Shown: positions 1 to 59,299 of the stretch, one piece after another
Layout of the letters: each line of letters opens with the position of its first letter
Numbering within the stretch: the first letter of the stretch is position 1
Origin: Candidatus Woesebacteria bacterium GW2011_GWB1_33_38
Lineage (GTDB): Bacteria; Patescibacteriota; Microgenomatia; UBA8517
Length of the DNA: 59,299 nt
Direction of reading: 5' to 3'
Assembly (NCBI GenBank): GCA_000990005.1
Contig: LBPF01000004.1
Location: forward strand, 1-59,299
Translations under genes and position numbers: made by a program
Notes under the pieces: generated by a model
The model's input: the letters and a program-made list of their open reading frames with translations, nothing else
Told to the model about the DNA's origin: nothing
Database searches by the model: none

Positions 1-2
1 TG

Positions 3-950
3 AATCAATTTGGAGCTAAAGGTCGTGCTGAAACTGGTCAAAATTATACACAAATACTAAATGCATACTATAACGCAGATGTAACGAGCGGGTATAATAC
101 AGGGATAACGATTAACGTTTCAGGTAAAAATGAGTTTGGACAATCATTCAACGACAATTGGAATATTGAAGACTACGTTAAACATATTTATGAAATGCCG
201 ACCGATTTTCCAACAGAAGCTTTAAAAGCTCAGGCCATAGCAGCTAGGTCTTACGCATTAAGTTATACCAACAATGGAACAAAATCAATTTGCCCAAGCC
301 AAAGTTGTCAAGTTGTCAAACGCGAAATAAACAATGGCACATGGCAAACTGTTGTTGAGGCAACAAAGGGAAAGGTTTTGACAAATGGTGGAAACCCCAT
401 TACTGCATGGTTTTCCTCCACACACGGTGGATATGCATATACATCAGGAGATATTGGGTGGAGCAATAAACCATGGACAAAAAGATTGGTGGATGCAAAT
501 GGTGGGATTGGAAACTTTTCAGATTTGTTTAACAATGCTTATGATAAATCTTCCCCAACCTTTTATTGTGATTGGGGTAGCAGAACCCAATACAACAAAA
601 CCGCTTGGTTAAAACCAGAAGAAGTTGCAGATATTGCAAATGTTATGCTCCTTGCTAAGGCAGACGGATCAACCCAAAGACATCTTTCTCAGCCAGATAA
701 ACCAAATCCAGACGGTGTTGATACATGGGATGAAAACAAAGTCAAAAACGAACTTTTGAGTCGAGGTATAACACCTTTTAATTCTGTTTCAAATGTTTCA
801 ATCGGCGCTGATTTTGGAAGTGGAAGGACAACAACGGTTACAATTGATGGCAGATCGTTTGATGGCCAAGATTTTAAAAGTTATTTTAACCTTCGCGCTC
901 CTTCTAATATTCAAATTGTAGGGCCACTATTTAATATTGAAAAAAGATAA
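3..950 (+). CDS. spoIID: SpoIID/LytB-family protein (5' partial; frame open from window edge)
   Basis: Frame 3 has no stop from nt 3. Contains NQFGAKGRAETGQNYTQILNAYY and ALKAQAIAARSYAL, both typical SpoIID motifs. Confidence 0.7.
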   Translation, partial: NQFGAKGRAETGQNYTQILNAYYNADVTSGYNTGITINVSGKNEFGQSFNDNWNIEDYVKHIYEMPTDFPTEALKAQAIAARSYALSYTNNGTKSICPSQSCQVVKREINNGTWQTVVEATKGKVLTNGGNPITAWFSSTHGGYAYTSGDIGWSNKPWTKRLVDANGGIGNFSDLFNNAYDKSSPTFYCDWGSRTQYNKTAWLKPEEVADIANVMLLAKADGSTQRHLSQPDKPNPDGVDTWDENKVKNELLSRGITPFNSVSNVSIGADFGSGRTTTVTIDGRSFDGQDFKSYFNLRAPSNIQIVGPLFNIEKR

Positions 951-974
951 TCCTGATCTGTTATAATTAACTAT

Positions 975-1652
975 ATGCCAGATATATTCAAGGCGAAAGT
1001 GATTGAAGCCAAACCAATTGAATTTAAACCAAAGAACAAAGATGAAGACCACCATTTAAGAAAAGTTTTGTATAAAGATCTTCCTTCGTCTGGGTTTAAT
1101 CCATTAGGTTCTATCATGTTTTGTCCGGAAAATTTGAAATTTGAAACAATGGATTCTGAAGAGAAAGTTGTTCTTTTCCTACGAAAACATTGGATAACTA
1201 ATATTCCTTGGATTTTAATGGCTATATTTATGTTTTTAATTCCCCCTTTTGTTCAAGATCTGTCACTATTTGATTCAATTCCAGACAATTTTATGTTTAT
1301 TTTTGTACTTATCTGGTGTTTAATTTCTACAGCTTATTTTTTAGAGAGTTTCCTGACTTGGTTTTTTAATGTCTATATAGTAACCGATGAAAGAATCGTT
1401 GATATTGATTTTTTTAATTTAATTTATAAAGAAGTAAGTGATGCTAATATAGACAAAATTCAAGACGTCACTTACAAAATGGGTGGAGTTATTAGAACAC
1501 TTTTCAATTATGGTGATGTTATGGTTCAGACAGCTTCAGAAGTTCCCAATTTTGAATTTTTGGCAGTTCCTAAACCTGACAAAGTTTCCAAGGTTTTACA
1601 AGATTTAAGAATTGAAGAACAACAAGAAGCAATTGAAGGGAGGGTAAGATGA
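975..1652 (+). CDS. membrane protein with bacterial PH (bPH/YdbT-like) domain
   Basis: Two TM helices followed by a DERIVDIDF...KIQDV PH-like segment. Paralog of 15120..15758. Confidence 0.5.
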   Translation: MPDIFKAKVIEAKPIEFKPKNKDEDHHLRKVLYKDLPSSGFNPLGSIMFCPENLKFETMDSEEKVVLFLRKHWITNIPWILMAIFMFLIPPFVQDLSLFDSIPDNFMFIFVLIWCLISTAYFLESFLTWFFNVYIVTDERIVDIDFFNLIYKEVSDANIDKIQDVTYKMGGVIRTLFNYGDVMVQTASEVPNFEFLAVPKPDKVSKVLQDLRIEEQQEAIEGRVR

Positions 1653-1861
1653 TTTTATCCTTAACTATTTGGTCAATCCTTAAAGTATTTATTTTGATAT
1701 TTTTAGCAATTTACATTGTTTTTGCTTTTGTGGTTATGCGCCAAGTTCAGTTAATGACAGCTACTTTAGAGGTCGGTTTTGAGGGACAACTTAAGTTTTT
1801 AGCCTTTTTACATTTTTTATTTGCTATTGCAGTTTTGGTCTTTGGTATACTTACCCTGTGA
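1649..1861 (+). CDS. small membrane protein
   Basis: 70 aa with two hydrophobic helices. ATGA overlap with the upstream gene. Confidence 0.45.
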   Translation: MILSLTIWSILKVFILIFLAIYIVFAFVVMRQVQLMTATLEVGFEGQLKFLAFLHFLFAIAVLVFGILTL

Positions 1862-3222
1862 ACAGTAAATTAATTGGAAACGCAAAAATTAGTGGTGGTT
1901 TTATTTATATTGTTGCCGAAAAAGGGACAACAGCTGTACTTCATCGGGGTTTAAATAAAGTTTTGCTTATTAAAGCTACTGACCAAAAACAAACAGCTAA
2001 AGGTAAAGTATTACAGGGAGATGTTTATATTTTGGAAAATGGAGAAGAAAAATTAATCACTAAAATTGATGATCAAAAAATTTTTCAAGAAAATAATATT
2101 TTTATAAACCCTGACCCTATATATGACGCTACTTCCGAAAAAAGAAAGACTACATTTACTGTTGGTATTTTAATTTTGATTCTTCTAATTGTTAGTGTTG
2201 TTTTTGGAGTTAATCAAAAAAACAAAAAAGAATTTAGAGATGAATCAGAACGGCTTCTTTCAGAAGCTTTGAAAAGTTATGAAAAATCTATTGATGAATC
2301 TAGCCTTGATATAACAATCCCAAGACAACTTTTTGTTTCTGCAAGGGAAATTGCCTTTAAATTAAGAGATGATGGCTATAAAGATGAGAAGTTAACCAAT
2401 TTAATTGATAACATATCTTCCAAAGAATCTCTGGTTTTAGGTGAGCAACAAGTTGATGTAAAGGAATTTTTGGATTTATCACTTCAAACAAACGGCTTTA
2501 ATGGGGAGAGCATTACTTCAACAGGTGAAGAGATGTTTATTTTGGATAGGGAAATTAAAAGTGTTATACAAGTTGACCTTTCAACTAAAAAGGCCAAAAT
2601 AGTTGCAGGAAAAGATAAATTAGACGGTGTAAAACAGATTGCTTCATATGAAGACAAATTGTTTTCACTAACAAATGATGGTATTTATCAAATAAACAGT
2701 GAGAAAACTAAGGTGAAAGATATGGATTGGGGAGAATCGTTAATATATCTTTACTCGGCCAATATTTACTTAATTGATAAAACTGCAAATCAAGTATTTA
2801 GGTTTTCAGGTTCACCTCAAGGAAAGAATCTAACCTTTTCTGATAAACAAGACTGGTTGGCTCCAGGAATTGAGATGGATTTATCAAAAGTTAAAGATGT
2901 TGTAATTGACGGTTCGATTTGGCTGCTATCAAGTTCAGGAAAAGTCACTAAACTAACAAATGGTAATCCAATGGCAATTTTGATGAAAGGAATCATTGAT
3001 GAGATTAATAATCCAACTGCAATTTATACAAATGAAGAATTAAAATATGTTTATATTCTTGAACGCGAAAAGGGCAGGGTTGTAATTCTGGAAAAAAACG
3101 GTAACTTCAAGATGCAATATACATCAGATGCAATTAAGGAAGCAAAAGATTTAGTGGTTAGTGAAAAAGAAAATAAAGTAATCTTGCTAATAAGCTCAAA
3201 ATTAATGTATTTTGAGCCCTAA
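1858..3222 (+). CDS. membrane-anchored hypothetical protein
   Basis: Long ORF with a GTG start overlapping the upstream TGA. One internal TM segment (TFTVGILILILLIVSVVFGV). Confidence 0.5.
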   Translation: MNSKLIGNAKISGGFIYIVAEKGTTAVLHRGLNKVLLIKATDQKQTAKGKVLQGDVYILENGEEKLITKIDDQKIFQENNIFINPDPIYDATSEKRKTTFTVGILILILLIVSVVFGVNQKNKKEFRDESERLLSEALKSYEKSIDESSLDITIPRQLFVSAREIAFKLRDDGYKDEKLTNLIDNISSKESLVLGEQQVDVKEFLDLSLQTNGFNGESITSTGEEMFILDREIKSVIQVDLSTKKAKIVAGKDKLDGVKQIASYEDKLFSLTNDGIYQINSEKTKVKDMDWGESLIYLYSANIYLIDKTANQVFRFSGSPQGKNLTFSDKQDWLAPGIEMDLSKVKDVVIDGSIWLLSSSGKVTKLTNGNPMAILMKGIIDEINNPTAIYTNEELKYVYILEREKGRVVILEKNGNFKMQYTSDAIKEAKDLVVSEKENKVILLISSKLMYFEP

Positions 3223-3229
3223 ACAAACT

Positions 3230-3620
3230 TGGTGGAGATGGAGGGAATCGAACCCTCATCCGAAAAACTTATAAACAAAACCTTTACAAGCGTATTTAGT
3301 TTTTATAATTTCCTTTAAAAATTATCCAACTAACAGGAATTTTAAAGTGAGATTTATTTGTCTTTGTTACAGATCTTTAAATCATTAAAATCTGTAAAGC
3401 ATCTCGAATTGGTTTACACCCAGTCGGTCCGATCGAGAATCAGACTTCAGGACGCCGTTAAGCATCAATCGTTAAATATGCAAAATGCATATCACGATAT
3501 TGATTAACAGAAGCAAAATTTTGTTTTGCTTTTAGTTTTTGATATCTTTTGACAAGTGTTTATCAAACTTGGCTTGCAGTTTTGTAAAAGAGCTTCCCGT
3601 CGAAACCGGTCTTTTGCTTT
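3230..3620 (-). ncRNA. ssrA: tmRNA (SsrA); 3' end certain, 5' end approximate and atypical
   Basis: The reverse complement ends GAGGGTTCGATTCCCTCCATCTCCACCA (T-arm, acceptor, encoded CCA). GGTTTCGACGGG, the hallmark of the 5' tRNA-like domain, lies at 3596-3609. The gene is immediately downstream of smpB. Confidence 0.65.
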
Positions 3621-4000
3621 ATAGAATCTTTTTTCTCAAACTGTCTTTTGGCCTTGCCAAGAGTCAATTCAAGCTTAATCCTACGTTTGCGATTATACAT
3701 CATTGTGGGCACGATTTGCAAGTTTTTTTGTTTTGTTTTTGTAACCAGAGCTAAGATTTCACTTCTATGAAGTAGAAGTTTTCTCATTCTAGTTGGTTCG
3801 TATTTTAAAATTCCCTTAGCTGGAATGTTAGCGTTAATTAAAAATACTTCACCGTTTAAAACTCTGACATGAGATTGTGATAAATCTATCCGATTGTCAC
3901 GGAATGATTTAGCCTCAACACCTTTTAAGACAATACCAGCCTCAACCTTTTCAGGAGTTAGTTCATATTCAAATCTTGCTCTTTTATTAAAGATGCGCAT
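3563..4000 (-). CDS. smpB: SsrA-binding protein SmpB
   Basis: MRIFNKRARFEYEL..GIVLKGVEAKS..HRSEI is the SmpB signature. Start chosen at the internal ATG 3998-4000. The C-terminal tail overlaps the tmRNA 5' region. Confidence 0.85.
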   Translation of the reverse strand: MRIFNKRARFEYELTPEKVEAGIVLKGVEAKSFRDNRIDLSQSHVRVLNGEVFLINANIPAKGILKYEPTRMRKLLLHRSEILALVTKTKQKNLQIVPTMMYNRKRRIKLELTLGKAKRQFEKKDSIKQKTGFDGKLFYKTASQV

Positions 4001-4013
4001 ATAGTAATTATAT

Positions 4014-4640
4014 ATGATTCTTGATTTACTGTTCCCCAAATACTGTTTAGAATGCAAAAAGTTAGGTAAATATATATGTGATGGCTGTTATTGTAAGGTC
4101 AGACCTTGCAATATTATAGATAATAATTATTCAATTTTTAAGTACGAGGGAGTGATTAGAAAGGCAATAATTTCTTTAAAATATAAGTTTGCATTCGATT
4201 TAGTTGACGAGTTAGTTAGTTGCGTGTTACGAGTTTTAAAAATAAATTCTAAATTCTTAATTTTTACGGCATCGCCAGTTATTAATTCTAAATTAATTTT
4301 AGTTCCAATTCCACTTCATAAACATCGGGAAAACTGGAGAGGATTTAATCAAGCAGAAATAATTGGAGAAAAGTTAGCCAAGAAAATGAATTGGAAATAT
4401 ATTCCTGATTTATTAATTCGTACAAAAGAATCAAAACCTCAAGTTCAATTAAAAGGTCTTGACCGCAGAAAAAATTTATCAGGAGTTTTTGTTGTTAATA
4501 CTAATCACTTTATATCTAATAACTGTTCACTTGTTCTTTTTGATGATGTTTACACCACAGGTTCAACCATAAATGAGGCCAAGAAAGTACTACAAGAATC
4601 TGGTTTTAAAAATATCCAAAGTCTAACTATTGCGAGATAA
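4014..4640 (+). CDS. comF: ComF-family phosphoribosyltransferase
   Basis: N-terminal CxxC..CxxC cluster and PRTase motif VLFDDVYTTGSTINEA. Confidence 0.8.
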   Translation: MILDLLFPKYCLECKKLGKYICDGCYCKVRPCNIIDNNYSIFKYEGVIRKAIISLKYKFAFDLVDELVSCVLRVLKINSKFLIFTASPVINSKLILVPIPLHKHRENWRGFNQAEIIGEKLAKKMNWKYIPDLLIRTKESKPQVQLKGLDRRKNLSGVFVVNTNHFISNNCSLVLFDDVYTTGSTINEAKKVLQESGFKNIQSLTIAR

Positions 4641-4672
4641 TTGAAACAAAGTCTTTAGTGTACAAAACACAA

Positions 4673-5230
4673 TCACTGTACTATATTTATCGTATTTTCA
4701 GTCGCCTGAGTTCTTGTTTGTTTGGTCTGGTTAGCAAACCAATTATAGTAAGCATCTATGAAATCCAAGCAGAATATATCTATTTGTAATTGCAAGACTT
4801 TATAATTTTTGGTCTCCTGTAGATTAAAATGTCTAAAGTTATTTTTCTTTGGAGGCACAAATTCAAAGTTATCTAACTTTATACGTGCCTGTTGATGGCT
4901 AATACTAGTTGTTGCCTGGTGATAAAGACTACATCTTAGGGCGTAACAATCATTTCCAGAAAATTCTAGATTTGACATAGATATTAATTTCTGTCTCGTT
5001 TCTGTGTTCATTGACTTCAGCATATTTATCGGAGCACCAGTTTTTCTCCGATATTTTTTTCCAAGATATCGTTCGAATCATCTTATATAAAGCTTTCTGG
5101 ATGTTTTTCTATTTTTATCTTCCAAACTAGAACATATATCTGGAATAGCTAGACAAAGAAACATAGCTGCAAACCAGTTTTTATTTTTTAGACAGCTTTT
5201 AATTGATTGTATTATTAAATCTATATTCAT
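4673..5230 (-). pseudogene. hypothetical protein interrupted by an in-frame TGA (5078-5080)
   Basis: ORFs 5078..5230 (start MNIDLII) and 4673..5023 are in the same frame. They are separated only by one TGA and 18 sense codons. Confidence 0.4.
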
Positions 5231-5246
5231 ATAAAATAATTTGATT

Positions 5247-5338
5247 TGGCGGTGAGGGTGGGATTCGAACCCACGACAGCCAAAAATGACTGTATTAGTT
5301 TTCAAGACTAACCTGATCGACCACTCCAGCACCTCACC
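5247..5338 (-). tRNA. tRNA-Ser(UGA), CCA encoded
   Basis: Reverse complement reads GGTGAGG..anticodon loop CTTGAAA..long variable arm..GGGTTCGAATCCCAC CCTCACC G CCA. Confidence 0.85.
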
Positions 5339-5363
5339 GTTTTTATATAACTCTAGTAATTTG

Positions 5364-5449
5364 CGGAGGATACAGGGGTCGAACCTGTCCGACGCAATTA
5401 AGCGTCAAAGTTTAGCAAACTTTTCCCTGAACCGTTCGGGATATCCTCC
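5364..5449 (-). tRNA. tRNA-Ser(GCU)
   Basis: Reverse complement reads GGAGGAT..anticodon loop TTGCTAA..long variable arm..ACAGGTTCGACCCCTGT ATCCTCC G. Confidence 0.8.
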
Positions 5450-6438
5450 TTGTATCTCAATAATCTAAAGTTGCTTGATCCAACAATATTAAAGTAATCT
5501 ATTACTGAGGCTTTATTATACAGCCAAATGCGTTCACCTGCCACACTTGGATGCAAATTTAATTCATCTAGAGTTTTTGTTACAAAATTTAGTAAAGGTT
5601 TTGATCTATTAGCAAAACATGGGTTTAAATATGTATAACTTTTAGACTTGTATTTATGAGTACATCTTGATATGCAACCGTCTGTATCCATTAGCCCTCT
5701 TAGGCATGCGATTTTGTATTCAATTGAGCCCATTATCCACATAGGCACACTTACTTGTTGCTTTACCTTATCGCCCTTTTTAAGGCCAATTTTTAATAAA
5801 TAATTTATTAGATTAATTCCGCTATATCTTAAATTTGTAGCTTTACAATCTTTTCTTGGAGCTATTTTTGGTTTTTGTCCAAAAAGAGTTTTACCTAAAT
5901 TGGCAACATACTTTATATATTTCTTGTCAGCAACTGTATTTAGTGTCACTGTTGCTTGTTCTTTTGTAATTCCACCATCTCCTAACATGATTCCAACAAA
6001 TTCTGCCAGCCTTATTGATTTTTTTGGATACAAATAAGGCTTGGAACACCATGCGGCTAGACCTCTCTTTCTAAGAATTTGTAAAGCATTATGGCCACCT
6101 TTCCTTCTTCCTTCCGGAGTACTGAAATTTCCATAAATTTTATATCTTGCTTTTGCACCGATTCTACAAGTTTCGCTTCTTAAATTTTGCCAATTTATTT
6201 TTAATTGCTCTAAATTATTAGGTAAAATAATGTCATGTTTGTTGCATAGAATTTTTACAGCATTCTCTGTTATGTTATATTTTTCTCTTTTCCAGTCTCG
6301 AATCGTTCTAGGTGAAACATTTACCAGTCTTGAAAATTTTATGGAATCTAAATTAGATTTTTGAAGTGCACTTTCTAAAAATTTTCTTTGTTCTCCCTTC
6401 GGAAATTTAATTCTACTATCGCTATATTTAGATGGCAT
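5398..6438 (-). CDS. LAGLIDADG-type homing-endonuclease-like protein with N-terminal HTH
   Basis: Two LAGLIDADG-like motifs (LAEFVGIMLGDGGI, LRGLMDTDGCI). The last 52 nt run antisense into tRNA-Ser(GCU). Confidence 0.65.
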   Translation of the reverse strand: MPSKYSDSRIKFPKGEQRKFLESALQKSNLDSIKFSRLVNVSPRTIRDWKREKYNITENAVKILCNKHDIILPNNLEQLKINWQNLRSETCRIGAKARYKIYGNFSTPEGRRKGGHNALQILRKRGLAAWCSKPYLYPKKSIRLAEFVGIMLGDGGITKEQATVTLNTVADKKYIKYVANLGKTLFGQKPKIAPRKDCKATNLRYSGINLINYLLKIGLKKGDKVKQQVSVPMWIMGSIEYKIACLRGLMDTDGCISRCTHKYKSKSYTYLNPCFANRSKPLLNFVTKTLDELNLHPSVAGERIWLYNKASVIDYFNIVGSSNFRLLRYKEDIPNGSGKSLLNFDA

Positions 6439-6513
6439 ATTTAATACTAACTAAACCCGAAAGATAAGTCAATAGGTCATGCGAATCTATTAGTAATAAG
6501 GTATAATCTAAAC

Positions 6514-7035
6514 ATGGATCCTGCCAAAGAACAACAACAAGAAAATAGCTCTTTAAAACCTGAATTAGAAAAAGATCTTGTAACTTGGGTAGCTCCCGCA
6601 AGACCATTTAAAAGAAGAGATAAACAGTTTTATTTAACCACAATATCAATTGCTGGAATAGTTTGTTTGATTTTATTCTTAGCTGAGGGAGCTATGCCAG
6701 TAATTTTAATAGTCTCTTTAATTTTTCTCTATTATGTTATGAGTACTGTAGCTCCAGAGGATATTGAGTATAAAATTACAAATAAAGGAATTAAAGTTGG
6801 AGGTAGAACAACAAATTGGCAATTTTTAGGTAGGTTTTGGTTTGGAAAAAGGTATGATAGTGAACTTTTAATAGTGGAGACAGCGTTTATACCTAATAGA
6901 ATGGAGCTAGTCATAAAATCTGAAGTTAAAGAAGAAATAAAGGAAAATTTAAAAAAATATCTAATTGAAGAAGAAATTTCTCCATCAAAATTAGATAAAG
7001 CAATAGACTGGTTTAGTAAAAAATTACCCAATTAA
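6514..7035 (+). CDS. hypothetical membrane protein
   Basis: ORF with two adjacent TM helices. No recognisable motif. Confidence 0.45.
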   Translation: MDPAKEQQQENSSLKPELEKDLVTWVAPARPFKRRDKQFYLTTISIAGIVCLILFLAEGAMPVILIVSLIFLYYVMSTVAPEDIEYKITNKGIKVGGRTTNWQFLGRFWFGKRYDSELLIVETAFIPNRMELVIKSEVKEEIKENLKKYLIEEEISPSKLDKAIDWFSKKLPN

Positions 7036-7055
7036 AAGTTATAAAATAATATATT

Positions 7056-7127
7056 GCCCTCGTAGCTCAACGGATAGAGCACTGGTTTGCGGAATCAGAA
7101 ATATCAGTCCGATTCTGATCGAGGGCA
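7056..7127 (+). tRNA. tRNA-Arg(GCG)
   Basis: GCCCTCG acceptor, anticodon stem CTGGT/ATCAG, loop TTGCGGA. The T-loop TCCGATT is unusual. Confidence 0.75.
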
Positions 7128-7131
7128 CATT

Positions 7132-7213
7132 GGAGGATTGGTAGAACGGTAATACGCGGGTTTCGAAAACCCGTGGGAGTAATCCCAAGTAGGTTCGACT
7201 CCTACATCCTCCG
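7132..7213 (+). tRNA. tRNA-Ser(CGA)
   Basis: GGAGGAT acceptor, anticodon loop TTCGAAA, long variable arm, GTAGGTTCGACTCCTAC T-arm. Confidence 0.8.
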
Positions 7214-7240
7214 CTTTTCTGGTACAATACACGTAAAGTT

Positions 7241-7693
7241 ATGAAAAACAATAACGGTGAAATACTAATTGGTGGGGCAGTTATTTTTAAAGAAGGAAGA
7301 GGAAAAAATCATTTTTTACTTTCAAAAAATAATGAAGGTGAGTGGGAAATATTAAAGTCTACAGTTAGAAGGGGAGAGTCTTCAGTTAGGGCTGTAATTA
7401 GATTTACTTCAGAACAGGGAAATATGAATACTAGAGTTTTAGATGAAGTAGGTAGGGGAACTGGTGCAGGAACAGTTGGAAACAAAAGTGTAACTTTTAA
7501 ATATATTTATTACCTTATGTTGTATAAAACAGGTGCTGAAATAATGGGTATAGGAGAACACGCTTGGTTTGATTATGCTGGAAGCTTAAAGAAACTTAAA
7601 TTAAAAAGAGAAAAAGATATGTTAAAAACAGCAAATGGAATGATTAAAGAATGGGAAAAGAAAAGAAAATCCTCAAAAAGACCAAACTCCTGA
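7241..7693 (+). CDS. NUDIX-like protein (degenerate Nudix box)
   Basis: GGAVIF...GEWEILKSTVRRGESSVRAVIRFTSEQG loosely fits GX5EX7REUXEEXG. Confidence 0.35.
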   Translation: MKNNNGEILIGGAVIFKEGRGKNHFLLSKNNEGEWEILKSTVRRGESSVRAVIRFTSEQGNMNTRVLDEVGRGTGAGTVGNKSVTFKYIYYLMLYKTGAEIMGIGEHAWFDYAGSLKKLKLKREKDMLKTANGMIKEWEKKRKSSKRPNS

Positions 7694-7718
7694 TATAATT
7701 GCCTCAGTCTAATAAAAT

Positions 7719-7734
7719 ATGGAGGAGTCGGATA
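7719..7734 (+). repeat. 16-nt direct repeat: duplicated 5' end of tRNA-Ser(GGA)
   Basis: ATGGAGGAGTCGGATA occurs at 7719-7734 and again at 7782-7797, where it is the start of the intact tRNA. Confidence 0.9.
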
Positions 7735-7783
7735 AGTAAACTTGCAACCCAGTTGTAAGCATAGCTTGTCCTTACCCTCACAT

Positions 7784-7867
7784 GGAGGAGTCGGATAGTG
7801 GTTCATTCCACAGACTTGGAAAGTCTGCGGCTTAACAGCCTCGCGAGTTCGAATCTCGCCTCCTCCG
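7784..7867 (+). tRNA. tRNA-Ser(GGA)
   Basis: GGAGGAG acceptor, anticodon loop TTGGAAA, long variable arm, GCGAGTTCGAATCTCGC T-arm, CTCCTCC G. Confidence 0.85.
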
Positions 7868-9361
7868 CTTTGCAAATAATGAGCGTGTCGCAAAATATGG
7901 CGAGTTTTGCGCACGCTCGGAACAGGCCGTATTGTAGCCCAGTTTGTAATCTGTTTGGAGCGAATTACCTTCTAAAATGAAGTTCGAGCCGACACTTTTT
8001 GCAAAAGAGCGAAGCTCTTCTGCAACTACATTTTTTGCCGCGATTTTTCTAGCCTGAAAGGCTCGCAACATGAAGTTTTCGAAAGGTTCGAGCCAAAGTC
8101 CACCCTTTTCTTTTAGAACAGCGATTTTCTCTGCGATTTTTTGTTTTTCCTCAAAAATCTCATTCTTCTTTAGTTTATAAACTTCGGGGTCAATATCTCC
8201 TGAAATATAACCGTCGGTTAATCTACTAACTTTAAGGTCTTGTAATTTTATTTCGTTTTCAAAATTGTGAGATTTTTGAGAGACAAGTTTTGTCTCTAGC
8301 TTTTTATCTTCCTCAAACCACTTTTTCCAATCACTTTGCCAAGAAGAAGGCAAGGCAACTGCCGAAATTATCCTTTTAATCTCACTTTTGAGATTATCTT
8401 CAGAAATATACTTTTGACTGCACTTACCTAACTTTTTAGTACAACGATAGTAGGTATAGTCAGCACACCTATCAGTACCTTTGTAATATTTATGATGAAT
8501 TTCGGCAGTTATTGCAGCTCCACATTCCGCGCATCTGGCCAGTCCTGTAAAGGCAAACCTGTGTCCATCAGTTCTAGGTTTTTCTATCTTTTTGATTTCA
8601 GATTGAACAGAGTCAAACAATTCTTTGGGTATAAAACACTTATGCGTTCCTTTATACCACTCACCTTTATAGAAAAACTGACCCATATAGAATTTGTTAG
8701 TTAAAGTTCTTCTAATCCTTGTTAAGTCTAAAGGTTTGCCTTTACCTCCAAAAACTTTATTCGAAGCAAGGTATCTTGATATTTTCACAAAAGACTTTTC
8801 ATTTAAGAATAGGGTAAAACAGTTACTCACCAATTTAGATAGCTTTTTATCAATTACTATGTTGTGAGTAACTGGGTGATTTTTATACCCAAATGGAGCT
8901 TTTAGAGGCCAGATGCCCAAGCGCAATTTTTGCCTAATACCTCTTTTTACATTTTCACTTAAATTATCTACATAATATTTTCCTTGGGAAAAGGCGATTG
9001 AAAGCATGAATTTACCTTGTGGGGTATTATCAAACCAAAAAGTGGGGAATTTTAAATCAACTATTTTCCCAATATCTAAAAAGTAGATAATTTTGCCTCC
9101 GTCAACTGAATTTCTAGCAAGTCTATCGGCGTGCCATGACAAAATTGCGTTTGCCTTGCCTTCTTCAATGCTTTTAAGCATTGAATTAAACTTTTCTCTT
9201 CCAGGTTCTTTGGCAGTTTTTGACTCTGTAATAATTTCAGTTACAAAAAGGTTATTGCTCTTGGCAAATTCCTTTAGTTCTGCAACTTGTGACTCAATAG
9301 ACAAAACTTGCTTTGTGGCTTCGTCAGTTGACTTACGGCAGTAGATTATGTATTTGTCCAT
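7832..9361 (-). CDS. large serine recombinase (resolvase catalytic domain + recombinase domain + zinc ribbon)
   Basis: N-terminus YCRKSTDE..SIESQ carries the catalytic Ser region. CxxC...C cluster (ARCAECGAAITAE...YYRCTKK) and a coiled-coil tail. The ORF runs through IR1 into antisense tRNA-Ser(GGA). Confidence 0.85.
   Translation of the reverse strand: MDKYIIYCRKSTDEATKQVLSIESQVAELKEFAKSNNLFVTEIITESKTAKEPGREKFNSMLKSIEEGKANAILSWHADRLARNSVDGGKIIYFLDIGKIVDLKFPTFWFDNTPQGKFMLSIAFSQGKYYVDNLSENVKRGIRQKLRLGIWPLKAPFGYKNHPVTHNIVIDKKLSKLVSNCFTLFLNEKSFVKISRYLASNKVFGGKGKPLDLTRIRRTLTNKFYMGQFFYKGEWYKGTHKCFIPKELFDSVQSEIKKIEKPRTDGHRFAFTGLARCAECGAAITAEIHHKYYKGTDRCADYTYYRCTKKLGKCSQKYISEDNLKSEIKRIISAVALPSSWQSDWKKWFEEDKKLETKLVSQKSHNFENEIKLQDLKVSRLTDGYISGDIDPEVYKLKKNEIFEEKQKIAEKIAVLKEKGGLWLEPFENFMLRAFQARKIAAKNVVAEELRSFAKSVGSNFILEGNSLQTDYKLGYNTACSERAQNSPYFATRSLFAKRRRRDSNSRGC
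7865..7964. repeat. IR1 left copy (100 bp)
   Basis: Reverse complement of 9434..9533 with a single mismatch (7957). Contains an imperfect dyad, 7881-7895/7905-7918. Confidence 0.9.
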
Positions 9362-9389
9362 ACTTTAGTCCTCTCAAGGCAAGGCCTTG

Positions 9390-9418
9390 AAAAACATTTT
9401 GCATTTTTTTATATTTTC
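9390..9418. repeat. IR3 left copy (29 bp)
   Basis: GAAAAACATTTTGCATTTTTTTATATTTTC is the reverse complement of 9650..9678. Confidence 0.8.
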
Positions 9419-9433
9419 TTTCTTTTTAGTTGT

Positions 9434-9533
9434 TTCGCTCAAAACAGATTACAAACTGGGCTACAATACGGCCTGTTCCGAGCGTGCGCAAAACTCGCCA
9501 TATTTTGCGACACGCTCATTATTTGCAAAGCGG
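9434..9533. repeat. IR1 right copy (100 bp, inverted)
   Basis: Checked base by base against 7865..7964. Confidence 0.9.
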
Positions 9534-9604
9534 GCGTTATACAAAAAAATTCGAACTCAATTTCAAACTCAATGACTCGGACCGCTCCGGCTCGGCCTTT
9601 GGCC
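9530..9604. repeat. IR2 left copy (75 bp)
   Basis: Perfect reverse complement of 10830..10904. Weaker similarity continues about 15 bp further (CCTTCCGCGTA versus CCTCCGCGTA). Confidence 0.9.
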
Positions 9605-9649
9605 GAAGCCTTCCGCGTAAAGTGTCGGCTCGAACATCGCCGTTAGGCG

Positions 9650-9678
9650 AGAAAATATAAAAAAATGCAAAATGTTTT
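9650..9678. repeat. IR3 right copy (29 bp)
   Basis: GAAAATATAAAAAAATGCAAAATGTTTTT, inverted copy of 9390..9418. Confidence 0.8.
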
Positions 9679-9767
9679 TAACGTTCTAGTGTTCTTCTTT
9701 AAATTTATTCCATGTAAATAATTTTTCAATAGCCAAATTTAAACCAAAACTGTCTTTGTAGCTATTA

Positions 9768-10760
9768 TTGTCTTTTTTTGCTAGAATTCACGCAATTATG
9801 ACGATTGAGATAACATTGCCAATAAATACTGATACAGAACCGAAAACTGTTGGCAGATTGGCAAACATATTAAACAATTTCAGGCAAGCAAATAAATTTG
9901 GTGGCACAAGTTATGGATTTTTTTATCTAACAAACGAATGTAACTATGCTTGTGACATGTGTTATATGGATTCAAAGCCAGGACTTAAAAATACTCGATT
10001 AAATCCAGAACTTTCAAAAGGAATAATGCGTGAATTTCAAGGAATTGATGAAATTATAATTTCAGGTGGTGAGATAACGATACTTCCGTATTTTGTTGAA
10101 CAAATACAAACTGCAGCTGAAGTTGCTGGTTTTGTAACTGTCTTTACAAACGGAACAGGTTTTGTTGATAGATCGGTTCTAAGACAAACTGAAGATAATT
10201 TTGAAGCAATCCGAGACGCTGTAAAGTTAGGTATGGAAGAAAAGCTACAAAATATACCATCAAATGTTGAGATCACTATTCCAGCAACTGCATATCATCT
10301 AGTCTCGGATTCGGCTCATAAAGCACATAAATACCATGAAGCGATTGTTACAGCCAGTGCAACTTTGGCTCGAGAATGGTTTGATAGGAATGATAGACCA
10401 AAAATTAGATTTATTGCTAAAAATACCCCAGGACAGCCAAATTCAGGACAAGAAATTATTGATCGCTTTGGAATACAAGGTTTAGGGTCAACAGGTGCCG
10501 CTTTTCCTGGGGGTATTTCCAAAAACGGCAGAGGGGCATCAATTATGGAAGCAAGAAACCCATCTGAGGTTATATCTAAAATCGAGGGAGGTATTCACAT
10601 AAATCATCAAGGCGTTTTTGCCAATGAGCCGTCTTTGCTTCAAAAACTACATTTAAATAATGTTACTCCAGGAGAAATTTGTTCAATAGAATCAAGTACA
10701 TCTGTTGAAGAAGTCGTAAATTCGGTCGCGAGTTTTGTTGAAAGAGTCAGAGAAACTTAA
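9768..10760 (+). CDS. radical SAM domain protein (function unknown); start may be ATG 9798
   Basis: CNYACDMCY (CX3CX2C cluster) followed by the IIISGGEITILP SAM-binding-like motif. Confidence 0.65.
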   Translation: MSFFARIHAIMTIEITLPINTDTEPKTVGRLANILNNFRQANKFGGTSYGFFYLTNECNYACDMCYMDSKPGLKNTRLNPELSKGIMREFQGIDEIIISGGEITILPYFVEQIQTAAEVAGFVTVFTNGTGFVDRSVLRQTEDNFEAIRDAVKLGMEEKLQNIPSNVEITIPATAYHLVSDSAHKAHKYHEAIVTASATLAREWFDRNDRPKIRFIAKNTPGQPNSGQEIIDRFGIQGLGSTGAAFPGGISKNGRGASIMEARNPSEVISKIEGGIHINHQGVFANEPSLLQKLHLNNVTPGEICSIESSTSVEEVVNSVASFVERVRET

Positions 10761-10775
10761 TTTTAAGTGTCTCTG

Positions 10776-10792
10776 GTCGAGCTGTGCTCGAC
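10776..10792 (+). terminator. hairpin downstream of the radical SAM gene
   Basis: GTCGAGC-TGT-GCTCGAC followed by TTTAAAAA. The T-run is weak. Confidence 0.35.
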
Positions 10793-10829
10793 TTTAAAAA
10801 TCGCGTTCAAAAAATGTACGCGGAGGCGA

Positions 10830-10904
10830 GGCCAAAGGCCGAGCCGGAGCGGTCCGAGTCATTGAGTTTGAAATTGAGTTCGAATTTTTTTGTATAACGC
10901 CCGC
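10830..10904. repeat. IR2 right copy (75 bp)
   Basis: Perfect inverted copy of 9530..9604. It ends 1 nt before the ATG of the EEP gene. Confidence 0.9.
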
Positions 10905-11639
10905 ATGAAAATAATATTTTTAAATTGTTGGCAAGGAAAAGTTTGGGATAATCTATCTACTTTTTTGAAGAAACAAGAAAAAGACACAGACACCTTTTGC
11001 TTTGTTGAGGTTTCTCCAAAATTACATTCCAAATTCTCTGATTTATTGATCGGATTTAATGGTGTCTATGAATCAGAAAAACTAAAAGGATTGGATGGAA
11101 TTGAATATGGACAGTCTGTTTTTGTTCGAACAGGATTTGATATTCAAGAAAGTAAGAAAATATCATTATATAAAAATCTATCCAACGACATTGGATTTAT
11201 GCAAGTTGTAGATATTCAAATTAATGACAAGAGTTTGTTGATTGCAAATATTCATGGGATGTCAAATCCTGGGGATAAACTAGATACACTTTTTCGTCTC
11301 AAACAATCAAAAATAATTATTAAACATTTCATTCAAAAATTAAAAAGACCAATAATAATTACCGGCGACTTTAATCTGTTACCTGATACCAAATCTATAA
11401 AACTTTTTGAAAAAGCAGATTACAGGAATTTAATAAAAGAATTTAAAATAAAATCGACAAGAAACAAAATTGCTTGGCAACATTTTAAAAATGACCCAAA
11501 TTTTGTAAAGCAATACTATGCAGATTATTGTTTTGTTTCAAAAGACATAAAAGTAAAAAATTTTACTGTTCCGGACATTGAAATTTCCGACCACCTGCCA
11601 CTAATTTTGGAGTTTGAGATTCACCCCCACACCAATTAA
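10905..11639 (+). CDS. endonuclease/exonuclease/phosphatase (EEP) family protein
   Basis: MKIIFLNCWQG N-terminus and C-terminal ISDHLPLILEF motif. Start taken at ATG 10905. Confidence 0.65.
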   Translation: MKIIFLNCWQGKVWDNLSTFLKKQEKDTDTFCFVEVSPKLHSKFSDLLIGFNGVYESEKLKGLDGIEYGQSVFVRTGFDIQESKKISLYKNLSNDIGFMQVVDIQINDKSLLIANIHGMSNPGDKLDTLFRLKQSKIIIKHFIQKLKRPIIITGDFNLLPDTKSIKLFEKADYRNLIKEFKIKSTRNKIAWQHFKNDPNFVKQYYADYCFVSKDIKVKNFTVPDIEISDHLPLILEFEIHPHTN

Positions 11640-11654
11640 TATGTATTTAGAATT

Positions 11655-11912
11655 ATGTTTTATGTTTATGTACTAAAAAGTTTAAAAGACAAATTATTAT
11701 ATACAGGTTCAACAAATGATTTGAGACGAAGGTTCAAGGAACATAATTCTGGTAAAATATATTCAACAAGGTTGAGAAAACCATTTATTCTTATATACTA
11801 CGAAGCATACAATGATGAGAAGGATGCTAGAATGAGAGAACATAACTTAAAATTAAGAAGTAGAGCTTTTGCTCAGCTGAAAAAACGAATGGAAAGGAGC
11901 CTTAGGGCATAA
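11655..11912 (+). CDS. GIY-YIG nuclease superfamily protein
   Basis: FYVYVLKS...LYTGSTNDLRRRFKEHN is the GIY-YIG signature. Confidence 0.75.
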   Translation: MFYVYVLKSLKDKLLYTGSTNDLRRRFKEHNSGKIYSTRLRKPFILIYYEAYNDEKDARMREHNLKLRSRAFAQLKKRMERSLRA

Positions 11913-11917
11913 TTGGT

Positions 11918-13585
11918 GTGGGGGTAAATCAAATCGAGGAAGTTAAAAGTAAAACTGATATTGTATCCCTACTTGGGCAATATTTAGAACTTAAAAAGGC
12001 AGGTAGAAACTACAAAGCTAATTGTCCATTTCATGGTGAAAAGACCCCCTCTTTTATGGTTTCTCCAGAACTTCAGATGTATAAGTGCTTTGGATGTGGT
12101 AAGTCTGGAGATGTTTTTACTTTTTTAGAAGAACATGAGGGCATGGAATTTAGTGAAGCCTTGAAATATCTGGCTGATAAAGCAGGGGTTAAATTAGTTA
12201 GTTTTAAACCGGAAGTAACTTCAGAACGAGAAAAAATAATTGAAATAAACAAATCAGCTCTTAATTTTTACGAGTATGTTCTAAATTCCCATCCACAAGG
12301 CAAAAGAATTTTGGAATATTTAATTAAAGATAGGGGATTAAACCTTGAAACAATTAAACTTTTTAAAATTGGATATTCGCCTGAAAGTTTCAATGCTTTT
12401 TCAGATTTTCTAACAAAAAAGAAAAAATTTAACTTAAATGATTTGAAACTAACAGGGCTATTGGTAGGACGTGGAATTGATAGATTTAGAGGAAGAGTAA
12501 TTTTTCCACTTTTTGACCACAGAGATAATTGTATCGGTTTTGCAGGTAGAATATTGCCTTGGGTCAAACAGGACATGGCAAAATATATTAACTCTCCCGA
12601 CACTTCCGCATATCACAAATCAAAAGTTCTATATGGACTAAATCTTACTAAATCGTTTATAAGAGATGAAAAGTTTGCAGTCATAGTTGAGGGGGAAATT
12701 GATATGATTTCATCGTACGCTGCCGGCGTAAAAAATGTTATTGCGATTAAAGGTTCGGCCCTAACAGAAGACCAAATAAGATTAATAGGTAGATTTTGCA
12801 AAAAAATAGTTCTTTGTCTAGACTCTGACTTTGCAGGCGACGAAGCCGCTAAACGTGGGGCAATTTTAGCGTTTAATATGGATTTTGAAGTTAGGGTTGC
12901 CCATCTGGTCGGTTTTAAAGATCCTGATGAGATAGCAAGAAGTGATCCAGAAAAATATAAAAAGGCAATTGATGGTGCAATAGGAATCTGGGATTTCTTA
13001 ATAAATAATGCAGTCTTAAAATACGGAATAGAAACAGGCGAGGGTAAGAAAAAAATAAGCTCAGAAATTATTCCCTTAATTGCAACAATTCAGGATGAAA
13101 TTGTTAAATCCCATTACATTGAAGTTCTATCAAGAAAACTTTCTGTTCCTGTTGAGGCGGTATTTAGCCAAATAGAAAAAAATCCATCAAAACAAAAAAC
13201 TGATGAAATAAGTGATGTTCAAAAACAGGAAAAAACAAGAAGACAGCTTTTAGAAGAAAAGTTATTAGTTAATGCAATTTCCCTAAAATCTAAATTAATA
13301 TTTAAAAATGAAATAAAAGATTTAATATCCTCCGAATTTATATTAAAAGTTATTAATAATTTTGAAAAAAATAAAAATTTACCCGAAGAATTAAAAGAAG
13401 GTTATGAAGAAATGGTTTTAACTAATTCTGAGAGTGAAGATACCGATAAAATTATATTGGAGTTAACAAAATTAAAATTAAAACAAGACCTGGAAAATTT
13501 GGGAGAAAAAATAAAACTTGATGAAAACAACAAAGAATTGTTGGCAGAATTTGGCGGAATTAGTAAAAAACTTTCTACCCTTTAA
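11918..13585 (+). CDS. dnaG: DNA primase
   Basis: CHC2 zinc finger CPFHGEKTPSF..CFGCG. Toprim motif VIVEGEIDMIS. GTG start. Confidence 0.9.
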   Translation: MGVNQIEEVKSKTDIVSLLGQYLELKKAGRNYKANCPFHGEKTPSFMVSPELQMYKCFGCGKSGDVFTFLEEHEGMEFSEALKYLADKAGVKLVSFKPEVTSEREKIIEINKSALNFYEYVLNSHPQGKRILEYLIKDRGLNLETIKLFKIGYSPESFNAFSDFLTKKKKFNLNDLKLTGLLVGRGIDRFRGRVIFPLFDHRDNCIGFAGRILPWVKQDMAKYINSPDTSAYHKSKVLYGLNLTKSFIRDEKFAVIVEGEIDMISSYAAGVKNVIAIKGSALTEDQIRLIGRFCKKIVLCLDSDFAGDEAAKRGAILAFNMDFEVRVAHLVGFKDPDEIARSDPEKYKKAIDGAIGIWDFLINNAVLKYGIETGEGKKKISSEIIPLIATIQDEIVKSHYIEVLSRKLSVPVEAVFSQIEKNPSKQKTDEISDVQKQEKTRRQLLEEKLLVNAISLKSKLIFKNEIKDLISSEFILKVINNFEKNKNLPEELKEGYEEMVLTNSESEDTDKIILELTKLKLKQDLENLGEKIKLDENNKELLAEFGGISKKLSTL

Positions 13586-13610
13586 GAAACACTAAAATTT
13601 AGGTATAATT

Positions 13611-14696
13611 ATGCGTATGTTACGAAAACAAGTAATAGAAATAATTAAAAAAGCAAGAGACCAGGGATTTTTGATTCAAGAAGAAATATTAGAAATTTTT
13701 CCAGACGCCGAGGGAAGAATTGAAGAGTTAGACAACTTATACGACCAACTCCTTTCAGAAGGTATTGATGTTTTTGAGTCCGTTGCCTCAGACGATGAAA
13801 CTTCAATTGAAGCTTCCAAAGAAAAGCTTGATAAGGAAATAGAACTTTTAACTAGACTTGAGGGTATTGAATCAACTGATCCTGTTAGACAATATTTAAG
13901 AGAGATTGGTAGGGTTCCACTTTTGAATGCTGAAGACGAAATTGAGTATGCGAAGCGTTACGAAAAACAAGAAAAAAGAGCTAAAGATAAGTTAACTGAA
14001 AGTAATCTTCGTTTGGTTGTTTCTATTGCCAAAAAATATATTGGTCGCGGGCTATCACTTTTAGATCTTATTCAAGAGGGTAATCAAGGTTTAATTCGTG
14101 CTGTTGAAAAATATGATTGGAGAAAAGGATTTAAATTTTCAACCTATGCCACTTGGTGGGTACGACAAGCTATAACAAGGGCAATTGCTGATCAGGCAAG
14201 AACTATTAGAATCCCTGTTCACATGGTTGAAACTATAAATAAGCTTTATAGGGCAAGCCGTAGGTTGATGCAGGAATTGGGAAGAGAACCGACACCTGAG
14301 GAAATTGGGGAACAAGTAGAGCTTGATGGAGACAGAGTCAGGGAGATATTTAAAATTGCCCAAGAAACAACATCACTTGAAGCTCCTGTCGGAGAAGACC
14401 AGGAAAGTATTTTAGGGGACTTTATTCCAGATGAAAGCCAGCTTTCTCCAGTTGATCAAGCCAGTAAACAACTTTTAAAGGATCATTTAGATGAGGTTCT
14501 TGGGACTTTAACTGAGAGGGAGGCAAAAGTTTTAAAGCTTCGCTTTGGACTTGAGGGAACAAAACAAATGACCCTAGAAGAAGTTGGTAGAGTTTTTGGA
14601 GTAACCAGAGAAAGAATAAGACAAATTGAGGCCAAAGCCCTTCGTAAACTTAAACACCCCTCCCGCCGCAAAAAATTACAGGATTATTTGGATTAA
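13611..14696 (+). CDS. rpoD: RNA polymerase sigma-70 factor
   Basis: Region 2 [14 protein letters not shown]. Region 4.2 [30 protein letters not shown]. Confidence 0.92.
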
Positions 14697-14908
14697 ACTT
14701 CAACTCCTTTTTTTCCACCTTCTTGGCGTAAAGAAAGGTTCACTTCCGTAATTGGTTTGAGTACAGGATCAACCATTTTTTTTGTTATTCCCACACTGTT
14801 TATATTAGCACCAATACCCAAGGCAACACCTGCGGCATATAGTTCGTCGGTGTTTATCACATTTTCACTTAAGACCTTGCCTTGATCATTGAGAATTTGA
14901 ATTTTCAT
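14693..14908 (-). CDS. small protein, (CA)n-promoter family member P1
   Basis: 71-aa ORF. N-terminus [12 protein letters not shown] resembles 33335..33553. The promoter lies 9 nt upstream. Confidence 0.5.
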
Positions 14909-14917
14909 AACAGATGT

Positions 14918-14946
14918 ATTCTAAGTTGTGTGTGTGTGGATGTCAA
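14918..14946 (-). promoter_or_regulatory. TTGACA-N17[(CA)n]-TAGAAT promoter, leaderless spacing
   Basis: Minus strand reads TTGACAtccacacacacacaactTAGAATacatctgttATG. Confidence 0.6.
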
Positions 14947-14967
14947 TAGATGTGTATAATTTATGAT

Positions 14968-15123
14968 ATGAAAAAATTAAAATTAAAAAAGATACCAAAA
15001 TTTAAAACTGAAAAAGAAGAGAGACTGTTTTGGTTAAAAGTCGATTCCACTGAATATGTTGATTGGTCTAAAGCCGAAAGGTGGAAATTTCCAAATCTTA
15101 AACTTACTTCTAATTGGAACTAG
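14968..15123 (+). CDS. BrnA-like antitoxin N-terminal fragment (51 aa, not in ORF track)
   Basis: MKKLKLKKIPKFKTEKEERLFWLKVDSTEYVDWSKAE parallels MTKKIPKFRNIEEEQKFWQKNDTTEYFDLS of 44083..44352. No toxin partner is present. Confidence 0.4.
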   Translation: MKKLKLKKIPKFKTEKEERLFWLKVDSTEYVDWSKAERWKFPNLKLTSNWN

Positions 15124-15758
15124 TACCTTTCCCCTTTGGGTTTGGGGACAAAGGATCTGATGTTGGCCATTTCTTTTGGGAGTTGTTTATAAGTAAACAA
15201 GATTTTGTCAATATAATTTCCTAAGTCTCTATAAAGGTAAATATCATTTAATTCGATGTCGTCTGCGGAAGTGTGACTTATGTTTTCATCTGACGTTTTA
15301 ACTGTAGTTCTTGCATGTACAACAACAGTACCAATTTTAAGCTGTTTCCAGAGAATATTTGGAGAATATGTTTTAACCTTGACCGCTTCATCCCAACTAA
15401 GTGTTCTTATGTTTGTTGCAAAAAAGGTTGATGGATCAAATCTGATGATTCTTCTATCTGTAATATATGAAATGTTTCTTTTTTGAAAATTATCAACCAA
15501 TTTTGTTCCGATAATAATTATAGTTAAAGGTGTGATTGTTCCGATAATATAGAATATGTTTGAGATTTGAGAAATTTCTTTTCCCAGAAAGAAAAAAACT
15601 AAAAAAGTAACAAAAGCTACTAAAAATACCTTGATCAGGTTTGTGAAACCTGCAATAAAATGTGGGCGAGCAACATATAAGATTCTTTCATTTTCTTGCT
15701 GTCCGTAGAATAAATTTTCAGTATTAATCATTTTTTTGAATTTTAATACCTGATTCAA
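15120..15758 (-). CDS. membrane protein with bPH domain
   Basis: FYGQQENERILYVARPH, two TM helices, then a PH-like C-terminal domain. Paralog of 975..1652. Confidence 0.5.
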   Translation of the reverse strand: MNQVLKFKKMINTENLFYGQQENERILYVARPHFIAGFTNLIKVFLVAFVTFLVFFFLGKEISQISNIFYIIGTITPLTIIIIGTKLVDNFQKRNISYITDRRIIRFDPSTFFATNIRTLSWDEAVKVKTYSPNILWKQLKIGTVVVHARTTVKTSDENISHTSADDIELNDIYLYRDLGNYIDKILFTYKQLPKEMANIRSFVPKPKGERY

Positions 15759-16101
15759 TATTTGGTATTGTCAGTATACTTTCAGGAAACTTTAAATCTC
15801 TAACTTTATTTTCAAGTTCTAAAAGTTCTTTTTGAGTTGAGTTTAAATTCACTCTCGTTGCAGGTGAAGGAGCTTCTATTTTAGGTTTATTTAGTGTCAA
15901 CCCATCAGAATCACCATTTTTCATAAATGGTGAAAGAATTAAGCCTAATAAAATTAAAAATAACATAAAGACAAACAAAACTCCGATTGCATAATATAAA
16001 AGTTTACGAAGCTTAGGATTTGGAATTAGACTTTGGAATTTCATATCCAAACTTAATAATTTTGGTTTTAACTTGTCTAATATGTTGTTTATATTTTTCA
16101 T
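15724..16101 (-). CDS. small membrane protein
   Basis: ORF with one TM helix, overlapping its neighbours in an operon. Confidence 0.4.
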   Translation of the reverse strand: MKNINNILDKLKPKLLSLDMKFQSLIPNPKLRKLLYYAIGVLFVFMLFLILLGLILSPFMKNGDSDGLTLNKPKIEAPSPATRVNLNSTQKELLELENKVRDLKFPESILTIPNIESGIKIQKND

Positions 16102-16901
16102 CTTTTTTCTGAGATGGTTAATTCTAATTCAGTTATAAAACTGTTTAATTTAAGTAAATTTTCTTGTGCTGGGGACAACTTTTCAACTACTTTATCATAC
16201 GATTTTTTAATTTGGTAATTATCAGAGTTAAATATTTTTTGTATCTCTTCTCTTGTTAGGCCCTCTGTGTTATTAATTTTTGTTAACTCTGCATCAATAT
16301 CTTTAAACCATCTGTCAAACAAGGAAGAATCAGCTCGACCCAACTTAACCAACTCATTAGCTTCAGATTTTAATTTGTCATATATTTTAATATGACTATT
16401 TTTAAGTTCTATTATCGAGGAGAGGCTAATATTTCCAAGAGAGAAATAAATAATAGGTAATGTGTCAGTTTGATATTTTGTATCTTCTTCACTTGATTTA
16501 CTAATTAAATCTTCCAATGAGTCTGTTGATTTAACATTATCTTTCCTTTTTTCATACCAAACAACCTCTGGATCAATTTTTGTGTAAATTGCTCCCTTCT
16601 CGTCGTTAGTTATTCCTGATTGTTCTGATGTTCTGGTTCGAATAACTGTCAAATAAGTTCTTTTGTAATCATTCCTCTTGGATAAGAAATCATAAAGTGC
16701 AATCCTAGTATCCTCTTTTAAGGATAAAGTGGGGTTTTTAAGATACGAATCCTTTTTAAGGTTAAATGTAGTTAAACTGTTTCTATAATTATCTTGAGAG
16801 AAAATATAATCATTAAACGCTTTTTTGGAAGTTAAATCTTGTGCATAAATCGGAAAAATAATTGTCAAAAATAAAATTACGATAACAAACACCTTTTTCA
16901 T
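16098..16901 (-). CDS. secreted hypothetical protein
   Basis: N-terminal signal-like MKKVFVIVILFLTIIFPIYA. Confidence 0.45.
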   Translation of the reverse strand: MKKVFVIVILFLTIIFPIYAQDLTSKKAFNDYIFSQDNYRNSLTTFNLKKDSYLKNPTLSLKEDTRIALYDFLSKRNDYKRTYLTVIRTRTSEQSGITNDEKGAIYTKIDPEVVWYEKRKDNVKSTDSLEDLISKSSEEDTKYQTDTLPIIYFSLGNISLSSIIELKNSHIKIYDKLKSEANELVKLGRADSSLFDRWFKDIDAELTKINNTEGLTREEIQKIFNSDNYQIKKSYDKVVEKLSPAQENLLKLNSFITELELTISEKR

Positions 16902-16921
16902 ATTAATATATAATATCAGAT

Positions 16922-17473
16922 ATGTCGGATTTTGTATCTAGGGCTGGAGAGAAATTGCAGTTTGCACTACAGACTTTTAAAATTGATATTAAGGATTTGG
17001 TTGTTGCTGACTTTGGCTCATCAACTGGAGGATTTGTTGACTGCCTTCTCCAAAACGAGGCTAAAAAAATATACTCAATTGACACTTCATACGGGGAATT
17101 GGCTTGGAAATTAAGAAATGACCCTAGAGTTGCAGTTATGGAGAGGACAAATGTTATGCACGTAAGGTTGCCTGAAAAAATGGATCTAATCACAATTGAT
17201 ACATCTTGGACGAGGCAGATTTTAACAATTCCTAATGCCTTAAGTAATTTAAAAGAAAACGGAATAATAATTTCACTTATAAAACCTCATTATGAAGCTC
17301 CAAAAGAATATCTGACAAGAGGGAGGTTGGGCGATGAACATGTAGATGAAGTTTTGGAAAAAGTCAAAAATGATATTACAGCCATTGGGGGAAAAGTTGT
17401 TAACTTGGTTGAATCTCCGATTGTGGGGGAGAAAGGCAAGAACAGAGAGTTTTTAGTTTATGTTCTTAATTAA
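16922..17473 (+). CDS. tlyA: TlyA-like FtsJ-type rRNA 2'-O-methyltransferase (no S4 domain)
   Basis: VADFGSSTGGFVDCLLQNEAKKIYSIDTSYGELAWKLRNDPRV. Confidence 0.65.
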   Translation: MSDFVSRAGEKLQFALQTFKIDIKDLVVADFGSSTGGFVDCLLQNEAKKIYSIDTSYGELAWKLRNDPRVAVMERTNVMHVRLPEKMDLITIDTSWTRQILTIPNALSNLKENGIIISLIKPHYEAPKEYLTRGRLGDEHVDEVLEKVKNDITAIGGKVVNLVESPIVGEKGKNREFLVYVLN

Positions 17474-17936
17474 AAAAGACTTTTGGCAAATCAAAAAAAC
17501 AAAAAGCAAAGGTAGGGGAATTTTTGCAAAGAAAAAGATAAAGGGAAAAACGATAATTGGAGAGTATACAGGTACAAAAGTTAAAATTGAAAAATATGAT
17601 TTAGAACAGGACAAAGCAGGACTTTACTTGATGTTTTTAAACGACAAATACGCAATTTATCCAGATTTAACCAAAATCGATATTCATTTAATCAATCATT
17701 CGTGTGAACCAAATTGTTGGATTTTAAATGTTAGTGGTAAGGTTTTCTTTTTTACACTTCGTGATATCAAAATTGGCGAGGAACTGACCATTTCTTATTT
17801 ATTACCACCAAAAGATAAAACCTGTAATCCTTGCCCGCATAATTGTTACTGCGGTAGTCAAAAATGTACAGGCACAATGCATCAAACTTTAAGGCAATTT
17901 AAAAGATGGCAAGCATTTCAAGAGAAACTGTGTTAA
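17460..17936 (+). CDS. SET-domain protein (putative lysine methyltransferase)
   Basis: KGRGIFA..GEYTG..INHSCEPNC..GEELTISY plus a Cys-rich post-SET-like CNPCPHNCYCGSQKC. Confidence 0.7.
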   Translation: MFLIKKDFWQIKKTKSKGRGIFAKKKIKGKTIIGEYTGTKVKIEKYDLEQDKAGLYLMFLNDKYAIYPDLTKIDIHLINHSCEPNCWILNVSGKVFFFTLRDIKIGEELTISYLLPPKDKTCNPCPHNCYCGSQKCTGTMHQTLRQFKRWQAFQEKLC

Positions 17937-17945
17937 GATGCATCT

Positions 17946-18389
17946 ATGGCATATTTTAATAGGGACTCAAACAACAGAGCGGGTAGAGATAACAGGGGTG
18001 GGGGCAGGGGTTTCGGTGGAGGAAGATCTTTTAGTGGGGGAAGAGATGATAGACCAAGAGAGATGTTTAAAACAGTATGTTCTAACTGTGGCAAAGATTG
18101 TGAGGTTCCATTTAGGCCAACTTCAGGAAAGCCAGTATATTGCTCTGATTGTTTTGAAAAAGTAGGAGGTAGAAATTCTATTGGAGATAGATCTGAAAGA
18201 AGCGATAGACCATCCTTTGACAGACCTCAAGCTCCAAGAAGTGACAATAACAAAGCACAACTTGATGCTATTTCCCAAAAGTTAGACAAAGTCATTGAAC
18301 TTTTGACACCTAAAGTAAAAGAAGTTAAACCTGAAAAGCTTGCTAAAGCCCCAAAAGTAAAAAAAGCTAAAGAAGTTGTTGAAAAGTAA
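17946..18389 (+). CDS. RGG-rich CxxC-x17-CxxC zinc-ribbon protein
   Basis: RGGGRGFGGGRSFSGGR followed by CSNCGKDCEVPFRPTSGKPVYCSDC. Confidence 0.6.
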   Translation: MAYFNRDSNNRAGRDNRGGGRGFGGGRSFSGGRDDRPREMFKTVCSNCGKDCEVPFRPTSGKPVYCSDCFEKVGGRNSIGDRSERSDRPSFDRPQAPRSDNNKAQLDAISQKLDKVIELLTPKVKEVKPEKLAKAPKVKKAKEVVEK

Positions 18390-18519
18390 CCTAAAACAAG
18401 ATTTAAGTGAGAAGTTAAAAATAGTGTTGTCTGTTTACTTCAAAACTCAATTTATGTTATTTTTTTCTTTTTTGATATTAAAAACAGTTTGGGAACACAA
18501 CAAAAGTCTTTATAATTTC

Positions 18520-19185
18520 TCATTCATTCCTTCCTTTAAAGTAATTTGAACAAATTTCCGGGGCATTGGCTTTCATCTCAGGCCAATCAGTATTGCTCCA
18601 AATTTTTTCTAACAGGATTCGAGCTGATTGCGAAAAGTAATTCATTGGACACAGACGATCCTTTACTTTCTCTGGAATAATGTAATCAGAATATCCAAAT
18701 TGCCAATGAATCATGCGATATTTTGGGAAATCTACTATATCTTTAGGATGATTTGGAATTCCTACCCAATCACCAACTTTTAATTTGGAGCCTGATTTGA
18801 GTTCTGGGTTTACACTTTCCATTTCTGTATAGTCAACACCCCATTTTCCATTTCTCGTTGCCAAATCATATCTACCATTTTTGTCTGGAAAAATTCCAAC
18901 TACCACTGAGTCCATTGATGCGTAAATTTTAACACCATCTCCATCGTGCCATTGAAAATCAATCCCGGGATGGCCACCTTGTTTAGCGTTGTGGTTTATC
19001 GTTTCCCCCATAGGCATAATTTGGTTTGGAATTTTTCCATTTGTATCTATTGGCAACTCAAGTATTGGCTTTCCGTTTTCAGGCAGATTTGTATAAACAT
19101 TTTTATTGTTATAAAAGTGGAGGATAGCTACTACTGAAACAAGAATTACTAATATTAACAAAACCCATTTCAGATGTTTCAACAT
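18520..19185 (-). CDS. membrane-anchored M23/LytM-like peptidase (tentative)
   Basis: N-terminal TM helix and an HPGIDF (HxxxD-like) motif. The second His motif is unclear. Confidence 0.4.
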   Translation of the reverse strand: MLKHLKWVLLILVILVSVVAILHFYNNKNVYTNLPENGKPILELPIDTNGKIPNQIMPMGETINHNAKQGGHPGIDFQWHDGDGVKIYASMDSVVVGIFPDKNGRYDLATRNGKWGVDYTEMESVNPELKSGSKLKVGDWVGIPNHPKDIVDFPKYRMIHWQFGYSDYIIPEKVKDRLCPMNYFSQSARILLEKIWSNTDWPEMKANAPEICSNYFKGRNE

Positions 19186-19224
19186 AATTTAAGTATATAA
19201 TGGTTTTGACTGTGCCAATAACAA

Positions 19225-19626
19225 TTATTGTAAATTCTCAACAATTAATTTAATTTTGTCTCTCATTGTTCTGACAACATCAATTGTTTTCTTAATATCT
19301 GGAGGATCTTCGACTAAGGCGTATAAGACATTTTCTCTCATAATAATTGCCTCGGGGCATATCTTTTTGTTACAAAGTACAACTATTTTTTCTGCCACAT
19401 CTATCATTTCTGTAGTCAACTGATTAATCTTTTGGTCACCAATATTAATGCCAACCTCTTGCATTACTTGAATTACATCAGGGCGTGGGTGACCGTTATA
19501 TTTTTGAGAAGAATCAACTAAACCTGCACTTATTGAAGCTTTACTTCCACTTTTCTTGTTATAGAATCCCTCAGCCATTTGGCTACGACCAACATTCTCA
19601 TTGCAGATAAATAAATATTTATACAT
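19225..19626 (-). CDS. low-molecular-weight phosphatase / ArsC-type reductase family
   Basis: P-loop FICNENVGRSQMAEGF (CX5R-S). Confidence 0.7.
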   Translation of the reverse strand: MYKYLFICNENVGRSQMAEGFYNKKSGSKASISAGLVDSSQKYNGHPRPDVIQVMQEVGINIGDQKINQLTTEMIDVAEKIVVLCNKKICPEAIIMRENVLYALVEDPPDIKKTIDVVRTMRDKIKLIVENLQ

Positions 19627-19746
19627 AAGCAGATTTTATCAAATTTTTACCTTGATGTTATTTATGATAGACACAATATAAACTTGACATTCGTCGTGGT
19701 AAAAATGATGTTTGACAATAGTTGTATTACTTGTTATGATACTTGT

Positions 19747-20115
19747 ATGAAACAATATAAATTCGTGAAGTTTGATGGAATTTATTCTAGAGGTGATGCC
19801 AAGATCGGATTAAACAAATCTGGCTTAATAAGACTTTCGTCTGGTTTTTGTAGGATAAATAACATTCTACTTTTTAAATATGTAGTGCTTTATTATGATG
19901 ATCTAAATAAGGCAATTGCGTTCAAGTTTACGAACCAAAGAGAGGATGGTGTGTTAGCAGTAACAAAAGATACCACTGGAGCAACTGTTTCAGTAAAATC
20001 CTTCATGAATGCAAATAGATTGGAACTTCGAAGTTACTTTGGGAGATATGACTGGAAAAAACAAACAATAAACGGTGTTGGAGAAGTTTTTATAATAGAA
20101 TTGGGTAGAAAATGA
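19747..20115 (+). CDS. hypothetical protein (leaderless start)
   Basis: TTGACA(19712)-N17-TATGAT-6 nt-ATG(19747). ORF begins MKQYKFVKFDG. Confidence 0.45.
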   Translation: MKQYKFVKFDGIYSRGDAKIGLNKSGLIRLSSGFCRINNILLFKYVVLYYDDLNKAIAFKFTNQREDGVLAVTKDTTGATVSVKSFMNANRLELRSYFGRYDWKKQTINGVGEVFIIELGRK

Positions 20116-20368
20116 AAAGGTTTTTAGACAATTTGTTAAAGTTTCAAATTAAAGCTAGATTTAGTAATTTTTTTCGAGCTCATGTGTCCAATTCTAATAA
20201 CAAGGTAGAAAACTACTTTAATGGTCCAATATATTTTATTAATAATCAGGCAAAAAGATTAGTAGCTAAAAATTAATTGTTATTCACATTCCAAATTTAT
20301 ATATTACTGTAGAATATTGGCTTCATTGTTGGTATAATTAACCGTTCTTTAAAGATTGAATTTCTAAC

Positions 20369-20628
20369 TCCTCGGTAGCTCAACGGCAGAGCAGATTCCT
20401 GTCAAATGGCAGCACTTGATAGTAATATCAGGAGGCAAATCAGGCTAATTCGGGGAACGCCTAATTAGTTTTAGGTCAATCCCGAGCTAAGTCCCCGATT
20501 TAATTGGGGTAAATGTGTAGAGACTATATACCTGACACCAGTTTCTGGTGATGAGATAGTCCAGTCCTTTTGGTAACAAGAGGGGTTCTGTAAGAATAAG
20601 GTTGCACGTTCGAATCGTGCCCGAGGAG
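20369..20628 (+). tRNA. tRNA-Asn(GUU) interrupted by a group I intron
   Basis: The exons join to TCCTCGGTAGCTCAACGGCAGAGCAGATTCCTGT|TAAGAATAAGGTTGCACGTTCGAATCGTGCCCGAGGAG. U1-A72, G73 and the CUGUUAA loop match E. coli tRNA-Asn. Confidence 0.8.
20403..20590 (+). ncRNA. group I intron (IC3-like, ORF-less, 188 nt)
   Basis: P1 pairs CTGT with GCAG, giving U.G at the 5' splice site. The terminal G sits before the 3' exon. P7 is TCAGG/CCTGA. The core GTGTAGAGACTA is identical to the Azoarcus tRNA-Ile intron segment as I recall it. Confidence 0.75.
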
Positions 20629-20636
20629 CAAGGAAT

Positions 20637-21311
20637 TTAATTAAGTACACCAGCCATTAATCCTAATATCTCTCGCTGTGTTTTAGTTGACAAATAAAGT
20701 AATGTGAAAACGCCAAATTTATGTACTTGTTTTCTGATTTTTTTACTCCCAATTTTATTTTTTGCAATATAGCTCTTGTAAATTCTTTTTTCTGGTATCT
20801 TTGTTAAAACAGACCAATATTTTCTTGCCTTCTTTTCATCTAAATTATCATGAATCCAGATTTGACCAGCCATTTTATTAGGAGATATATCATAAAATTC
20901 TATTAGCCAATTAGTCATGAATTTGATTGTATTTGGATCAGAATTAGCAAAGCCAAACCGCTGATCATTTTTCCCACCATCTCCAATATAAAGTCCAATA
21001 CCTGCCATAAATCTATCCCTTTTTGTCAATCGTCCTATTTTTGATTTACCACTTTCAAATAACCGTTTTGTTCTTTCGATACGTTCTTTTTGTTGTTTTT
21101 TTGCTCCAATCATTCTACCTTTTGTTGCCCCGTTCAATTTGTTTTGAACAAGCCTATTGATTTGCTCAGGGGATAAAATAACATCTCTACACCACCTGCT
21201 TAAAGTATCCTTTGAAACCTTAACTCTTTTTTGTATTTCTCCGTAGGACAAGCCGTTAGATCTTAGTTTTTGAGCCAGCTTCTTCTCCTCTAATTTTCCG
21301 TAATAACCCAT
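20637..21311 (-). CDS. HTH + LAGLIDADG-like protein (free-standing homing-endonuclease-like)
   Basis: N-terminal resolvase-type HTH (LSYGEIQKRVKVSKDTLSRWCRDV). Single FMAGIGLYIGDGGK motif. Its stop codon begins 9 nt after the tRNA-Asn 3' end. Confidence 0.5.
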   Translation of the reverse strand: MGYYGKLEEKKLAQKLRSNGLSYGEIQKRVKVSKDTLSRWCRDVILSPEQINRLVQNKLNGATKGRMIGAKKQQKERIERTKRLFESGKSKIGRLTKRDRFMAGIGLYIGDGGKNDQRFGFANSDPNTIKFMTNWLIEFYDISPNKMAGQIWIHDNLDEKKARKYWSVLTKIPEKRIYKSYIAKNKIGSKKIRKQVHKFGVFTLLYLSTKTQREILGLMAGVLN

Positions 21312-21391
21312 ATATAAATATTAATATACCGGATAAGCAAAGTCAATAAGTATAGTAATATACTAAGTAACATGTATGTTATAATTTATTT

Positions 21392-21718
21392 ATGAAAACT
21401 AAAAAACTAAAATTGGAAAAAATAATCAAAAGAAATACAGTTTCTAGTGGAAGTGTATTTCGTGATTTTACTGCAAAGCAAAAAAAAATTGTTGATGCCG
21501 AGATTAAGTATTATGATGTTTTAGTAGGGTTAAAAAATCAAAGAAAGAGAATGGGTTTTTCGCAAAAACAATTAGCTGAAAGGGCCAGTTTGCCTAGAAC
21601 AACCATTACTAAGATTGAATCTGGAAGTTATAATCCTACAATTAACACTTTAATCTCTATCGCATACGCACTTAATAAGAAATTAGAACTAAAATTTGCC
21701 GAATTTGTATTCGGCTAG
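21392..21718 (+). CDS. XRE-family HTH transcriptional regulator
   Basis: MGFSQKQLAERASLPRTTITKIESG. Confidence 0.7.
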   Translation: MKTKKLKLEKIIKRNTVSSGSVFRDFTAKQKKIVDAEIKYYDVLVGLKNQRKRMGFSQKQLAERASLPRTTITKIESGSYNPTINTLISIAYALNKKLELKFAEFVFG

Positions 21719-21752
21719 TGCCTAAAAACTCCAAATAAGATATAATATTAAT

Positions 21753-22064
21753 ATGGATGGTAGAAGTCTTCGTCAGTTGCAAGAATTAATGGTAATTCAA
21801 TTAAAGAAGCGAGGATATTATCCAAAAGACGACAAAGAAGTTCTACTTCGCTTAGGAGAGGAAGTTGGAGAAGTTTTTGAAGCAGTTAGAGAAAATCAAA
21901 GTGAGGAAGATCTAAGCCATGAGATTGTAGATGTTTTTTGGAATTTACTTCGATTGTGCGAATTAAAAAATATAGATTTAGAAAAGGCATTTATAGAAAA
22001 ACTAGAGATAAACGAGTCAAGGCCCCTTGAAAAAGAAGTAACAGACATTTCTCAGAATTCGTAA
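21753..22064 (+). CDS. MazG-like nucleotide pyrophosphohydrolase
   Basis: LGEEVGEVFEAV...EIVDVFWNLLRLCE. Confidence 0.65.
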   Translation: MDGRSLRQLQELMVIQLKKRGYYPKDDKEVLLRLGEEVGEVFEAVRENQSEEDLSHEIVDVFWNLLRLCELKNIDLEKAFIEKLEINESRPLEKEVTDISQNS

Positions 22065-22090
22065 AGTGAAGAATATATTCAAATTAATTG

Positions 22091-22651
22091 CTAATACTTG
22101 GCAAAAAGATATATCTTTTTGTATACCGCACTAACAAAGTATCTACTTTTTATTAAGAGATTATTAAAACAGATTTCATAAATTAAAAACCCAAGGGGAA
22201 CAAAGAATATTGTACTTACTAATTGATACTTTAAAAAAGGTATACCGTTAACGTAGGAAGAAAGAAGCCCGTTTAGTGTTTTAGGATACATTCCCCATGA
22301 ATCAAGAGCCCAAACTCCAAAATTAGTCCAGATGAAGAAAAAGAGGTTTGATGAAATACCAACAAAGGTTCCTGAGAAAATATTATTAATCTTTAAATTT
22401 TTAAAGCGTTTTATAAATAAAACAGGGATTAAAAAACCAGACCAAGTAAATATAAAGATATTAGTATTGCCAATTAATAAATCAGAAATAATCAGAAGAA
22501 GTGAAGTAAAGAGTAGGGAGTATTTAGGATTTAGATAAAAAGCGCTTAAAACCATGGCTAAAGTTACAAGTTCAAAGTTTGGACCTAAATCAAAAGCAGT
22601 TCTCTCTAAAAAAGCCAGAAAGAATATGAAATAAACGAAGTAGTTTTTCAT
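22091..22651 (-). CDS. polytopic membrane protein (ECF S-component-like)
   Basis: Five to six TM helices. Translationally coupled to the DUF4430-like gene. Confidence 0.4.
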   Translation of the reverse strand: MKNYFVYFIFFLAFLERTAFDLGPNFELVTLAMVLSAFYLNPKYSLLFTSLLLIISDLLIGNTNIFIFTWSGFLIPVLFIKRFKNLKINNIFSGTFVGISSNLFFFIWTNFGVWALDSWGMYPKTLNGLLSSYVNGIPFLKYQLVSTIFFVPLGFLIYEICFNNLLIKSRYFVSAVYKKIYLFAKY

Positions 22652-23064
22652 TAGTATTTTGGAGTTTCATATTTCCACAACACAGTATCGCTTTCCTTTA
22701 ATGAGTAAAGATCAGCTGCTTTGTCTCCAGAAACACCGTTTACATAATAAATCCAAGATTTTTTGGCTCCAGATTCAAGATCTCCTATTTTTTTAACAAA
22801 TACACCAAAGTCATATTGTTGTGTTTCTAGGTATATGCCTTGTTTTTCTGTTTCAGATTTTAATATTGAAAAGGCAGTAGCATTTTCTTTTGTATTAATT
22901 TCATATGAATTTGCGTTTCCATTCCCATAATCTAAAGTAAGCATAGTTTTGAACTGCTGAACCTGTGGTTTTGGTGTTTGGATGTTTTGCTTTGTGCTAA
23001 AGCCGTAGACTGTAGACAACAAGCCAATGGCAATTATTACAAATAGATACCAGTATTTTTTCAT
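22651..23064 (-). CDS. DUF4430-like secreted protein
   Basis: Signal peptide, then WIYYVNG..ADLYSLKESDTVLWKYE C-terminus. Confidence 0.5.
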   Translation of the reverse strand: MKKYWYLFVIIAIGLLSTVYGFSTKQNIQTPKPQVQQFKTMLTLDYGNGNANSYEINTKENATAFSILKSETEKQGIYLETQQYDFGVFVKKIGDLESGAKKSWIYYVNGVSGDKAADLYSLKESDTVLWKYETPKY

Positions 23065-23626
23065 GTCTTCCTATTTAAAATTATGTTACACTTTTTGTAA
23101 AGTGGGAATTAATGTTTTGATACATGATAAGGCCTTGCACGTACACTCAATAGTAGTCTCTGCTAACGATGGTATTACGACTACTTTTGCAGTTGTGGCA
23201 GGTTCTCTTGGAGCTTCGCTTTCTCCTAGCATTATTTTGATTCTAGGTTTTGCTAATTTATTTGCTGATGGCCTATCGATGGCTACTGGATCATATTTGG
23301 GTGTTAAATCTGAAATAGAATTTGAAGAAGACAATGGTCAAAATATAAAAGTTGGTACGGAACCTATCAAAAACGCAATTACAACATTTATTTCATTTAT
23401 TATTGCTGGTTTTGTGCCAATATTGCCTTATATATTCAAAATGAACAATAGTTTTATTATATCTATAATTCTTGTTTTTTTAGCTTTAAATGTAGTTGGA
23501 ATTATTAGAGCTAAATTGACAGGTAAAAAAATAATTAGAACAGCTATGGAAAATACCTTAATTGGAGGATCAGCAGCCTTTGTTGCTTATGGTGTTGGCT
23601 ATTTAGTTAGAAGGTATTTAATATAA
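23063..23626 (+). CDS. VIT1/CCC1-family iron/manganese transporter (start uncertain)
   Basis: SANDGITTTFAVVAG and ANLFADGLSMATGSYL motifs with C-terminal TM helices. Confidence 0.65.
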   Translation: MSSYLKLCYTFCKVGINVLIHDKALHVHSIVVSANDGITTTFAVVAGSLGASLSPSIILILGFANLFADGLSMATGSYLGVKSEIEFEEDNGQNIKVGTEPIKNAITTFISFIIAGFVPILPYIFKMNNSFIISIILVFLALNVVGIIRAKLTGKKIIRTAMENTLIGGSAAFVAYGVGYLVRRYLI

Positions 23627-23642
23627 AGGGGGTGGTATAAAA

Positions 23643-23816
23643 ATGACAAAACTTGAATCTAAAAAATATTCTAAAGTTTTGATGATGGGTTCGGTGTCCG
23701 CGATAGTTTTATCGGGGATTGGCTATTTGGGTTATGATTTTTGGTTGGCATCAACACAGTGGTTACTGGTCTCTGTTGTTTTAGCACTATTTGGAGTTTA
23801 TATGAAACTTTCTTAA
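23643..23816 (+). CDS. 57-aa two-TM membrane protein (not in ORF track)
   Basis: AAAGGGGGTGG Shine-Dalgarno sequence 5 nt upstream of ATG 23643. Sequence is hydrophobic. Confidence 0.45.
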   Translation: MTKLESKKYSKVLMMGSVSAIVLSGIGYLGYDFWLASTQWLLVSVVLALFGVYMKLS

Positions 23817-23909
23817 TAGATTTGAGGCTAGCGGTAAATGTGCGTTAAATTTGCGGTAATTTGAGCAGTATTGACAAATATGGGAGTGAGTAGTATTCTT
23901 CGCCTGTAT

Positions 23910-24374
23910 ATGAATTATAGTCGAAAAGACATCTTGGTTGGCCTTGTTATTGTGGTTGTTGTTGTTTTGGGTGTACTTTTATTTAAGAAACTAAAGACAC
24001 CTAAGGTTTTATCTACCCCTATTCCACAAGAGGTAAGCTTTAAGAATGACCTTGAAAATAGTTTTAAGTTTGATATTCCAGATAATGTCAAAACAGTGGA
24101 GTTAAAAGATGTTTCAGGTGGAAATGGTCGGGCAATTGCAACACAAACTGAGATTTTGGTAGATATTGAAGATCCTGCTGTAGGATATTTTTACCAAGGT
24201 TGGTTAGAGAATGGTGGTAGTTTGATTTCTTTAGGAAAGTTAAGAATTGCAAAAGGTGGTTGGCTTTTAGAATATGATGGAAGTAAATATCCAGAATACA
24301 AAAAGGTCATAGTATCACTTGAAAAGGTGTTTGATTCCAGTTTAGAGAAAAAAATTCTTGAGGGGTCTTTCTAA
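23910..24374 (+). CDS. membrane-anchored hypothetical protein
   Basis: MNYSRKDILVGLVIVVVVVLGVLLF anchor. Confidence 0.45.
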   Translation: MNYSRKDILVGLVIVVVVVLGVLLFKKLKTPKVLSTPIPQEVSFKNDLENSFKFDIPDNVKTVELKDVSGGNGRAIATQTEILVDIEDPAVGYFYQGWLENGGSLISLGKLRIAKGGWLLEYDGSKYPEYKKVIVSLEKVFDSSLEKKILEGSF

Positions 24375-24405
24375 ATTTTTCGATTTAAGCTAATATTAAT
24401 TAGAA

Positions 24406-24900
24406 ATGAGAAAGGTAATTTTGTTTTTTGTCCTTCTTGTAATTTTTGTATCTTTGGCCGTTTTTTTATTAAATGCTTTTGTACTTCAAAAGAATTATTT
24501 TGAAAATAAAAACGGGAACTCTCAAGCTGAAACTGGTCCAGAAACTATTGAAACACCATCATATTATAAAAATTACTTGAAAGAAGATTATGAAAAGGCT
24601 TTAAATAAAAAAAGGGTGTTGGTATTATATTTTAGCTCAAATTGGTGTCAGGAATGCCAAGATCAGGAAAAAATTAATAACCAAGTATTTGATGAATTGA
24701 TCAAAGAAGGTGTGGTAGGTTTAAAAATACATATTTTGGACTCAGAAACAACCACAGAAACAGATGCTGTGGCCAAGAAATTTGATATTACTAAAGAGCA
24801 ATCATTTGTCATATTAGACAAAAATGGAGTAGTATTCTTTAAACACACAGGACTTTTGGAAGAAGATCTGTTAAAACAAAAAATATTGGATGCGAGGTGA
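24406..24900 (+). CDS. membrane-anchored thioredoxin-like protein
   Basis: Signal anchor plus WCQEC (CxxC) in a Trx-like context. Confidence 0.6.
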   Translation: MRKVILFFVLLVIFVSLAVFLLNAFVLQKNYFENKNGNSQAETGPETIETPSYYKNYLKEDYEKALNKKRVLVLYFSSNWCQECQDQEKINNQVFDELIKEGVVGLKIHILDSETTTETDAVAKKFDITKEQSFVILDKNGVVFFKHTGLLEEDLLKQKILDAR

Positions 24901-24905
24901 TTTAT

Positions 24906-25157
24906 ATGAATTATACGATTTATTCAACAACATCATGTCCTTATTGTAAGATGCTTAAAGACTACTTAATGTCAAAAAATGTTTCATATACAGAAAAATT
25001 AGTGGATCAAGATGAGATGGCAAGAAATGAAATGATGGTAGAATCTGGGGGTTTTTTAGGAGTACCATTTAGCGTAATTATTAAAGATGATGGAACAAAA
25101 GAAACAGTAGTAGGATTTGATAAAGGCAGATTGGAGAAGCTAGTAGCTAGTAACTAG
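24906..25157 (+). CDS. glutaredoxin/NrdH-like redoxin
   Basis: YSTTSCPYCKMLKDYL with a GVPF motif. Confidence 0.7.
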   Translation: MNYTIYSTTSCPYCKMLKDYLMSKNVSYTEKLVDQDEMARNEMMVESGGFLGVPFSVIIKDDGTKETVVGFDKGRLEKLVASN

Positions 25158-25175
25158 AATCTAGATTCTAAGCGT

Positions 25176-25838
25176 ATGATATTTTTGAATTTTAAAACTT
25201 ACAAAAGTGGGACAGGGGAGTCAGCTCTTGATATGGCAAAAATTGTTGATGAGGTGTCCCACACCTCTGGGGTAAAAATTGTTTCTGTTGTTCAAGCACT
25301 TGATATAAGGGAAGTTGTTTTGGAAGTTTCCACTGAGGTTTGGTCACAAAAAATTGATCCTGTAGAATTTGGTGCAAGTACAGGAAGTATTCTGCCAGAA
25401 GCAGTCATTGATGATGGTGCAATTGGAACGTTTTTAAATCACTCAGAGAATAGACTTTCTACTTTTGAAGATTTGTCTAAAGCTCATGATAGGGCAAAAG
25501 AAGTGGGTTTAAAAACATTAATCTTTGCAAAGGATGTTAAAGAGTTGGAAAAAATAACTTCACTAAATCCAGATTTTATATCATATGAACCCCCCGAACT
25601 TATCGGAAATAAAGATACATCAGTAGCTACAGCCAAAGCAGATGTTATTGCTCAAGCGGTAGAAATTTCTAAAAAATCAGGAATCCCCCTAATTGTTGGA
25701 GCTGGAGTTCATTCTGCACTAGACGTAAAAAAATGTTTGAGTCTGGGAGCTGTGGGAATTGCAGTAGCGAGTGATGTCATGAATGCGCTTGATCCAAAAA
25801 AAGAATTATTGGACTTAACAGAAGGATTTACCGCGTAA
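25176..25838 (+). CDS. tpiA: triosephosphate isomerase, archaeal-type short form
   Basis: FLNHSENR, SYEPPELIG, IVGAGV. Confidence 0.8.
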   Translation: MIFLNFKTYKSGTGESALDMAKIVDEVSHTSGVKIVSVVQALDIREVVLEVSTEVWSQKIDPVEFGASTGSILPEAVIDDGAIGTFLNHSENRLSTFEDLSKAHDRAKEVGLKTLIFAKDVKELEKITSLNPDFISYEPPELIGNKDTSVATAKADVIAQAVEISKKSGIPLIVGAGVHSALDVKKCLSLGAVGIAVASDVMNALDPKKELLDLTEGFTA

Positions 25839-25850
25839 GCGGGTTATTAA

Positions 25851-26300
25851 ATGAAAATATATATTGGTGCGGATCACAGGGGCTATGCCCTAAAAGAAAA
25901 AATAGCAAAATGGCTATATGAAATGGAGTATGAATTTACTGATCTTGGTGCTGTTAATTTAGATCCTAAAGATGATTATACAAAATATGCAACTGAGGTT
26001 GCATCTTTAGTTTCAAAAGATTCTGAATCACTTGGAGTTTTAATCTGTGGTAGTGGTGTGGGAGTTGAGGTCATAGCCAATAAATTTGATGGTATTAGAG
26101 CGTTTATAGGAAAAGATGTAAGACAGGTTAAAGCTGGAAGGATAGAGGATGATGCAAATGTTCTAACAATAGCTGCTGATTACACTACTGAAAAAGAAGC
26201 AAAAGCAATGCTTATTTCATTTTTAGAAAGTAGGTTTTCAGCAAAAGAAAGATACAAAAGAAGGTTAAGTGATATTTCAAAAATTGAAGCAAACAATTAA
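25851..26300 (+). CDS. rpiB: ribose-5-phosphate isomerase B
   Basis: IGADHRGYALKE, LICGSGVGVEVIANK. Confidence 0.85.
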   Translation: MKIYIGADHRGYALKEKIAKWLYEMEYEFTDLGAVNLDPKDDYTKYATEVASLVSKDSESLGVLICGSGVGVEVIANKFDGIRAFIGKDVRQVKAGRIEDDANVLTIAADYTTEKEAKAMLISFLESRFSAKERYKRRLSDISKIEANN

Positions 26301-26333
26301 TCTTTTCCATCTATTTTATCACTCATGAGCGGT

Positions 26334-26352
26334 ATTTTACTGTGTGTGTCAA
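26334..26352 (-). promoter_or_regulatory. decayed (CA)n promoter copy with a 9-codon ORF remnant
   Basis: Minus strand reads TTGACAcacacagTAAAATaccgctcATG AGT GAT AAA ATA GAT GGA AAA GAT TAA. The spacer is only 7 nt. Confidence 0.5.
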
Positions 26353-26426
26353 TAGAGGCACGTGTTAAGATCCAACCTTTTTAAGTATCCGCTTGACAAA
26401 GTATGAATTTAATTCATAATTAGAGT

Positions 26427-26660
26427 ATGAGTTACAAAAGAATAACGGTTAGCTTACCAGATTATCTATATGAAGATATGCTTGCCCTTACACCTACACG
26501 AGGAGTGAGTGGTTATGTAGCCGAGGCTGTACAAAAAAGAGTTTTGCAACAGAAGGTAAAACCTGAGGATGCTGTAACTAATTTTTTAGCTTTACGCGCA
26601 GAGTCTCCTAAAAAAAATATAAAACAAATATTAAATGCTATACATAAAGGTAGAACATGA
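26427..26660 (+). CDS. ribbon-helix-helix (CopG-like) antitoxin
   Basis: KRITVSLPDYLYEDM. 4-nt overlap with the downstream PIN gene. Confidence 0.6.
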   Translation: MSYKRITVSLPDYLYEDMLALTPTRGVSGYVAEAVQKRVLQQKVKPEDAVTNFLALRAESPKKNIKQILNAIHKGRT

Positions 26661-27070
26661 ATAAATGTGTATTGGATGCCTCAATAATTTTAACATCCTT
26701 ACTTGAAAGCAAAAAAAGTGTTTTAGATAAAATAAATACCTATCTTTTTGATATTCAAAAAGGAAGCTTAAAATCATTTTCTGTGAATTTTTTGAAAACT
26801 GAGGTTGCAAACGGTTTAAGATTTGGTTTATCTGATCCCGAGAAAGCAACTAAATTTTTCAACAGTTTTCTCTCTTTACCCATAAAATATGAAAAATTAG
26901 ACACACCACTGTACGAAGAAGCAATTTATTTAGCATTTAAATACAAGACAACTGTGTACGATACTCTCTATCATGTTTTAGCCAAAGCTCAGAATGCTAT
27001 GTTTTTAACTTGTGATGAAGATTACTACAAAAAGGCAAAAAGTTTAGGAGATATTGAATTAATAAAATAG
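26657..27070 (+). CDS. vapC: PIN-domain toxin (VapC-like)
   Basis: N-terminal LDASIIL and C-terminal FLTCDEDYY acidic residues. Confidence 0.6.
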   Translation: MNKCVLDASIILTSLLESKKSVLDKINTYLFDIQKGSLKSFSVNFLKTEVANGLRFGLSDPEKATKFFNSFLSLPIKYEKLDTPLYEEAIYLAFKYKTTVYDTLYHVLAKAQNAMFLTCDEDYYKKAKSLGDIELIK

Positions 27071-27089
27071 AAAAACTGGAAGCGAATAA

Positions 27090-27329
27090 TTAACTTTTTT
27101 TACTAGATCCAACAGTTTCATTAAAAACTTGTCTTAAACTGCCATCAGCTGTTACTAAATCCTTGGCAATTTCTGCATTTTCCTGGTTAATTAAGTTTCC
27201 ATGTCCGTCATAAAGTTGTTCATATTCCTCCATAGCTCCATTTGCTAAACTGCCAGCCACATGCGGATCAACCTCAATGATATGATTACCACGTTCAGTA
27301 CTTATTGTGATTCTAATTTTAGGTATCAT
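27090..27329 (-). CDS. small protein, (CA)n-promoter family member P3 (79 aa)
   Basis: ATG 27327-27329 lies 7 nt downstream of TAGAAT. The longer track ORF (27090..27458) would read through the promoter. Confidence 0.5.
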   Translation of the reverse strand: MIPKIRITISTERGNHIIEVDPHVAGSLANGAMEEYEQLYDGHGNLINQENAEIAKDLVTADGSLRQVFNETVGSSKKS

Positions 27330-27336
27330 GAGTGGT

Positions 27337-27365
27337 ATTCTAGTCTGTGTGTGTGTGAATGTCAA
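27337..27365 (-). promoter_or_regulatory. TTGACA-N17[(CA)7]-TAGAAT promoter
   Basis: Minus strand reads TTGACAttcacacacacacagacTAGAATaccactcATG. Confidence 0.6.
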
Positions 27366-27428
27366 TACAAAGCTGATATCTAAAATAATGTAACTTGACA
27401 AAGTAATGAGGTATATTATAATAATGTA

Positions 27429-27680
27429 ATGCAACAAATAGTTTCTATCACCAGCCAAGGACAGTTATCAATTCCCAGATTAATGCTTTTAGATTTAGGT
27501 ATTTACGGTGCTACTAAGGCCTTTATTCAAAAAACTGGCAATGTGATAACTGTTGTTCCTAAAAAAGACTTTTGGGCATTAGGAGGGTCATTAAAGTCAG
27601 ATGTACGATTAACAAACAAACAATTAAAAAAGGCTAGAGAAAGTTTTTCAAAAAATTGGGCTCAAATACAATGGAATTAA
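27429..27680 (+). CDS. AbrB/SpoVT-type antitoxin
   Basis: ITSQGQLSIPRLML looped-hinge motif. Promoter TTGACAAAGTA..TATAAT lies 6 nt upstream. Confidence 0.6.
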   Translation: MQQIVSITSQGQLSIPRLMLLDLGIYGATKAFIQKTGNVITVVPKKDFWALGGSLKSDVRLTNKQLKKARESFSKNWAQIQWN

Positions 27681-28057
27681 TAGATACAAATATAATACTT
27701 AGATATTTAGTGAATGACGATGATAATTTTTACAACAAAGCTAAAAACATACTCAAAGAAGCAGAGATAGGTAAAAGAAAAATTCAAGTGAAAGTTGTGG
27801 TGATTGCAGAGTGTTGCTATGTACTTGAGTCTTTTTATAAAAAATCTAAAGAAGAAATTGCTTCAGCAATGGAAGTATTTTTGTCACAAAGATGGCTTAA
27901 AGTTGAAGATAGATCAGCGCTTTTATCAATGTGGAATAATTTCAGGCAAAATTTACATTTTGTCGATTGTTATTTACTGGCACTAGCGGGCACAAATAAA
28001 TACAAAATAATTACTTTTGATAAAGAATTAAATAAAAAATCTGAAGCTAATAATTGA
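27671..28057 (+). CDS. vapC: PIN-domain toxin (VapC-like)
   Basis: MELIDTNIILRYL...FVDCYLLA..IITFD. Confidence 0.65.
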   Translation: MELIDTNIILRYLVNDDDNFYNKAKNILKEAEIGKRKIQVKVVVIAECCYVLESFYKKSKEEIASAMEVFLSQRWLKVEDRSALLSMWNNFRQNLHFVDCYLLALAGTNKYKIITFDKELNKKSEANN

Positions 28058-28168
28058 AATTCTTTAATCTGCCCAACGTGGCGAAGTGTCCTCTTTTATT
28101 TCTGCCTTCTCTTTCGTATACTTTACCTCGATCTTGTTCTTCCATATCGTCTGATGATAATATAAATT

Positions 28169-29122
28169 ATGATCAATTTAGTAAAAATTTCAGATTTAGA
28201 TGTTAATAACAAAAGAGTTTTGGTTAGGCTTGATTTAGATATTAAGGAATTTAATGAAAATGACTTACGTCTTACAGCTGCAACTAAAACATTAGATTAT
28301 TTAAAAGGTAAAGCCTCAGAGATTACTATAATTGCTCATAGAGGTCGACCTGATGGTAAAGTTGTTCCTGAGTTGAGCTTAAAAGTATTTCAATCTTATT
28401 TTGACAAGTGGGGAGCAAGAGTTGAGGAAAACTTGAGATTTGATAAAGGTGAGGAGGAAAATAATCCTGACTTTATAAAAAAACTTGCAACACTTGGCGA
28501 CGTTTTTATAAATGATGCATTTGCAAACTCCCATAGAAATCATGCTTCAATTGTAGGCCTACCCAAATTGATGCCTTCTGTTTTTGGTTTTCATTTTTTA
28601 GAAGAAATTGAAAATTTAAGTAGGGATTTTAGTAAACCTGTGGTTGTTGTTATAAGTGGCATTAAGGAAGACAAGGTTGAAATGGCTAAAAAACTAAGTG
28701 ATATTTATGACAAAGTTTTAGTTGGAGGAAGACTGCCTGAATATTTTGGTGATGAGGGACTTGAGTCAGTTAGAAATCAAGATGAAAAGTTAGTTATAGG
28801 CAACTTAACACAAGACAGGGAAGACATAACTTTAAATACTATAGAAAAGTTCAAGAGTGAACTAAGTTATGCTGAGACTGTGATTTTGGCAGGAGTCTTA
28901 GGTAAATATGAAGATGAAGGACACATGCAAGGAACAAAAGAAATCTTTGAATATATTTCAAAACTCTCTGCTTTCAAGATCGCTGGGGGTGGAGACACAG
29001 AAACCGCGATAACGACCCTGAATTTGTCTGATAAGTTTGACTGGATATCAGTTGGTGGGGGTGCAATGCTTGAATTTTTAAGTCACAAAACCCTTCCCGC
29101 TATTGAAGCAATAATCAAATAG
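28169..29122 (+). CDS. pgk: phosphoglycerate kinase (unusually short, 317 aa)
   Basis: KRVLVRLDLDI, AHRGRPDG, NDAFANSHRNHAS, AGGGDT. Confidence 0.8.
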   Translation: MINLVKISDLDVNNKRVLVRLDLDIKEFNENDLRLTAATKTLDYLKGKASEITIIAHRGRPDGKVVPELSLKVFQSYFDKWGARVEENLRFDKGEEENNPDFIKKLATLGDVFINDAFANSHRNHASIVGLPKLMPSVFGFHFLEEIENLSRDFSKPVVVVISGIKEDKVEMAKKLSDIYDKVLVGGRLPEYFGDEGLESVRNQDEKLVIGNLTQDREDITLNTIEKFKSELSYAETVILAGVLGKYEDEGHMQGTKEIFEYISKLSAFKIAGGGDTETAITTLNLSDKFDWISVGGGAMLEFLSHKTLPAIEAIIK

Positions 29123-29480
29123 TTGAAACAATTTTAGTTTTTCCAAAGAATTTCATCTTTAACAATTTTTTGTCATTAGTCAAAAAAATATCTGCCTCTG
29201 TTTTGGCTGCAGAATGGAGTTGAATGTTATCTTCAAGATCTTCTGTTGGTCCATCAAGAGAAAGCATAAAAAGATTTTTATTAAAAGGTACTAATAATAT
29301 CTTTTTAAGATATTCTTTCAATTTTTCATTTGGAACTTTATATTTATATGCGTAGGCTAAGATTTGTACAGATAAAACACTAACATACAATTTGTTACCG
29401 ATAAGTTTTTCTTTCAGATCTAATTTTTGTCTTTCGGTAAAATCTATAAAATAGTTTGCATCAAGAAATAAATTAGCCAT
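29115..29480 (-). CDS. vapC: PIN-domain toxin
   Basis: FLDANYFIDF...FLTNDKKL. Confidence 0.6.
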   Translation of the reverse strand: MANLFLDANYFIDFTERQKLDLKEKLIGNKLYVSVLSVQILAYAYKYKVPNEKLKEYLKKILLVPFNKNLFMLSLDGPTEDLEDNIQLHSAAKTEADIFLTNDKKLLKMKFFGKTKIVSTI

Positions 29481-29739
29481 ACTTTTGTATTATGTGCCTT
29501 AGGTAAGTTTGTTTTCTTTGGAATCTGGTTGTTTTGGGTAAATTTAAAATGGATATTGCGCTATAAAGTTTTTCAACATCTTCTCTTGTCAATATTTTTT
29601 CATCTTTTTCTTTTGGTTCAATTATTCCAATAATTTTAGATCTGTGAATTAAATTTACCTGTTCTCCAGCCATAAGCATATCAACCAAACTTGTTGACAT
29701 TGTTCTCAATTGTGTTGTGGTTATATAATTCATATACAT
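29473..29739 (-). CDS. Phd/YefM-like antitoxin
   Basis: ITTTQLRTMSTSLVDML..VNLIHRSKIIGII. Overlaps the PIN gene. Confidence 0.5.
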   Translation of the reverse strand: MYMNYITTTQLRTMSTSLVDMLMAGEQVNLIHRSKIIGIIEPKEKDEKILTREDVEKLYSAISILNLPKTTRFQRKQTYLRHIIQKYG

Positions 29740-29800
29740 TTAAATATACACTTGAATGTGCATATTGTCAAGACCCTTTGTTTATAGTAAGTTATAATAT

Positions 29801-30865
29801 ATGGTAACTGTAGGAATTAACGGATTCGGTCGTATAGGCCGTTTAGCTTTTAGGATTGGTGTATCAAAACATTTAGATGAGATTAAATTTGGAGCCATAA
29901 ACACTTCAGGTTCAATGCCTGCTTCTGGTTGGGCACACCTTGTAAATTACGACACAATGTACAGAAAATATGAGTATGAAGTAATTGGCAAAGAGGACTC
30001 AATCCAAGTTCCCGAAAGAAATGTGAACGTTTCGCTTCTAGCTCAGAAAGATCCAGCCTTAATTCCTTGGGGGAAATATGGTGTCGATGTCGTCATAGAA
30101 GCAACTGGAAAGTTTACCTCGGAAGAGGATGCTAAAAAACATGCATTAGGTGGAGCTAAAAGAGTAATTATCTCAGCCCCAAGTAAGGGGGGAAATGTGG
30201 GAACGTATGTTATTGGAGTTAATGAAGTTAAAAAAGATGCAGTAGTTTTTTCAAATGCCAGTTGTACAACAAATTGTGTTGCACCAGTTGCTGCAGTCAT
30301 GCATGCTAACTTTGGAATTGAAAAAGCAATGATGACTACAGTTCATAGTTATACTGATGACCAAAACTTACAAGATGGATCTCATAAAGATCTACGAAGA
30401 GCCAGAGCCGCTGCAGTTAATATAGTTCCTACAACAACAGGTGCTGCAATTGCTGTCACTGAAACTATCCCAGACTTGAAAGGACTCTTTGATGGCATGA
30501 GTTTAAGGGTCCCTGTTGCAACAGGTTCTATAACTGACTTTACTTTTCTTTTAAAGAAAAATGTATCAGTAGAAGAGATAAATAACGCATTTAAAGAAGC
30601 TGTGGAAAATCCCATGTATAAGGGAATACTAGCCATTTCCGAGGGATTTTTGGTTTCAAGTGATATTGTTGGAAGATCGGAATCTGCCATTGTTGACTTG
30701 CCATTAACGCAGGTTGTTGCGGGAAATATGGTTAAAGTTTTTGCATGGTACGACAATGAATGGGGTTATGCCAACCGCTTGGTTGAACAAGTTATAAGAG
30801 TTGGCAGAAGTTTAGACTCAAACAAAGTACCAACTGATTTAATTACTTTAACTCACAATGGATGA
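29801..30865 (+). CDS. gap: glyceraldehyde-3-phosphate dehydrogenase
   Basis: INGFGRIGR, SNASCTTNC, WYDNEWGY. Confidence 0.92.
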   Translation: MVTVGINGFGRIGRLAFRIGVSKHLDEIKFGAINTSGSMPASGWAHLVNYDTMYRKYEYEVIGKEDSIQVPERNVNVSLLAQKDPALIPWGKYGVDVVIEATGKFTSEEDAKKHALGGAKRVIISAPSKGGNVGTYVIGVNEVKKDAVVFSNASCTTNCVAPVAAVMHANFGIEKAMMTTVHSYTDDQNLQDGSHKDLRRARAAAVNIVPTTTGAAIAVTETIPDLKGLFDGMSLRVPVATGSITDFTFLLKKNVSVEEINNAFKEAVENPMYKGILAISEGFLVSSDIVGRSESAIVDLPLTQVVAGNMVKVFAWYDNEWGYANRLVEQVIRVGRSLDSNKVPTDLITLTHNG

Positions 30866-31472
30866 TTCAAAAAAATATTCTAAAACATATGGATTCATAA
30901 AAAACATCGCCTTCTTTGGCGATGCTGATATAACAGAAACAAATGAAACCTATACTGACGCTTTTAAACTTGCAGAAACATTAGCCAAAGAAGGGTATGT
31001 AATTGTTGATGGTGGTGGTCCTGGTGTTATGGAAGCAGCTACCAATGGAGCTAAGAAGGGTGGGGGAAAAACAATTACTGTTACTTTTGATCCGACTAAC
31101 GCACCCGGGTTTGAGGGAAAATATGTTGGAAATGTTCCAGATCAAGAAATTGTAACCACCAACTACATTGAAAGAATGTTTAAGTTGATGGAGATGGGAG
31201 ATATTTTCATCATGTTTAAAGGAGGAACCGGGACGATCTCTGAATTTGGAACAGCTTGGGTCTTGGCTAAACTTTACTTTGGTTGCCACAAACCATTTAT
31301 ATTGTTTGGTGATTTCTGGATTGAGGTTATTGATGTTATGAAGAAAAACTTAAACATTGATTCAAAAGAAATGTCTGTTTTTGAAATCGCAAGAAAAATT
31401 GAAGACGTGCCCGCAATAATTACTAAGTTTGAAAAAAGCATTTCAAAGCGCCCTTACTGTTCTATAGATTAA
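30858..31472 (+). CDS. LOG-family (TIGR00730) nucleotide phosphoribohydrolase-like protein
   Basis: DGGGPGVMEAATNGA and GGTGTISEF motifs. Confidence 0.7.
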   Translation: MDDSKKYSKTYGFIKNIAFFGDADITETNETYTDAFKLAETLAKEGYVIVDGGGPGVMEAATNGAKKGGGKTITVTFDPTNAPGFEGKYVGNVPDQEIVTTNYIERMFKLMEMGDIFIMFKGGTGTISEFGTAWVLAKLYFGCHKPFILFGDFWIEVIDVMKKNLNIDSKEMSVFEIARKIEDVPAIITKFEKSISKRPYCSID

Positions 31473-31474
31473 AA

Positions 31475-32320
31475 ATGAAAACACACACGATTGATGAGCT
31501 TCAAGAAGTTGCAAAAGAAGTTAGACGAGATGTCGTAAAGATGATCTTGAAAGCTGGAGCAGGGCATCCTGCTGGATCTTTAGGTATGGTTGATGTTTTT
31601 GTGGCGCTTTATTATGCGATACTTCGTAATGATCCAAAAAATCCTGAATGGGAAGATCGAGACAGATTGATTCTCTCAAATGGCCATATTTGTCCCGCAA
31701 GATATGCAGTTATGAGCCATGTGGGTTATTTTGAACATAAAAACTTACTAAAATTGGGTAGTTTTAAAAGCATTCTCCAAGGGCACCCTGACAAAAGGTT
31801 TTTATCAAGCTTAGAGACAACATCTGGGCCCCTTGGGTCAGGTTTGGCACAAGCAGCAGGAATTGCCTATGCTGCCCGTATGGATCAAAAAAGATTTAGA
31901 ACATTTGTTATAACTTCAGATGGTGAACATGATGAAGGTAATCATTGGGAAGCTGTAGCCTTTGTTGGAAAAAATAATCTTTCAAATCTCACAATGATTG
32001 TTGATAGAAACAATATTCAAATAGACGGTTTTACCGAAGAAGTCATGCCGTTAGAACCTTTGATTGATAAATATAAAGCATTTCATTGGGCAATATTAGA
32101 GGTTGATGGACATAACATTAAAGAGATTGTTGAGGCTTGTAATAAAGCTAGAGCTATTTATGAAAACCCTACAGTAATTATTGCAAGGACCATTCCAGGT
32201 AAAGGTGTTCCGTTTATGGAAGGTAATCCTAATTGGCATTCCAAGGCACCAAATAGTGATGAAGTGCGAGAAGCAATTAAAGATATTAGAAATATGAAAG
32301 GAGAAATAGAAGATTACTAA
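31475..32320 (+). CDS. transketolase, N-terminal subunit
   Basis: DRDRLILSNGH, TSDGEHDEGNHWEA. Confidence 0.85.
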   Translation: MKTHTIDELQEVAKEVRRDVVKMILKAGAGHPAGSLGMVDVFVALYYAILRNDPKNPEWEDRDRLILSNGHICPARYAVMSHVGYFEHKNLLKLGSFKSILQGHPDKRFLSSLETTSGPLGSGLAQAAGIAYAARMDQKRFRTFVITSDGEHDEGNHWEAVAFVGKNNLSNLTMIVDRNNIQIDGFTEEVMPLEPLIDKYKAFHWAILEVDGHNIKEIVEACNKARAIYENPTVIIARTIPGKGVPFMEGNPNWHSKAPNSDEVREAIKDIRNMKGEIEDY

Positions 32321-32338
32321 ATCAATTCTAAATTACAA

Positions 32339-33334
32339 ATGCTAAATTCTAAATTATTTTTATCTGACAAAATATTTAAAAAAGATATTGAAGTGAAACT
32401 AATGAGAGATGGATTTGGTTTGGGGCTTCTTGAGGCGGGGGAGAAAGATCCGCGAATTGTTGTTCTCTCGGCAGATCTAAAGGAATCCACAAAAGCTTCA
32501 TATTTTGCTGAAAAATTTCCTGAAAGATTTATTGAAGTAGGGGTAGCTGAACAAGCTTTAGTAACAATTGCCTCAGGCATGGCTAATTATGGGAAAATTC
32601 CATTTTGTACATCCTATGCAATTTTCTCACCAGGAAGAAATTGGGAACAAATAAGAACAACAATTGGGATAGATAGCTATCCAGTAAAAATAATTGGTGC
32701 CCAATCAGGACTTAATATTGGTCATTATGGAGTAACTCATCAGGGATTGGAAGACATAGCTTTAATGACAGTCATTCCAAACATGAACGTTGTTGTGCCA
32801 AGTGATTATTTAGAAGCTAAAAAGGCCATCTTACTAATGGCCGAAGACAATAAGCCATATTACATGCGTTTGCCAAGAATTGAAAGTCCTGTTTACACAA
32901 CAGAGAAAACTCCTTTTAAATTTGGTAAGGCAAACGTATTAACTGAAAGTAAAAATCCAGAGGTAACAATTGTAGCAACAGGGTTAATGGTTTACGAAGC
33001 ATTGCTTGCTTACAAGGAACTTGAAAAAAATGGTATAGAGACAATTGTTGTTAATATGCATACTATTAAACAGATAGACGAAGAAACTATTATTCGTCAA
33101 GCTAAATTAACGGGAGCTGTTGTAACAGTTGAAGAACACCAAGTAATTGGGGGATTGGGATCGATAGTTTCCTCTGTTTTATCTAATAATTTTCCCGTGC
33201 CAATGGAAATATTAGGAGTACAAGACAGATTTGGTCAGTCAGGTAAACCAAAAGAACTTTTTGAAGAATATGGATTAACCAAAGAAGACATAATAAAAGC
33301 TGTCAAAAAAGTCATTGCAAGGAAAAATAGCTAA
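32339..33334 (+). CDS. transketolase, C-terminal subunit
   Basis: FIEVGVAEQALV...EEHQVIGGLGS. Confidence 0.85.
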   Translation: MLNSKLFLSDKIFKKDIEVKLMRDGFGLGLLEAGEKDPRIVVLSADLKESTKASYFAEKFPERFIEVGVAEQALVTIASGMANYGKIPFCTSYAIFSPGRNWEQIRTTIGIDSYPVKIIGAQSGLNIGHYGVTHQGLEDIALMTVIPNMNVVVPSDYLEAKKAILLMAEDNKPYYMRLPRIESPVYTTEKTPFKFGKANVLTESKNPEVTIVATGLMVYEALLAYKELEKNGIETIVVNMHTIKQIDEETIIRQAKLTGAVVTVEEHQVIGGLGSIVSSVLSNNFPVPMEILGVQDRFGQSGKPKELFEEYGLTKEDIIKAVKKVIARKNS

Positions 33335-33553
33335 TTAAAATTGATTTTCAGGTCCTTTAACAAAACTTCTCTCGGTTAATTCTCTAGTAGCTGCTCGAAA
33401 AGTATCTAAAATCTCCTCAATTTTATTTGTATTACCCATTTCTTCTGCGCCTCTAAACATCGAAATACCAACCAAGGCTATGTCTTCTGGTTTTAGGTTG
33501 TTGGCTGTTTCTTTTACAACCTTATTTTCATCATCAAGTATTACAATTTTCAT
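33335..33553 (-). CDS. small protein, (CA)n-promoter family member P2
   Basis: MKIVILDDENKVVKE resembles P1. The promoter lies 6 nt upstream. Confidence 0.5.
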   Translation of the reverse strand: MKIVILDDENKVVKETANNLKPEDIALVGISMFRGAEEMGNTNKIEEILDTFRAATRELTERSFVKGPENQF

Positions 33554-33569
33554 ATCCGTATTATAGTGT

Positions 33570-33601
33570 GTGTGTGTGTGTGTGATGTCAATTAGTAGTT
33601 T
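33570..33601 (-). promoter_or_regulatory. TTGACA-N20[(CA)~9.5]-TATAAT promoter (over-long spacer)
   Basis: Minus strand reads TTGACAt(ca)n cTATAATacggatATG. The spacer, counted at 33576-33595, is 20 nt. Confidence 0.55.
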
Positions 33602-33646
33602 AATTAGTACTGGAGTTTATTCTTAATTTGTTACTATAATGTATCT

Positions 33647-34612
33647 ATGAATTCAACTGTCCAACGGCTTTTAGCTCCATACAAAGGAATTTTGGCGGCT
33701 GATGAATCAACAAAAACAATTGAGAAAAGGCTTATGGCTTATGGTCTACAGTCTACTGAAGAAATAAAACAAGCATACAGAAAAATGCTTTTTACAACCC
33801 CAGACATAGAAAAATATATAAGTGGAATAATTTTATATAAAGATAGCTTAGATTTTATTCCACTTCTGAATCAAAAAGGAATTACTGCTGGTATTAAAGT
33901 TGATGAGGGATTGGAAAGTTTTAATGGAACAGAGGAAGAAGTAACTAAGGGCTTAGAAGGTCTTTCAGCAAGACTTGATAAATATATAAATCTTGGAGTA
34001 AGGTTTACCAAATGGAGGGCAGTTATTAAGATTTCTAATATTTATCCTAGTGATACTTTTTTGGAAGAGAATCTTGGTAGAATGTCCAAATATGCAAAAA
34101 TGGTACAAGAAAAAGAAATAACACCAATTGTTGAGCCAGAAGTGCTACTTGATGGAAATCATACTACCGCAAGATGTGAAGAAACCATGACCAAAACACT
34201 TAAGAAATTATTCGAGCTTCTAATCAAAGAGAATGTTGATTTGGATAATTTGCTACTCAAAAGTAGTATGGTTTTGCCTGGTAAAGATAGTGGGGTTGAA
34301 GCTTTACCATTGGAGGTAGCCAACGCAACACTTCGTACTTTTAGAAACTCAGTTCCAAACAAATTAAGAGGGATTGTTTTCCTTTCAGGGGGGCAAACTT
34401 CAGACCAAGCTATAAATAATTTAAATGAAATCGTCAAATTAAATATTGGCAATAAATTTGGTCCTTGGGATATCTCATTTTCTTATTCGAGGGCTTTACA
34501 AAATGACGCCTTAGCCATCTGGATAGGTAAAATCGAGAATGTGACTAATGCGCAAGAAGTTTTTGGTAAGAGATTGCAAATGGTATCGAAAGCTAGAATG
34601 GGAGAACTATGA
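33647..34612 (+). CDS. fba: fructose-bisphosphate aldolase, class I
   Basis: GILAADESTKTIEKRL, KWRAVIKI, LLKSSMV. Confidence 0.8.
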   Translation: MNSTVQRLLAPYKGILAADESTKTIEKRLMAYGLQSTEEIKQAYRKMLFTTPDIEKYISGIILYKDSLDFIPLLNQKGITAGIKVDEGLESFNGTEEEVTKGLEGLSARLDKYINLGVRFTKWRAVIKISNIYPSDTFLEENLGRMSKYAKMVQEKEITPIVEPEVLLDGNHTTARCEETMTKTLKKLFELLIKENVDLDNLLLKSSMVLPGKDSGVEALPLEVANATLRTFRNSVPNKLRGIVFLSGGQTSDQAINNLNEIVKLNIGNKFGPWDISFSYSRALQNDALAIWIGKIENVTNAQEVFGKRLQMVSKARMGEL

Positions 34613-35598
34613 ATTTTGATTTACTATCAGTAGGAGATGCTAATTTAGATGCTTTTATTCATCCTTCTGAATCTGAGTCGCTTTGCGACATTAATACAAA
34701 AGAGTGTTTAATTGCTTTTTCATATGCCGACAAAATTCCAGTTAAGGATTTGGAGTTTTCTGTAGGAGGAAATGCTGCCAATAATGCAGTCGGGATCAAA
34801 AGATTGGGAATTAATGTGGGGACTGTTTTAACTCTTGGAGATGACAGTACAGGACTTCAAATTATTGAAAAATTAAAACAAGAAAATGTAGATTTAACTT
34901 ATGTTGTACAACAACCTTCAACACTTTCAAATTTTAATGTAGCAATAACTTACACAGGGGAGCGAACCATTTTTACATATCATGCGCCCCGTTCTTATGA
35001 ATTTCCTGTTCAACTTCCTAAAATCCCATGGCTTTACTTAACCTCAATGGGAGAGTCATTTAGACCGTTTTATAACCACATTACTGAATGGCTTGTCAAA
35101 AACCCTGAAGTTAATTTAGCTTTTAACCCAGGTAGTTGGCAGCTTCGGGCAGGCATGGAATCTTTAAATAGTATTTTTAAATTGACAAAAATAATCTTTG
35201 TTAATAAACAGGAAGCAGAAAAATTGATAGGATTTGAAGTTAAAGATGAAGTTACTAAAGAATTGCTTGTCGCCTTATCAAATTTGGGCCCAAAAATGTC
35301 GGTTATCACTGATGGTGGAAATGGTGCGTATGTTTTTGATGGAGTTAAATGTTTCCACTCTGGGGTGCTTCCTGTTGATGCATATGAAAGAACTGGGGCG
35401 GGAGATGCCTTTGGTTCAGGGTTTTTAGGTGCAATAATTAAAGGCAAAACAACAGAAGAAGCTTTAGTCTGGGGAACTGTTAATTCAGCTTCTGTTATCG
35501 GTTATGTGGGAGCTCAAAAAGGGCTTTTAAAGATAGAAGATATTGATACTTGGGTAGAAAGAGCCAGATCTTCAGGAGTAAAAGTAGAAGAAATATGA
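34609..35598 (+). CDS. PfkB-family carbohydrate kinase
   Basis: GGNAANNA and TGAGDAFGSGFL motifs. Confidence 0.8.
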   Translation: MNFDLLSVGDANLDAFIHPSESESLCDINTKECLIAFSYADKIPVKDLEFSVGGNAANNAVGIKRLGINVGTVLTLGDDSTGLQIIEKLKQENVDLTYVVQQPSTLSNFNVAITYTGERTIFTYHAPRSYEFPVQLPKIPWLYLTSMGESFRPFYNHITEWLVKNPEVNLAFNPGSWQLRAGMESLNSIFKLTKIIFVNKQEAEKLIGFEVKDEVTKELLVALSNLGPKMSVITDGGNGAYVFDGVKCFHSGVLPVDAYERTGAGDAFGSGFLGAIIKGKTTEEALVWGTVNSASVIGYVGAQKGLLKIEDIDTWVERARSSGVKVEEI

Positions 35599-35650
35599 AC
35601 ATTTGAAAAATGTTGACATCTGTCATAACTTGTTATAACATTGTAATAAC

Positions 35651-35899
35651 ATGCAAATACAGACAATTTTTAAAGCTGGGAATAGTGATGTTGTTTCTAT
35701 CCCAAGAGATTTAGCCGATGAATATGGCTATAATCAAGGCTTGATGGTCCAAGTTGTGCCAACTGGATATGGCGACGATTTAATTATAAAAAAGGTTAAA
35801 AAAATTAATAAATCAAAATCTAAAATTACGACTGAATTTAAAAGCTGGCTTAAATCCACATTAGATGAAGACGGGGAGATTTTAGATGAACTTGCATAA
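35651..35899 (+). CDS. AbrB-type (Phd-like) antitoxin
   Basis: KAGNSDVVSIPRDLADEYG. Overlaps doc. Confidence 0.55.
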   Translation: MQIQTIFKAGNSDVVSIPRDLADEYGYNQGLMVQVVPTGYGDDLIIKKVKKINKSKSKITTEFKSWLKSTLDEDGEILDELA

Positions 35900-36275
35900 A
35901 TTAGACATCTCAGAAGTTTATGCAATTCATGAAGCGATTATAAAAAGAGCAAAAACTAAGGCATCAATTCGAGACTTTTCTCTACTTCATTCTGCAGTTG
36001 AAAGACCATATACAACATTTGAGGGCCAAGATTTATACCAAACTATATTTTTGAAGGCTGGAGCTTTAATTCAATCAATTTGTTTGAATCACGCCTTTTC
36101 AGACGGCAACAAAAGAACGGCTTGGATTGCAACAAAAAGATTTTTATGGATAAATGGATATCATCTAAAGTCTGAGGCTAAAGAAGCAGTCGATTTTATG
36201 ATCTGGATAGATAATAGTCACTCAGAACTTAAAAAAATATCAAATTGGTTGAAAAATCATTCCAAGAAAGTTTAA
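35886..36275 (+). CDS. doc: Doc (Fic-fold) toxin
   Basis: Fic/Doc motif HAFSDGNKRTA. Confidence 0.8.
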   Translation: MNLHKLDISEVYAIHEAIIKRAKTKASIRDFSLLHSAVERPYTTFEGQDLYQTIFLKAGALIQSICLNHAFSDGNKRTAWIATKRFLWINGYHLKSEAKEAVDFMIWIDNSHSELKKISNWLKNHSKKV

Positions 36276-36881
36276 CTAAGGTTTTAGAGTTGGACACGGG
36301 GCAAATTCACAATTTGGACCACTTCGACCAACACTTGTTCCGTCAGGACAAAGCTTAGCCTCCATTGTACAGGCGGTATTTTTATTTGCCATAAATTTAA
36401 TGGGTATTTCAAATGATTTGTTGTTTTGAGGTAAACCACTTGGATTATCAGCATGAACTACTATAAATCCGCTTTGGGCTGTTGTTACAAATGATATTGA
36501 AATTGAAAATAGGCCTCTGGAAACAACCTCGTTCTCAAAATTTACACTAACTGGCATCGAGTTTAATGGTTTTCGAGCGCTATCTAAGATTTCAATTGAA
36601 AATGTTGCTTCCCATGTCCAAGATTTATCTATTGTTCCGGATATATTGACTGGACTTGTAATTTTATCTCCGTTTTTGATGTTATTAATTACAACAGCTT
36701 GAGAAGGAATTATTGTTTGGATCGGGGTTTGGGATGGTGTTGTCAGATTCTGATTTCTAGATTCTGTCAACTCTCGTACTAAATTTTGTGTTTGCCAGGC
36801 AAAAAAACCAGCAATTATACAAGAAAGTAACAATAAAATAGATAAAAGTGAAATCAAGAAATTATTATTTTTGGGTTCCAT
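36276..36881 (-). CDS. membrane-anchored Ig-like (Gmad2-type) protein with Cys-rich C-terminus
   Basis: TM anchor, a beta-rich middle, and C-terminal CTMEAKLCPDGTSVGRSGPNCEFAPC. Confidence 0.4.
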   Translation of the reverse strand: MEPKNNNFLISLLSILLLLSCIIAGFFAWQTQNLVRELTESRNQNLTTPSQTPIQTIIPSQAVVINNIKNGDKITSPVNISGTIDKSWTWEATFSIEILDSARKPLNSMPVSVNFENEVVSRGLFSISISFVTTAQSGFIVVHADNPSGLPQNNKSFEIPIKFMANKNTACTMEAKLCPDGTSVGRSGPNCEFAPCPTLKP

Positions 36882-36918
36882 GCTTTATTTATGATATCAC
36901 AAATGTTACATTTAATTA

Positions 36919-37875
36919 ATGAAGATTTTTGTTACAAGAAAAGTTCCAGGTGACTTAGAGCCATTAAAAAAAGAAAATGAAGTAGTAATTTCAGAATTTG
37001 ATAGACCCCTAACTCCTGAAGAATTAATTGAAAAAGCAAAAGGGGTGGATGCCGTTCTTTCACTTTTGACTGATAAAATTGATGGGGAAGTAACGGATGC
37101 AATAGGACCACAACTTAAAGTTATTAGTAACTATGCTGTTGGTTTTGACAATATAAATATTACTGAAGCAACTGATCGTGGAATTGTTGTAACCAATACA
37201 TCCTGTGAGGAAGTTGATGAAGCCGTGGCAGAACATACTTGGGCTCTAATATCCGCTTTGACAAGAAGGGTTGTTGAAGCAGATGAAGCTACTAGGCGAG
37301 GGGCTTATAGAGGTTGGGAACCTGATATATTTTTAGGCACTTCTCTAATTGGGAAAACATTAGGAATTGTGGGTTTTGGTGGTATCGGGACAATGGTAGC
37401 TCGCCGTGCAGAAGGGTATAACATGAATGTTATATATACAAAACGTACAAAAGATGAAAAAAGTGTAGACCTTGATACTTTACTTGCCAACTCAGATGTA
37501 GTTACAATTCATGTTCCCCTAAATGATGAGACTAGACATATGTTTAATAAGGAGACTTTTGCCAAAATGAAAAAGGGAAGTTTTTTAATTAATACTGCTA
37601 GAGGCCCAATAGTTGACGAACATGATTTAGTTGACGCTCTAAGATCTGGGCATTTACAAGGTGCTGCTCTTGATGTTTTTGACAATGAACCAAACATTGA
37701 TCCTGAACTTATTGGTATGCCTAATGTTATAACCACACCACATATAGCCTCAGCAACACATGAAGCAAGAGAAGCCATGACTAAACTTGCAGTTAGCGGA
37801 ATACTTGACGTTTTTGCGTCTCATGAACCAGTTAATATTGTAAATAAAGAAGTATGGACGAAGAGAAGGGAATAA
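36919..37875 (+). CDS. D-isomer-specific 2-hydroxyacid dehydrogenase (glyoxylate/hydroxypyruvate reductase-like)
   Basis: GIVGFGGIGTMVARRA NAD-binding motif, and a catalytic region TPHIAS. Confidence 0.8.
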   Translation: MKIFVTRKVPGDLEPLKKENEVVISEFDRPLTPEELIEKAKGVDAVLSLLTDKIDGEVTDAIGPQLKVISNYAVGFDNINITEATDRGIVVTNTSCEEVDEAVAEHTWALISALTRRVVEADEATRRGAYRGWEPDIFLGTSLIGKTLGIVGFGGIGTMVARRAEGYNMNVIYTKRTKDEKSVDLDTLLANSDVVTIHVPLNDETRHMFNKETFAKMKKGSFLINTARGPIVDEHDLVDALRSGHLQGAALDVFDNEPNIDPELIGMPNVITTPHIASATHEAREAMTKLAVSGILDVFASHEPVNIVNKEVWTKRRE

Positions 37876-38777
37876 AAAGAGACGGTTTTAAAGATTTAAA
37901 ACCTGAAAACAAACGTACCAGAAAAGAACCTCAAAAGCCTTGGGGAATAAAAGAAAGACTAATTATTCTATTTACACTTCTGGTAACAGTTTTGACCTCA
38001 GCTTTTTTATCCCTGTCCTCTCGTAATTTTAAACTTCCCAACTCGCCTAAATTGTCTTTTTCTTTTAATTCTTTTAGCAAATTGTTTGAGGATCAGGTAA
38101 TAGTGGTTGGTAAAAAAGGAAATAAAGTATCACAAGAAAAAATAGAAAATGCAAAAAAACAATTTAATGAAGCAACTGATGGATATTCAGGAATTTATGC
38201 CTTTTACCTTTACGATTTAAACGGTGATTATTATTATGGACTAAACTATCAAGAGATTATGCAAGCAGCATCATTAATTAAACTCCCAGTTATGTATTTA
38301 GCCATGAAAGAGAATCAAGACAAGAGCCTGATAGAAGCAATGGGTAAAAGGTCAGATAATAACGCTTTCAATAAAATGGTTAATACACTAGGTAAAGAAA
38401 AAATAAACAAAACTATTTCAGAACTCGGAATGGTAAATACTTCATTTTCTGAAAATCTTACAACTCCTGAAGAAATTGGGATGTTTTTTGTTAAACTTTA
38501 TAAAAATGAAATCCTTAAAGAGGACGACACAAAGGAACTTACTAGTTTTATGACCAATACGATTTTTGAGGAATGGTTAAAACCTGGTCTACCAACAGGT
38601 GTAACACTTATTCATAAATATGGTCGAGAATCGGGAACAGTCAATGATGCTGGAATTGTTTTATCTTCAAAACCCTTTGTGTTGGTTATTATGACCGATG
38701 GTGTAATTGAAAGAGAAGCTGACGAACTATTTCCAAAACTCTCAAAAATATTGTATGATAATCATATAAAGGAATAA
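37854..38777 (+). CDS. class A beta-lactamase-fold serine hydrolase, membrane anchored
   Basis: SLIK (SxxK), SDN, and HKYG (KTG-like) motifs in the right order. Confidence 0.6.
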   Translation: MDEEKGIKRDGFKDLKPENKRTRKEPQKPWGIKERLIILFTLLVTVLTSAFLSLSSRNFKLPNSPKLSFSFNSFSKLFEDQVIVVGKKGNKVSQEKIENAKKQFNEATDGYSGIYAFYLYDLNGDYYYGLNYQEIMQAASLIKLPVMYLAMKENQDKSLIEAMGKRSDNNAFNKMVNTLGKEKINKTISELGMVNTSFSENLTTPEEIGMFFVKLYKNEILKEDDTKELTSFMTNTIFEEWLKPGLPTGVTLIHKYGRESGTVNDAGIVLSSKPFVLVIMTDGVIEREADELFPKLSKILYDNHIKE

Positions 38778-38778
38778 T

Positions 38779-39459
38779 ATGAAGGGTCCAATAGAATATA
38801 TAAAAGAAGCTTGGAGTATTTACTTTAAAAAAGAAAACTTTTTATTTTTTGTCAAAATAATGGCAGTGTTGACGATTGTTTCTACATCTTTAAGTTATTT
38901 AATATATTATTTATATCCAGTAATTAATTGGCAAAATTTTGAATTTGACAATACTGGAATGGCTGTTGGATTTCTTGCTTTGGCATTATTATCAACTATC
39001 TTTTATTTTTATTCACAGTCAACAACCTATTCTGCAATTTTAAATATTAATTTATCAGAAAAAGAGATATTTAAATTAGGATATAGAAAAATGTGGAGAT
39101 TTCTCTTAATTTCATTGATAGTTGGTTTAATAATTGGTTTTGGTGCGTTGTTGTTAATTATTCCCGCATTAATTTTTGGAATTTGGTATTCATTCTCAAT
39201 TTTTCTAGTTTTAGACAAAGAACTTAGAGTCAAAGAGGCTTTGAAACAGAGTAAGGCTATGGTTAAAGGTAAGTTTTGGGTAATTCTGGGTAGGAATCTA
39301 GTCTTTGGTTTGTTTGGATTTTTAATAAGCTTTATTTTTGGCCTTATTCCTTATGCTGGAGGAATTTTAGTTTCTTTTCTAGCGCCCCTGTTTGTTCTCC
39401 CAAGTTATTTACTCTACAGAGATTTGAGCAGCGGGCTGGATAATCTTAGGGCAGTTTAA
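38779..39459 (+). CDS. polytopic membrane protein
   Basis: Multiple TM helices. No recognisable motif. Confidence 0.4.
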   Translation: MKGPIEYIKEAWSIYFKKENFLFFVKIMAVLTIVSTSLSYLIYYLYPVINWQNFEFDNTGMAVGFLALALLSTIFYFYSQSTTYSAILNINLSEKEIFKLGYRKMWRFLLISLIVGLIIGFGALLLIIPALIFGIWYSFSIFLVLDKELRVKEALKQSKAMVKGKFWVILGRNLVFGLFGFLISFIFGLIPYAGGILVSFLAPLFVLPSYLLYRDLSSGLDNLRAV

Positions 39460-41601
39460 TTGTCTTTCCTCCAAAAACCATTCTTTTCGGCTATAACATT
39501 CTTTATAGACAAGTCCTTCTGGTGCTTCATATTCATCAATTGGCTGATTAACAAGCAAACTTCTCATTATTTTGTTCCACACTGGCGCAGCGCCAGTAAT
39601 TCCTGATGCGATTCTATTCATTGGAGAACCATCATTATTCCCAACCCAAACAGCAACTACATAATTTTTGTTAAAGCCAACTGTCAAATTATCTTTTAGA
39701 TCATTGCTTGTGCCTGTTTTTACAGCAATTTCGGGGTGATTTGGAATAACAAGCATAGAATTTGTTCCAAAAGCTCTTGATCTTGCTACATTGTCCCTTA
39801 AAACATCAAGCAGTAAAAATGCAATTCTGGGGTCAAGTACAGAATTTTGGATTTTTTCAAATCGACTTTCTTTATAAAGAATTTTACCATGAAGTGGCAA
39901 GCTCCGCTTATTTTTGTAATTTTTTATTTCAGAAATTGACTTAATTTCTTCTCTAACTCCATTATTTGCAATAATTGAATAGACCTGGGCAAGATCTAAT
40001 AATTTAACTTCTCCGCCACCCAATGTTAGTGATAATCCAAATCGAGATGGATCGTCCCAAGTTGTTATTCCCATTTTTTGCCCCATTTCAATCATTTTAG
40101 ATACACCCACTGAGGCAAGAATCTTAACTGCGGGAATGTTTCTTGATTCTGCCAATGCTTGTCTAACTGTGATCTTTCCTCTAAATTCACCATCATAATT
40201 CTTAGGTGAATAAGGTTTTTGTCCGGGAACCGTAAAGGTAATTGGTGAGTCTTCAATTACCGACGCTAGTGTTAAACCACTTGAAAGTGCAACTGCATAA
40301 TTTACTACTTTAATTGATGATCCAGGTTGTCTAAGTCTCGTTGTGACATTCACATTACCTCCAGTAGTAGTATCAAAGTAATCTTTTGATCCAACCATGG
40401 CTAGAATCTCACCATTTTTAGGATTTAAAACAACAACTGCAGCATTACCTACGTTTAAATTTTTTAGTTTTGTAAGTTCTTCATCAACGACCTTTTCAGC
40501 TAGGGTCTGAATATTTAGATCAAGTGTGGTTTTGACTATTAAACCGCCCTTTTGAACAACTTCTTCATTATATTCTTCTATTAGTTTCTCTCTAATATAC
40601 ATTACAAAATGAGGAGCTAAAATTTGTTGTTTGTTTGAAGCAAAAGTAATTCTTTCTAATTTTGCCATTTCTTCTTCCTCCAAGGTTATATATCTATTAA
40701 TCTTCATTAAATGTAATATTTCTCTTTGTCTGGAGAATGTTAAATCAGGATTATTGCCAAAGGGTGAGTATCTTGTAGGACTTTGAGGAAGACCAGCCAG
40801 AAGTGCAGCCTCAGATAACGTCAAGTCCTTCGCAGATTTATCAAAATAATGTTTAGAGGCCTCCTCAATGCCGTAGGTGGTTCCGCCGTAAGAAACTTCA
40901 TTAAGATACATTTCTAAAATTTCGTCTTTACTGAAATTCATTTCAACACCAATTGAGAGAATAAGCTCGCGGATTTTTCTGATATATGTTTTTTCAGAAG
41001 AAAGCAAAGCATTTTTAACTAATTGCTGTGTGATTGTTGATCCACCTTCTAGTTTACCCTCACTCAAGTTTTTACTTAAGGCTCTAAGCATTCCGCGAAT
41101 TGAAAATCCAATATGATTGTAAAATTCAGCATCTTCGGCTGCAAGAGTAGCGAGCCGTACATTTATTGGTAGATCGATAAGTTTTACAGGTGTTCTGTTT
41201 TTGTCTTTATAAATTGTGTAAAGAAGAATATTATTTCTGTCATATATTTTTGTTGAAACTTCCTGCTCACGAGTTAATAGGTCTTTAGGGGAGGGAAGGT
41301 CTTTTAATACGAAAAAGTAAGCAAAGCTTGCCACTATCGTGGTAAAAAATAAAAAAATATGAATCTTGATCGCAACTTTTGGAAATTTAATTTTATATTT
41401 TGGATATATGACTTTATAAATTTTTATTTTTGGAAGTTTTGGTAATTTAATTGATCGAACAATATGCCCAATAAAATACAATATAAAAAAAATTGCAATA
41501 AAGATATGGGAGAGAATAAAATAAAAAGGGCGACCGACGGAGGTTAATACTGCCGTAAGTAGTGATAGGGCAGTAATGGTTTTCTTCTTTCTAAAAGCCA
41601 C
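39409..41601 (-). CDS. bifunctional penicillin-binding protein 1A (glycosyltransferase + transpeptidase)
   Basis: EDAEFYNHIGF, GGSTITQQL, PGSSIKV. GTG start. Confidence 0.9.
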   Translation of the reverse strand: MAFRKKKTITALSLLTAVLTSVGRPFYFILSHIFIAIFFILYFIGHIVRSIKLPKLPKIKIYKVIYPKYKIKFPKVAIKIHIFLFFTTIVASFAYFFVLKDLPSPKDLLTREQEVSTKIYDRNNILLYTIYKDKNRTPVKLIDLPINVRLATLAAEDAEFYNHIGFSIRGMLRALSKNLSEGKLEGGSTITQQLVKNALLSSEKTYIRKIRELILSIGVEMNFSKDEILEMYLNEVSYGGTTYGIEEASKHYFDKSAKDLTLSEAALLAGLPQSPTRYSPFGNNPDLTFSRQREILHLMKINRYITLEEEEMAKLERITFASNKQQILAPHFVMYIREKLIEEYNEEVVQKGGLIVKTTLDLNIQTLAEKVVDEELTKLKNLNVGNAAVVVLNPKNGEILAMVGSKDYFDTTTGGNVNVTTRLRQPGSSIKVVNYAVALSSGLTLASVIEDSPITFTVPGQKPYSPKNYDGEFRGKITVRQALAESRNIPAVKILASVGVSKMIEMGQKMGITTWDDPSRFGLSLTLGGGEVKLLDLAQVYSIIANNGVREEIKSISEIKNYKNKRSLPLHGKILYKESRFEKIQNSVLDPRIAFLLLDVLRDNVARSRAFGTNSMLVIPNHPEIAVKTGTSNDLKDNLTVGFNKNYVVAVWVGNNDGSPMNRIASGITGAAPVWNKIMRSLLVNQPIDEYEAPEGLVYKECYSRKEWFLEERQLNCPKIIQPAAQISVE

Positions 41602-41639
41602 GGGGCAATTGTAACATTAAGATCACAACTTATGAAGCC

Positions 41640-41762
41640 TTAACCTGTTTTTGATACAAAGCAAGAAGTTTTATTTGAAATCCTTTTTCTAGCTTCACTT
41701 TGCATTCCAGCCATTATGAAATTATCATAAGCTCTACATAAGGCATTCGTAAAAGTCTCCAT
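41640..41762 (-). CDS. 40-aa ORF behind a (CA)n-type promoter (P4, not in ORF track)
   Basis: METFTNALCRAYDNFIMAGMQSEARKRISNKTSCFVSKTG. The ATG lies 7 nt after TATACT. Confidence 0.35.
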   Translation of the reverse strand: METFTNALCRAYDNFIMAGMQSEARKRISNKTSCFVSKTG

Positions 41763-41769
41763 GGTCAGC

Positions 41770-41798
41770 AGTATAGCCAGCGTGTGTGTGAATGTCAA
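41770..41798 (-). promoter_or_regulatory. TTGACA-N17[(CA)4]-TATACT promoter
   Basis: Minus strand reads TTGACAttcacacacacgctggcTATACTgctgaccATG. Confidence 0.5.
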
Positions 41799-41855
41799 GA
41801 CTATGGGCGTTTTTTAGGAGTCTGTAAGGGTCGGACCTTTTTACAGATTTCTCTT

Positions 41856-44081
41856 TTAAGGTCCGACCCTGTTAGAAAGTGGGTATTTGATTATGGCAGA
41901 TTGTGATGCAATGGGGCAACTTAAGCAATAAAGACCTCCCACTGGATCTGTGTAAACAGGTCTATTAGTTGTTTCTACTTGTTCAGGTAAAAAGTCTTTT
42001 AAAGCCATTTGACCTGTATCTTTAAAAATTATGATGTCTTGGCTAACAACATTGGTTGTGGTGGGAACGGTCCCTTCAAGGAAATACTCAAATCTGGCTG
42101 GACAGCCTGGATTATTTGGATCTCCAGACGGTATAGCATCACCAGTATCTGCACAAATTGTTGCTCCAACGACATTTTCAGGTTGCAATGGCCAAGAGTG
42201 TCCACCATCGTCTTGATCATATTCGCCCTTTTCACTTTTATCGAGTGCAAACTTAATTATTTTATTCCAAATTGGGGATGCTCCAGACACTCCAGAGACA
42301 GCACCACTCATAGGTGTGTTGTCGTTGTTACCAACCCAAACAACAACTGCAATTTGTTTTGTAAACCCAACAGTCCAGTTATCACGTCTGTCGTTTGTGG
42401 TTCCTGTTTTAACAGACACTTCTGGGTGACCTTTAACATTTAAGAAGCTTGTGGGTCCAAATGCTTGGGATCTAGCATTATTATCATGCAGTATATGCGA
42501 AATTAAAAATGTTGTTCCAACGTCAAGTACTTTTTCGCCATCTAACTTACTATCATTAATATTAATTTCTTTCAAAATCTTACCTTTCCAATCTTCGATT
42601 TTTGTAATAGCAACAAGAGGTTGTTTGACCCCATCATTTGCAAATACTCCAAAGGCTACTACCATATCATATGGTTTTACCTCACCTCCACCTAGTGTCA
42701 ACGAAAGACCATACCTATCAGGATCTACCAGTGTGGTTAAACCCATATTTCTAGCAAAATCTATAAATTCTTTAATTCCGTTTAAGGCAAGAATTTTAAC
42801 TGCTGGAATATTAAATGAATTACCTAGTGCAAAACGAGTTTGAACCAGACCGTGATAAGTTCCATCATAATTTTTGGGGCAATATAACGACTGTCCAGCA
42901 ACCGAGAAACAAGATGACACATCAGCAAACGTCGTAGCTGCAGTAATTTTTTTGTTCGCAATAGCCATGGCATAGTTAATTGGTTTTATGGATGATCCGG
43001 GTTGTCTTTCAGCTAATATTACATTGACTTTTCCATCTTCATCCTCCGCAAAATAATCTTTACTGCCAACCATAGCGAGTATTTCTCCTGTTGCTGGATG
43101 TGTAACAATTGCTGCCCCGTTTCCTACTTTTTGTTTTTTTAACTTACCAACCTCAGATGCAACTGTACTTTCCGCAAAATTTTGTAAATCCAAATCAAGT
43201 GTTGTTGTTACACGTAGTCCTCCTTGTTCTACTTTTTTCTCTCCATACTTTTCAACTAATTGATCTTTAACCCAAAGAGCAAAATGGGGGGCACTGGGAG
43301 CTTTAATTTTTGCATATTTTAATTCTTCAGCAAATGCTTTATCAGCTTCTTCCTGAGGCAAATATTTGTTTTTAATCATTTGGTTTAAAACTTCTCTTTG
43401 CCTAATTTTTGCAAGTTCTGGGTGTGCTCCAAAGGGTGAATACCTGGTAGGACTTTGAGGCAGACCTGCAATTAATGTAGCCTCCGCCAGTGTTAAATTT
43501 TTCGCTACTTTATTAAAATAAAGCTCACTTGCAGATTCTATCCCGTAAGCTGTCGAGCCGTATGGAATCTGATTTAAATACATTTCTAGAATTTGATCTT
43601 TAGAATATATTCCCTCTACAAACATGGTTAAAAAAAATTCTCTTGCTTTTCTTCTGACTGTTCTTTCAGGAGTAAGTAAAGAATTCTTGACAAGTTGTTG
43701 AGTTAAAGTAGACCCTCCTTCAATTTTACCCCTAGTGACAATTTTCCAGACTGCACGGGCTATGCCCGTAAAAGAAAAACCATAATGTTTGTAAAAATCT
43801 TTGTCCTCGATTGCAATGGTTGAATTTTTAATATAATCAGGTAAAGAATCTAAGTCTACAGGACTTCTTCTGGTGTCAGCATATACTTCATAAATTAATT
43901 TACTACTTCTATCAAGAATTTTAGTTGATACAGGAATATCTAGGGAAGACAACTTAGTGGGTAAGGGGATGCCCCAAAAAAGCCAAAATGAAAAAGAAAT
44001 AAGAACGGTAAAAAAGATAATTCTTTTTCTATTATATACAGTTGAAAGATGGCCTCTGATTTTAAGAATCAACAATTTCAT
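41856..44081 (-). CDS. bifunctional penicillin-binding protein 1A (second paralog)
   Basis: EDKDFYKHYGF, GGSTLTQQL, PGSSIKP. Confidence 0.9.
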   Translation of the reverse strand: MKLLILKIRGHLSTVYNRKRIIFFTVLISFSFWLFWGIPLPTKLSSLDIPVSTKILDRSSKLIYEVYADTRRSPVDLDSLPDYIKNSTIAIEDKDFYKHYGFSFTGIARAVWKIVTRGKIEGGSTLTQQLVKNSLLTPERTVRRKAREFFLTMFVEGIYSKDQILEMYLNQIPYGSTAYGIESASELYFNKVAKNLTLAEATLIAGLPQSPTRYSPFGAHPELAKIRQREVLNQMIKNKYLPQEEADKAFAEELKYAKIKAPSAPHFALWVKDQLVEKYGEKKVEQGGLRVTTTLDLDLQNFAESTVASEVGKLKKQKVGNGAAIVTHPATGEILAMVGSKDYFAEDEDGKVNVILAERQPGSSIKPINYAMAIANKKITAATTFADVSSCFSVAGQSLYCPKNYDGTYHGLVQTRFALGNSFNIPAVKILALNGIKEFIDFARNMGLTTLVDPDRYGLSLTLGGGEVKPYDMVVAFGVFANDGVKQPLVAITKIEDWKGKILKEININDSKLDGEKVLDVGTTFLISHILHDNNARSQAFGPTSFLNVKGHPEVSVKTGTTNDRRDNWTVGFTKQIAVVVWVGNNDNTPMSGAVSGVSGASPIWNKIIKFALDKSEKGEYDQDDGGHSWPLQPENVVGATICADTGDAIPSGDPNNPGCPARFEYFLEGTVPTTTNVVSQDIIIFKDTGQMALKDFLPEQVETTNRPVYTDPVGGLYCLSCPIASQSAIIKYPLSNRVGP

Positions 44082-44082
44082 T

Positions 44083-44352
44083 TTATGCAGTTTGGAATTC
44101 TTGTCTTAACTTATCTGTTAGAAATACTTTCATAAGTGATTGGTAAGGCATATCTCTTTTGTTCGCCGCAATTTTTAGAGATGAAAACATGTGTTTTGGG
44201 ATTCTTAAAGTGACCACTTTTGTTGATGGTTTAAGTTCTGAAAAATCATAGTCAACAGGATTAGATAGATCAAAATATTCTGTAGTGTCATTTTTTTGCC
44301 AGAATTTTTGTTCTTCTTCAATATTTCTAAATTTTGGTATTTTTTTTGTCAT
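44083..44352 (-). CDS. brnA: BrnA-type antitoxin
   Basis: C-terminal RHH-like VTLRIPKHMFSSLKIAANKRDMPYQSLMKVFL. Confidence 0.65.
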   Translation of the reverse strand: MTKKIPKFRNIEEEQKFWQKNDTTEYFDLSNPVDYDFSELKPSTKVVTLRIPKHMFSSLKIAANKRDMPYQSLMKVFLTDKLRQEFQTA

Positions 44353-44662
44353 ATGTTTTCCTTTCCTTTCTGTTTTGTTTCCTTGCCGATATAATCCTTG
44401 TCTTTTTAAATCTTAATGTAAAAATAATAGTTAAATATTTATTTGCATCTGTCTTTCCGTAGGCTACAAATCGAGCTTCATTTAGTGAATGTTTTTTATC
44501 ATCAAACACCCTTAATGGTCTGTTCAAAAACGCTTCTTCACATTCTTCTTTGGTAACCCCATGTTTTAACCAGCTTTTAGTTACATTTCCACTATCCCAT
44601 TCAAAAGCAATGGATGAAATATGTCTTGGCATGATATCACTGTATATGATCATACAATACAT
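44327..44662 (-). CDS. brnT: BrnT-type (DUF497) toxin
   Basis: FEWDSGNVTKSWLKHGVTKEECEEAF. Confidence 0.7.
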   Translation of the reverse strand: MYCMIIYSDIMPRHISSIAFEWDSGNVTKSWLKHGVTKEECEEAFLNRPLRVFDDKKHSLNEARFVAYGKTDANKYLTIIFTLRFKKTRIISARKQNRKERKTYDKKNTKI

Positions 44663-44664
44663 AA

Positions 44665-45213
44665 TTGCAATTTGTCAAGTGCGTATATATCATTTACATG
44701 ATGGATTTAAAACTAGAAAACAAAATTTGGTGGAGTTATATACAGGAAGATTTGCAAGAATTACTTGTAGCCTCTGAATTTTTAGCCAACACTGTTAAAA
44801 GTTGGGGTGGGGACCTGCCTGCGGGAAGCAGAGTATTTCATGATTATTCTTTTGTTGTTTTTCCAACAGCCAAAGCCTATGAAGGTTTTTTAAAGAAGAT
44901 GTTTTTTGACCTGGGTTTTATAACAGAAGAGGATTACAGAGGCAAGAGATTTAGAATTGGTAAGGCCTTAAATCCCTTTTTAGAAAAAAACTTAAGAAAC
45001 AGAGAAAGTGTATATGATAAATTGGTTAAATATTGCAATGGCAAAGAACTGGCAGATAAACTTTGGGAGGCTTGGACTAGTGGCAGAAACCTTATTTTCC
45101 ATTGGTTCCCTGAAGAAAAAAAGGCTGTCAGCTTTAAAGAAGCAGAAGAAAAGATCAATTTGATAATTAATGCTATGGATTTGGCCTTTAGAGGGTGTAT
45201 TATTAATAAATGA
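44665..45213 (+). CDS. hypothetical protein (start uncertain)
   Basis: Long ORF with no motif I recognise. Confidence 0.4.
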   Translation: MQFVKCVYIIYMMDLKLENKIWWSYIQEDLQELLVASEFLANTVKSWGGDLPAGSRVFHDYSFVVFPTAKAYEGFLKKMFFDLGFITEEDYRGKRFRIGKALNPFLEKNLRNRESVYDKLVKYCNGKELADKLWEAWTSGRNLIFHWFPEEKKAVSFKEAEEKINLIINAMDLAFRGCIINK

Positions 45214-45848
45214 AATCATTTAAATATGCCGTAGGTTTTGCAGTTTATCTTCTAATTGTCTGGGGTTTTTATAGATTTTTATTTCAACTACCTGAAACAA
45301 TTGAAGAACTAATTATTAAACCAGTTGTTTGGTTATTACCTGTTTTTTACCTCCTGAAGAAGGAGGAAGAAGGGATTTCCTCTTTAGGAGTTACACTTAA
45401 AAATTTATTCCCAGCAGTTTATTATTCTTTGGGACTTGGTGCATTTTTTGTCATGGAAGCTTTAGTTATTAATTTTGTTAAATATGACGGCAAGTTTGAT
45501 CTGAGAGCAAATATTGGAACTCTTCCACTTTTAACATCCTTAGGTTTATCATTTGCAACTGCAATTTCAGAGGAGCTTGCATTTAGGGGATATGTATTTA
45601 CAAGAATCTGGAAGTTTCTGGGCTCAGAACTTTATTCCAACGTTGTTACAAGTCTTTTCTGGGCCTTAATTCACGTTCCAATTACTATATTTGTGTGGAG
45701 GCTTGATTTTTCTGCAACGTTAATTTATCTATTCTTAACAACTCTTTTTGGTATGGGTAGTGCCTTTGTCTATGCTAGGACAAAAAATATTCTTTCTCCA
45801 ATTCTACTTCATGTTCTCTGGCAATGGCCCATCATACTTTTTAGGTAA
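45210..45848 (+). CDS. CPBP-family intramembrane metalloprotease
   Basis: ISEELAFRGY, WALIHV, ILLHVLWQ motifs. Confidence 0.75.
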   Translation: MKSFKYAVGFAVYLLIVWGFYRFLFQLPETIEELIIKPVVWLLPVFYLLKKEEEGISSLGVTLKNLFPAVYYSLGLGAFFVMEALVINFVKYDGKFDLRANIGTLPLLTSLGLSFATAISEELAFRGYVFTRIWKFLGSELYSNVVTSLFWALIHVPITIFVWRLDFSATLIYLFLTTLFGMGSAFVYARTKNILSPILLHVLWQWPIILFR

Positions 45849-45850
45849 AA

Positions 45851-46054
45851 ATGAAAAAACTTAAATTACATCAATACAATGTAATTTCAAGATTTTGTGA
45901 AGATATAGCTAAAGGACTAATGCTGGCAGTGATTTTAGGACAAATGGCTATAGCAAATCTCACACCTTTAGAAAGAGTGTTGTCAATATTAACATCAATA
46001 GTTTTGGCTTTACTATTATTGTTTTTCGCGATATACTTTTCTAAAGAAAGATAA
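45851..46054 (+). CDS. small membrane protein
   Basis: 67 aa with two TM helices. Confidence 0.4.
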   Translation: MKKLKLHQYNVISRFCEDIAKGLMLAVILGQMAIANLTPLERVLSILTSIVLALLLLFFAIYFSKER

Positions 46055-46062
46055 AAACAATT

Positions 46063-46173
46063 ATGAATAATATTGATTGGGGTGTTGCGTATAATTCAGC
46101 CTTTATTGTAGCTGGTTTTGTAGGAATTCTTTTGGCCTCATTCGCTTTATATACTAAGAAATTTGCAAAATAA
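46063..46173 (+). CDS. 36-aa single-TM peptide (not in ORF track)
   Basis: MNNIDWGVAYNSAFIVAGFVGILLASFALYTKKFAK. Confidence 0.3.
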   Translation: MNNIDWGVAYNSAFIVAGFVGILLASFALYTKKFAK

Positions 46174-46174
46174 T

Positions 46175-46270
46175 ATGAATATTCCGTGGAACGCTCAGAC
46201 ATCAACAATAACCCTAGTAGTAGTTACACTAATTCTTCTGGTTATGGTTTATTTTGTCGCAAAAAAGTAA
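46175..46270 (+). CDS. 31-aa single-TM peptide (not in ORF track)
   Basis: MNIPWNAQTSTITLVVVTLILLVMVYFVAKK. Starts 2 nt after the previous stop. Confidence 0.3.
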   Translation: MNIPWNAQTSTITLVVVTLILLVMVYFVAKK

Positions 46271-46277
46271 TACTTTT

Positions 46278-46760
46278 TTAATTGACTAAATCGTATTTAG
46301 GAACAGGAAATCCTTTCTGTATTGCCTTTTTGGCAATACCAATTGAAGCTTTTCGTACTCTTTCATATTTTTCACCCCAAGCTCTTAATTCAGAATCCAT
46401 GTTTGGCCCTGCAGTATTTTTACCATGTGCAGATAAGCCATTCTTGAGTTGGGTATGGCTTTGAAGTACATCTCTTCGCTCATCTTGTATAAATTTGGAG
46501 AAGGATTTCAACTCCGTTTCAGTAACATCATCTTCGGTGAGCGCCTTCATGTCGGGTTTATTCAAAACCATCCACTCAAATGCCTCATCTTGACCAATTC
46601 CTCGTGAACTTGCAATATTTTTTGTTACTTCATCATCTCTCATCCATGCAAAACGCCTATTGAAAATTATTTCTGCGGCTTCAGGATTAAAATGTTTGGA
46701 TAACAAACCAATAATATTTTCCTCTGCACTTAATTTTGGTTCCCCCCCCACAGCTTCCAT
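46278..46760 (-). CDS. hypothetical protein
   Basis: 160-aa ORF with no recognised motif. Confidence 0.4.
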   Translation of the reverse strand: MEAVGGEPKLSAEENIIGLLSKHFNPEAAEIIFNRRFAWMRDDEVTKNIASSRGIGQDEAFEWMVLNKPDMKALTEDDVTETELKSFSKFIQDERRDVLQSHTQLKNGLSAHGKNTAGPNMDSELRAWGEKYERVRKASIGIAKKAIQKGFPVPKYDLVN

Positions 46761-46826
46761 ACTAGTAATTATACACTATGTTTGCGGGGATTGACTAATT
46801 GATATACAATTACAATTACCCGAAAA

Positions 46827-47435
46827 ATGAAAAGTAGGATTGCAGGAATTAGTACTACAATTTTGACAGCTTTTATCATCCTTCTGGTATCTTTACTAAA
46901 ATGTGTAACTCCTAATTATGCATATTCCCCAATGGTTTTGTCAGAAAAAGCTGTAGACAATAGTCAACTAGATGTCGATTATGATCTACCTTATCAGGGC
47001 AAAATTCTGCCAGATAATCCTTTGTGGTATGTCAAAGTGTTAAGAGATAAAGTTTGGCTAGTCATAACATTCAATTCTTCAAAGAAGGCAGAATTGAATC
47101 TATTGTTTGCAGATAAGCGGTTATCTTCATCTCTTGAGCTTTTTAAAAAGAATAAACCTGACTTAGGATTGTCTGTACTTACCAAATCAGGAAAATATTT
47201 GGAAAAGTCAGCTGGTCTTATGGGAGATGACAAAGATTTTTTAAAGAAACTTTCTCTGTCTTCACTTAAACATAGGGAGATTATAGAAGAAGAAATACTC
47301 TCACTTACTCCAGAAGATTTGAGACCAAAAGTTATAAAGACAGAGGACTACTCGAAGTTAACATATGAAAAGGTGAAAGACAAAATGCTCTCAGTTGGCT
47401 TAGTTCCACCAAATAATCCTTTTGAAACGAAGTAG
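46827..47435 (+). CDS. secreted/anchored hypothetical protein
   Basis: N-terminal hydrophobic segment followed by a helical repeat-like body. Confidence 0.4.
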   Translation: MKSRIAGISTTILTAFIILLVSLLKCVTPNYAYSPMVLSEKAVDNSQLDVDYDLPYQGKILPDNPLWYVKVLRDKVWLVITFNSSKKAELNLLFADKRLSSSLELFKKNKPDLGLSVLTKSGKYLEKSAGLMGDDKDFLKKLSLSSLKHREIIEEEILSLTPEDLRPKVIKTEDYSKLTYEKVKDKMLSVGLVPPNNPFETK

Positions 47436-47591
47436 TTTTTTGTGCAATTTTATTTTTTGATTTCCGCGGAAATTTCCGCGAGCAATTTTTATTTTACTTT
47501 TTCACGCTTAGCTTACGCATAAGCTGATATATTTGGTTCTACAAACTAATAGTTGCTTATCCGTTGTTAGTATTAGATTATCCAATTACTT

Positions 47592-50500
47592 ATGAAAAAT
47601 TACAAAGCTCCTACTTACGAAAAGATAAAAAAAGAAATAACAAAAAAAGTTGGCATGATGCCAGCTAGACCTGCTGATTTACCTCAAGGTGCATGGACAG
47701 AACAAGCTTTAAAAGTTTTGGAAGAAAGATATCTTGTAAAGGATAAAAACTTAAATCCAATTGAGAGTCCTGAAGACATGGTTTGGAGAGTTGCTTATGA
47801 AATCGCCTCATCTGAGGCAAGATGGGGAGCCAACAAAAAAGAAGTTTTAAGGGTAGCTAGAGAGTTCTATGAACTAATGGTTAGTAGAAAGTTTTTACCA
47901 AATTCTCCAACTTTAATGAATGCTGGAACTAATAATGGTTTGCAATATTCTGCCTGTTTTGTTCTCCCTGTTGAAGACTCTATGGAAGGAATTTTTGATG
48001 CTCTAAAATATCAGGCAATAATTCATAAAACTGGTGGGGGAACAGGATTTGCCTTTAGTAGACTTCGTGAAGGTGGATCACTTGTTAAAACCTCATCAGG
48101 AACAGCATCTGGACCAATATCATTTATGAGAATTTTTGATACGGTCACAAATGAGGTCAAACAGGGCGGTAAAAGAAGGGGAGCTAACATGGGAATCTTA
48201 AGAGTAGACCATCCTGATATTTTGGAATTTATCCATTGTAAAGAAGAGGGGGGAATCACTAATTTTAATATATCGGTTGCGATAACAAACGCTTTTATGA
48301 AAGCATATCAAAATGATGAGGAATATGAACTTATTAGTCCTAAGACAAAAGAGGTGGTGGGTAAGCTTTCAGCTAAAAGGGTTTTTAATGAAATTGCCGA
48401 TGGAGCCTGGAGAACTGGGGACCCTGGACTTATTTTTATAGACAAGATAAATGAAAGCACGGCCAATCCAGTACCTACACTTGGTAATATAGAATCCACA
48501 AATCCATGTGTTATTGGGGATACTTTGGTGTCGACAAAAATAGGATTACTTAGAATAAAAGATATTGTAGAGAATGGTAATAAGGGATTATTTTTTGATA
48601 ATAGAGTTAAAAATATAACTAAAAGTGGAGTTTCGATCAGTGAAGCTGTTAAGTTATATGATTTAGGTCCAAAAAAAGTAATGAAATTAGTTACCAAATC
48701 AGGTTATGAAATAACTGCAACTCTAGACCATAGAGTAATGACTGTTAGTGGATGGAAGGAAATCCAATCGTTAAAAATAAATGATGAGATTCTTATACAA
48801 AGTGCCAAAGGTAGTTTTAATGAATCTAATAAGTTATCTTTTGAAACTATCAACAATTTTCCAAATAAGTGGACCAAAGAACTGGGTCAGGTTTTGGGTT
48901 TGTTAATAGGTGATGGCTGGTTACGAAGATAAAAATTGTAGAGTCGGATTTACTTTTAGTGAACAAGATACAGACTTGTTGATACGATTTAAAAATATAA
49001 TTAACAGATGGTATGGAAGAGAAATTAAAGAAGTAAAAAGACCAAGAAATACATACCATCTTTCTTATCATTCTCAGGAGATGGTTGACTTATTTATGAA
49101 CTTTGGAGTGAAATCTGTCATAGCCGAAGAAAAAACTGTTCCCGAATCAATCTTTTCAGCAACTGAGGATGCTGTTGTAGGTTTCTTGCAAGGTTTATTT
49201 TCAGCAGATGGAACTGTTAGAGATAGTAAAAAAAGCAATAGCGATTGGGTTGCTTTAACTTCAAAAAGTGAGAGACTCTTAAAAGATGTACAACTTCTTT
49301 TATTGAATTTAGGAATTAAATCGAGGATATTTGACAGAAGTAGAGATGAAAGGTCGGGAATGTTTCCTTACAAAGACAAGAAGGGAAATATAAAAACTTA
49401 TACAACGGATGGGGTGCTTTATGAATTAGGCATATTTGGTGATTTTAGAGAGAAATTTAAGAATGAGATAGGATTTTTAAATATTGATAAACAAAAACAT
49501 CTTGAAAATACTAGACCAAGAAAAAATAGACGTTTACAGGACCAATTTGTAGATATCGTTGTAGAAATTAAAAATGCCGGTATTCAAAACGTTTACGATG
49601 TTACAGAACCGATTAGTCATTCCATGATTGCAAACGGGCTTGTTGTTCATCAATGTGGTGAACAGCCGCTTTATCCATTTGATGCCTGCAATCTTGGTAG
49701 TATCTTTTTAACTTACTTTGTTAAAGACGGAGACATTCTTTGGGATGAACTAAGGGACGTAACCAGAAAGTCAGTAAGGTTTTTGGATAATGTTATTGAA
49801 GTCAATCCATATCCTCTAGAACAAATAAGAAACACAGTCTTTGCCATAAGAAGGATTGGTCTCGGGATTGGTGGTTGGGCAGATATGCTTCTAGAGTTAG
49901 GTATTCCTTACGATTCCAATGAGGCCTTGGATTTAGCAGAAAAAGTCATGAAGACTATCCAAGAAACTGCTGTTGATGAAACAGAAAAGTTGGCCAAAAT
50001 TAGAGGAGTGTTCCCATTATTTAAAGATTCAATTTACAAAAAAGATAAACCAAGAAGAAATTCAACTGTGACAACAATTGCACCAACAGGGACAATATCA
50101 ATCATTGCGGGGGCATCATCGGGGATAGAACCGTTATTCGCAATAGCTTTTCAACATATTGTTAAGGATAAACACTTGGATAGAAAACTAACATTTGTAA
50201 ACCCCAAATTTGAAGAGGTTTTGAAGTCTCAAAACCTGTGGAGTCAGGAGTTAATGGATAAAGTGGGAGAAAAAGGGGTTGTTAGACATATTGAAGAATT
50301 GCCTCAAAAAATTAGAGATATCTTTGGAACAGCTCATGAAATTGATCCAGAATGGCATATTAAAACTCAAGATGTATTTCAAAAATATACAGAAAATGCG
50401 GTTAGTAAAACTATTAATTTAAGACATGATGTAACCGTTGAAGACATTAAGAATGTTTATTTACAAGCTTGGAATTCCGATTGTAAAGGCATCACAGTTT

Positions 50501-51174
50501 TTAGAGATGGTTGTAAGAATGCACAAGTTTTAAATCTGGGAATTAAGAATGACCTGCCTGCCGGCAGGCAGGAGGAAGTAAAAGAAGAACCCCTAAGACA
50601 TAGACCTTACATGGTTCATGGCTCAACCTATAGAATGAATACACCTGTTGGTACAGCTTTTATAACAATAAATGAAGACAACTTGGGTGAGCCGTTAGAG
50701 GTTTTTATAAACGTAGGTAAGGCAGGGTCAGATGTGGCTGCAATGGCTGAAGCCTTAGGTAGAACTATATCGACGACTTTAAAGTTTAGGGGTGGTATTT
50801 CTGCAAAAGAAAAAGCAAAAGAAATTGCAGAGCAACTATCAGGAATAGGGGGCAGAAGGTCAATTGGATTTGGACCAACTAAAATAAGATCTCTACCAGA
50901 TGCAATAGCAGGTGCTATATCAGTTCATTATAATTTTGGAATTAACGGTTATCATAATAGCCCAAACATCTTTGGAGAAACTCAAAATGGTAAAGTGGAA
51001 ACTGAGGTCGTGGCAACACAACCCCATATTGAAGATAAACCTGTTCAAGAAGGATTGTTTTTGCACGCAACAGTTCAGAAAGCAGGGGACATCTGTCCGT
51101 CTTGTGGAGCCTCAGCACTTGTTTTTGAAGAAGGATGTAGTAAATGCCATGCATGTGGACACTCTGAGTGTTGA
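47592..51174 (+). CDS. nrdJ: class II (B12-dependent) ribonucleotide reductase with intein; reading frame broken by +1 shift near 48921-48927
   Basis: Exteins read ...IESTNP|CGEQPLYPFDACNLGS..., TIAPTGTIS, VSKTINL, plus a C-terminal Cys4 finger. The two track ORFs (47592..48932 and 48910..51174) are offset by +1. Confidence 0.85.
48507..49653 (+). mobile_element. intein with LAGLIDADG endonuclease domain inserted at the TNP|CGE active site
   Basis: Starts CVIGDTLV and ends GLVVHQ|C. LAGLIDADG blocks are LGLLIGDGW and VVGFLQGLFSADGTV. Length 1147 nt equals 3n+1. Confidence 0.8.
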
Positions 51175-51212
51175 GCACACAAGATATTAGGTGATAAGAT
51201 ATAAAGTGAACA

Positions 51213-51584
51213 GTGTTAATACAAAAGTTTACTGATTTGGAAGTTTGGAAGAATTCTCACGAGTTAACTATTTTTATTTATAAAATTACAAAAAGCTTTC
51301 CAAAGGAAGAAGTATTTGGTATTACTTCACAGATTAGACGAGCTTCAGTTTCAATCGAATCTAATATTGCTGAGGGTTTTTCCAGATTTCATTTCAAAGA
51401 TAGACTGAATTTTTATTATCAATCTAGAGGTTCTGCTTCTGAAGTTCAAACACAGTTATTAATAGTAAAAGACCTGAAATATATTTCTGCAGAAGATTTT
51501 AAAAAAGCCTTTGATTTAGCGCAGAAAGTATTGATCATTTTAAGTGGATTAATCAAATCCACAGAAAATATGACAAGAAAATGA
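51213..51584 (+). CDS. four-helix-bundle protein (23S rRNA-IVS protein / Avd-like family)
   Basis: FTDLEVWKNSHELTIFIYKITKSFPKEEVFGITSQIRRASVSIESNIAEGFSR. Confidence 0.75.
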   Translation: MLIQKFTDLEVWKNSHELTIFIYKITKSFPKEEVFGITSQIRRASVSIESNIAEGFSRFHFKDRLNFYYQSRGSASEVQTQLLIVKDLKYISAEDFKKAFDLAQKVLIILSGLIKSTENMTRK

Positions 51585-51627
51585 AACCACTTTATATCTT
51601 AATTACTTTTCACTTTATATCTTTTAT

Positions 51628-52134
51628 ATGACTGTATATACAAAAACAGGGGATAGGGGGCAGACAGGGACTTTTGGTGGAAAGAGAGTTTCAAAATCTT
51701 CGAAACTAATAAATGCAATAGGGGTAATTGATGAACTTAATTCATATCTTGGGATAATTAATACAGGATACAAAGATATAAAGTTAGTAGATATACAGAA
51801 AAATTTATTTACCATAAACGCCATTCTAACAGGGGCAAAGCTCGATTTTTCAAAAGTTGAAACAAAAAAGTTAGAAAAAGAAATAAACTTGATGGAAGGT
51901 CAGATGCCTGTTCTTGCCAACTTCATTATTTATTCAGGAACCTCAAGAGCGGTGAAATTATATTATGCCCGCGCTTTATGTCGTCGTGCTGAACGCTTGC
52001 TGGTTAAATTAAGAATTAAGAATGAAGAATTAAGAATTTTACCGTACATTAACAGGTTATCAGACTATTTATTTACGTTAGCTAGATATACTAACTTTAA
52101 GAAAAAAGTAAAAGAAGAAGTGTGGATGGTTTGA
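51628..52134 (+). CDS. pduO: ATP:cob(I)alamin adenosyltransferase, PduO-type
   Basis: VYTKTGDRGQTGTFGGKRVSKSS N-terminus. Confidence 0.8.
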   Translation: MTVYTKTGDRGQTGTFGGKRVSKSSKLINAIGVIDELNSYLGIINTGYKDIKLVDIQKNLFTINAILTGAKLDFSKVETKKLEKEINLMEGQMPVLANFIIYSGTSRAVKLYYARALCRRAERLLVKLRIKNEELRILPYINRLSDYLFTLARYTNFKKKVKEEVWMV

Positions 52135-52174
52135 TATTATGTATTGACAAAGTATGTACTGATATAATAAAATT

Positions 52175-52477
52175 ATGGTGTTTAAATTTAAGTACAATGT
52201 AAGTTTTGATAGCGATAAAAATACATTACTTAAAGAAACAAGGGGAATGTCTTTTGAGGATTTGTTAGACCTTGTCTACAATGGAAAGGTTTTAGACAAT
52301 ATAGAACATAATAATCTTAAAAAACATCCAAATCAGAGCGTTTTAATTATTAAAACAACTGGTTATGTATATGCGATGCCATATGTAATAGATGATAAAA
52401 AGAAAATGATATTTTTAAAAACAGCTTATCCAAGCCATAATTTAACAAAAAAATATGCAAAAAATAATACTGGATAA
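52175..52477 (+). CDS. BrnT-like toxin (tentative)
   Basis: FDSDKNTLLKETRGMSFEDL resembles the DUF497 core. Overlaps the downstream antitoxin-like gene. Confidence 0.45.
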   Translation: MVFKFKYNVSFDSDKNTLLKETRGMSFEDLLDLVYNGKVLDNIEHNNLKKHPNQSVLIIKTTGYVYAMPYVIDDKKKMIFLKTAYPSHNLTKKYAKNNTG

Positions 52478-52745
52478 ATACGAGCAGGAAATAGAAGACG
52501 CCATCGCAAACGGCGAATATTCTTCTGTCCCAAAAACAGAATTTAAAAAGACTAAAAAAATATTTGAAGAAGCAGCAAAAAACTACTTTGAAATAAAAAA
52601 GAGTAAAAGTATAACCTTAAGAGTTAAAAATGAAGATTTAATAACTGTTAAGTCAAAAGCAAGGGGAGTTGGTATTCCATATCAAAGAATTATTAATATG
52701 CTTATAAATGGCTATGCAAACGATAGAATAAAACTAGCCATTTAA
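52455..52745 (+). CDS. BrnA/CopG-like antitoxin
   Basis: ITLRVKNEDLITVKSKARGVGIPYQRIINMLI. Confidence 0.55.
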   Translation: MQKIILDKYEQEIEDAIANGEYSSVPKTEFKKTKKIFEEAAKNYFEIKKSKSITLRVKNEDLITVKSKARGVGIPYQRIINMLINGYANDRIKLAI

Positions 52746-52749
52746 AAAT

Positions 52750-53229
52750 ATGAATTTAACTAAAAAACAAATAGAAACCCTTAAAAAGTTAATGATAAAT
52801 TCTGCCAAAAAAGGAAATTTAGCAAATTCGGGTATGGTCATTGGGGGGGGCAGGATAATTGCGACTTCAGAAAGTTTGGTCGTTACTAATCATAATGCCA
52901 CTGATCATTCTGAAAGAATGCTGGTTGAAAAAGTATGTAAGAAATATCAAAGTCATTACACTCCAGATTTAACAATGGTTACTGTTTGTCAACCCTGCTT
53001 GATGTGTTTATCAGCTTGTTCCCAAGCTGGTTATAATAAAATAGCATATATAATTCCTGCCCAAAAATATGTAGATAAAATTCCATGGATGTCTGATAAC
53101 ACTAAAATCAATGTGGGCAAAACAGCAAAAACAATGACTGACCCAATTGAATTTGTTCAATTGCCCCAATATGAGACAGAATTTTCAAAAGTTTTTGAAA
53201 AAGTAATGATCCATCACTTAACTAAATAA
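52750..53229 (+). CDS. cytidine/deoxycytidylate-deaminase-fold protein
   Basis: HSE...(x)...PCLMCLSAC, a variant of the HAE/PCxxC zinc motifs. Confidence 0.55.
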   Translation: MNLTKKQIETLKKLMINSAKKGNLANSGMVIGGGRIIATSESLVVTNHNATDHSERMLVEKVCKKYQSHYTPDLTMVTVCQPCLMCLSACSQAGYNKIAYIIPAQKYVDKIPWMSDNTKINVGKTAKTMTDPIEFVQLPQYETEFSKVFEKVMIHHLTK

Positions 53230-53313
53230 GCTTCTTTTGTGCCAATATTAATTCATGGGACTACTGTCGAAAACTCTATTGACAAGATGTACACTAGGAG
53301 ATATTATATAAAT

Positions 53314-53574
53314 ATGCAAACAATGATATTTTCGGCTACAAAAGCAAGGAATCAATTTTTTGATATCTTGACATGGGTTTCTATGGGTAAAACTATAATG
53401 ATAGAAAAAGACAAAGAATTAATTGCAAACATTTCACCTATTTTTAAAGTAAACAAGAATAAAGGTTTGTTAAAATCTTTAGATTTAGCTTCTGTTGGCT
53501 TTGAATATTCTAAGGAAGATAATCCATTAAGAAAAAAAGGTGCGTCTAATTTTTTGGGTAGATGGGACAAATGA
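53314..53574 (+). CDS. Phd/YefM-type antitoxin
   Basis: MQTMIFSATKARNQFFDIL. TTGACA(53278)-N17-TATTAT-6 nt-ATG. Confidence 0.6.
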   Translation: MQTMIFSATKARNQFFDILTWVSMGKTIMIEKDKELIANISPIFKVNKNKGLLKSLDLASVGFEYSKEDNPLRKKGASNFLGRWDK

Positions 53575-53954
53575 ATTATATATTTGATACCAATATTATT
53601 ATTGATGCTTTAAGACAAAATAAAAAAGCTAGGCAGTTATTCGTAGATTTTGATGGAGCTTTAGATAATCTATTTATATCTTCAATAACTGCTTTTGAAT
53701 TATTTTCAGGCAAAAGCTCAAAAGACACAACACAAAGTGAGAGAATAACCAAATTACTATCACATTTTACAGAAATTGATTTGAATTGGAAAATATCTAA
53801 ACTTGCTGGAGAAATTTATAGGGATAAGGTAAAAGGGTTAGAAGTACCAGATTACATTATCGCCGCAACTGCTATGGAAATAGGAGCACAAGTTGTAACT
53901 TTAAATAAAAAGCACTTCACTCAAATTCCAAACTTGATGATTTATCAATTATGA
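53562..53954 (+). CDS. vapC: PIN-domain toxin (VapC-like)
   Basis: YIFDTNIIIDAL...IAATAME..VVTLNKKHF. Confidence 0.7.
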   Translation: MGQMNYIFDTNIIIDALRQNKKARQLFVDFDGALDNLFISSITAFELFSGKSSKDTTQSERITKLLSHFTEIDLNWKISKLAGEIYRDKVKGLEVPDYIIAATAMEIGAQVVTLNKKHFTQIPNLMIYQL

Positions 53955-54304
53955 AATTTATAACAAAAAAACAGTCCAAAGAATTTAAAAACAGTGAAAC
54001 CTGTATTGCTATCGAATATCCAATCGATGATAAAGATATAAATATTGCAGTTATTAAACTCAAAAACGATCGTTACCCTGCAAAAGGGTGGGCTATCAAT
54101 GAAAAGTGCAAAGAAATGTCATATATTGTTAGGGGTAGAGTAGAACTTGTAACTGAAAATGAAAGTGTCGAACTGCAAGAAGGAGACGTTGCGTTTATAG
54201 AAGTAAATGAGAAATATTATTGGTTTGGGGATTGTGAAATGGTGATGCCTTGTACTCCAGCATGGTACCCAGAACAACACAAAATTATTGAGGCTTCATT
54301 GTGA
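53951..54304 (+). CDS. cupin-domain protein
   Basis: About 117 aa, beta-rich, GDVAFIEVNEKYYW cupin-like strand pattern. Confidence 0.45.
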   Translation: MKFITKKQSKEFKNSETCIAIEYPIDDKDINIAVIKLKNDRYPAKGWAINEKCKEMSYIVRGRVELVTENESVELQEGDVAFIEVNEKYYWFGDCEMVMPCTPAWYPEQHKIIEASL

Positions 54305-54316
54305 TATTATTAATTC

Positions 54317-54646
54317 ATGGGACTACTGCCTGAAAGGGAACCTGCTAAAAATAAGTATGAGAATATTGACGAAGCTTCTACCTTAAACATTGAAAGGAAA
54401 GAGGTAATTACTCCTGTCCCCACTCAATTTAAAGCCAAAGTTACAGATGATAAGGGAAATAAACTTGTTGAGTCCGTGGATGACAAAAGATTTATAATTA
54501 AAATTCCTCAATTTAGTCGTGAACAAATGGAAAAAGACATTAAAGATGGAGATAAAGAAGATAGTAAAATATGGTCAATTGCATATTGGTTAAGATTATT
54601 TAAAAAAGCATTATTTTTTGGTTGGAAGGCGGTGTTTGACAGATGA
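54317..54646 (+). CDS. hypothetical protein coupled to the downstream ATPase
   Basis: ATGA overlap with 54643. Confidence 0.4.
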   Translation: MGLLPEREPAKNKYENIDEASTLNIERKEVITPVPTQFKAKVTDDKGNKLVESVDDKRFIIKIPQFSREQMEKDIKDGDKEDSKIWSIAYWLRLFKKALFFGWKAVFDR

Positions 54647-56970
54647 TTATTCCTGACATAAATACAATAATTGCATTTTTAGTTTTAATCATAATTTTAA
54701 CCCTTTTCTTTATTGTGATTGGCTATGTTTTATTTATAGTTTTTCGTTTCAGGGGTAGAGAAGAAAAATCTGTCGACTCGGTATATTTACAAGTTTCAGT
54801 TCCTAGATTAAATGAAATAAAAACTGATGCCATGGAGCAATTATTTGCATCCCTATATTCAATTAAAAAAGGAGGCTGGAAACAAAAGTTTTCAGTTCAA
54901 CCAATAATTTCTTTTGAAATTGTAGCTCGGGCTGAAGATATCAAATTTTACGTTTGGACCCCTACGAATTATAAAGATTTAATTGAAAAATCAATCCATG
55001 GAGCATATCCTGATGCTGAGATAAAAGAGGTTCAGGAAATAAATATTTTTACAGAAGATGGTAAGGTTTGTTATAAATCTCTGCAACTATCTAAAGCTGA
55101 TTTTTATCCTTTAAAAACATTTAAAGATCTACCAACTGATATTTTAGCCTCTTTAACTTCATCCCTTGCTCGAATGAATAAGGATGAAGCATCAGCAATT
55201 CAAATTTTAATTTCTCCTGCCGAATCGGAATGGCAAAAAATCGGAAGTAAATTTATATCAGAGACTAAAAAACAAGAAAGTAGTAGCGAATCAGCTAAAT
55301 ATTCAGTTTCTTCAAAACAATTAGAAGCAGTTGAAAATAAAATTAGTAAAGCAGGCTTTGAGACTTCAATTAGAATTGTGACAACAGCGCCCACTAAAGA
55401 GGCTGCCAAGGTTCATCTTGATAATATTGCCTCAGCGCTTGGTCAAACAGCAGGGGAATATAATAATTTAGGTAGTAGAAAAATTTACAACAAAGGTGGT
55501 TTCATGCAAGATTTTCTGTATCGTTATCAGCCGATGTTTCATGTGTTTAAAAACCATGTAACTATTTTAAATACAGAAGAATTAGCAACACTCTTTCATT
55601 TTCCAAATCGTCAAATAACAACTCCACACATTCATTGGTTGCATAGTAAAACAGCTCCAGCCCCCGCCGAAATTCCTGAAGATGGATTATATATTGGCAA
55701 AAGTGTTTATAGAGGAGTGGAAAGGAAAATTGCAATTGGAGATGATGATAGACGTCGTCACGTTTACATCATTGGAGCAACTGGAACTGGCAAAACAGAA
55801 TTATTAAAAAGCATGATTATGCAGGATATTAATGAGGGAAAAGGTGTTTGTTTTATGGATCCACATGGTGATGCGGTAGAGGATATATTAAAATTAATTC
55901 CTCCCGAGAGGGCTGAGGATGTAATTTATTTTAGACCTTCAGATACTGATCGCCCAATGGGATTAAATCTAATGGAAGCCTCGACTGAAGATGAAAAACA
56001 TTTTGTGGCTTCATCAATTATCAATATGATGTATAAACTTTTTGACCCCTATAAAACAGGTATTGTTGGACCTCGTTTTGAACATGCTGTTAGAAACGCG
56101 ATGCTTACAATTATGTGTGAGAAAGGTTCAACCTTCGTTGAATTAATGAGGGCTTTAACTGATGCTAGATATGTTCAGGAACTTCTCCCTAAAGTAACTG
56201 ACCCAATTATTAGAAGATATTGGACTGATCAAATTGCACAAACTAGCGATTTTCACAAATCAGAAGTTTTGGATTATATCACTTCCAAATTTGGCCGTTT
56301 TGTTACCAATAAGATGATTAGGAATATCATTGGCCAATCCGTTTCTTCATTCTCCTTTAGAGACGTAATGGATAATGGGAAAATACTACTTATTAATCTG
56401 GCCAAAGGTGAGTTGGGCGAGGAAAACTCAAACTTTTTAGGACTTATATTAGTACCTAGGATATTAATGGCTGCTATGAGTAGATCTGATACCCCAGAGG
56501 AAAAAAGACGCGACTTTTATTTATATGTAGATGAATTCCAAAATTTTGCCACTCCTGACTTTGCTGTAATTTTATCAGAGGCTAGAAAATATAAATTAAA
56601 CCTTACTGTTGCCAATCAATTTATTGGTCAAATGGAGGAAGAGGTTAAAAATGCTGTTTTTGGAAATGTAGGTACAAAAATATCATTTAGGGTTGGTGTA
56701 ACTGACGCTAATTATCTTCAGCATGAATTTACCCCGACCTTTGGTGAAGATGATCTATTAAATGTCGAAAGATTTCATGCCTATGTTAAAACAATAGTCA
56801 AAAATCAACCACAAACTCCATTTTCCCTTGATACGACTATGGATATGGATAAAATTAACGCAATAAAAAATGAGAGAACAGCAGAAATAATTAAAGAAAT
56901 GAGTAGATTAAAACATGGTAGAGATATGAAACTTGTAGAAGCAGAAATCACAAGAAGAGCAAAGCTCTAG
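54643..56970 (+). CDS. membrane-anchored TraD/VirD4-like (coupling-protein-type) P-loop ATPase
   Basis: N-terminal TM helix. Walker A GATGTGKT. Walker B region FYLYVDEFQNF. SEARKYKLNLTVANQ. Confidence 0.65.
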   Translation: MIIPDINTIIAFLVLIIILTLFFIVIGYVLFIVFRFRGREEKSVDSVYLQVSVPRLNEIKTDAMEQLFASLYSIKKGGWKQKFSVQPIISFEIVARAEDIKFYVWTPTNYKDLIEKSIHGAYPDAEIKEVQEINIFTEDGKVCYKSLQLSKADFYPLKTFKDLPTDILASLTSSLARMNKDEASAIQILISPAESEWQKIGSKFISETKKQESSSESAKYSVSSKQLEAVENKISKAGFETSIRIVTTAPTKEAAKVHLDNIASALGQTAGEYNNLGSRKIYNKGGFMQDFLYRYQPMFHVFKNHVTILNTEELATLFHFPNRQITTPHIHWLHSKTAPAPAEIPEDGLYIGKSVYRGVERKIAIGDDDRRRHVYIIGATGTGKTELLKSMIMQDINEGKGVCFMDPHGDAVEDILKLIPPERAEDVIYFRPSDTDRPMGLNLMEASTEDEKHFVASSIINMMYKLFDPYKTGIVGPRFEHAVRNAMLTIMCEKGSTFVELMRALTDARYVQELLPKVTDPIIRRYWTDQIAQTSDFHKSEVLDYITSKFGRFVTNKMIRNIIGQSVSSFSFRDVMDNGKILLINLAKGELGEENSNFLGLILVPRILMAAMSRSDTPEEKRRDFYLYVDEFQNFATPDFAVILSEARKYKLNLTVANQFIGQMEEEVKNAVFGNVGTKISFRVGVTDANYLQHEFTPTFGEDDLLNVERFHAYVKTIVKNQPQTPFSLDTTMDMDKINAIKNERTAEIIKEMSRLKHGRDMKLVEAEITRRAKL

Positions 56971-57060
56971 GCATAAGATATAAAGTAATTAGATATAAAG
57001 TCCGAAAGTGAGTGTTGTTTTCTATCACTTAATATCTTAATATCTTATCACTTAATATCT

Positions 57061-57921
57061 ATGCATAAAGTTGGAATAATTGGTTGGGGATTTGTGGGGG
57101 AGGCAACTGGTACCGGATTTGCAAAAAGTAGACAAAACAAAGTTTTTTGGTTTGATAAATTTAAAAAGTCTCCAAATACTTTTGATGAAGTAATAGAAAA
57201 ATCCGATTACATATTTATTTGTGTTCCCACCCCAATGTTTAGAAATTACTCAGGAATGGATATGAGTATAGTTGAGGGGGTTTTGGATTTAATTGTTCCA
57301 AAAGTTTCAGGAGCGAAGAAAATTGTAATTATTAAATCAACTTCACTTCCAGGGACAACAGCAAAATATGCTAAAAAATACCCTTCAGTTAACTTTGCAA
57401 TGAATCCTGAATTTCTAACACAAAATAAGGCTAAAGAAGACTTTTTAAATCCCGCAAGAACCGTAATAGGGGTCAAGAATAAGGAATTGGGAATTAGGAT
57501 TCAGGAATTATATAAAACCATACTACCCAAAGACCAAAAGTACTTCATTACAGGACTAACTGAGGCAGAAATAATCAAATATATGAGCAATTTAATGCTT
57601 GCCAGTAAAGTACTTCTAGCCAATGAGTTTTATATGCTTGCAGAAGATATAGGAGCGAATTACAAGGAAATATACCCTGCAGTTCAAGCAGATCCAAGAA
57701 TAGGGACACACTTGTCTGTTCCTGGTCCAGATGGTGACCTTGGATTTGGTGGAGCCTGTTTTCCAAAAGATATATTAGGACTACTTTCTTTTGCAACCCA
57801 AAAGAAAATTGATATGAGTGCATTGTCTGGTATTTGGAAGAAAAATTTAAAAATTAGAAAAGTAAAAGACTGGGAACATATGGATAATGCCTTTGGTCGC
57901 GGAGCTTCTTTAAAAAAGTGA
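57061..57921 (+). CDS. UDP-glucose/GDP-mannose dehydrogenase family protein (short form)
   Basis: IGWGFVGEATG Rossmann motif and catalytic GGACFPKD. Confidence 0.7.
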   Translation: MHKVGIIGWGFVGEATGTGFAKSRQNKVFWFDKFKKSPNTFDEVIEKSDYIFICVPTPMFRNYSGMDMSIVEGVLDLIVPKVSGAKKIVIIKSTSLPGTTAKYAKKYPSVNFAMNPEFLTQNKAKEDFLNPARTVIGVKNKELGIRIQELYKTILPKDQKYFITGLTEAEIIKYMSNLMLASKVLLANEFYMLAEDIGANYKEIYPAVQADPRIGTHLSVPGPDGDLGFGGACFPKDILGLLSFATQKKIDMSALSGIWKKNLKIRKVKDWEHMDNAFGRGASLKK

Positions 57922-57986
57922 ATAGTTAATGAGATTCAGCTTCGCTATAGATACAAAGTGATTAGATTGCTATAATATGCCTCATT

Positions 57987-58029
57987 GGGCCTGTCGTTCA
58001 ACGGTTAGGATGGATTTCTTATGACAAAT
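57987..58029 (+). repeat. 5' half (about 43 nt) of a diverged tRNA-Ile(UAU)-like gene
   Basis: GGGCCTGTCGTTCAACGGTTAGGATGG...CTTATGA aligns with the first 43 nt of the adjacent intact tRNA. A TATAAT box sits at 57971-57976. Confidence 0.6.
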
Positions 58030-58100
58030 GGGTGTGTCGTTCATCGGTAGGACGGTACTCTTATAAAGTATCAAGGATGGTTCGACTCCATCCACACCCA
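58030..58100 (+). tRNA. tRNA-Ile(UAU)
   Basis: GGGTGTG acceptor, D stem GTTC/GGAC, anticodon stem GTACT/AGTAT, loop CTTATAA, T-arm GATGGTTCGACTCCATC. Confidence 0.75.
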
Positions 58101-59198
58101 CAGAAATGGATTTTCCGGCGAGTCGGGAATGGCGCTCGCCGCGCCCGCCCCCGTGGCGAGCGCTGCAAAGCCCAGTTTATATACGCAAAAAAGCCGCCGA
58201 TTAGAAACAAGGTAGTCCGAGCCGACTTTTTTGGCGAAGAATGATAATTCTTCGCCATTATGTTTCGCGCGCGCGATTTTGGCCGCATCAGCGGCCACTT
58301 CTACAAATTCCCTCATTAGTCCGAGCCATTCACTTCCGTTTTTGGAAACACTTGCCATTTTCTCCTTCAATCTGATTTTTAGTTCCATTAATTCGTTTTT
58401 CTTTTGTTGATAGACTTGGGGATCAACTATCTGGTCGAGATAGCCTTCAAGTAACCGATCAAGTTTTTTGTCTATTTCTTGAACTTCGGAAGAAAATTTT
58501 GTAACTTGATTTTCACTATTTGTTTTTTCTTCCGTTTCCTCTTTATCAAGTCTTTCTATCCACAGTTTAGTCCACGAAGTGGGCAGGCTGGCTTTTTCAA
58601 CAATTGCTCGCAATTGTTGCTCTAAAAGTTCTTCCCGCAGATAATTTTGTGAACAATCGGTTTTCTTTTTGGTACAGCGATAGTAGATGTAATCCACATT
58701 TCCCCTCGTTGTTGGATAGCATTTGTGTTTGACTTCGGCGGTGATGGCACAGCCACATTTAGCGCACTTGGCCAATCCCAGAAAAGCAAAGTTGTGCTTT
58801 TTGTTTTTAGGATGTTCTCTTGCCTCGAGAATTTTCTGAATTTTTCCAAACAACTCTGGGGGAATAAACAGTTTATGAGTCCCTTCGTAGGTTTCACCTC
58901 CGAAGTTGATTATGCCAACGTAAAACTTGTTGCTTATAATCCTCTTTACCGTATCAAGGTGAAGCATTTTACCGTTGTATCTGGTAATGCCAAACTTTTG
59001 AAAAAATCGAGAAATGTTAGCAATAGAGCTTTCGCCTTCGGCGAAAAGCTCAAATGCTTTTTTGACGATTTTTGATTTTACCGGATCAATTTCGATTGTT
59101 CGTAATCTCGGCTCGTTGAAATATCCGTACGGCGCTTTATTAGGTAAAATTCCTTTTCGCAGTTTTTGCCGATTGCCTCGTTTTACATTTTCGGACAA
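58071..59198 (-). pseudogene. 5'-truncated large serine recombinase (lacks catalytic domain)
   Basis: Homologous to residues ~134-end of 7832..9361 (LSENVKRGNRQKL..., CAKCGCAITAE, YYRCTKK). An in-frame TAA lies just upstream of the homology. The 3' end runs antisense into tRNA-Ile. Confidence 0.7.
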
Positions 59199-59299
59199 AT
59201 TCAGGACTTACGCATTTTGACAAACTATAAGTTGGTGGTTTAAACTTTGTGGTAAGAATGGTGGTGATATAAAAAGTGGGGATAAAATGCAATAAAGAG

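Follow-up and report, generated by a model that had tools for sequence, protein, structure and literature searches.

Can the number of CA units between the -35 and -10 boxes of a promoter control a gene in an uncultured patescibacterium? The question is raised by a minus-strand locus, here called D, within a 59,299-nucleotide stretch of DNA from Candidatus Woesebacteria bacterium GW2011_GWB1_33_38 (the window), where a first-pass annotation had proposed a slipped-strand, phase-variable promoter. Patescibacteria are uncultured and have tiny genomes, and their gene regulation is almost uncharted; this bacterium is one from groundwater. To our knowledge, repeat-driven phase variation is known almost solely from cultured, host-adapted pathogens. 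Because copies that are otherwise identical differ in repeat count, expression of D is probably tuned by slippage, as in some pathogens.

The D promoter and its leaderless gene

On the minus strand the locus reads ctaa-TTGACA-TCACACACACACACACACAC-TATAAT-ACGGAT-ATG. The -35 hexamer TTGACA (33591..33586) and the -10 hexamer TATAAT (33565..33560) each match the consensus at 6/6 positions, and the 6 nt ACGGAT separate the latter from the start codon of gene D at 33553. Between the boxes lies the spacer TCACACACACACACACACAC, which is T(CA)9C and 20 nt long (33585..33566); read on the plus strand, it is (GT)9.5 at 33566-33584 (19 nt) plus an A at 33585. This simple-sequence repeat, a pure dinucleotide tract with nothing else in the spacer, is the longest of its family, and it was the sole period-2 array reported by Tandem Repeats Finder across the window. 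The spacer length of 20 nt and the roughly 9.5 GT units given by the first-pass annotation were both correct on recount; the position it assigned, 33576-33595, was 10 nt too far right (the actual one is 33566-33585), although it lies within the range of its finding. The sigma-70-type assignment was borne out by perfect hexamers, a -10 at the distance from ATG that is standard in the window, and an encoded primary sigma factor. At 20 nt, the window allele falls outside the sigma-70 spacer range of 17 ± 1 nt. Candidates for an alternative -35 inside the tract at 17-18 nt, ACATCA and GACATC, match TTGACA at no more than 2/6 positions and were rejected.

Divergent from D is an aldolase gene (Pfam match of the product, Glycolytic), whose leaderless promoter on the plus strand has TATAAT at 33635..33640, ATG at 33647 and no recognisable -35. 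The tract was also considered as part of a divergent plus-strand promoter, and this was rejected because the distance to the plus-strand -10 differs at D and at two of its sister promoters, A and C (described below). Two copies of ACTAATT with a period of 12 nt directly precede the D -35 (33590-33608, minus strand), and the second of them overlaps it; they could represent an operator or an UP-element-like sequence.

The TATAAT hexamer occurs 75 times on the two strands of the window. Twelve of these copies stand exactly 6-7 nt before the ATG of an ORF of at least 60 aa, and two stand at other distances between 0 and 30 nt from such an ATG. This spacing recurs before start codons window-wide, and mRNAs in the organism are therefore mostly leaderless. 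Examples of leaderless ATGs are those at 975, 6514, 13617, 16922, 21392, 21753, 27429, 33647 and 52175 on the plus strand and at 4000 and 46760 on the minus strand. The gap between TATAAT and ATG is 6 nt at D and 6-7 nt in its orthologues, in which the layout is kept. We infer the transcription start of D from this fixed 6-7-nt distance, and there would be no room for a 5' UTR or a Shine-Dalgarno sequence between the -10 and the ATG.

Five of the six promoters that combine a perfect TTGACA with no CA tract have spacers of 16-17 nt, and the sixth has one of 13 nt. The window also encodes a full-length primary sigma factor, RpoD (13611-14696), with matches to Sigma70 r1_1, r1_2, r2, r3 and r4. 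With spacers of 16-17 nt and a sigma factor that spans regions 1.1 to 4, the organism can be expected to follow canonical spacing rules. In our own reading, 8 of the 12 TATAAT promoters at the leaderless distance lack a usable -35, those of the aldolase gene and rpoD included, so basal transcription from a -10 alone is likely and a misaligned -35 may cost little. Leaderless, -10-dominated promoters are a feature of Actinobacteria, Deinococcus and archaea. These resemble the promoters described here in having a -10 located 6-7 nt before the start codon, no Shine-Dalgarno sequence and often no -35, and we know of none with a microsatellite spacer.

Gene D itself is a conserved leaderless ORF of 72 aa (33335..33553, minus strand). 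Its orthologues on contigs L003 and L019 share 80% and 56% amino-acid identity with it, and the corresponding dN/dS values are 0.13 and 0.26; D is therefore a protein-coding gene under purifying selection. A HMMER search of 1.8 billion representative proteins returned two D orthologues together with weak TPR_10 repeat matches over residues 28-61. The AlphaFold2 model comprises a beta-hairpin plus two helices (mean pLDDT 78) and appears weakly TPR-like; among solved structures (PDB), a fold search with this model found no match better than E=1.1. A Pfam search with the protein returned no family, and searches for loci related to it gave no match in collections of genome and metagenome contigs from which the source genome seems to be missing. 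Neither a signal peptide nor a membrane segment is apparent in D. Phase-variable genes typically, though not obligatorily, act at the cell surface, and in this respect D is unlike them, a point against the phase-variable reading.

The D ORF ends directly against a split transketolase, meeting its C-terminal half tail to tail; the transketolase is present as two plus-strand ORFs (N-terminal half 31475-32320, C-terminal half 32339-33334). Contig L002 diverges completely from the window left of ~32376, which suggests a structural variant at the transketolase junction. In the complete genome CP011214.1 (L015, 6499-6800), an unrelated small gene (MSKNSSGDKKFLIILL...) occupies the interval between transketolase and aldolase. 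Its product looks membrane-type, and it has TATAAT, 6 nt and ATG with no CA tract.

CA-tract promoters in the window and in related Woesebacteria

All five GT tracts of at least 9 nt in the window are on the plus strand and are followed by TGTCAA within 0-2 nt; all five therefore belong to minus-strand promoters. By a rough estimate, the chance of five of five long tracts abutting TTGACA on the same strand is ~7e-15. Besides D, these are promoters A, B, C and E. Promoter A (14918..14946, minus strand) has TTGACA at 14946..14941, the 17-nt spacer TC(CA)6ACT, TAGAAT and 9 nt to the ATG of a 71-aa ORF (14693..14908, minus strand), a paralogue of D with 29% identity at the protein level (pairwise E=3e-5). 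Promoter C (27337..27365, minus strand) has TTGACA at 27365..27360, the 17-nt spacer TT(CA)6GAC, TAGAAT and 7 nt to the ATG of a 79-aa ORF (27090..27329, minus strand). Promoter E (41770..41798, minus strand) has TTGACA at 41798..41793, the 17-nt spacer TT(CA)4CGCTGGC, TATACT and 7 nt to the ATG of a 40-codon ORF (41640..41762, minus strand), which precedes a class A PBP gene. These are the three other copies for which spacers of 17 nt had been claimed. The fourth other locus, promoter B (26334..26352, minus strand), has TTGACA at 26352..26347, a spacer of 7 nt (CACACAG), TAAAAT and 7 nt to an ATG; a 9-codon ORF follows, and B faces rpiB, pointing into its 3' end. Copy B resembles copy C with 10 nt deleted between ACA repeats.

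Across the window there are 13 copies of GTGTGTGT, where shuffles predict 0.77, and the pattern TTGACA...TATAAT occurs 3 times against 0.3 expected. Homologue searches with the A and C proteins returned the query itself alone. None of the CA loci matched a known RNA family in an Rfam scan; a group I intron (Rfam match, 76.8 bits) lies at 20391-20583 on the plus strand, and the window also carries a tRNA-Ile with anticodon TAT (58030-58101) and a (CG)5 tract (58266-58275).

The neighbours of the CA promoters are rpoD and a CopG gene at A, PIN toxin-antitoxin modules at B and C, an aldolase gene at D and PBP genes at E. The toxin-antitoxin modules lie on the plus strand at 14968-15123, 26427-27070 and 27429-28057. 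Divergent to promoter A lies the gene for a 51-aa CopG-type antitoxin, whose nucleotide sequence is conserved in L009 and L010, and around B and C there are two modules, each consisting of a small ORF and then a PIN-domain gene. GC skew is positive in 13 of 14 intervals of 4 kb, and all five CA promoters are on the minus strand. If the plus strand is the leading strand, the genes behind these promoters are all lagging-strand encoded; with n=5, the minus-strand bias could be chance or could be linked to a slippage bias.

The same design recurs in related Woesebacteria: TTGACAT, then T or C, (CA)n, TAnAAT, 6-9 nt and ATG. The window is syntenic, at 65-85% nucleotide identity, with the Woesebacteria MAGs GW2011_GWB1_33_22, GWF1_31_35, GWB1_39_10 and RIFCSPLOWO2_01_FULL_39_23. 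When 596 Gb of representative genomes were scanned for TTGACATYCACACAC...TAnAAT...ATG, 13 matches were found. Nine of them are on Woesebacteria or Patescibacteria contigs, an assignment made from the title or from synteny with the window, and the remaining four fit the ~2 that we estimate for chance. The motif is essentially confined to Woesebacteria. Every CA-tract promoter found carries TTGACAT, apart from L019, which has TTGACT, and one L006 copy, which has TTGACAA, and in a dozen promoters TTGACAT(T/C)CACACAC is invariant over ~15 nt whereas the -10 follows at distances of 13-20 nt. The TTGACAT junction and the CA unit are conserved, the number of units is not, and the downstream ORFs are mostly unalignable, a pattern that argues for selection acting on the CA tract.

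In scans of viral sequence, the D-type 14-mer turned up only in a phage promoter whose 16-nt spacer contains 3.5 CA units, and this was rejected as unrelated. One phage family in IMG/VR (L021-L026, ~35% GC) carries TTGACATCACACACATTTAATGTATAAT, 7 nt and an ATG in front of a gene of ~490 aa, a near-leaderless promoter beginning with that 14-mer; these contigs have no similarity to the window.

Repeat number at D and at orthologous promoters

Four spacer lengths were found at the D locus: 14 nt (L019), 15 nt (L003), 18 nt (L018) and 20 nt (the window). Contig L018, from JGI sample 3300025117, can be aligned to the window from 33592 to 30335 (3.2 kb) without a mismatch; the only gap, of 2 nt, corresponds to the absence of one CA unit and leaves the spacer as T(CA)8C, 18 nt or 8.5 units. 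The first-pass annotation had predicted that loss of one unit would restore 18 nt, and an allele of that kind does exist, at the end of a contig: L018 starts 1 nt upstream of TTGACA, and the 18-nt allele falls within its first 26 nt. The break could mean that the assembly graph forked at the tract, or that the contig was ended there by a stutter read at low coverage. As a minus-one-unit product, the allele is also what PCR or sequencing stutter is expected to give, and it could be an artefact.

The 90% cluster of the D protein contains an 84-aa member starting LTSHTHTHYNTDM, which comes from the same contig. It is a read-through of TTG-ACA-TCA-(CAC-ACA)x2-CAC-TAT-AAT, a frame that is open only with the 18-nt spacer. 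Exact look-ups of six hypothetical N-terminally extended products of other tract lengths gave 0 hits in the protein collection. The identical 72-aa D protein is present on 35 contigs. Tract lengths were read, besides L018, in L001, the window's own contig, with 9.5 units, and in L002 (run SRR2177968), which differs from the window by 1 SNP over ~1380 nt and also has 9.5 units. The window is identical to JGI contig Ga0209211_10000632. An exact-pattern scan of metagenome contigs for the D locus with a variable gap gave 0 matches.

Among the orthologues, L019 has TTGACT followed by T(CA)6C (14 nt), and L003 has the interrupted tract TCATAATACACACAC (15 nt). At the E locus, the spacer is 17 nt in the window and 15 nt in the L004 orthologue. 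In L003, a stretch at 962-1059 beside a DDE transposase is 93% identical to the end of the window (59202-59298, a 98-nt stretch), which adjoins an ORF at 58071..59198 on the minus strand; L003 is also the contig with the 80% D orthologue, and the stretch is probably the end of an insertion sequence.

A CA-tract promoter directed toward the 3' end of rpiB is kept in seven contigs from seven genomes (L006, L008, L009, L010, L011, L014 and L015), the corresponding slot in the window (26300-28160) holding B and C. The spacers in these contigs are 13, 14, 15, 15, 17, 19 and 19 nt long. L009 has TT(CA)6ACC (17 nt) and L011 has TT(CA)7ACC (19 nt), one CA unit apart; L008 (15 nt) and L014 (13 nt) are likewise one CA unit apart, with an identical CC tail. 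Orthologous promoters in related Woesebacteria thus have spacers of 13-19 nt that differ by whole CA units. The small ORFs of the slot (69-84 aa) are mostly unrelated between genomes, and in GW2011_GWB1_33_22 (L011) the promoter is kept without any ORF, antisense into rpiB.

Taken together, the L018 allele and the whole-unit differences between orthologues indicate that repeat-number instability is likely to be real, and slippage at the tract would presumably be frequent. The phase-variable promoter of the first-pass annotation stands in part: the promoter, the 18-nt allele and the whole-CA-unit differences are there in the sequences, and control of D promoter strength by repeat number is what we infer.

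Slippage as a proposed control of D, and the rival explanations

In the reading that we prefer, gene D would be read as a leaderless mRNA from a sigma-70-type promoter whose whole spacer is a CA microsatellite, and replication slippage (slipped-strand mispairing) would add or remove CA units. The spacer has the form T(CA)nC, so it can take only even lengths (14, 16, 18, 20 etc.). At 16 or 18 nt (n=7 or 8), sigma would contact the -35 and -10 together and transcription would be high. With n=9 (20 nt, as in the window) or n=6 (14 nt, as in L019), the -35 contact would be lost, leaving basal transcription from the -10 only. Because -10-only promoters are common in the window, high versus low output is to be expected, not a strict on/off switch. 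The output of a small, fast-evolving protein would then be adjusted by the tract, heritably and reversibly, in the manner of a volume control. As the whole explanation of the locus, this slippage-driven, spacer-length control of D seems to us about evenly poised between right and wrong.

Among the rivals, the serious one is a static promoter, which we consider rather unlikely. It holds that the tract is inherited within the family and drifts slowly and neutrally in length, that D is expressed constitutively from its -10 with TTGACA dispensable, and that the L018 allele is artefactual. Most leaderless promoters in the window do manage without a -35, L001 and L002 both have 9.5 units, and L018 breaks 1 nt upstream of the -35. 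The 14- and 15-nt spacers of the D orthologues are out of range and could equally mean that the -35 is never used at D. Against neutral drift, TTGACAT and the CA unit are kept where the downstream ORFs can no longer be aligned, and drift should have eroded them too. Differences between orthologues are whole CA units beside identical tails, and over 3.2 kb L018 departs from the window at one point only, inside the tract.

An improbable reading is that selection on the CA tract concerns its sequence or structure and not changes in its length, the tract serving as a regulator site beside the -35 or as a flexible, Z-DNA-prone segment; alternating purine-pyrimidine DNA of the latter kind would confer sensitivity to supercoiling and tolerance of odd spacer lengths. 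The invariance of TTGACAT(T/C)CACACAC across -10 distances of 13-20 nt fits such selection, and the CA promoters drive unrelated genes, as the members of a regulon do. However, no candidate regulator is linked to the CA loci, whose neighbours differ, no palindrome or second half-site was found, and exact-unit changes between near-identical sequences are left unexplained, although slippage is compatible with this reading. That AT-rich DNA resembles a promoter here by chance, and that the ORF is no gene, has next to no probability and is already refuted by the results. A generic promoter scan did give 68 sites against 60 in shuffled sequence, but the TTGACA...TATAAT excess, the abutment of TTGACA by all five long tracts, the window-wide rule on the distance from -10 to ATG, the dN/dS values of D and the conservation of the motif across genomes all stand against chance.

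Slippage-driven control of D has a close precedent, which the first-pass annotation had named: in Haemophilus influenzae, the hifA/hifB fimbrial promoter has a (TA)n repeat between its -35 and -10 (PMC3899988). There, as at D, a dinucleotide microsatellite forms a sigma-70 spacer that moves in 2-bp steps in and out of 16-18 nt (PMC3899988), and the tract of ~9-10 units is of like length. The differences are several. The unit is TA in hifA/hifB and CA at D; the D tract serves one promoter, the -10 of the divergent aldolase promoter being 44 nt from the D -35; and the D mRNA is leaderless. In place of a surface organelle, D encodes a predicted soluble protein of 72 aa without known relatives, and its host is an uncultured patescibacterium in which switching and its effect on expression are predictions. 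Homopolymer spacers are found at porA of Neisseria meningitidis (poly-G), fim of Bordetella pertussis and vlp of Mycoplasma hyorhinis (poly-A) (PMC3899988). The repeat number in these spacers grades promoter strength (PMC3899988), as expected for D too, and porA output is graded, not binary (PMC3899988). Their tracts shift in 1-bp steps, whereas that of D shifts in 2-bp steps, and unlike D these genes encode surface antigens of host-associated pathogens.

A search of ~8.3 million papers returned nothing relevant linking Patescibacteria with phase variation. The D promoter can plausibly be added to the repeat-in-spacer class as a new case; we found none described for this phylum. More tentatively, and with some doubt on our part, a conserved CA-microsatellite promoter module in one clade of Woesebacteria may make contingency loci, with heritable and reversible changes of expression, of small, rapidly replaced, relative-less leaderless genes. 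Apart from D, the window gives clear sequence evidence that the lineage has mostly leaderless, -10-dominated promoters, which helps in calling gene starts. The CA promoters single out relative-less small proteins as candidates for variable functions, and a promoter microsatellite offers a regulatory hypothesis that can be approached from metagenomic reads alone, through tract-length alleles across samples. If the CA-microsatellite module does make contingency loci, it would be the first repeat-based phase variation in the Candidate Phyla Radiation, and it would suggest bet-hedging within the presumed lifestyle of these bacteria as symbionts attached to other cells.

Follow-up and report, generated by a model that had tools for sequence, protein, structure and literature searches.

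The break in the reading frame of the intein-bearing nrdJ gene of the groundwater bacterium Candidatus Woesebacteria bacterium GW2011_GWB1_33_38 is almost certainly the seam of two draft contigs that were laid end to end with five nucleotides, ATGGT, missing between them, nrdJ itself being intact in the organism. The seam falls between positions 48927 and 48928 of the window, by which we mean the whole 59,299-nt stretch of DNA that was analysed, at the first LAGLIDADG motif of the intein, where the absence of ATGGT would mimic a +1 frameshift.

The original prediction had described an intein at 48507–49653 with a length of 1147 nt (3n+1), and a re-reading of the window letters bears out both the span and the length. 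The N-terminal half of a ribonucleotide reductase (RNR) is specified by an ORF at 47592..48932, which runs on into the intein and has LGLLIGDGWLRR as its last residues; it is closed by the TAA at 48930–48932, which is indeed where the upstream frame had been said to end. The ORF at 48910..51174, in the +1 frame, reads MMAGYEDKNCRVGFTF and onward GYEDKNCRVGFTF; it encodes, in this order, the LAGLIDADG domain, the residues ANGLVVHQ up to 49653, and the CGEQPLYPF of the RNR barrel. Because a TAG at 48907–48909 closes the downstream frame and the TAA at 48930–48932 closes the upstream one, the shift is confined to 48910–48929. The narrower interval predicted earlier (48921–48927) is essentially right, although the letters alone allow all of 48910–48929, or 48918–48929 if the GDG of the motif is kept. 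Neither stretch contains a homopolymer in the window letters.

The first 48,927 positions of the window are the entire NCBI contig LBPB01000006.1 (48,927 nt, assembly GCA_000989865.1), and it is because this contig ends at base 48,927 that we place the seam at 48927|48928. A 445-aa protein that ends in GDGWLR (P0012) is encoded at 47592–48927 of LBPB01000006.1, up to its final base and with the same coordinates as in the window, and a further sequence, L001, is letter-for-letter identical to window 44592–48927. We infer from the size of this first contig that a second piece, 48928–59299, was appended to it. A database record exactly matching the right-hand partial product (window 48928–51174) was sought and none was found.

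The missing nucleotides are present in contigs from other sources. Logan contigs of public runs, which are assembled contigs and not raw reads, were aligned to window 48300–49900; they come from groundwater or soil runs, and six of these runs show ATGGT at the seam (X1, X3, X7, X8, X9 and X12). The contig depth that continues from 48927 into ATGGT amounts to 17.7 of 17.7 in X1 and 56.9 of 56.9 in X3, which is full depth in both, 10.1 of 14.5 in X7 and 6.52 of 11.6 in X8; X1, X3 and X7 are three groundwater runs. The rest of the depth in X7 and X8 is due to another, related intein (GGTTGGTTAATTGGAGATGGATGGTTAAGA), which has no more than about 33 nt in common with the window. In X9 and X12, the contig ends at 48927 and its loose ends continue ATGGTGAT(AAAAATT). 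A simulated-metagenome run, X5, has no coverage at the seam and hence supplies no positive control for the deposited form.

Six longer contigs (L002–L007) were reached through the neighbouring cobalamin adenosyltransferase gene at 51628–52134. In all five of those that span the seam flanks (L002–L006, from five independent ENA/JGI metagenome assemblies of several samples) exactly ATGGT lies between them. L003, which derives from a 70.6-kb contig, has no mismatch to the window over 12,507 nt, and L006 has none over 11,030 nt, the sole difference in either comparison being one 5-nt gap. The sixth contig, L007, starts 17 nt upstream of the seam, which indicates that other assemblers also tend to break there. 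The cause of the break is probably that strain variants and a second related intein share a conserved LAGLIDADG-encoding stretch, which would tangle the assembly graph. The second intein, with the motif GWLIGDGWLR, is seen in X7, X8, X9 and X12 at window 48925–48957, the shared stretch of about 33 nt reaching across the seam.

With ATGGT in place, nrdJ is a single 1195-aa ORF; the earlier remark that the only RNR of the window, as written, cannot be translated through holds for the window letters and not for the organism. On L003–L006, gene calling yields a single RNR gene of 1195 aa, and on L002 one of 1199 aa; the repaired translation does not differ from the 1195-aa ORF of L003 and L006. 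On each of L002–L006, the gene displays the domain string Ribonuc_red_lgN, Ribonuc_red_lgC, Intein_splicing, LAGLIDADG_3, Ribonuc_red_lgC, TSCPD. The N-extein (47592..48506, + strand) carries the Pfam domains Ribonuc_red_lgN and Ribonuc_red_lgC and ends in NIESTNP; the C-extein (49654..51174, + strand) starts with the Cys+1 of NPCGE and carries Ribonuc_red_lgC, the TSCPD domain and a C-terminal Cys-rich, zinc-ribbon-like tail. Removal of the intein regenerates the NPCGE active-site motif and gives an 811-aa product that matches NCBIfam NF006417, an equivalog model of vitamin B12-dependent ribonucleotide reductase, at 1015 bits (cutoff 961) in one stretch over residues 32–811, and that also scores above the cutoff for TIGR02504 NrdJ_Z. 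By these profiles and the NPCGE motif, the gene encodes NrdJ, a ribonucleotide reductase of class II (AdoCbl-dependent).

A Logan contig with the intein-less nrdJ of another organism (NGWEVESTNP|CGEQPLYPFDACNLGS) has its point of divergence from the window precisely at 49653|49654. As the spliced product matches NF006417 from end to end and the intein-less allele joins at the same point, the intein boundaries and the TNP|CGE insertion site are right, in agreement with the original prediction. This intein-less gene (ESTNP|CGEQ) was seen in runs X1, X3 and X6 at window 49654–49685.

A sequencing or assembly indel, a recent inactivating mutation and recoding had been named earlier as possible explanations of the break. 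An assembly artefact it is, but not a 1-nt indel inside a contig: five nucleotides are gone at a seam. The stretch 48915–48935, for which Logan contigs were inspected in place of reads, likewise has its ORF restored by ATGGT and not by one nucleotide. Inactivation and recoding are both contradicted by the continuous 1195-aa ORF across five assemblies and the contigs from six runs. A real and recent 5-nt deletion in the sequenced population that makes nrdJ a pseudogene has the window letters as given in its favour, and because Logan contigs drop rare variants, absence from them is no proof and a rare deleted subpopulation could exist. Such a deletion would, however, have to coincide exactly with the final base of a 48,927-nt contig, and the deleted form occurs in no contig of the six runs or five assemblies, including L003 and L006, which are otherwise 100% identical to the window. 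Furthermore, it would strike the sole RNR gene in the window, next to a cofactor gene that is intact. We consider such a deletion very improbable.

Programmed +1 ribosomal frameshifting at TTA CGA AGA TAA would carry ribosomes through the intein, and the Arg codons CGA AGA directly before the stop superficially resemble a hungry-codon +1 site. Genomic DNA of the same strain (L003 and L006) is nevertheless in frame at this position, leaving nothing to recode, and the +1 product (WL.EDKNC) would lack the conserved R[SN]G, which is present once ATGGT is restored. The probability of frameshifting here is negligible, and the candidate recoding site was rejected, as contigs of identical sequence carry ATGGT and a single ORF. 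Hardly any weight can be given either to a naturally fractured gene, in which a split intein would be made from two overlapping, trans-splicing ORFs broken at the endonuclease insertion point. The start codons GTG 48910 and ATG 48913 do adjoin an AGGTG-like stretch, and naturally occurring RNR genes that are split or fractured and contain split inteins have been reported (PMC2677866). The same DNA is, however, a single ORF elsewhere, and the break falls within a LAGLIDADG helix and not at a domain boundary; the numerous short homologues are contig-end partials, from a list that holds no protein longer than 699 aa. The naturally split intein was rejected as a candidate on finding one undivided gene on L003–L006 (1195 aa) and on L002 (1199 aa).

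Read across the contig seam with ATGGT restored, the intein (48507..49653 in the window, + strand) is 1152 nt and 384 aa long and consists of a Hint splicing domain in which a LAGLIDADG homing endonuclease is nested. The repaired first motif reads GDGWLRNGDKNCRVGFTF (in the longer stretch, LGLLIGDGWLRNGDKNCRVGFTFSEQD), in agreement with the homologue consensus LGWL[IV]GDGWLR[SN]GDKNCRVGFTF and with individual homologues such as P0082, in which it is identical, and P0002. The repaired intein matches Pfam Intein_splicing at 51.1 bits (cutoff 35.8, residues 15–383), LAGLIDADG_3 at 77.7 bits (cutoff 22.5, intein residues 224–324) and NCBIfam TIGR01445 intein_Nterm at 45.9 bits (cutoff 24.5), and falls just under the cutoff of 25 for LAGLIDADG_2 with 23.8 bits. 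A search of solved structures returned only distant inteins (DnaB mini-inteins, PI-PkoII and PI-PfuI).

The elements of the splicing domain can be assigned along the + strand. Cys1 is the TGT at 48507–48509, directly after STNP. The block B TxxH motif (TLDH, 48720..48731) aligns to block B of the DnaB mini-intein. Blocks F and G (VYDVTEPISHSMIANGLVVHQ, 49591..49653) include the penultimate His and the C-terminal Gln; the junction is encoded by CAT CAA (His-Gln) at 49648–49653, followed by TGT GGT GAA (C-G-E) from 49654. The Asp and His of block F, the penultimate His383 and Cys+1 are all present. Considering (i) the seamless host protein left upon removal and (ii) the presence of Cys1 and block B, the element is predicted to be a class 1 intein. 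Its block G departs from the class 1 pattern in having Gln in place of the terminal Asn, an accepted variant that does not exclude it from the class. The first LAGLIDADG motif, LGLLIGDGW (48894..48920), is directly upstream of the seam, and the second, VGFLQGLFSADGT (49177..49215), includes FLQGLFSADGT. Both keep the Asp that serves as the catalytic acidic residue, and the two motifs together with the profile match identify the nested element as a putative double-motif LAGLIDADG homing endonuclease.

The C-terminal junction VVHQ|C, to which the original prediction had drawn attention, reads as it had been described: the CAA at 49651–49653 is unchanged in all strains and assemblies seen. No run carries a variant at these three positions, and co-occurring strains differ at 49638, 49639, 49665 and 49668. 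The L002 strain, 97% identical, also keeps HQ|C, and HSMIANGLVVHQ|CGEQ is found in L002–L006 and in distant homologues.

With the repaired intein as query, 116 homologous database proteins were retrieved, almost all of which are RNR fragments that carry an intein at NP|C, the best being about 46–61% identical to the window intein. No protein in this list exceeds 699 aa, although identical products of 1195 aa exist on L003–L006; long proteins thus seem to be unreachable by the search, and truncated or partial ORFs are over-represented. At the 71 homologous junctions, the residue preceding CGE is Asn in 43, Gln in 22 and Asp in 6. The comparison with orthologous inteins thereby leaves the Gln terminus standing, as a residue shared with homologues at NP|CGE. 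Asn is the commonest terminal residue at these junctions, but Gln, noted earlier as standing where nearly all inteins have Asn, is no rarity in this family.

A crude neighbour-joining tree, built from the last 150 residues of the inteins, places the window intein in a clade made up of Gln-enders only (P0043, P0003, P0029, P0037, P0046, P0015 and P0018), which are 52–60% identical to it. A second small group of Gln-enders is placed among the Asn-enders, and the Asp-enders form a clade of their own. Block G of the main Gln clade mostly reads HSM(I/V)...HQ, as against HSF(I/V)...[HS]N in most Asn-enders. As the Gln is retained across a clade of 52–60% identity, it appears to be a working residue and not a lesion. 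This conservation argues that Gln is a trait of the intein lineage, belonging to an already known class of functional variants.

The allelic class II RNR inteins at NP|CGE share the insertion site and the Hint plus LAGLIDADG layout with the window intein; the majority of them end in Asn (43/71), whereas the window intein belongs to a Gln-ending sub-lineage. The window intein aligns to profile positions 937–1240 of NCBIfam NF006207, a model of intein-containing B12-dependent RNRs, which we take to represent the Pyrococcus type. Amitai, Dassa and Pietrokovski, whose 2004 paper is cited in PMC4031507, are said to have described an Asp-ending RNR intein of Carboxydothermus hydrogenoformans. That intein tolerates a non-Asn terminus too, but the residue is Asp instead of the Gln of the window intein, and the Asp-enders at NP|CGE (n = 6) branch separately from the window intein in our crude tree.

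Inteins that end in Gln or Asp follow the standard pathway, with the Gln or Asp cyclising in step 3 (PMC4031507); for Gln, the cyclisation product is an aminoglutarimide (PMC8175363; PMC4031507). The RNR intein of Chilo iridescent virus (CIV) splices more efficiently with its native Gln than with Asn (PMC4031507). It shares the terminal Gln with the window intein, but its host is a eukaryotic virus. Splicing with the native Gln is slow in the Pab PolII and Mma PolII inteins (PMC4031507). In these PolII inteins, of Pyrococcus abyssi/P. horikoshii and Methanoculleus marisnigri, Gln cyclises to aminoglutarimide, as we propose here; unlike the window intein, they are mini-inteins that have no endonuclease and reside in DNA polymerase, and replacement of their Gln with Asn improves splicing.

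Combining these findings with the class 1 pathway, we propose the following model. The uninterrupted 1195-codon nrdJ gene encodes a precursor that carries the 384-aa intein between the Pro and Cys of NPCGE. Splicing would begin with an N-S acyl shift by Cys1, followed by attack of Cys+1 and trans-thioesterification to a branched thioester. Gln384 would then cyclise to aminoglutarimide with the assistance of the penultimate His and the block F His, releasing the intein, and an S-N shift would finally join the exteins by a peptide bond to yield the 811-aa NrdJ. An Asn at the end of an intein would cyclise to succinimide in the third of these steps. That the Gln-ending intein splices is suggested by the conservation of the Gln clade at 52–60% identity. 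Cys+1 is the NPCGE cysteine, which we take from textbook knowledge to carry the RNR thiyl radical, and so no active enzyme would exist before splicing is complete. The nested endonuclease probably homes into intein-less NP|CGE alleles of nrdJ; the samples that contain the intein also hold an nrdJ of another organism in which this site is empty.

Downstream of nrdJ, at 51213–52134 on the + strand, a 23S_rRNA_IVP four-helix-bundle protein is followed by the ATP:cob(I)alamin adenosyltransferase (51628..52134, + strand; Pfam Cob_adeno_trans, 148 bits), which supplies the AdoCbl cofactor for NrdJ. The gene order downstream of nrdJ is conserved in six other contigs (L002–L007). Farther downstream, 52175–59299 of the window and L002–L007 contain small toxin-antitoxin-like genes (CopG-like, PIN), a cytidine/dCMP deaminase-family protein and a 775-aa TraG/TrwB-like ATPase, which is two ORFs on L005 and L007. 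Beyond the ATPase lie a tRNA-Ile(TAT) at 58030–58101 and then a serine recombinase on the minus strand. The block 52175–59299 looks like an integrated mobile element adjoining a tRNA.

Elsewhere in the window, a group I intron (Rfam RF00028, 76.8 bits, 20391–20583) is found in the anticodon loop of a tRNA at 20369–20629 (+ strand), the acceptor, D-arm and T-arm halves of which are readable on both sides. In its intron mode, ARAGORN reports a tRNA with a 186-nt intron and calls it Gln-CUG, whereas splice sites placed by the U...G rule would make it Asn-GUU. The adjoining ORF at 20637–21311 (− strand) has only weak HTH matches. A tmRNA gene is located at 3230–3611 (− strand; Rfam RF00023, 121 bits), and several tRNA-Ser and tRNA-Arg genes at 5247–7868.

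Since the window combines two pieces and does not represent a single molecule, every feature crossing 48927|48928 is suspect as an artefact. The active-site NrdJ intein, with its LAGLIDADG endonuclease and C-terminal Gln, adds one more case to a known minority class, and the survey of 43 Asn, 22 Gln and 6 Asp termini at one insertion site provides a small dataset on inteins abandoning Asn. It is conceivable, although we think it unlikely, that the fixed Gln and Asp lineages at NP|CGE reflect site-specific tuning of cyclisation, for instance towards slower or conditional maturation of RNR. If this were true, the intein would be a post-translational regulator of RNR and not a neutral parasite, with the catalytic Cys doubling as the +1 nucleophile. 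The main value of the finding is one of caution: the only RNR visible in this organism is, almost certainly, intact and not broken.
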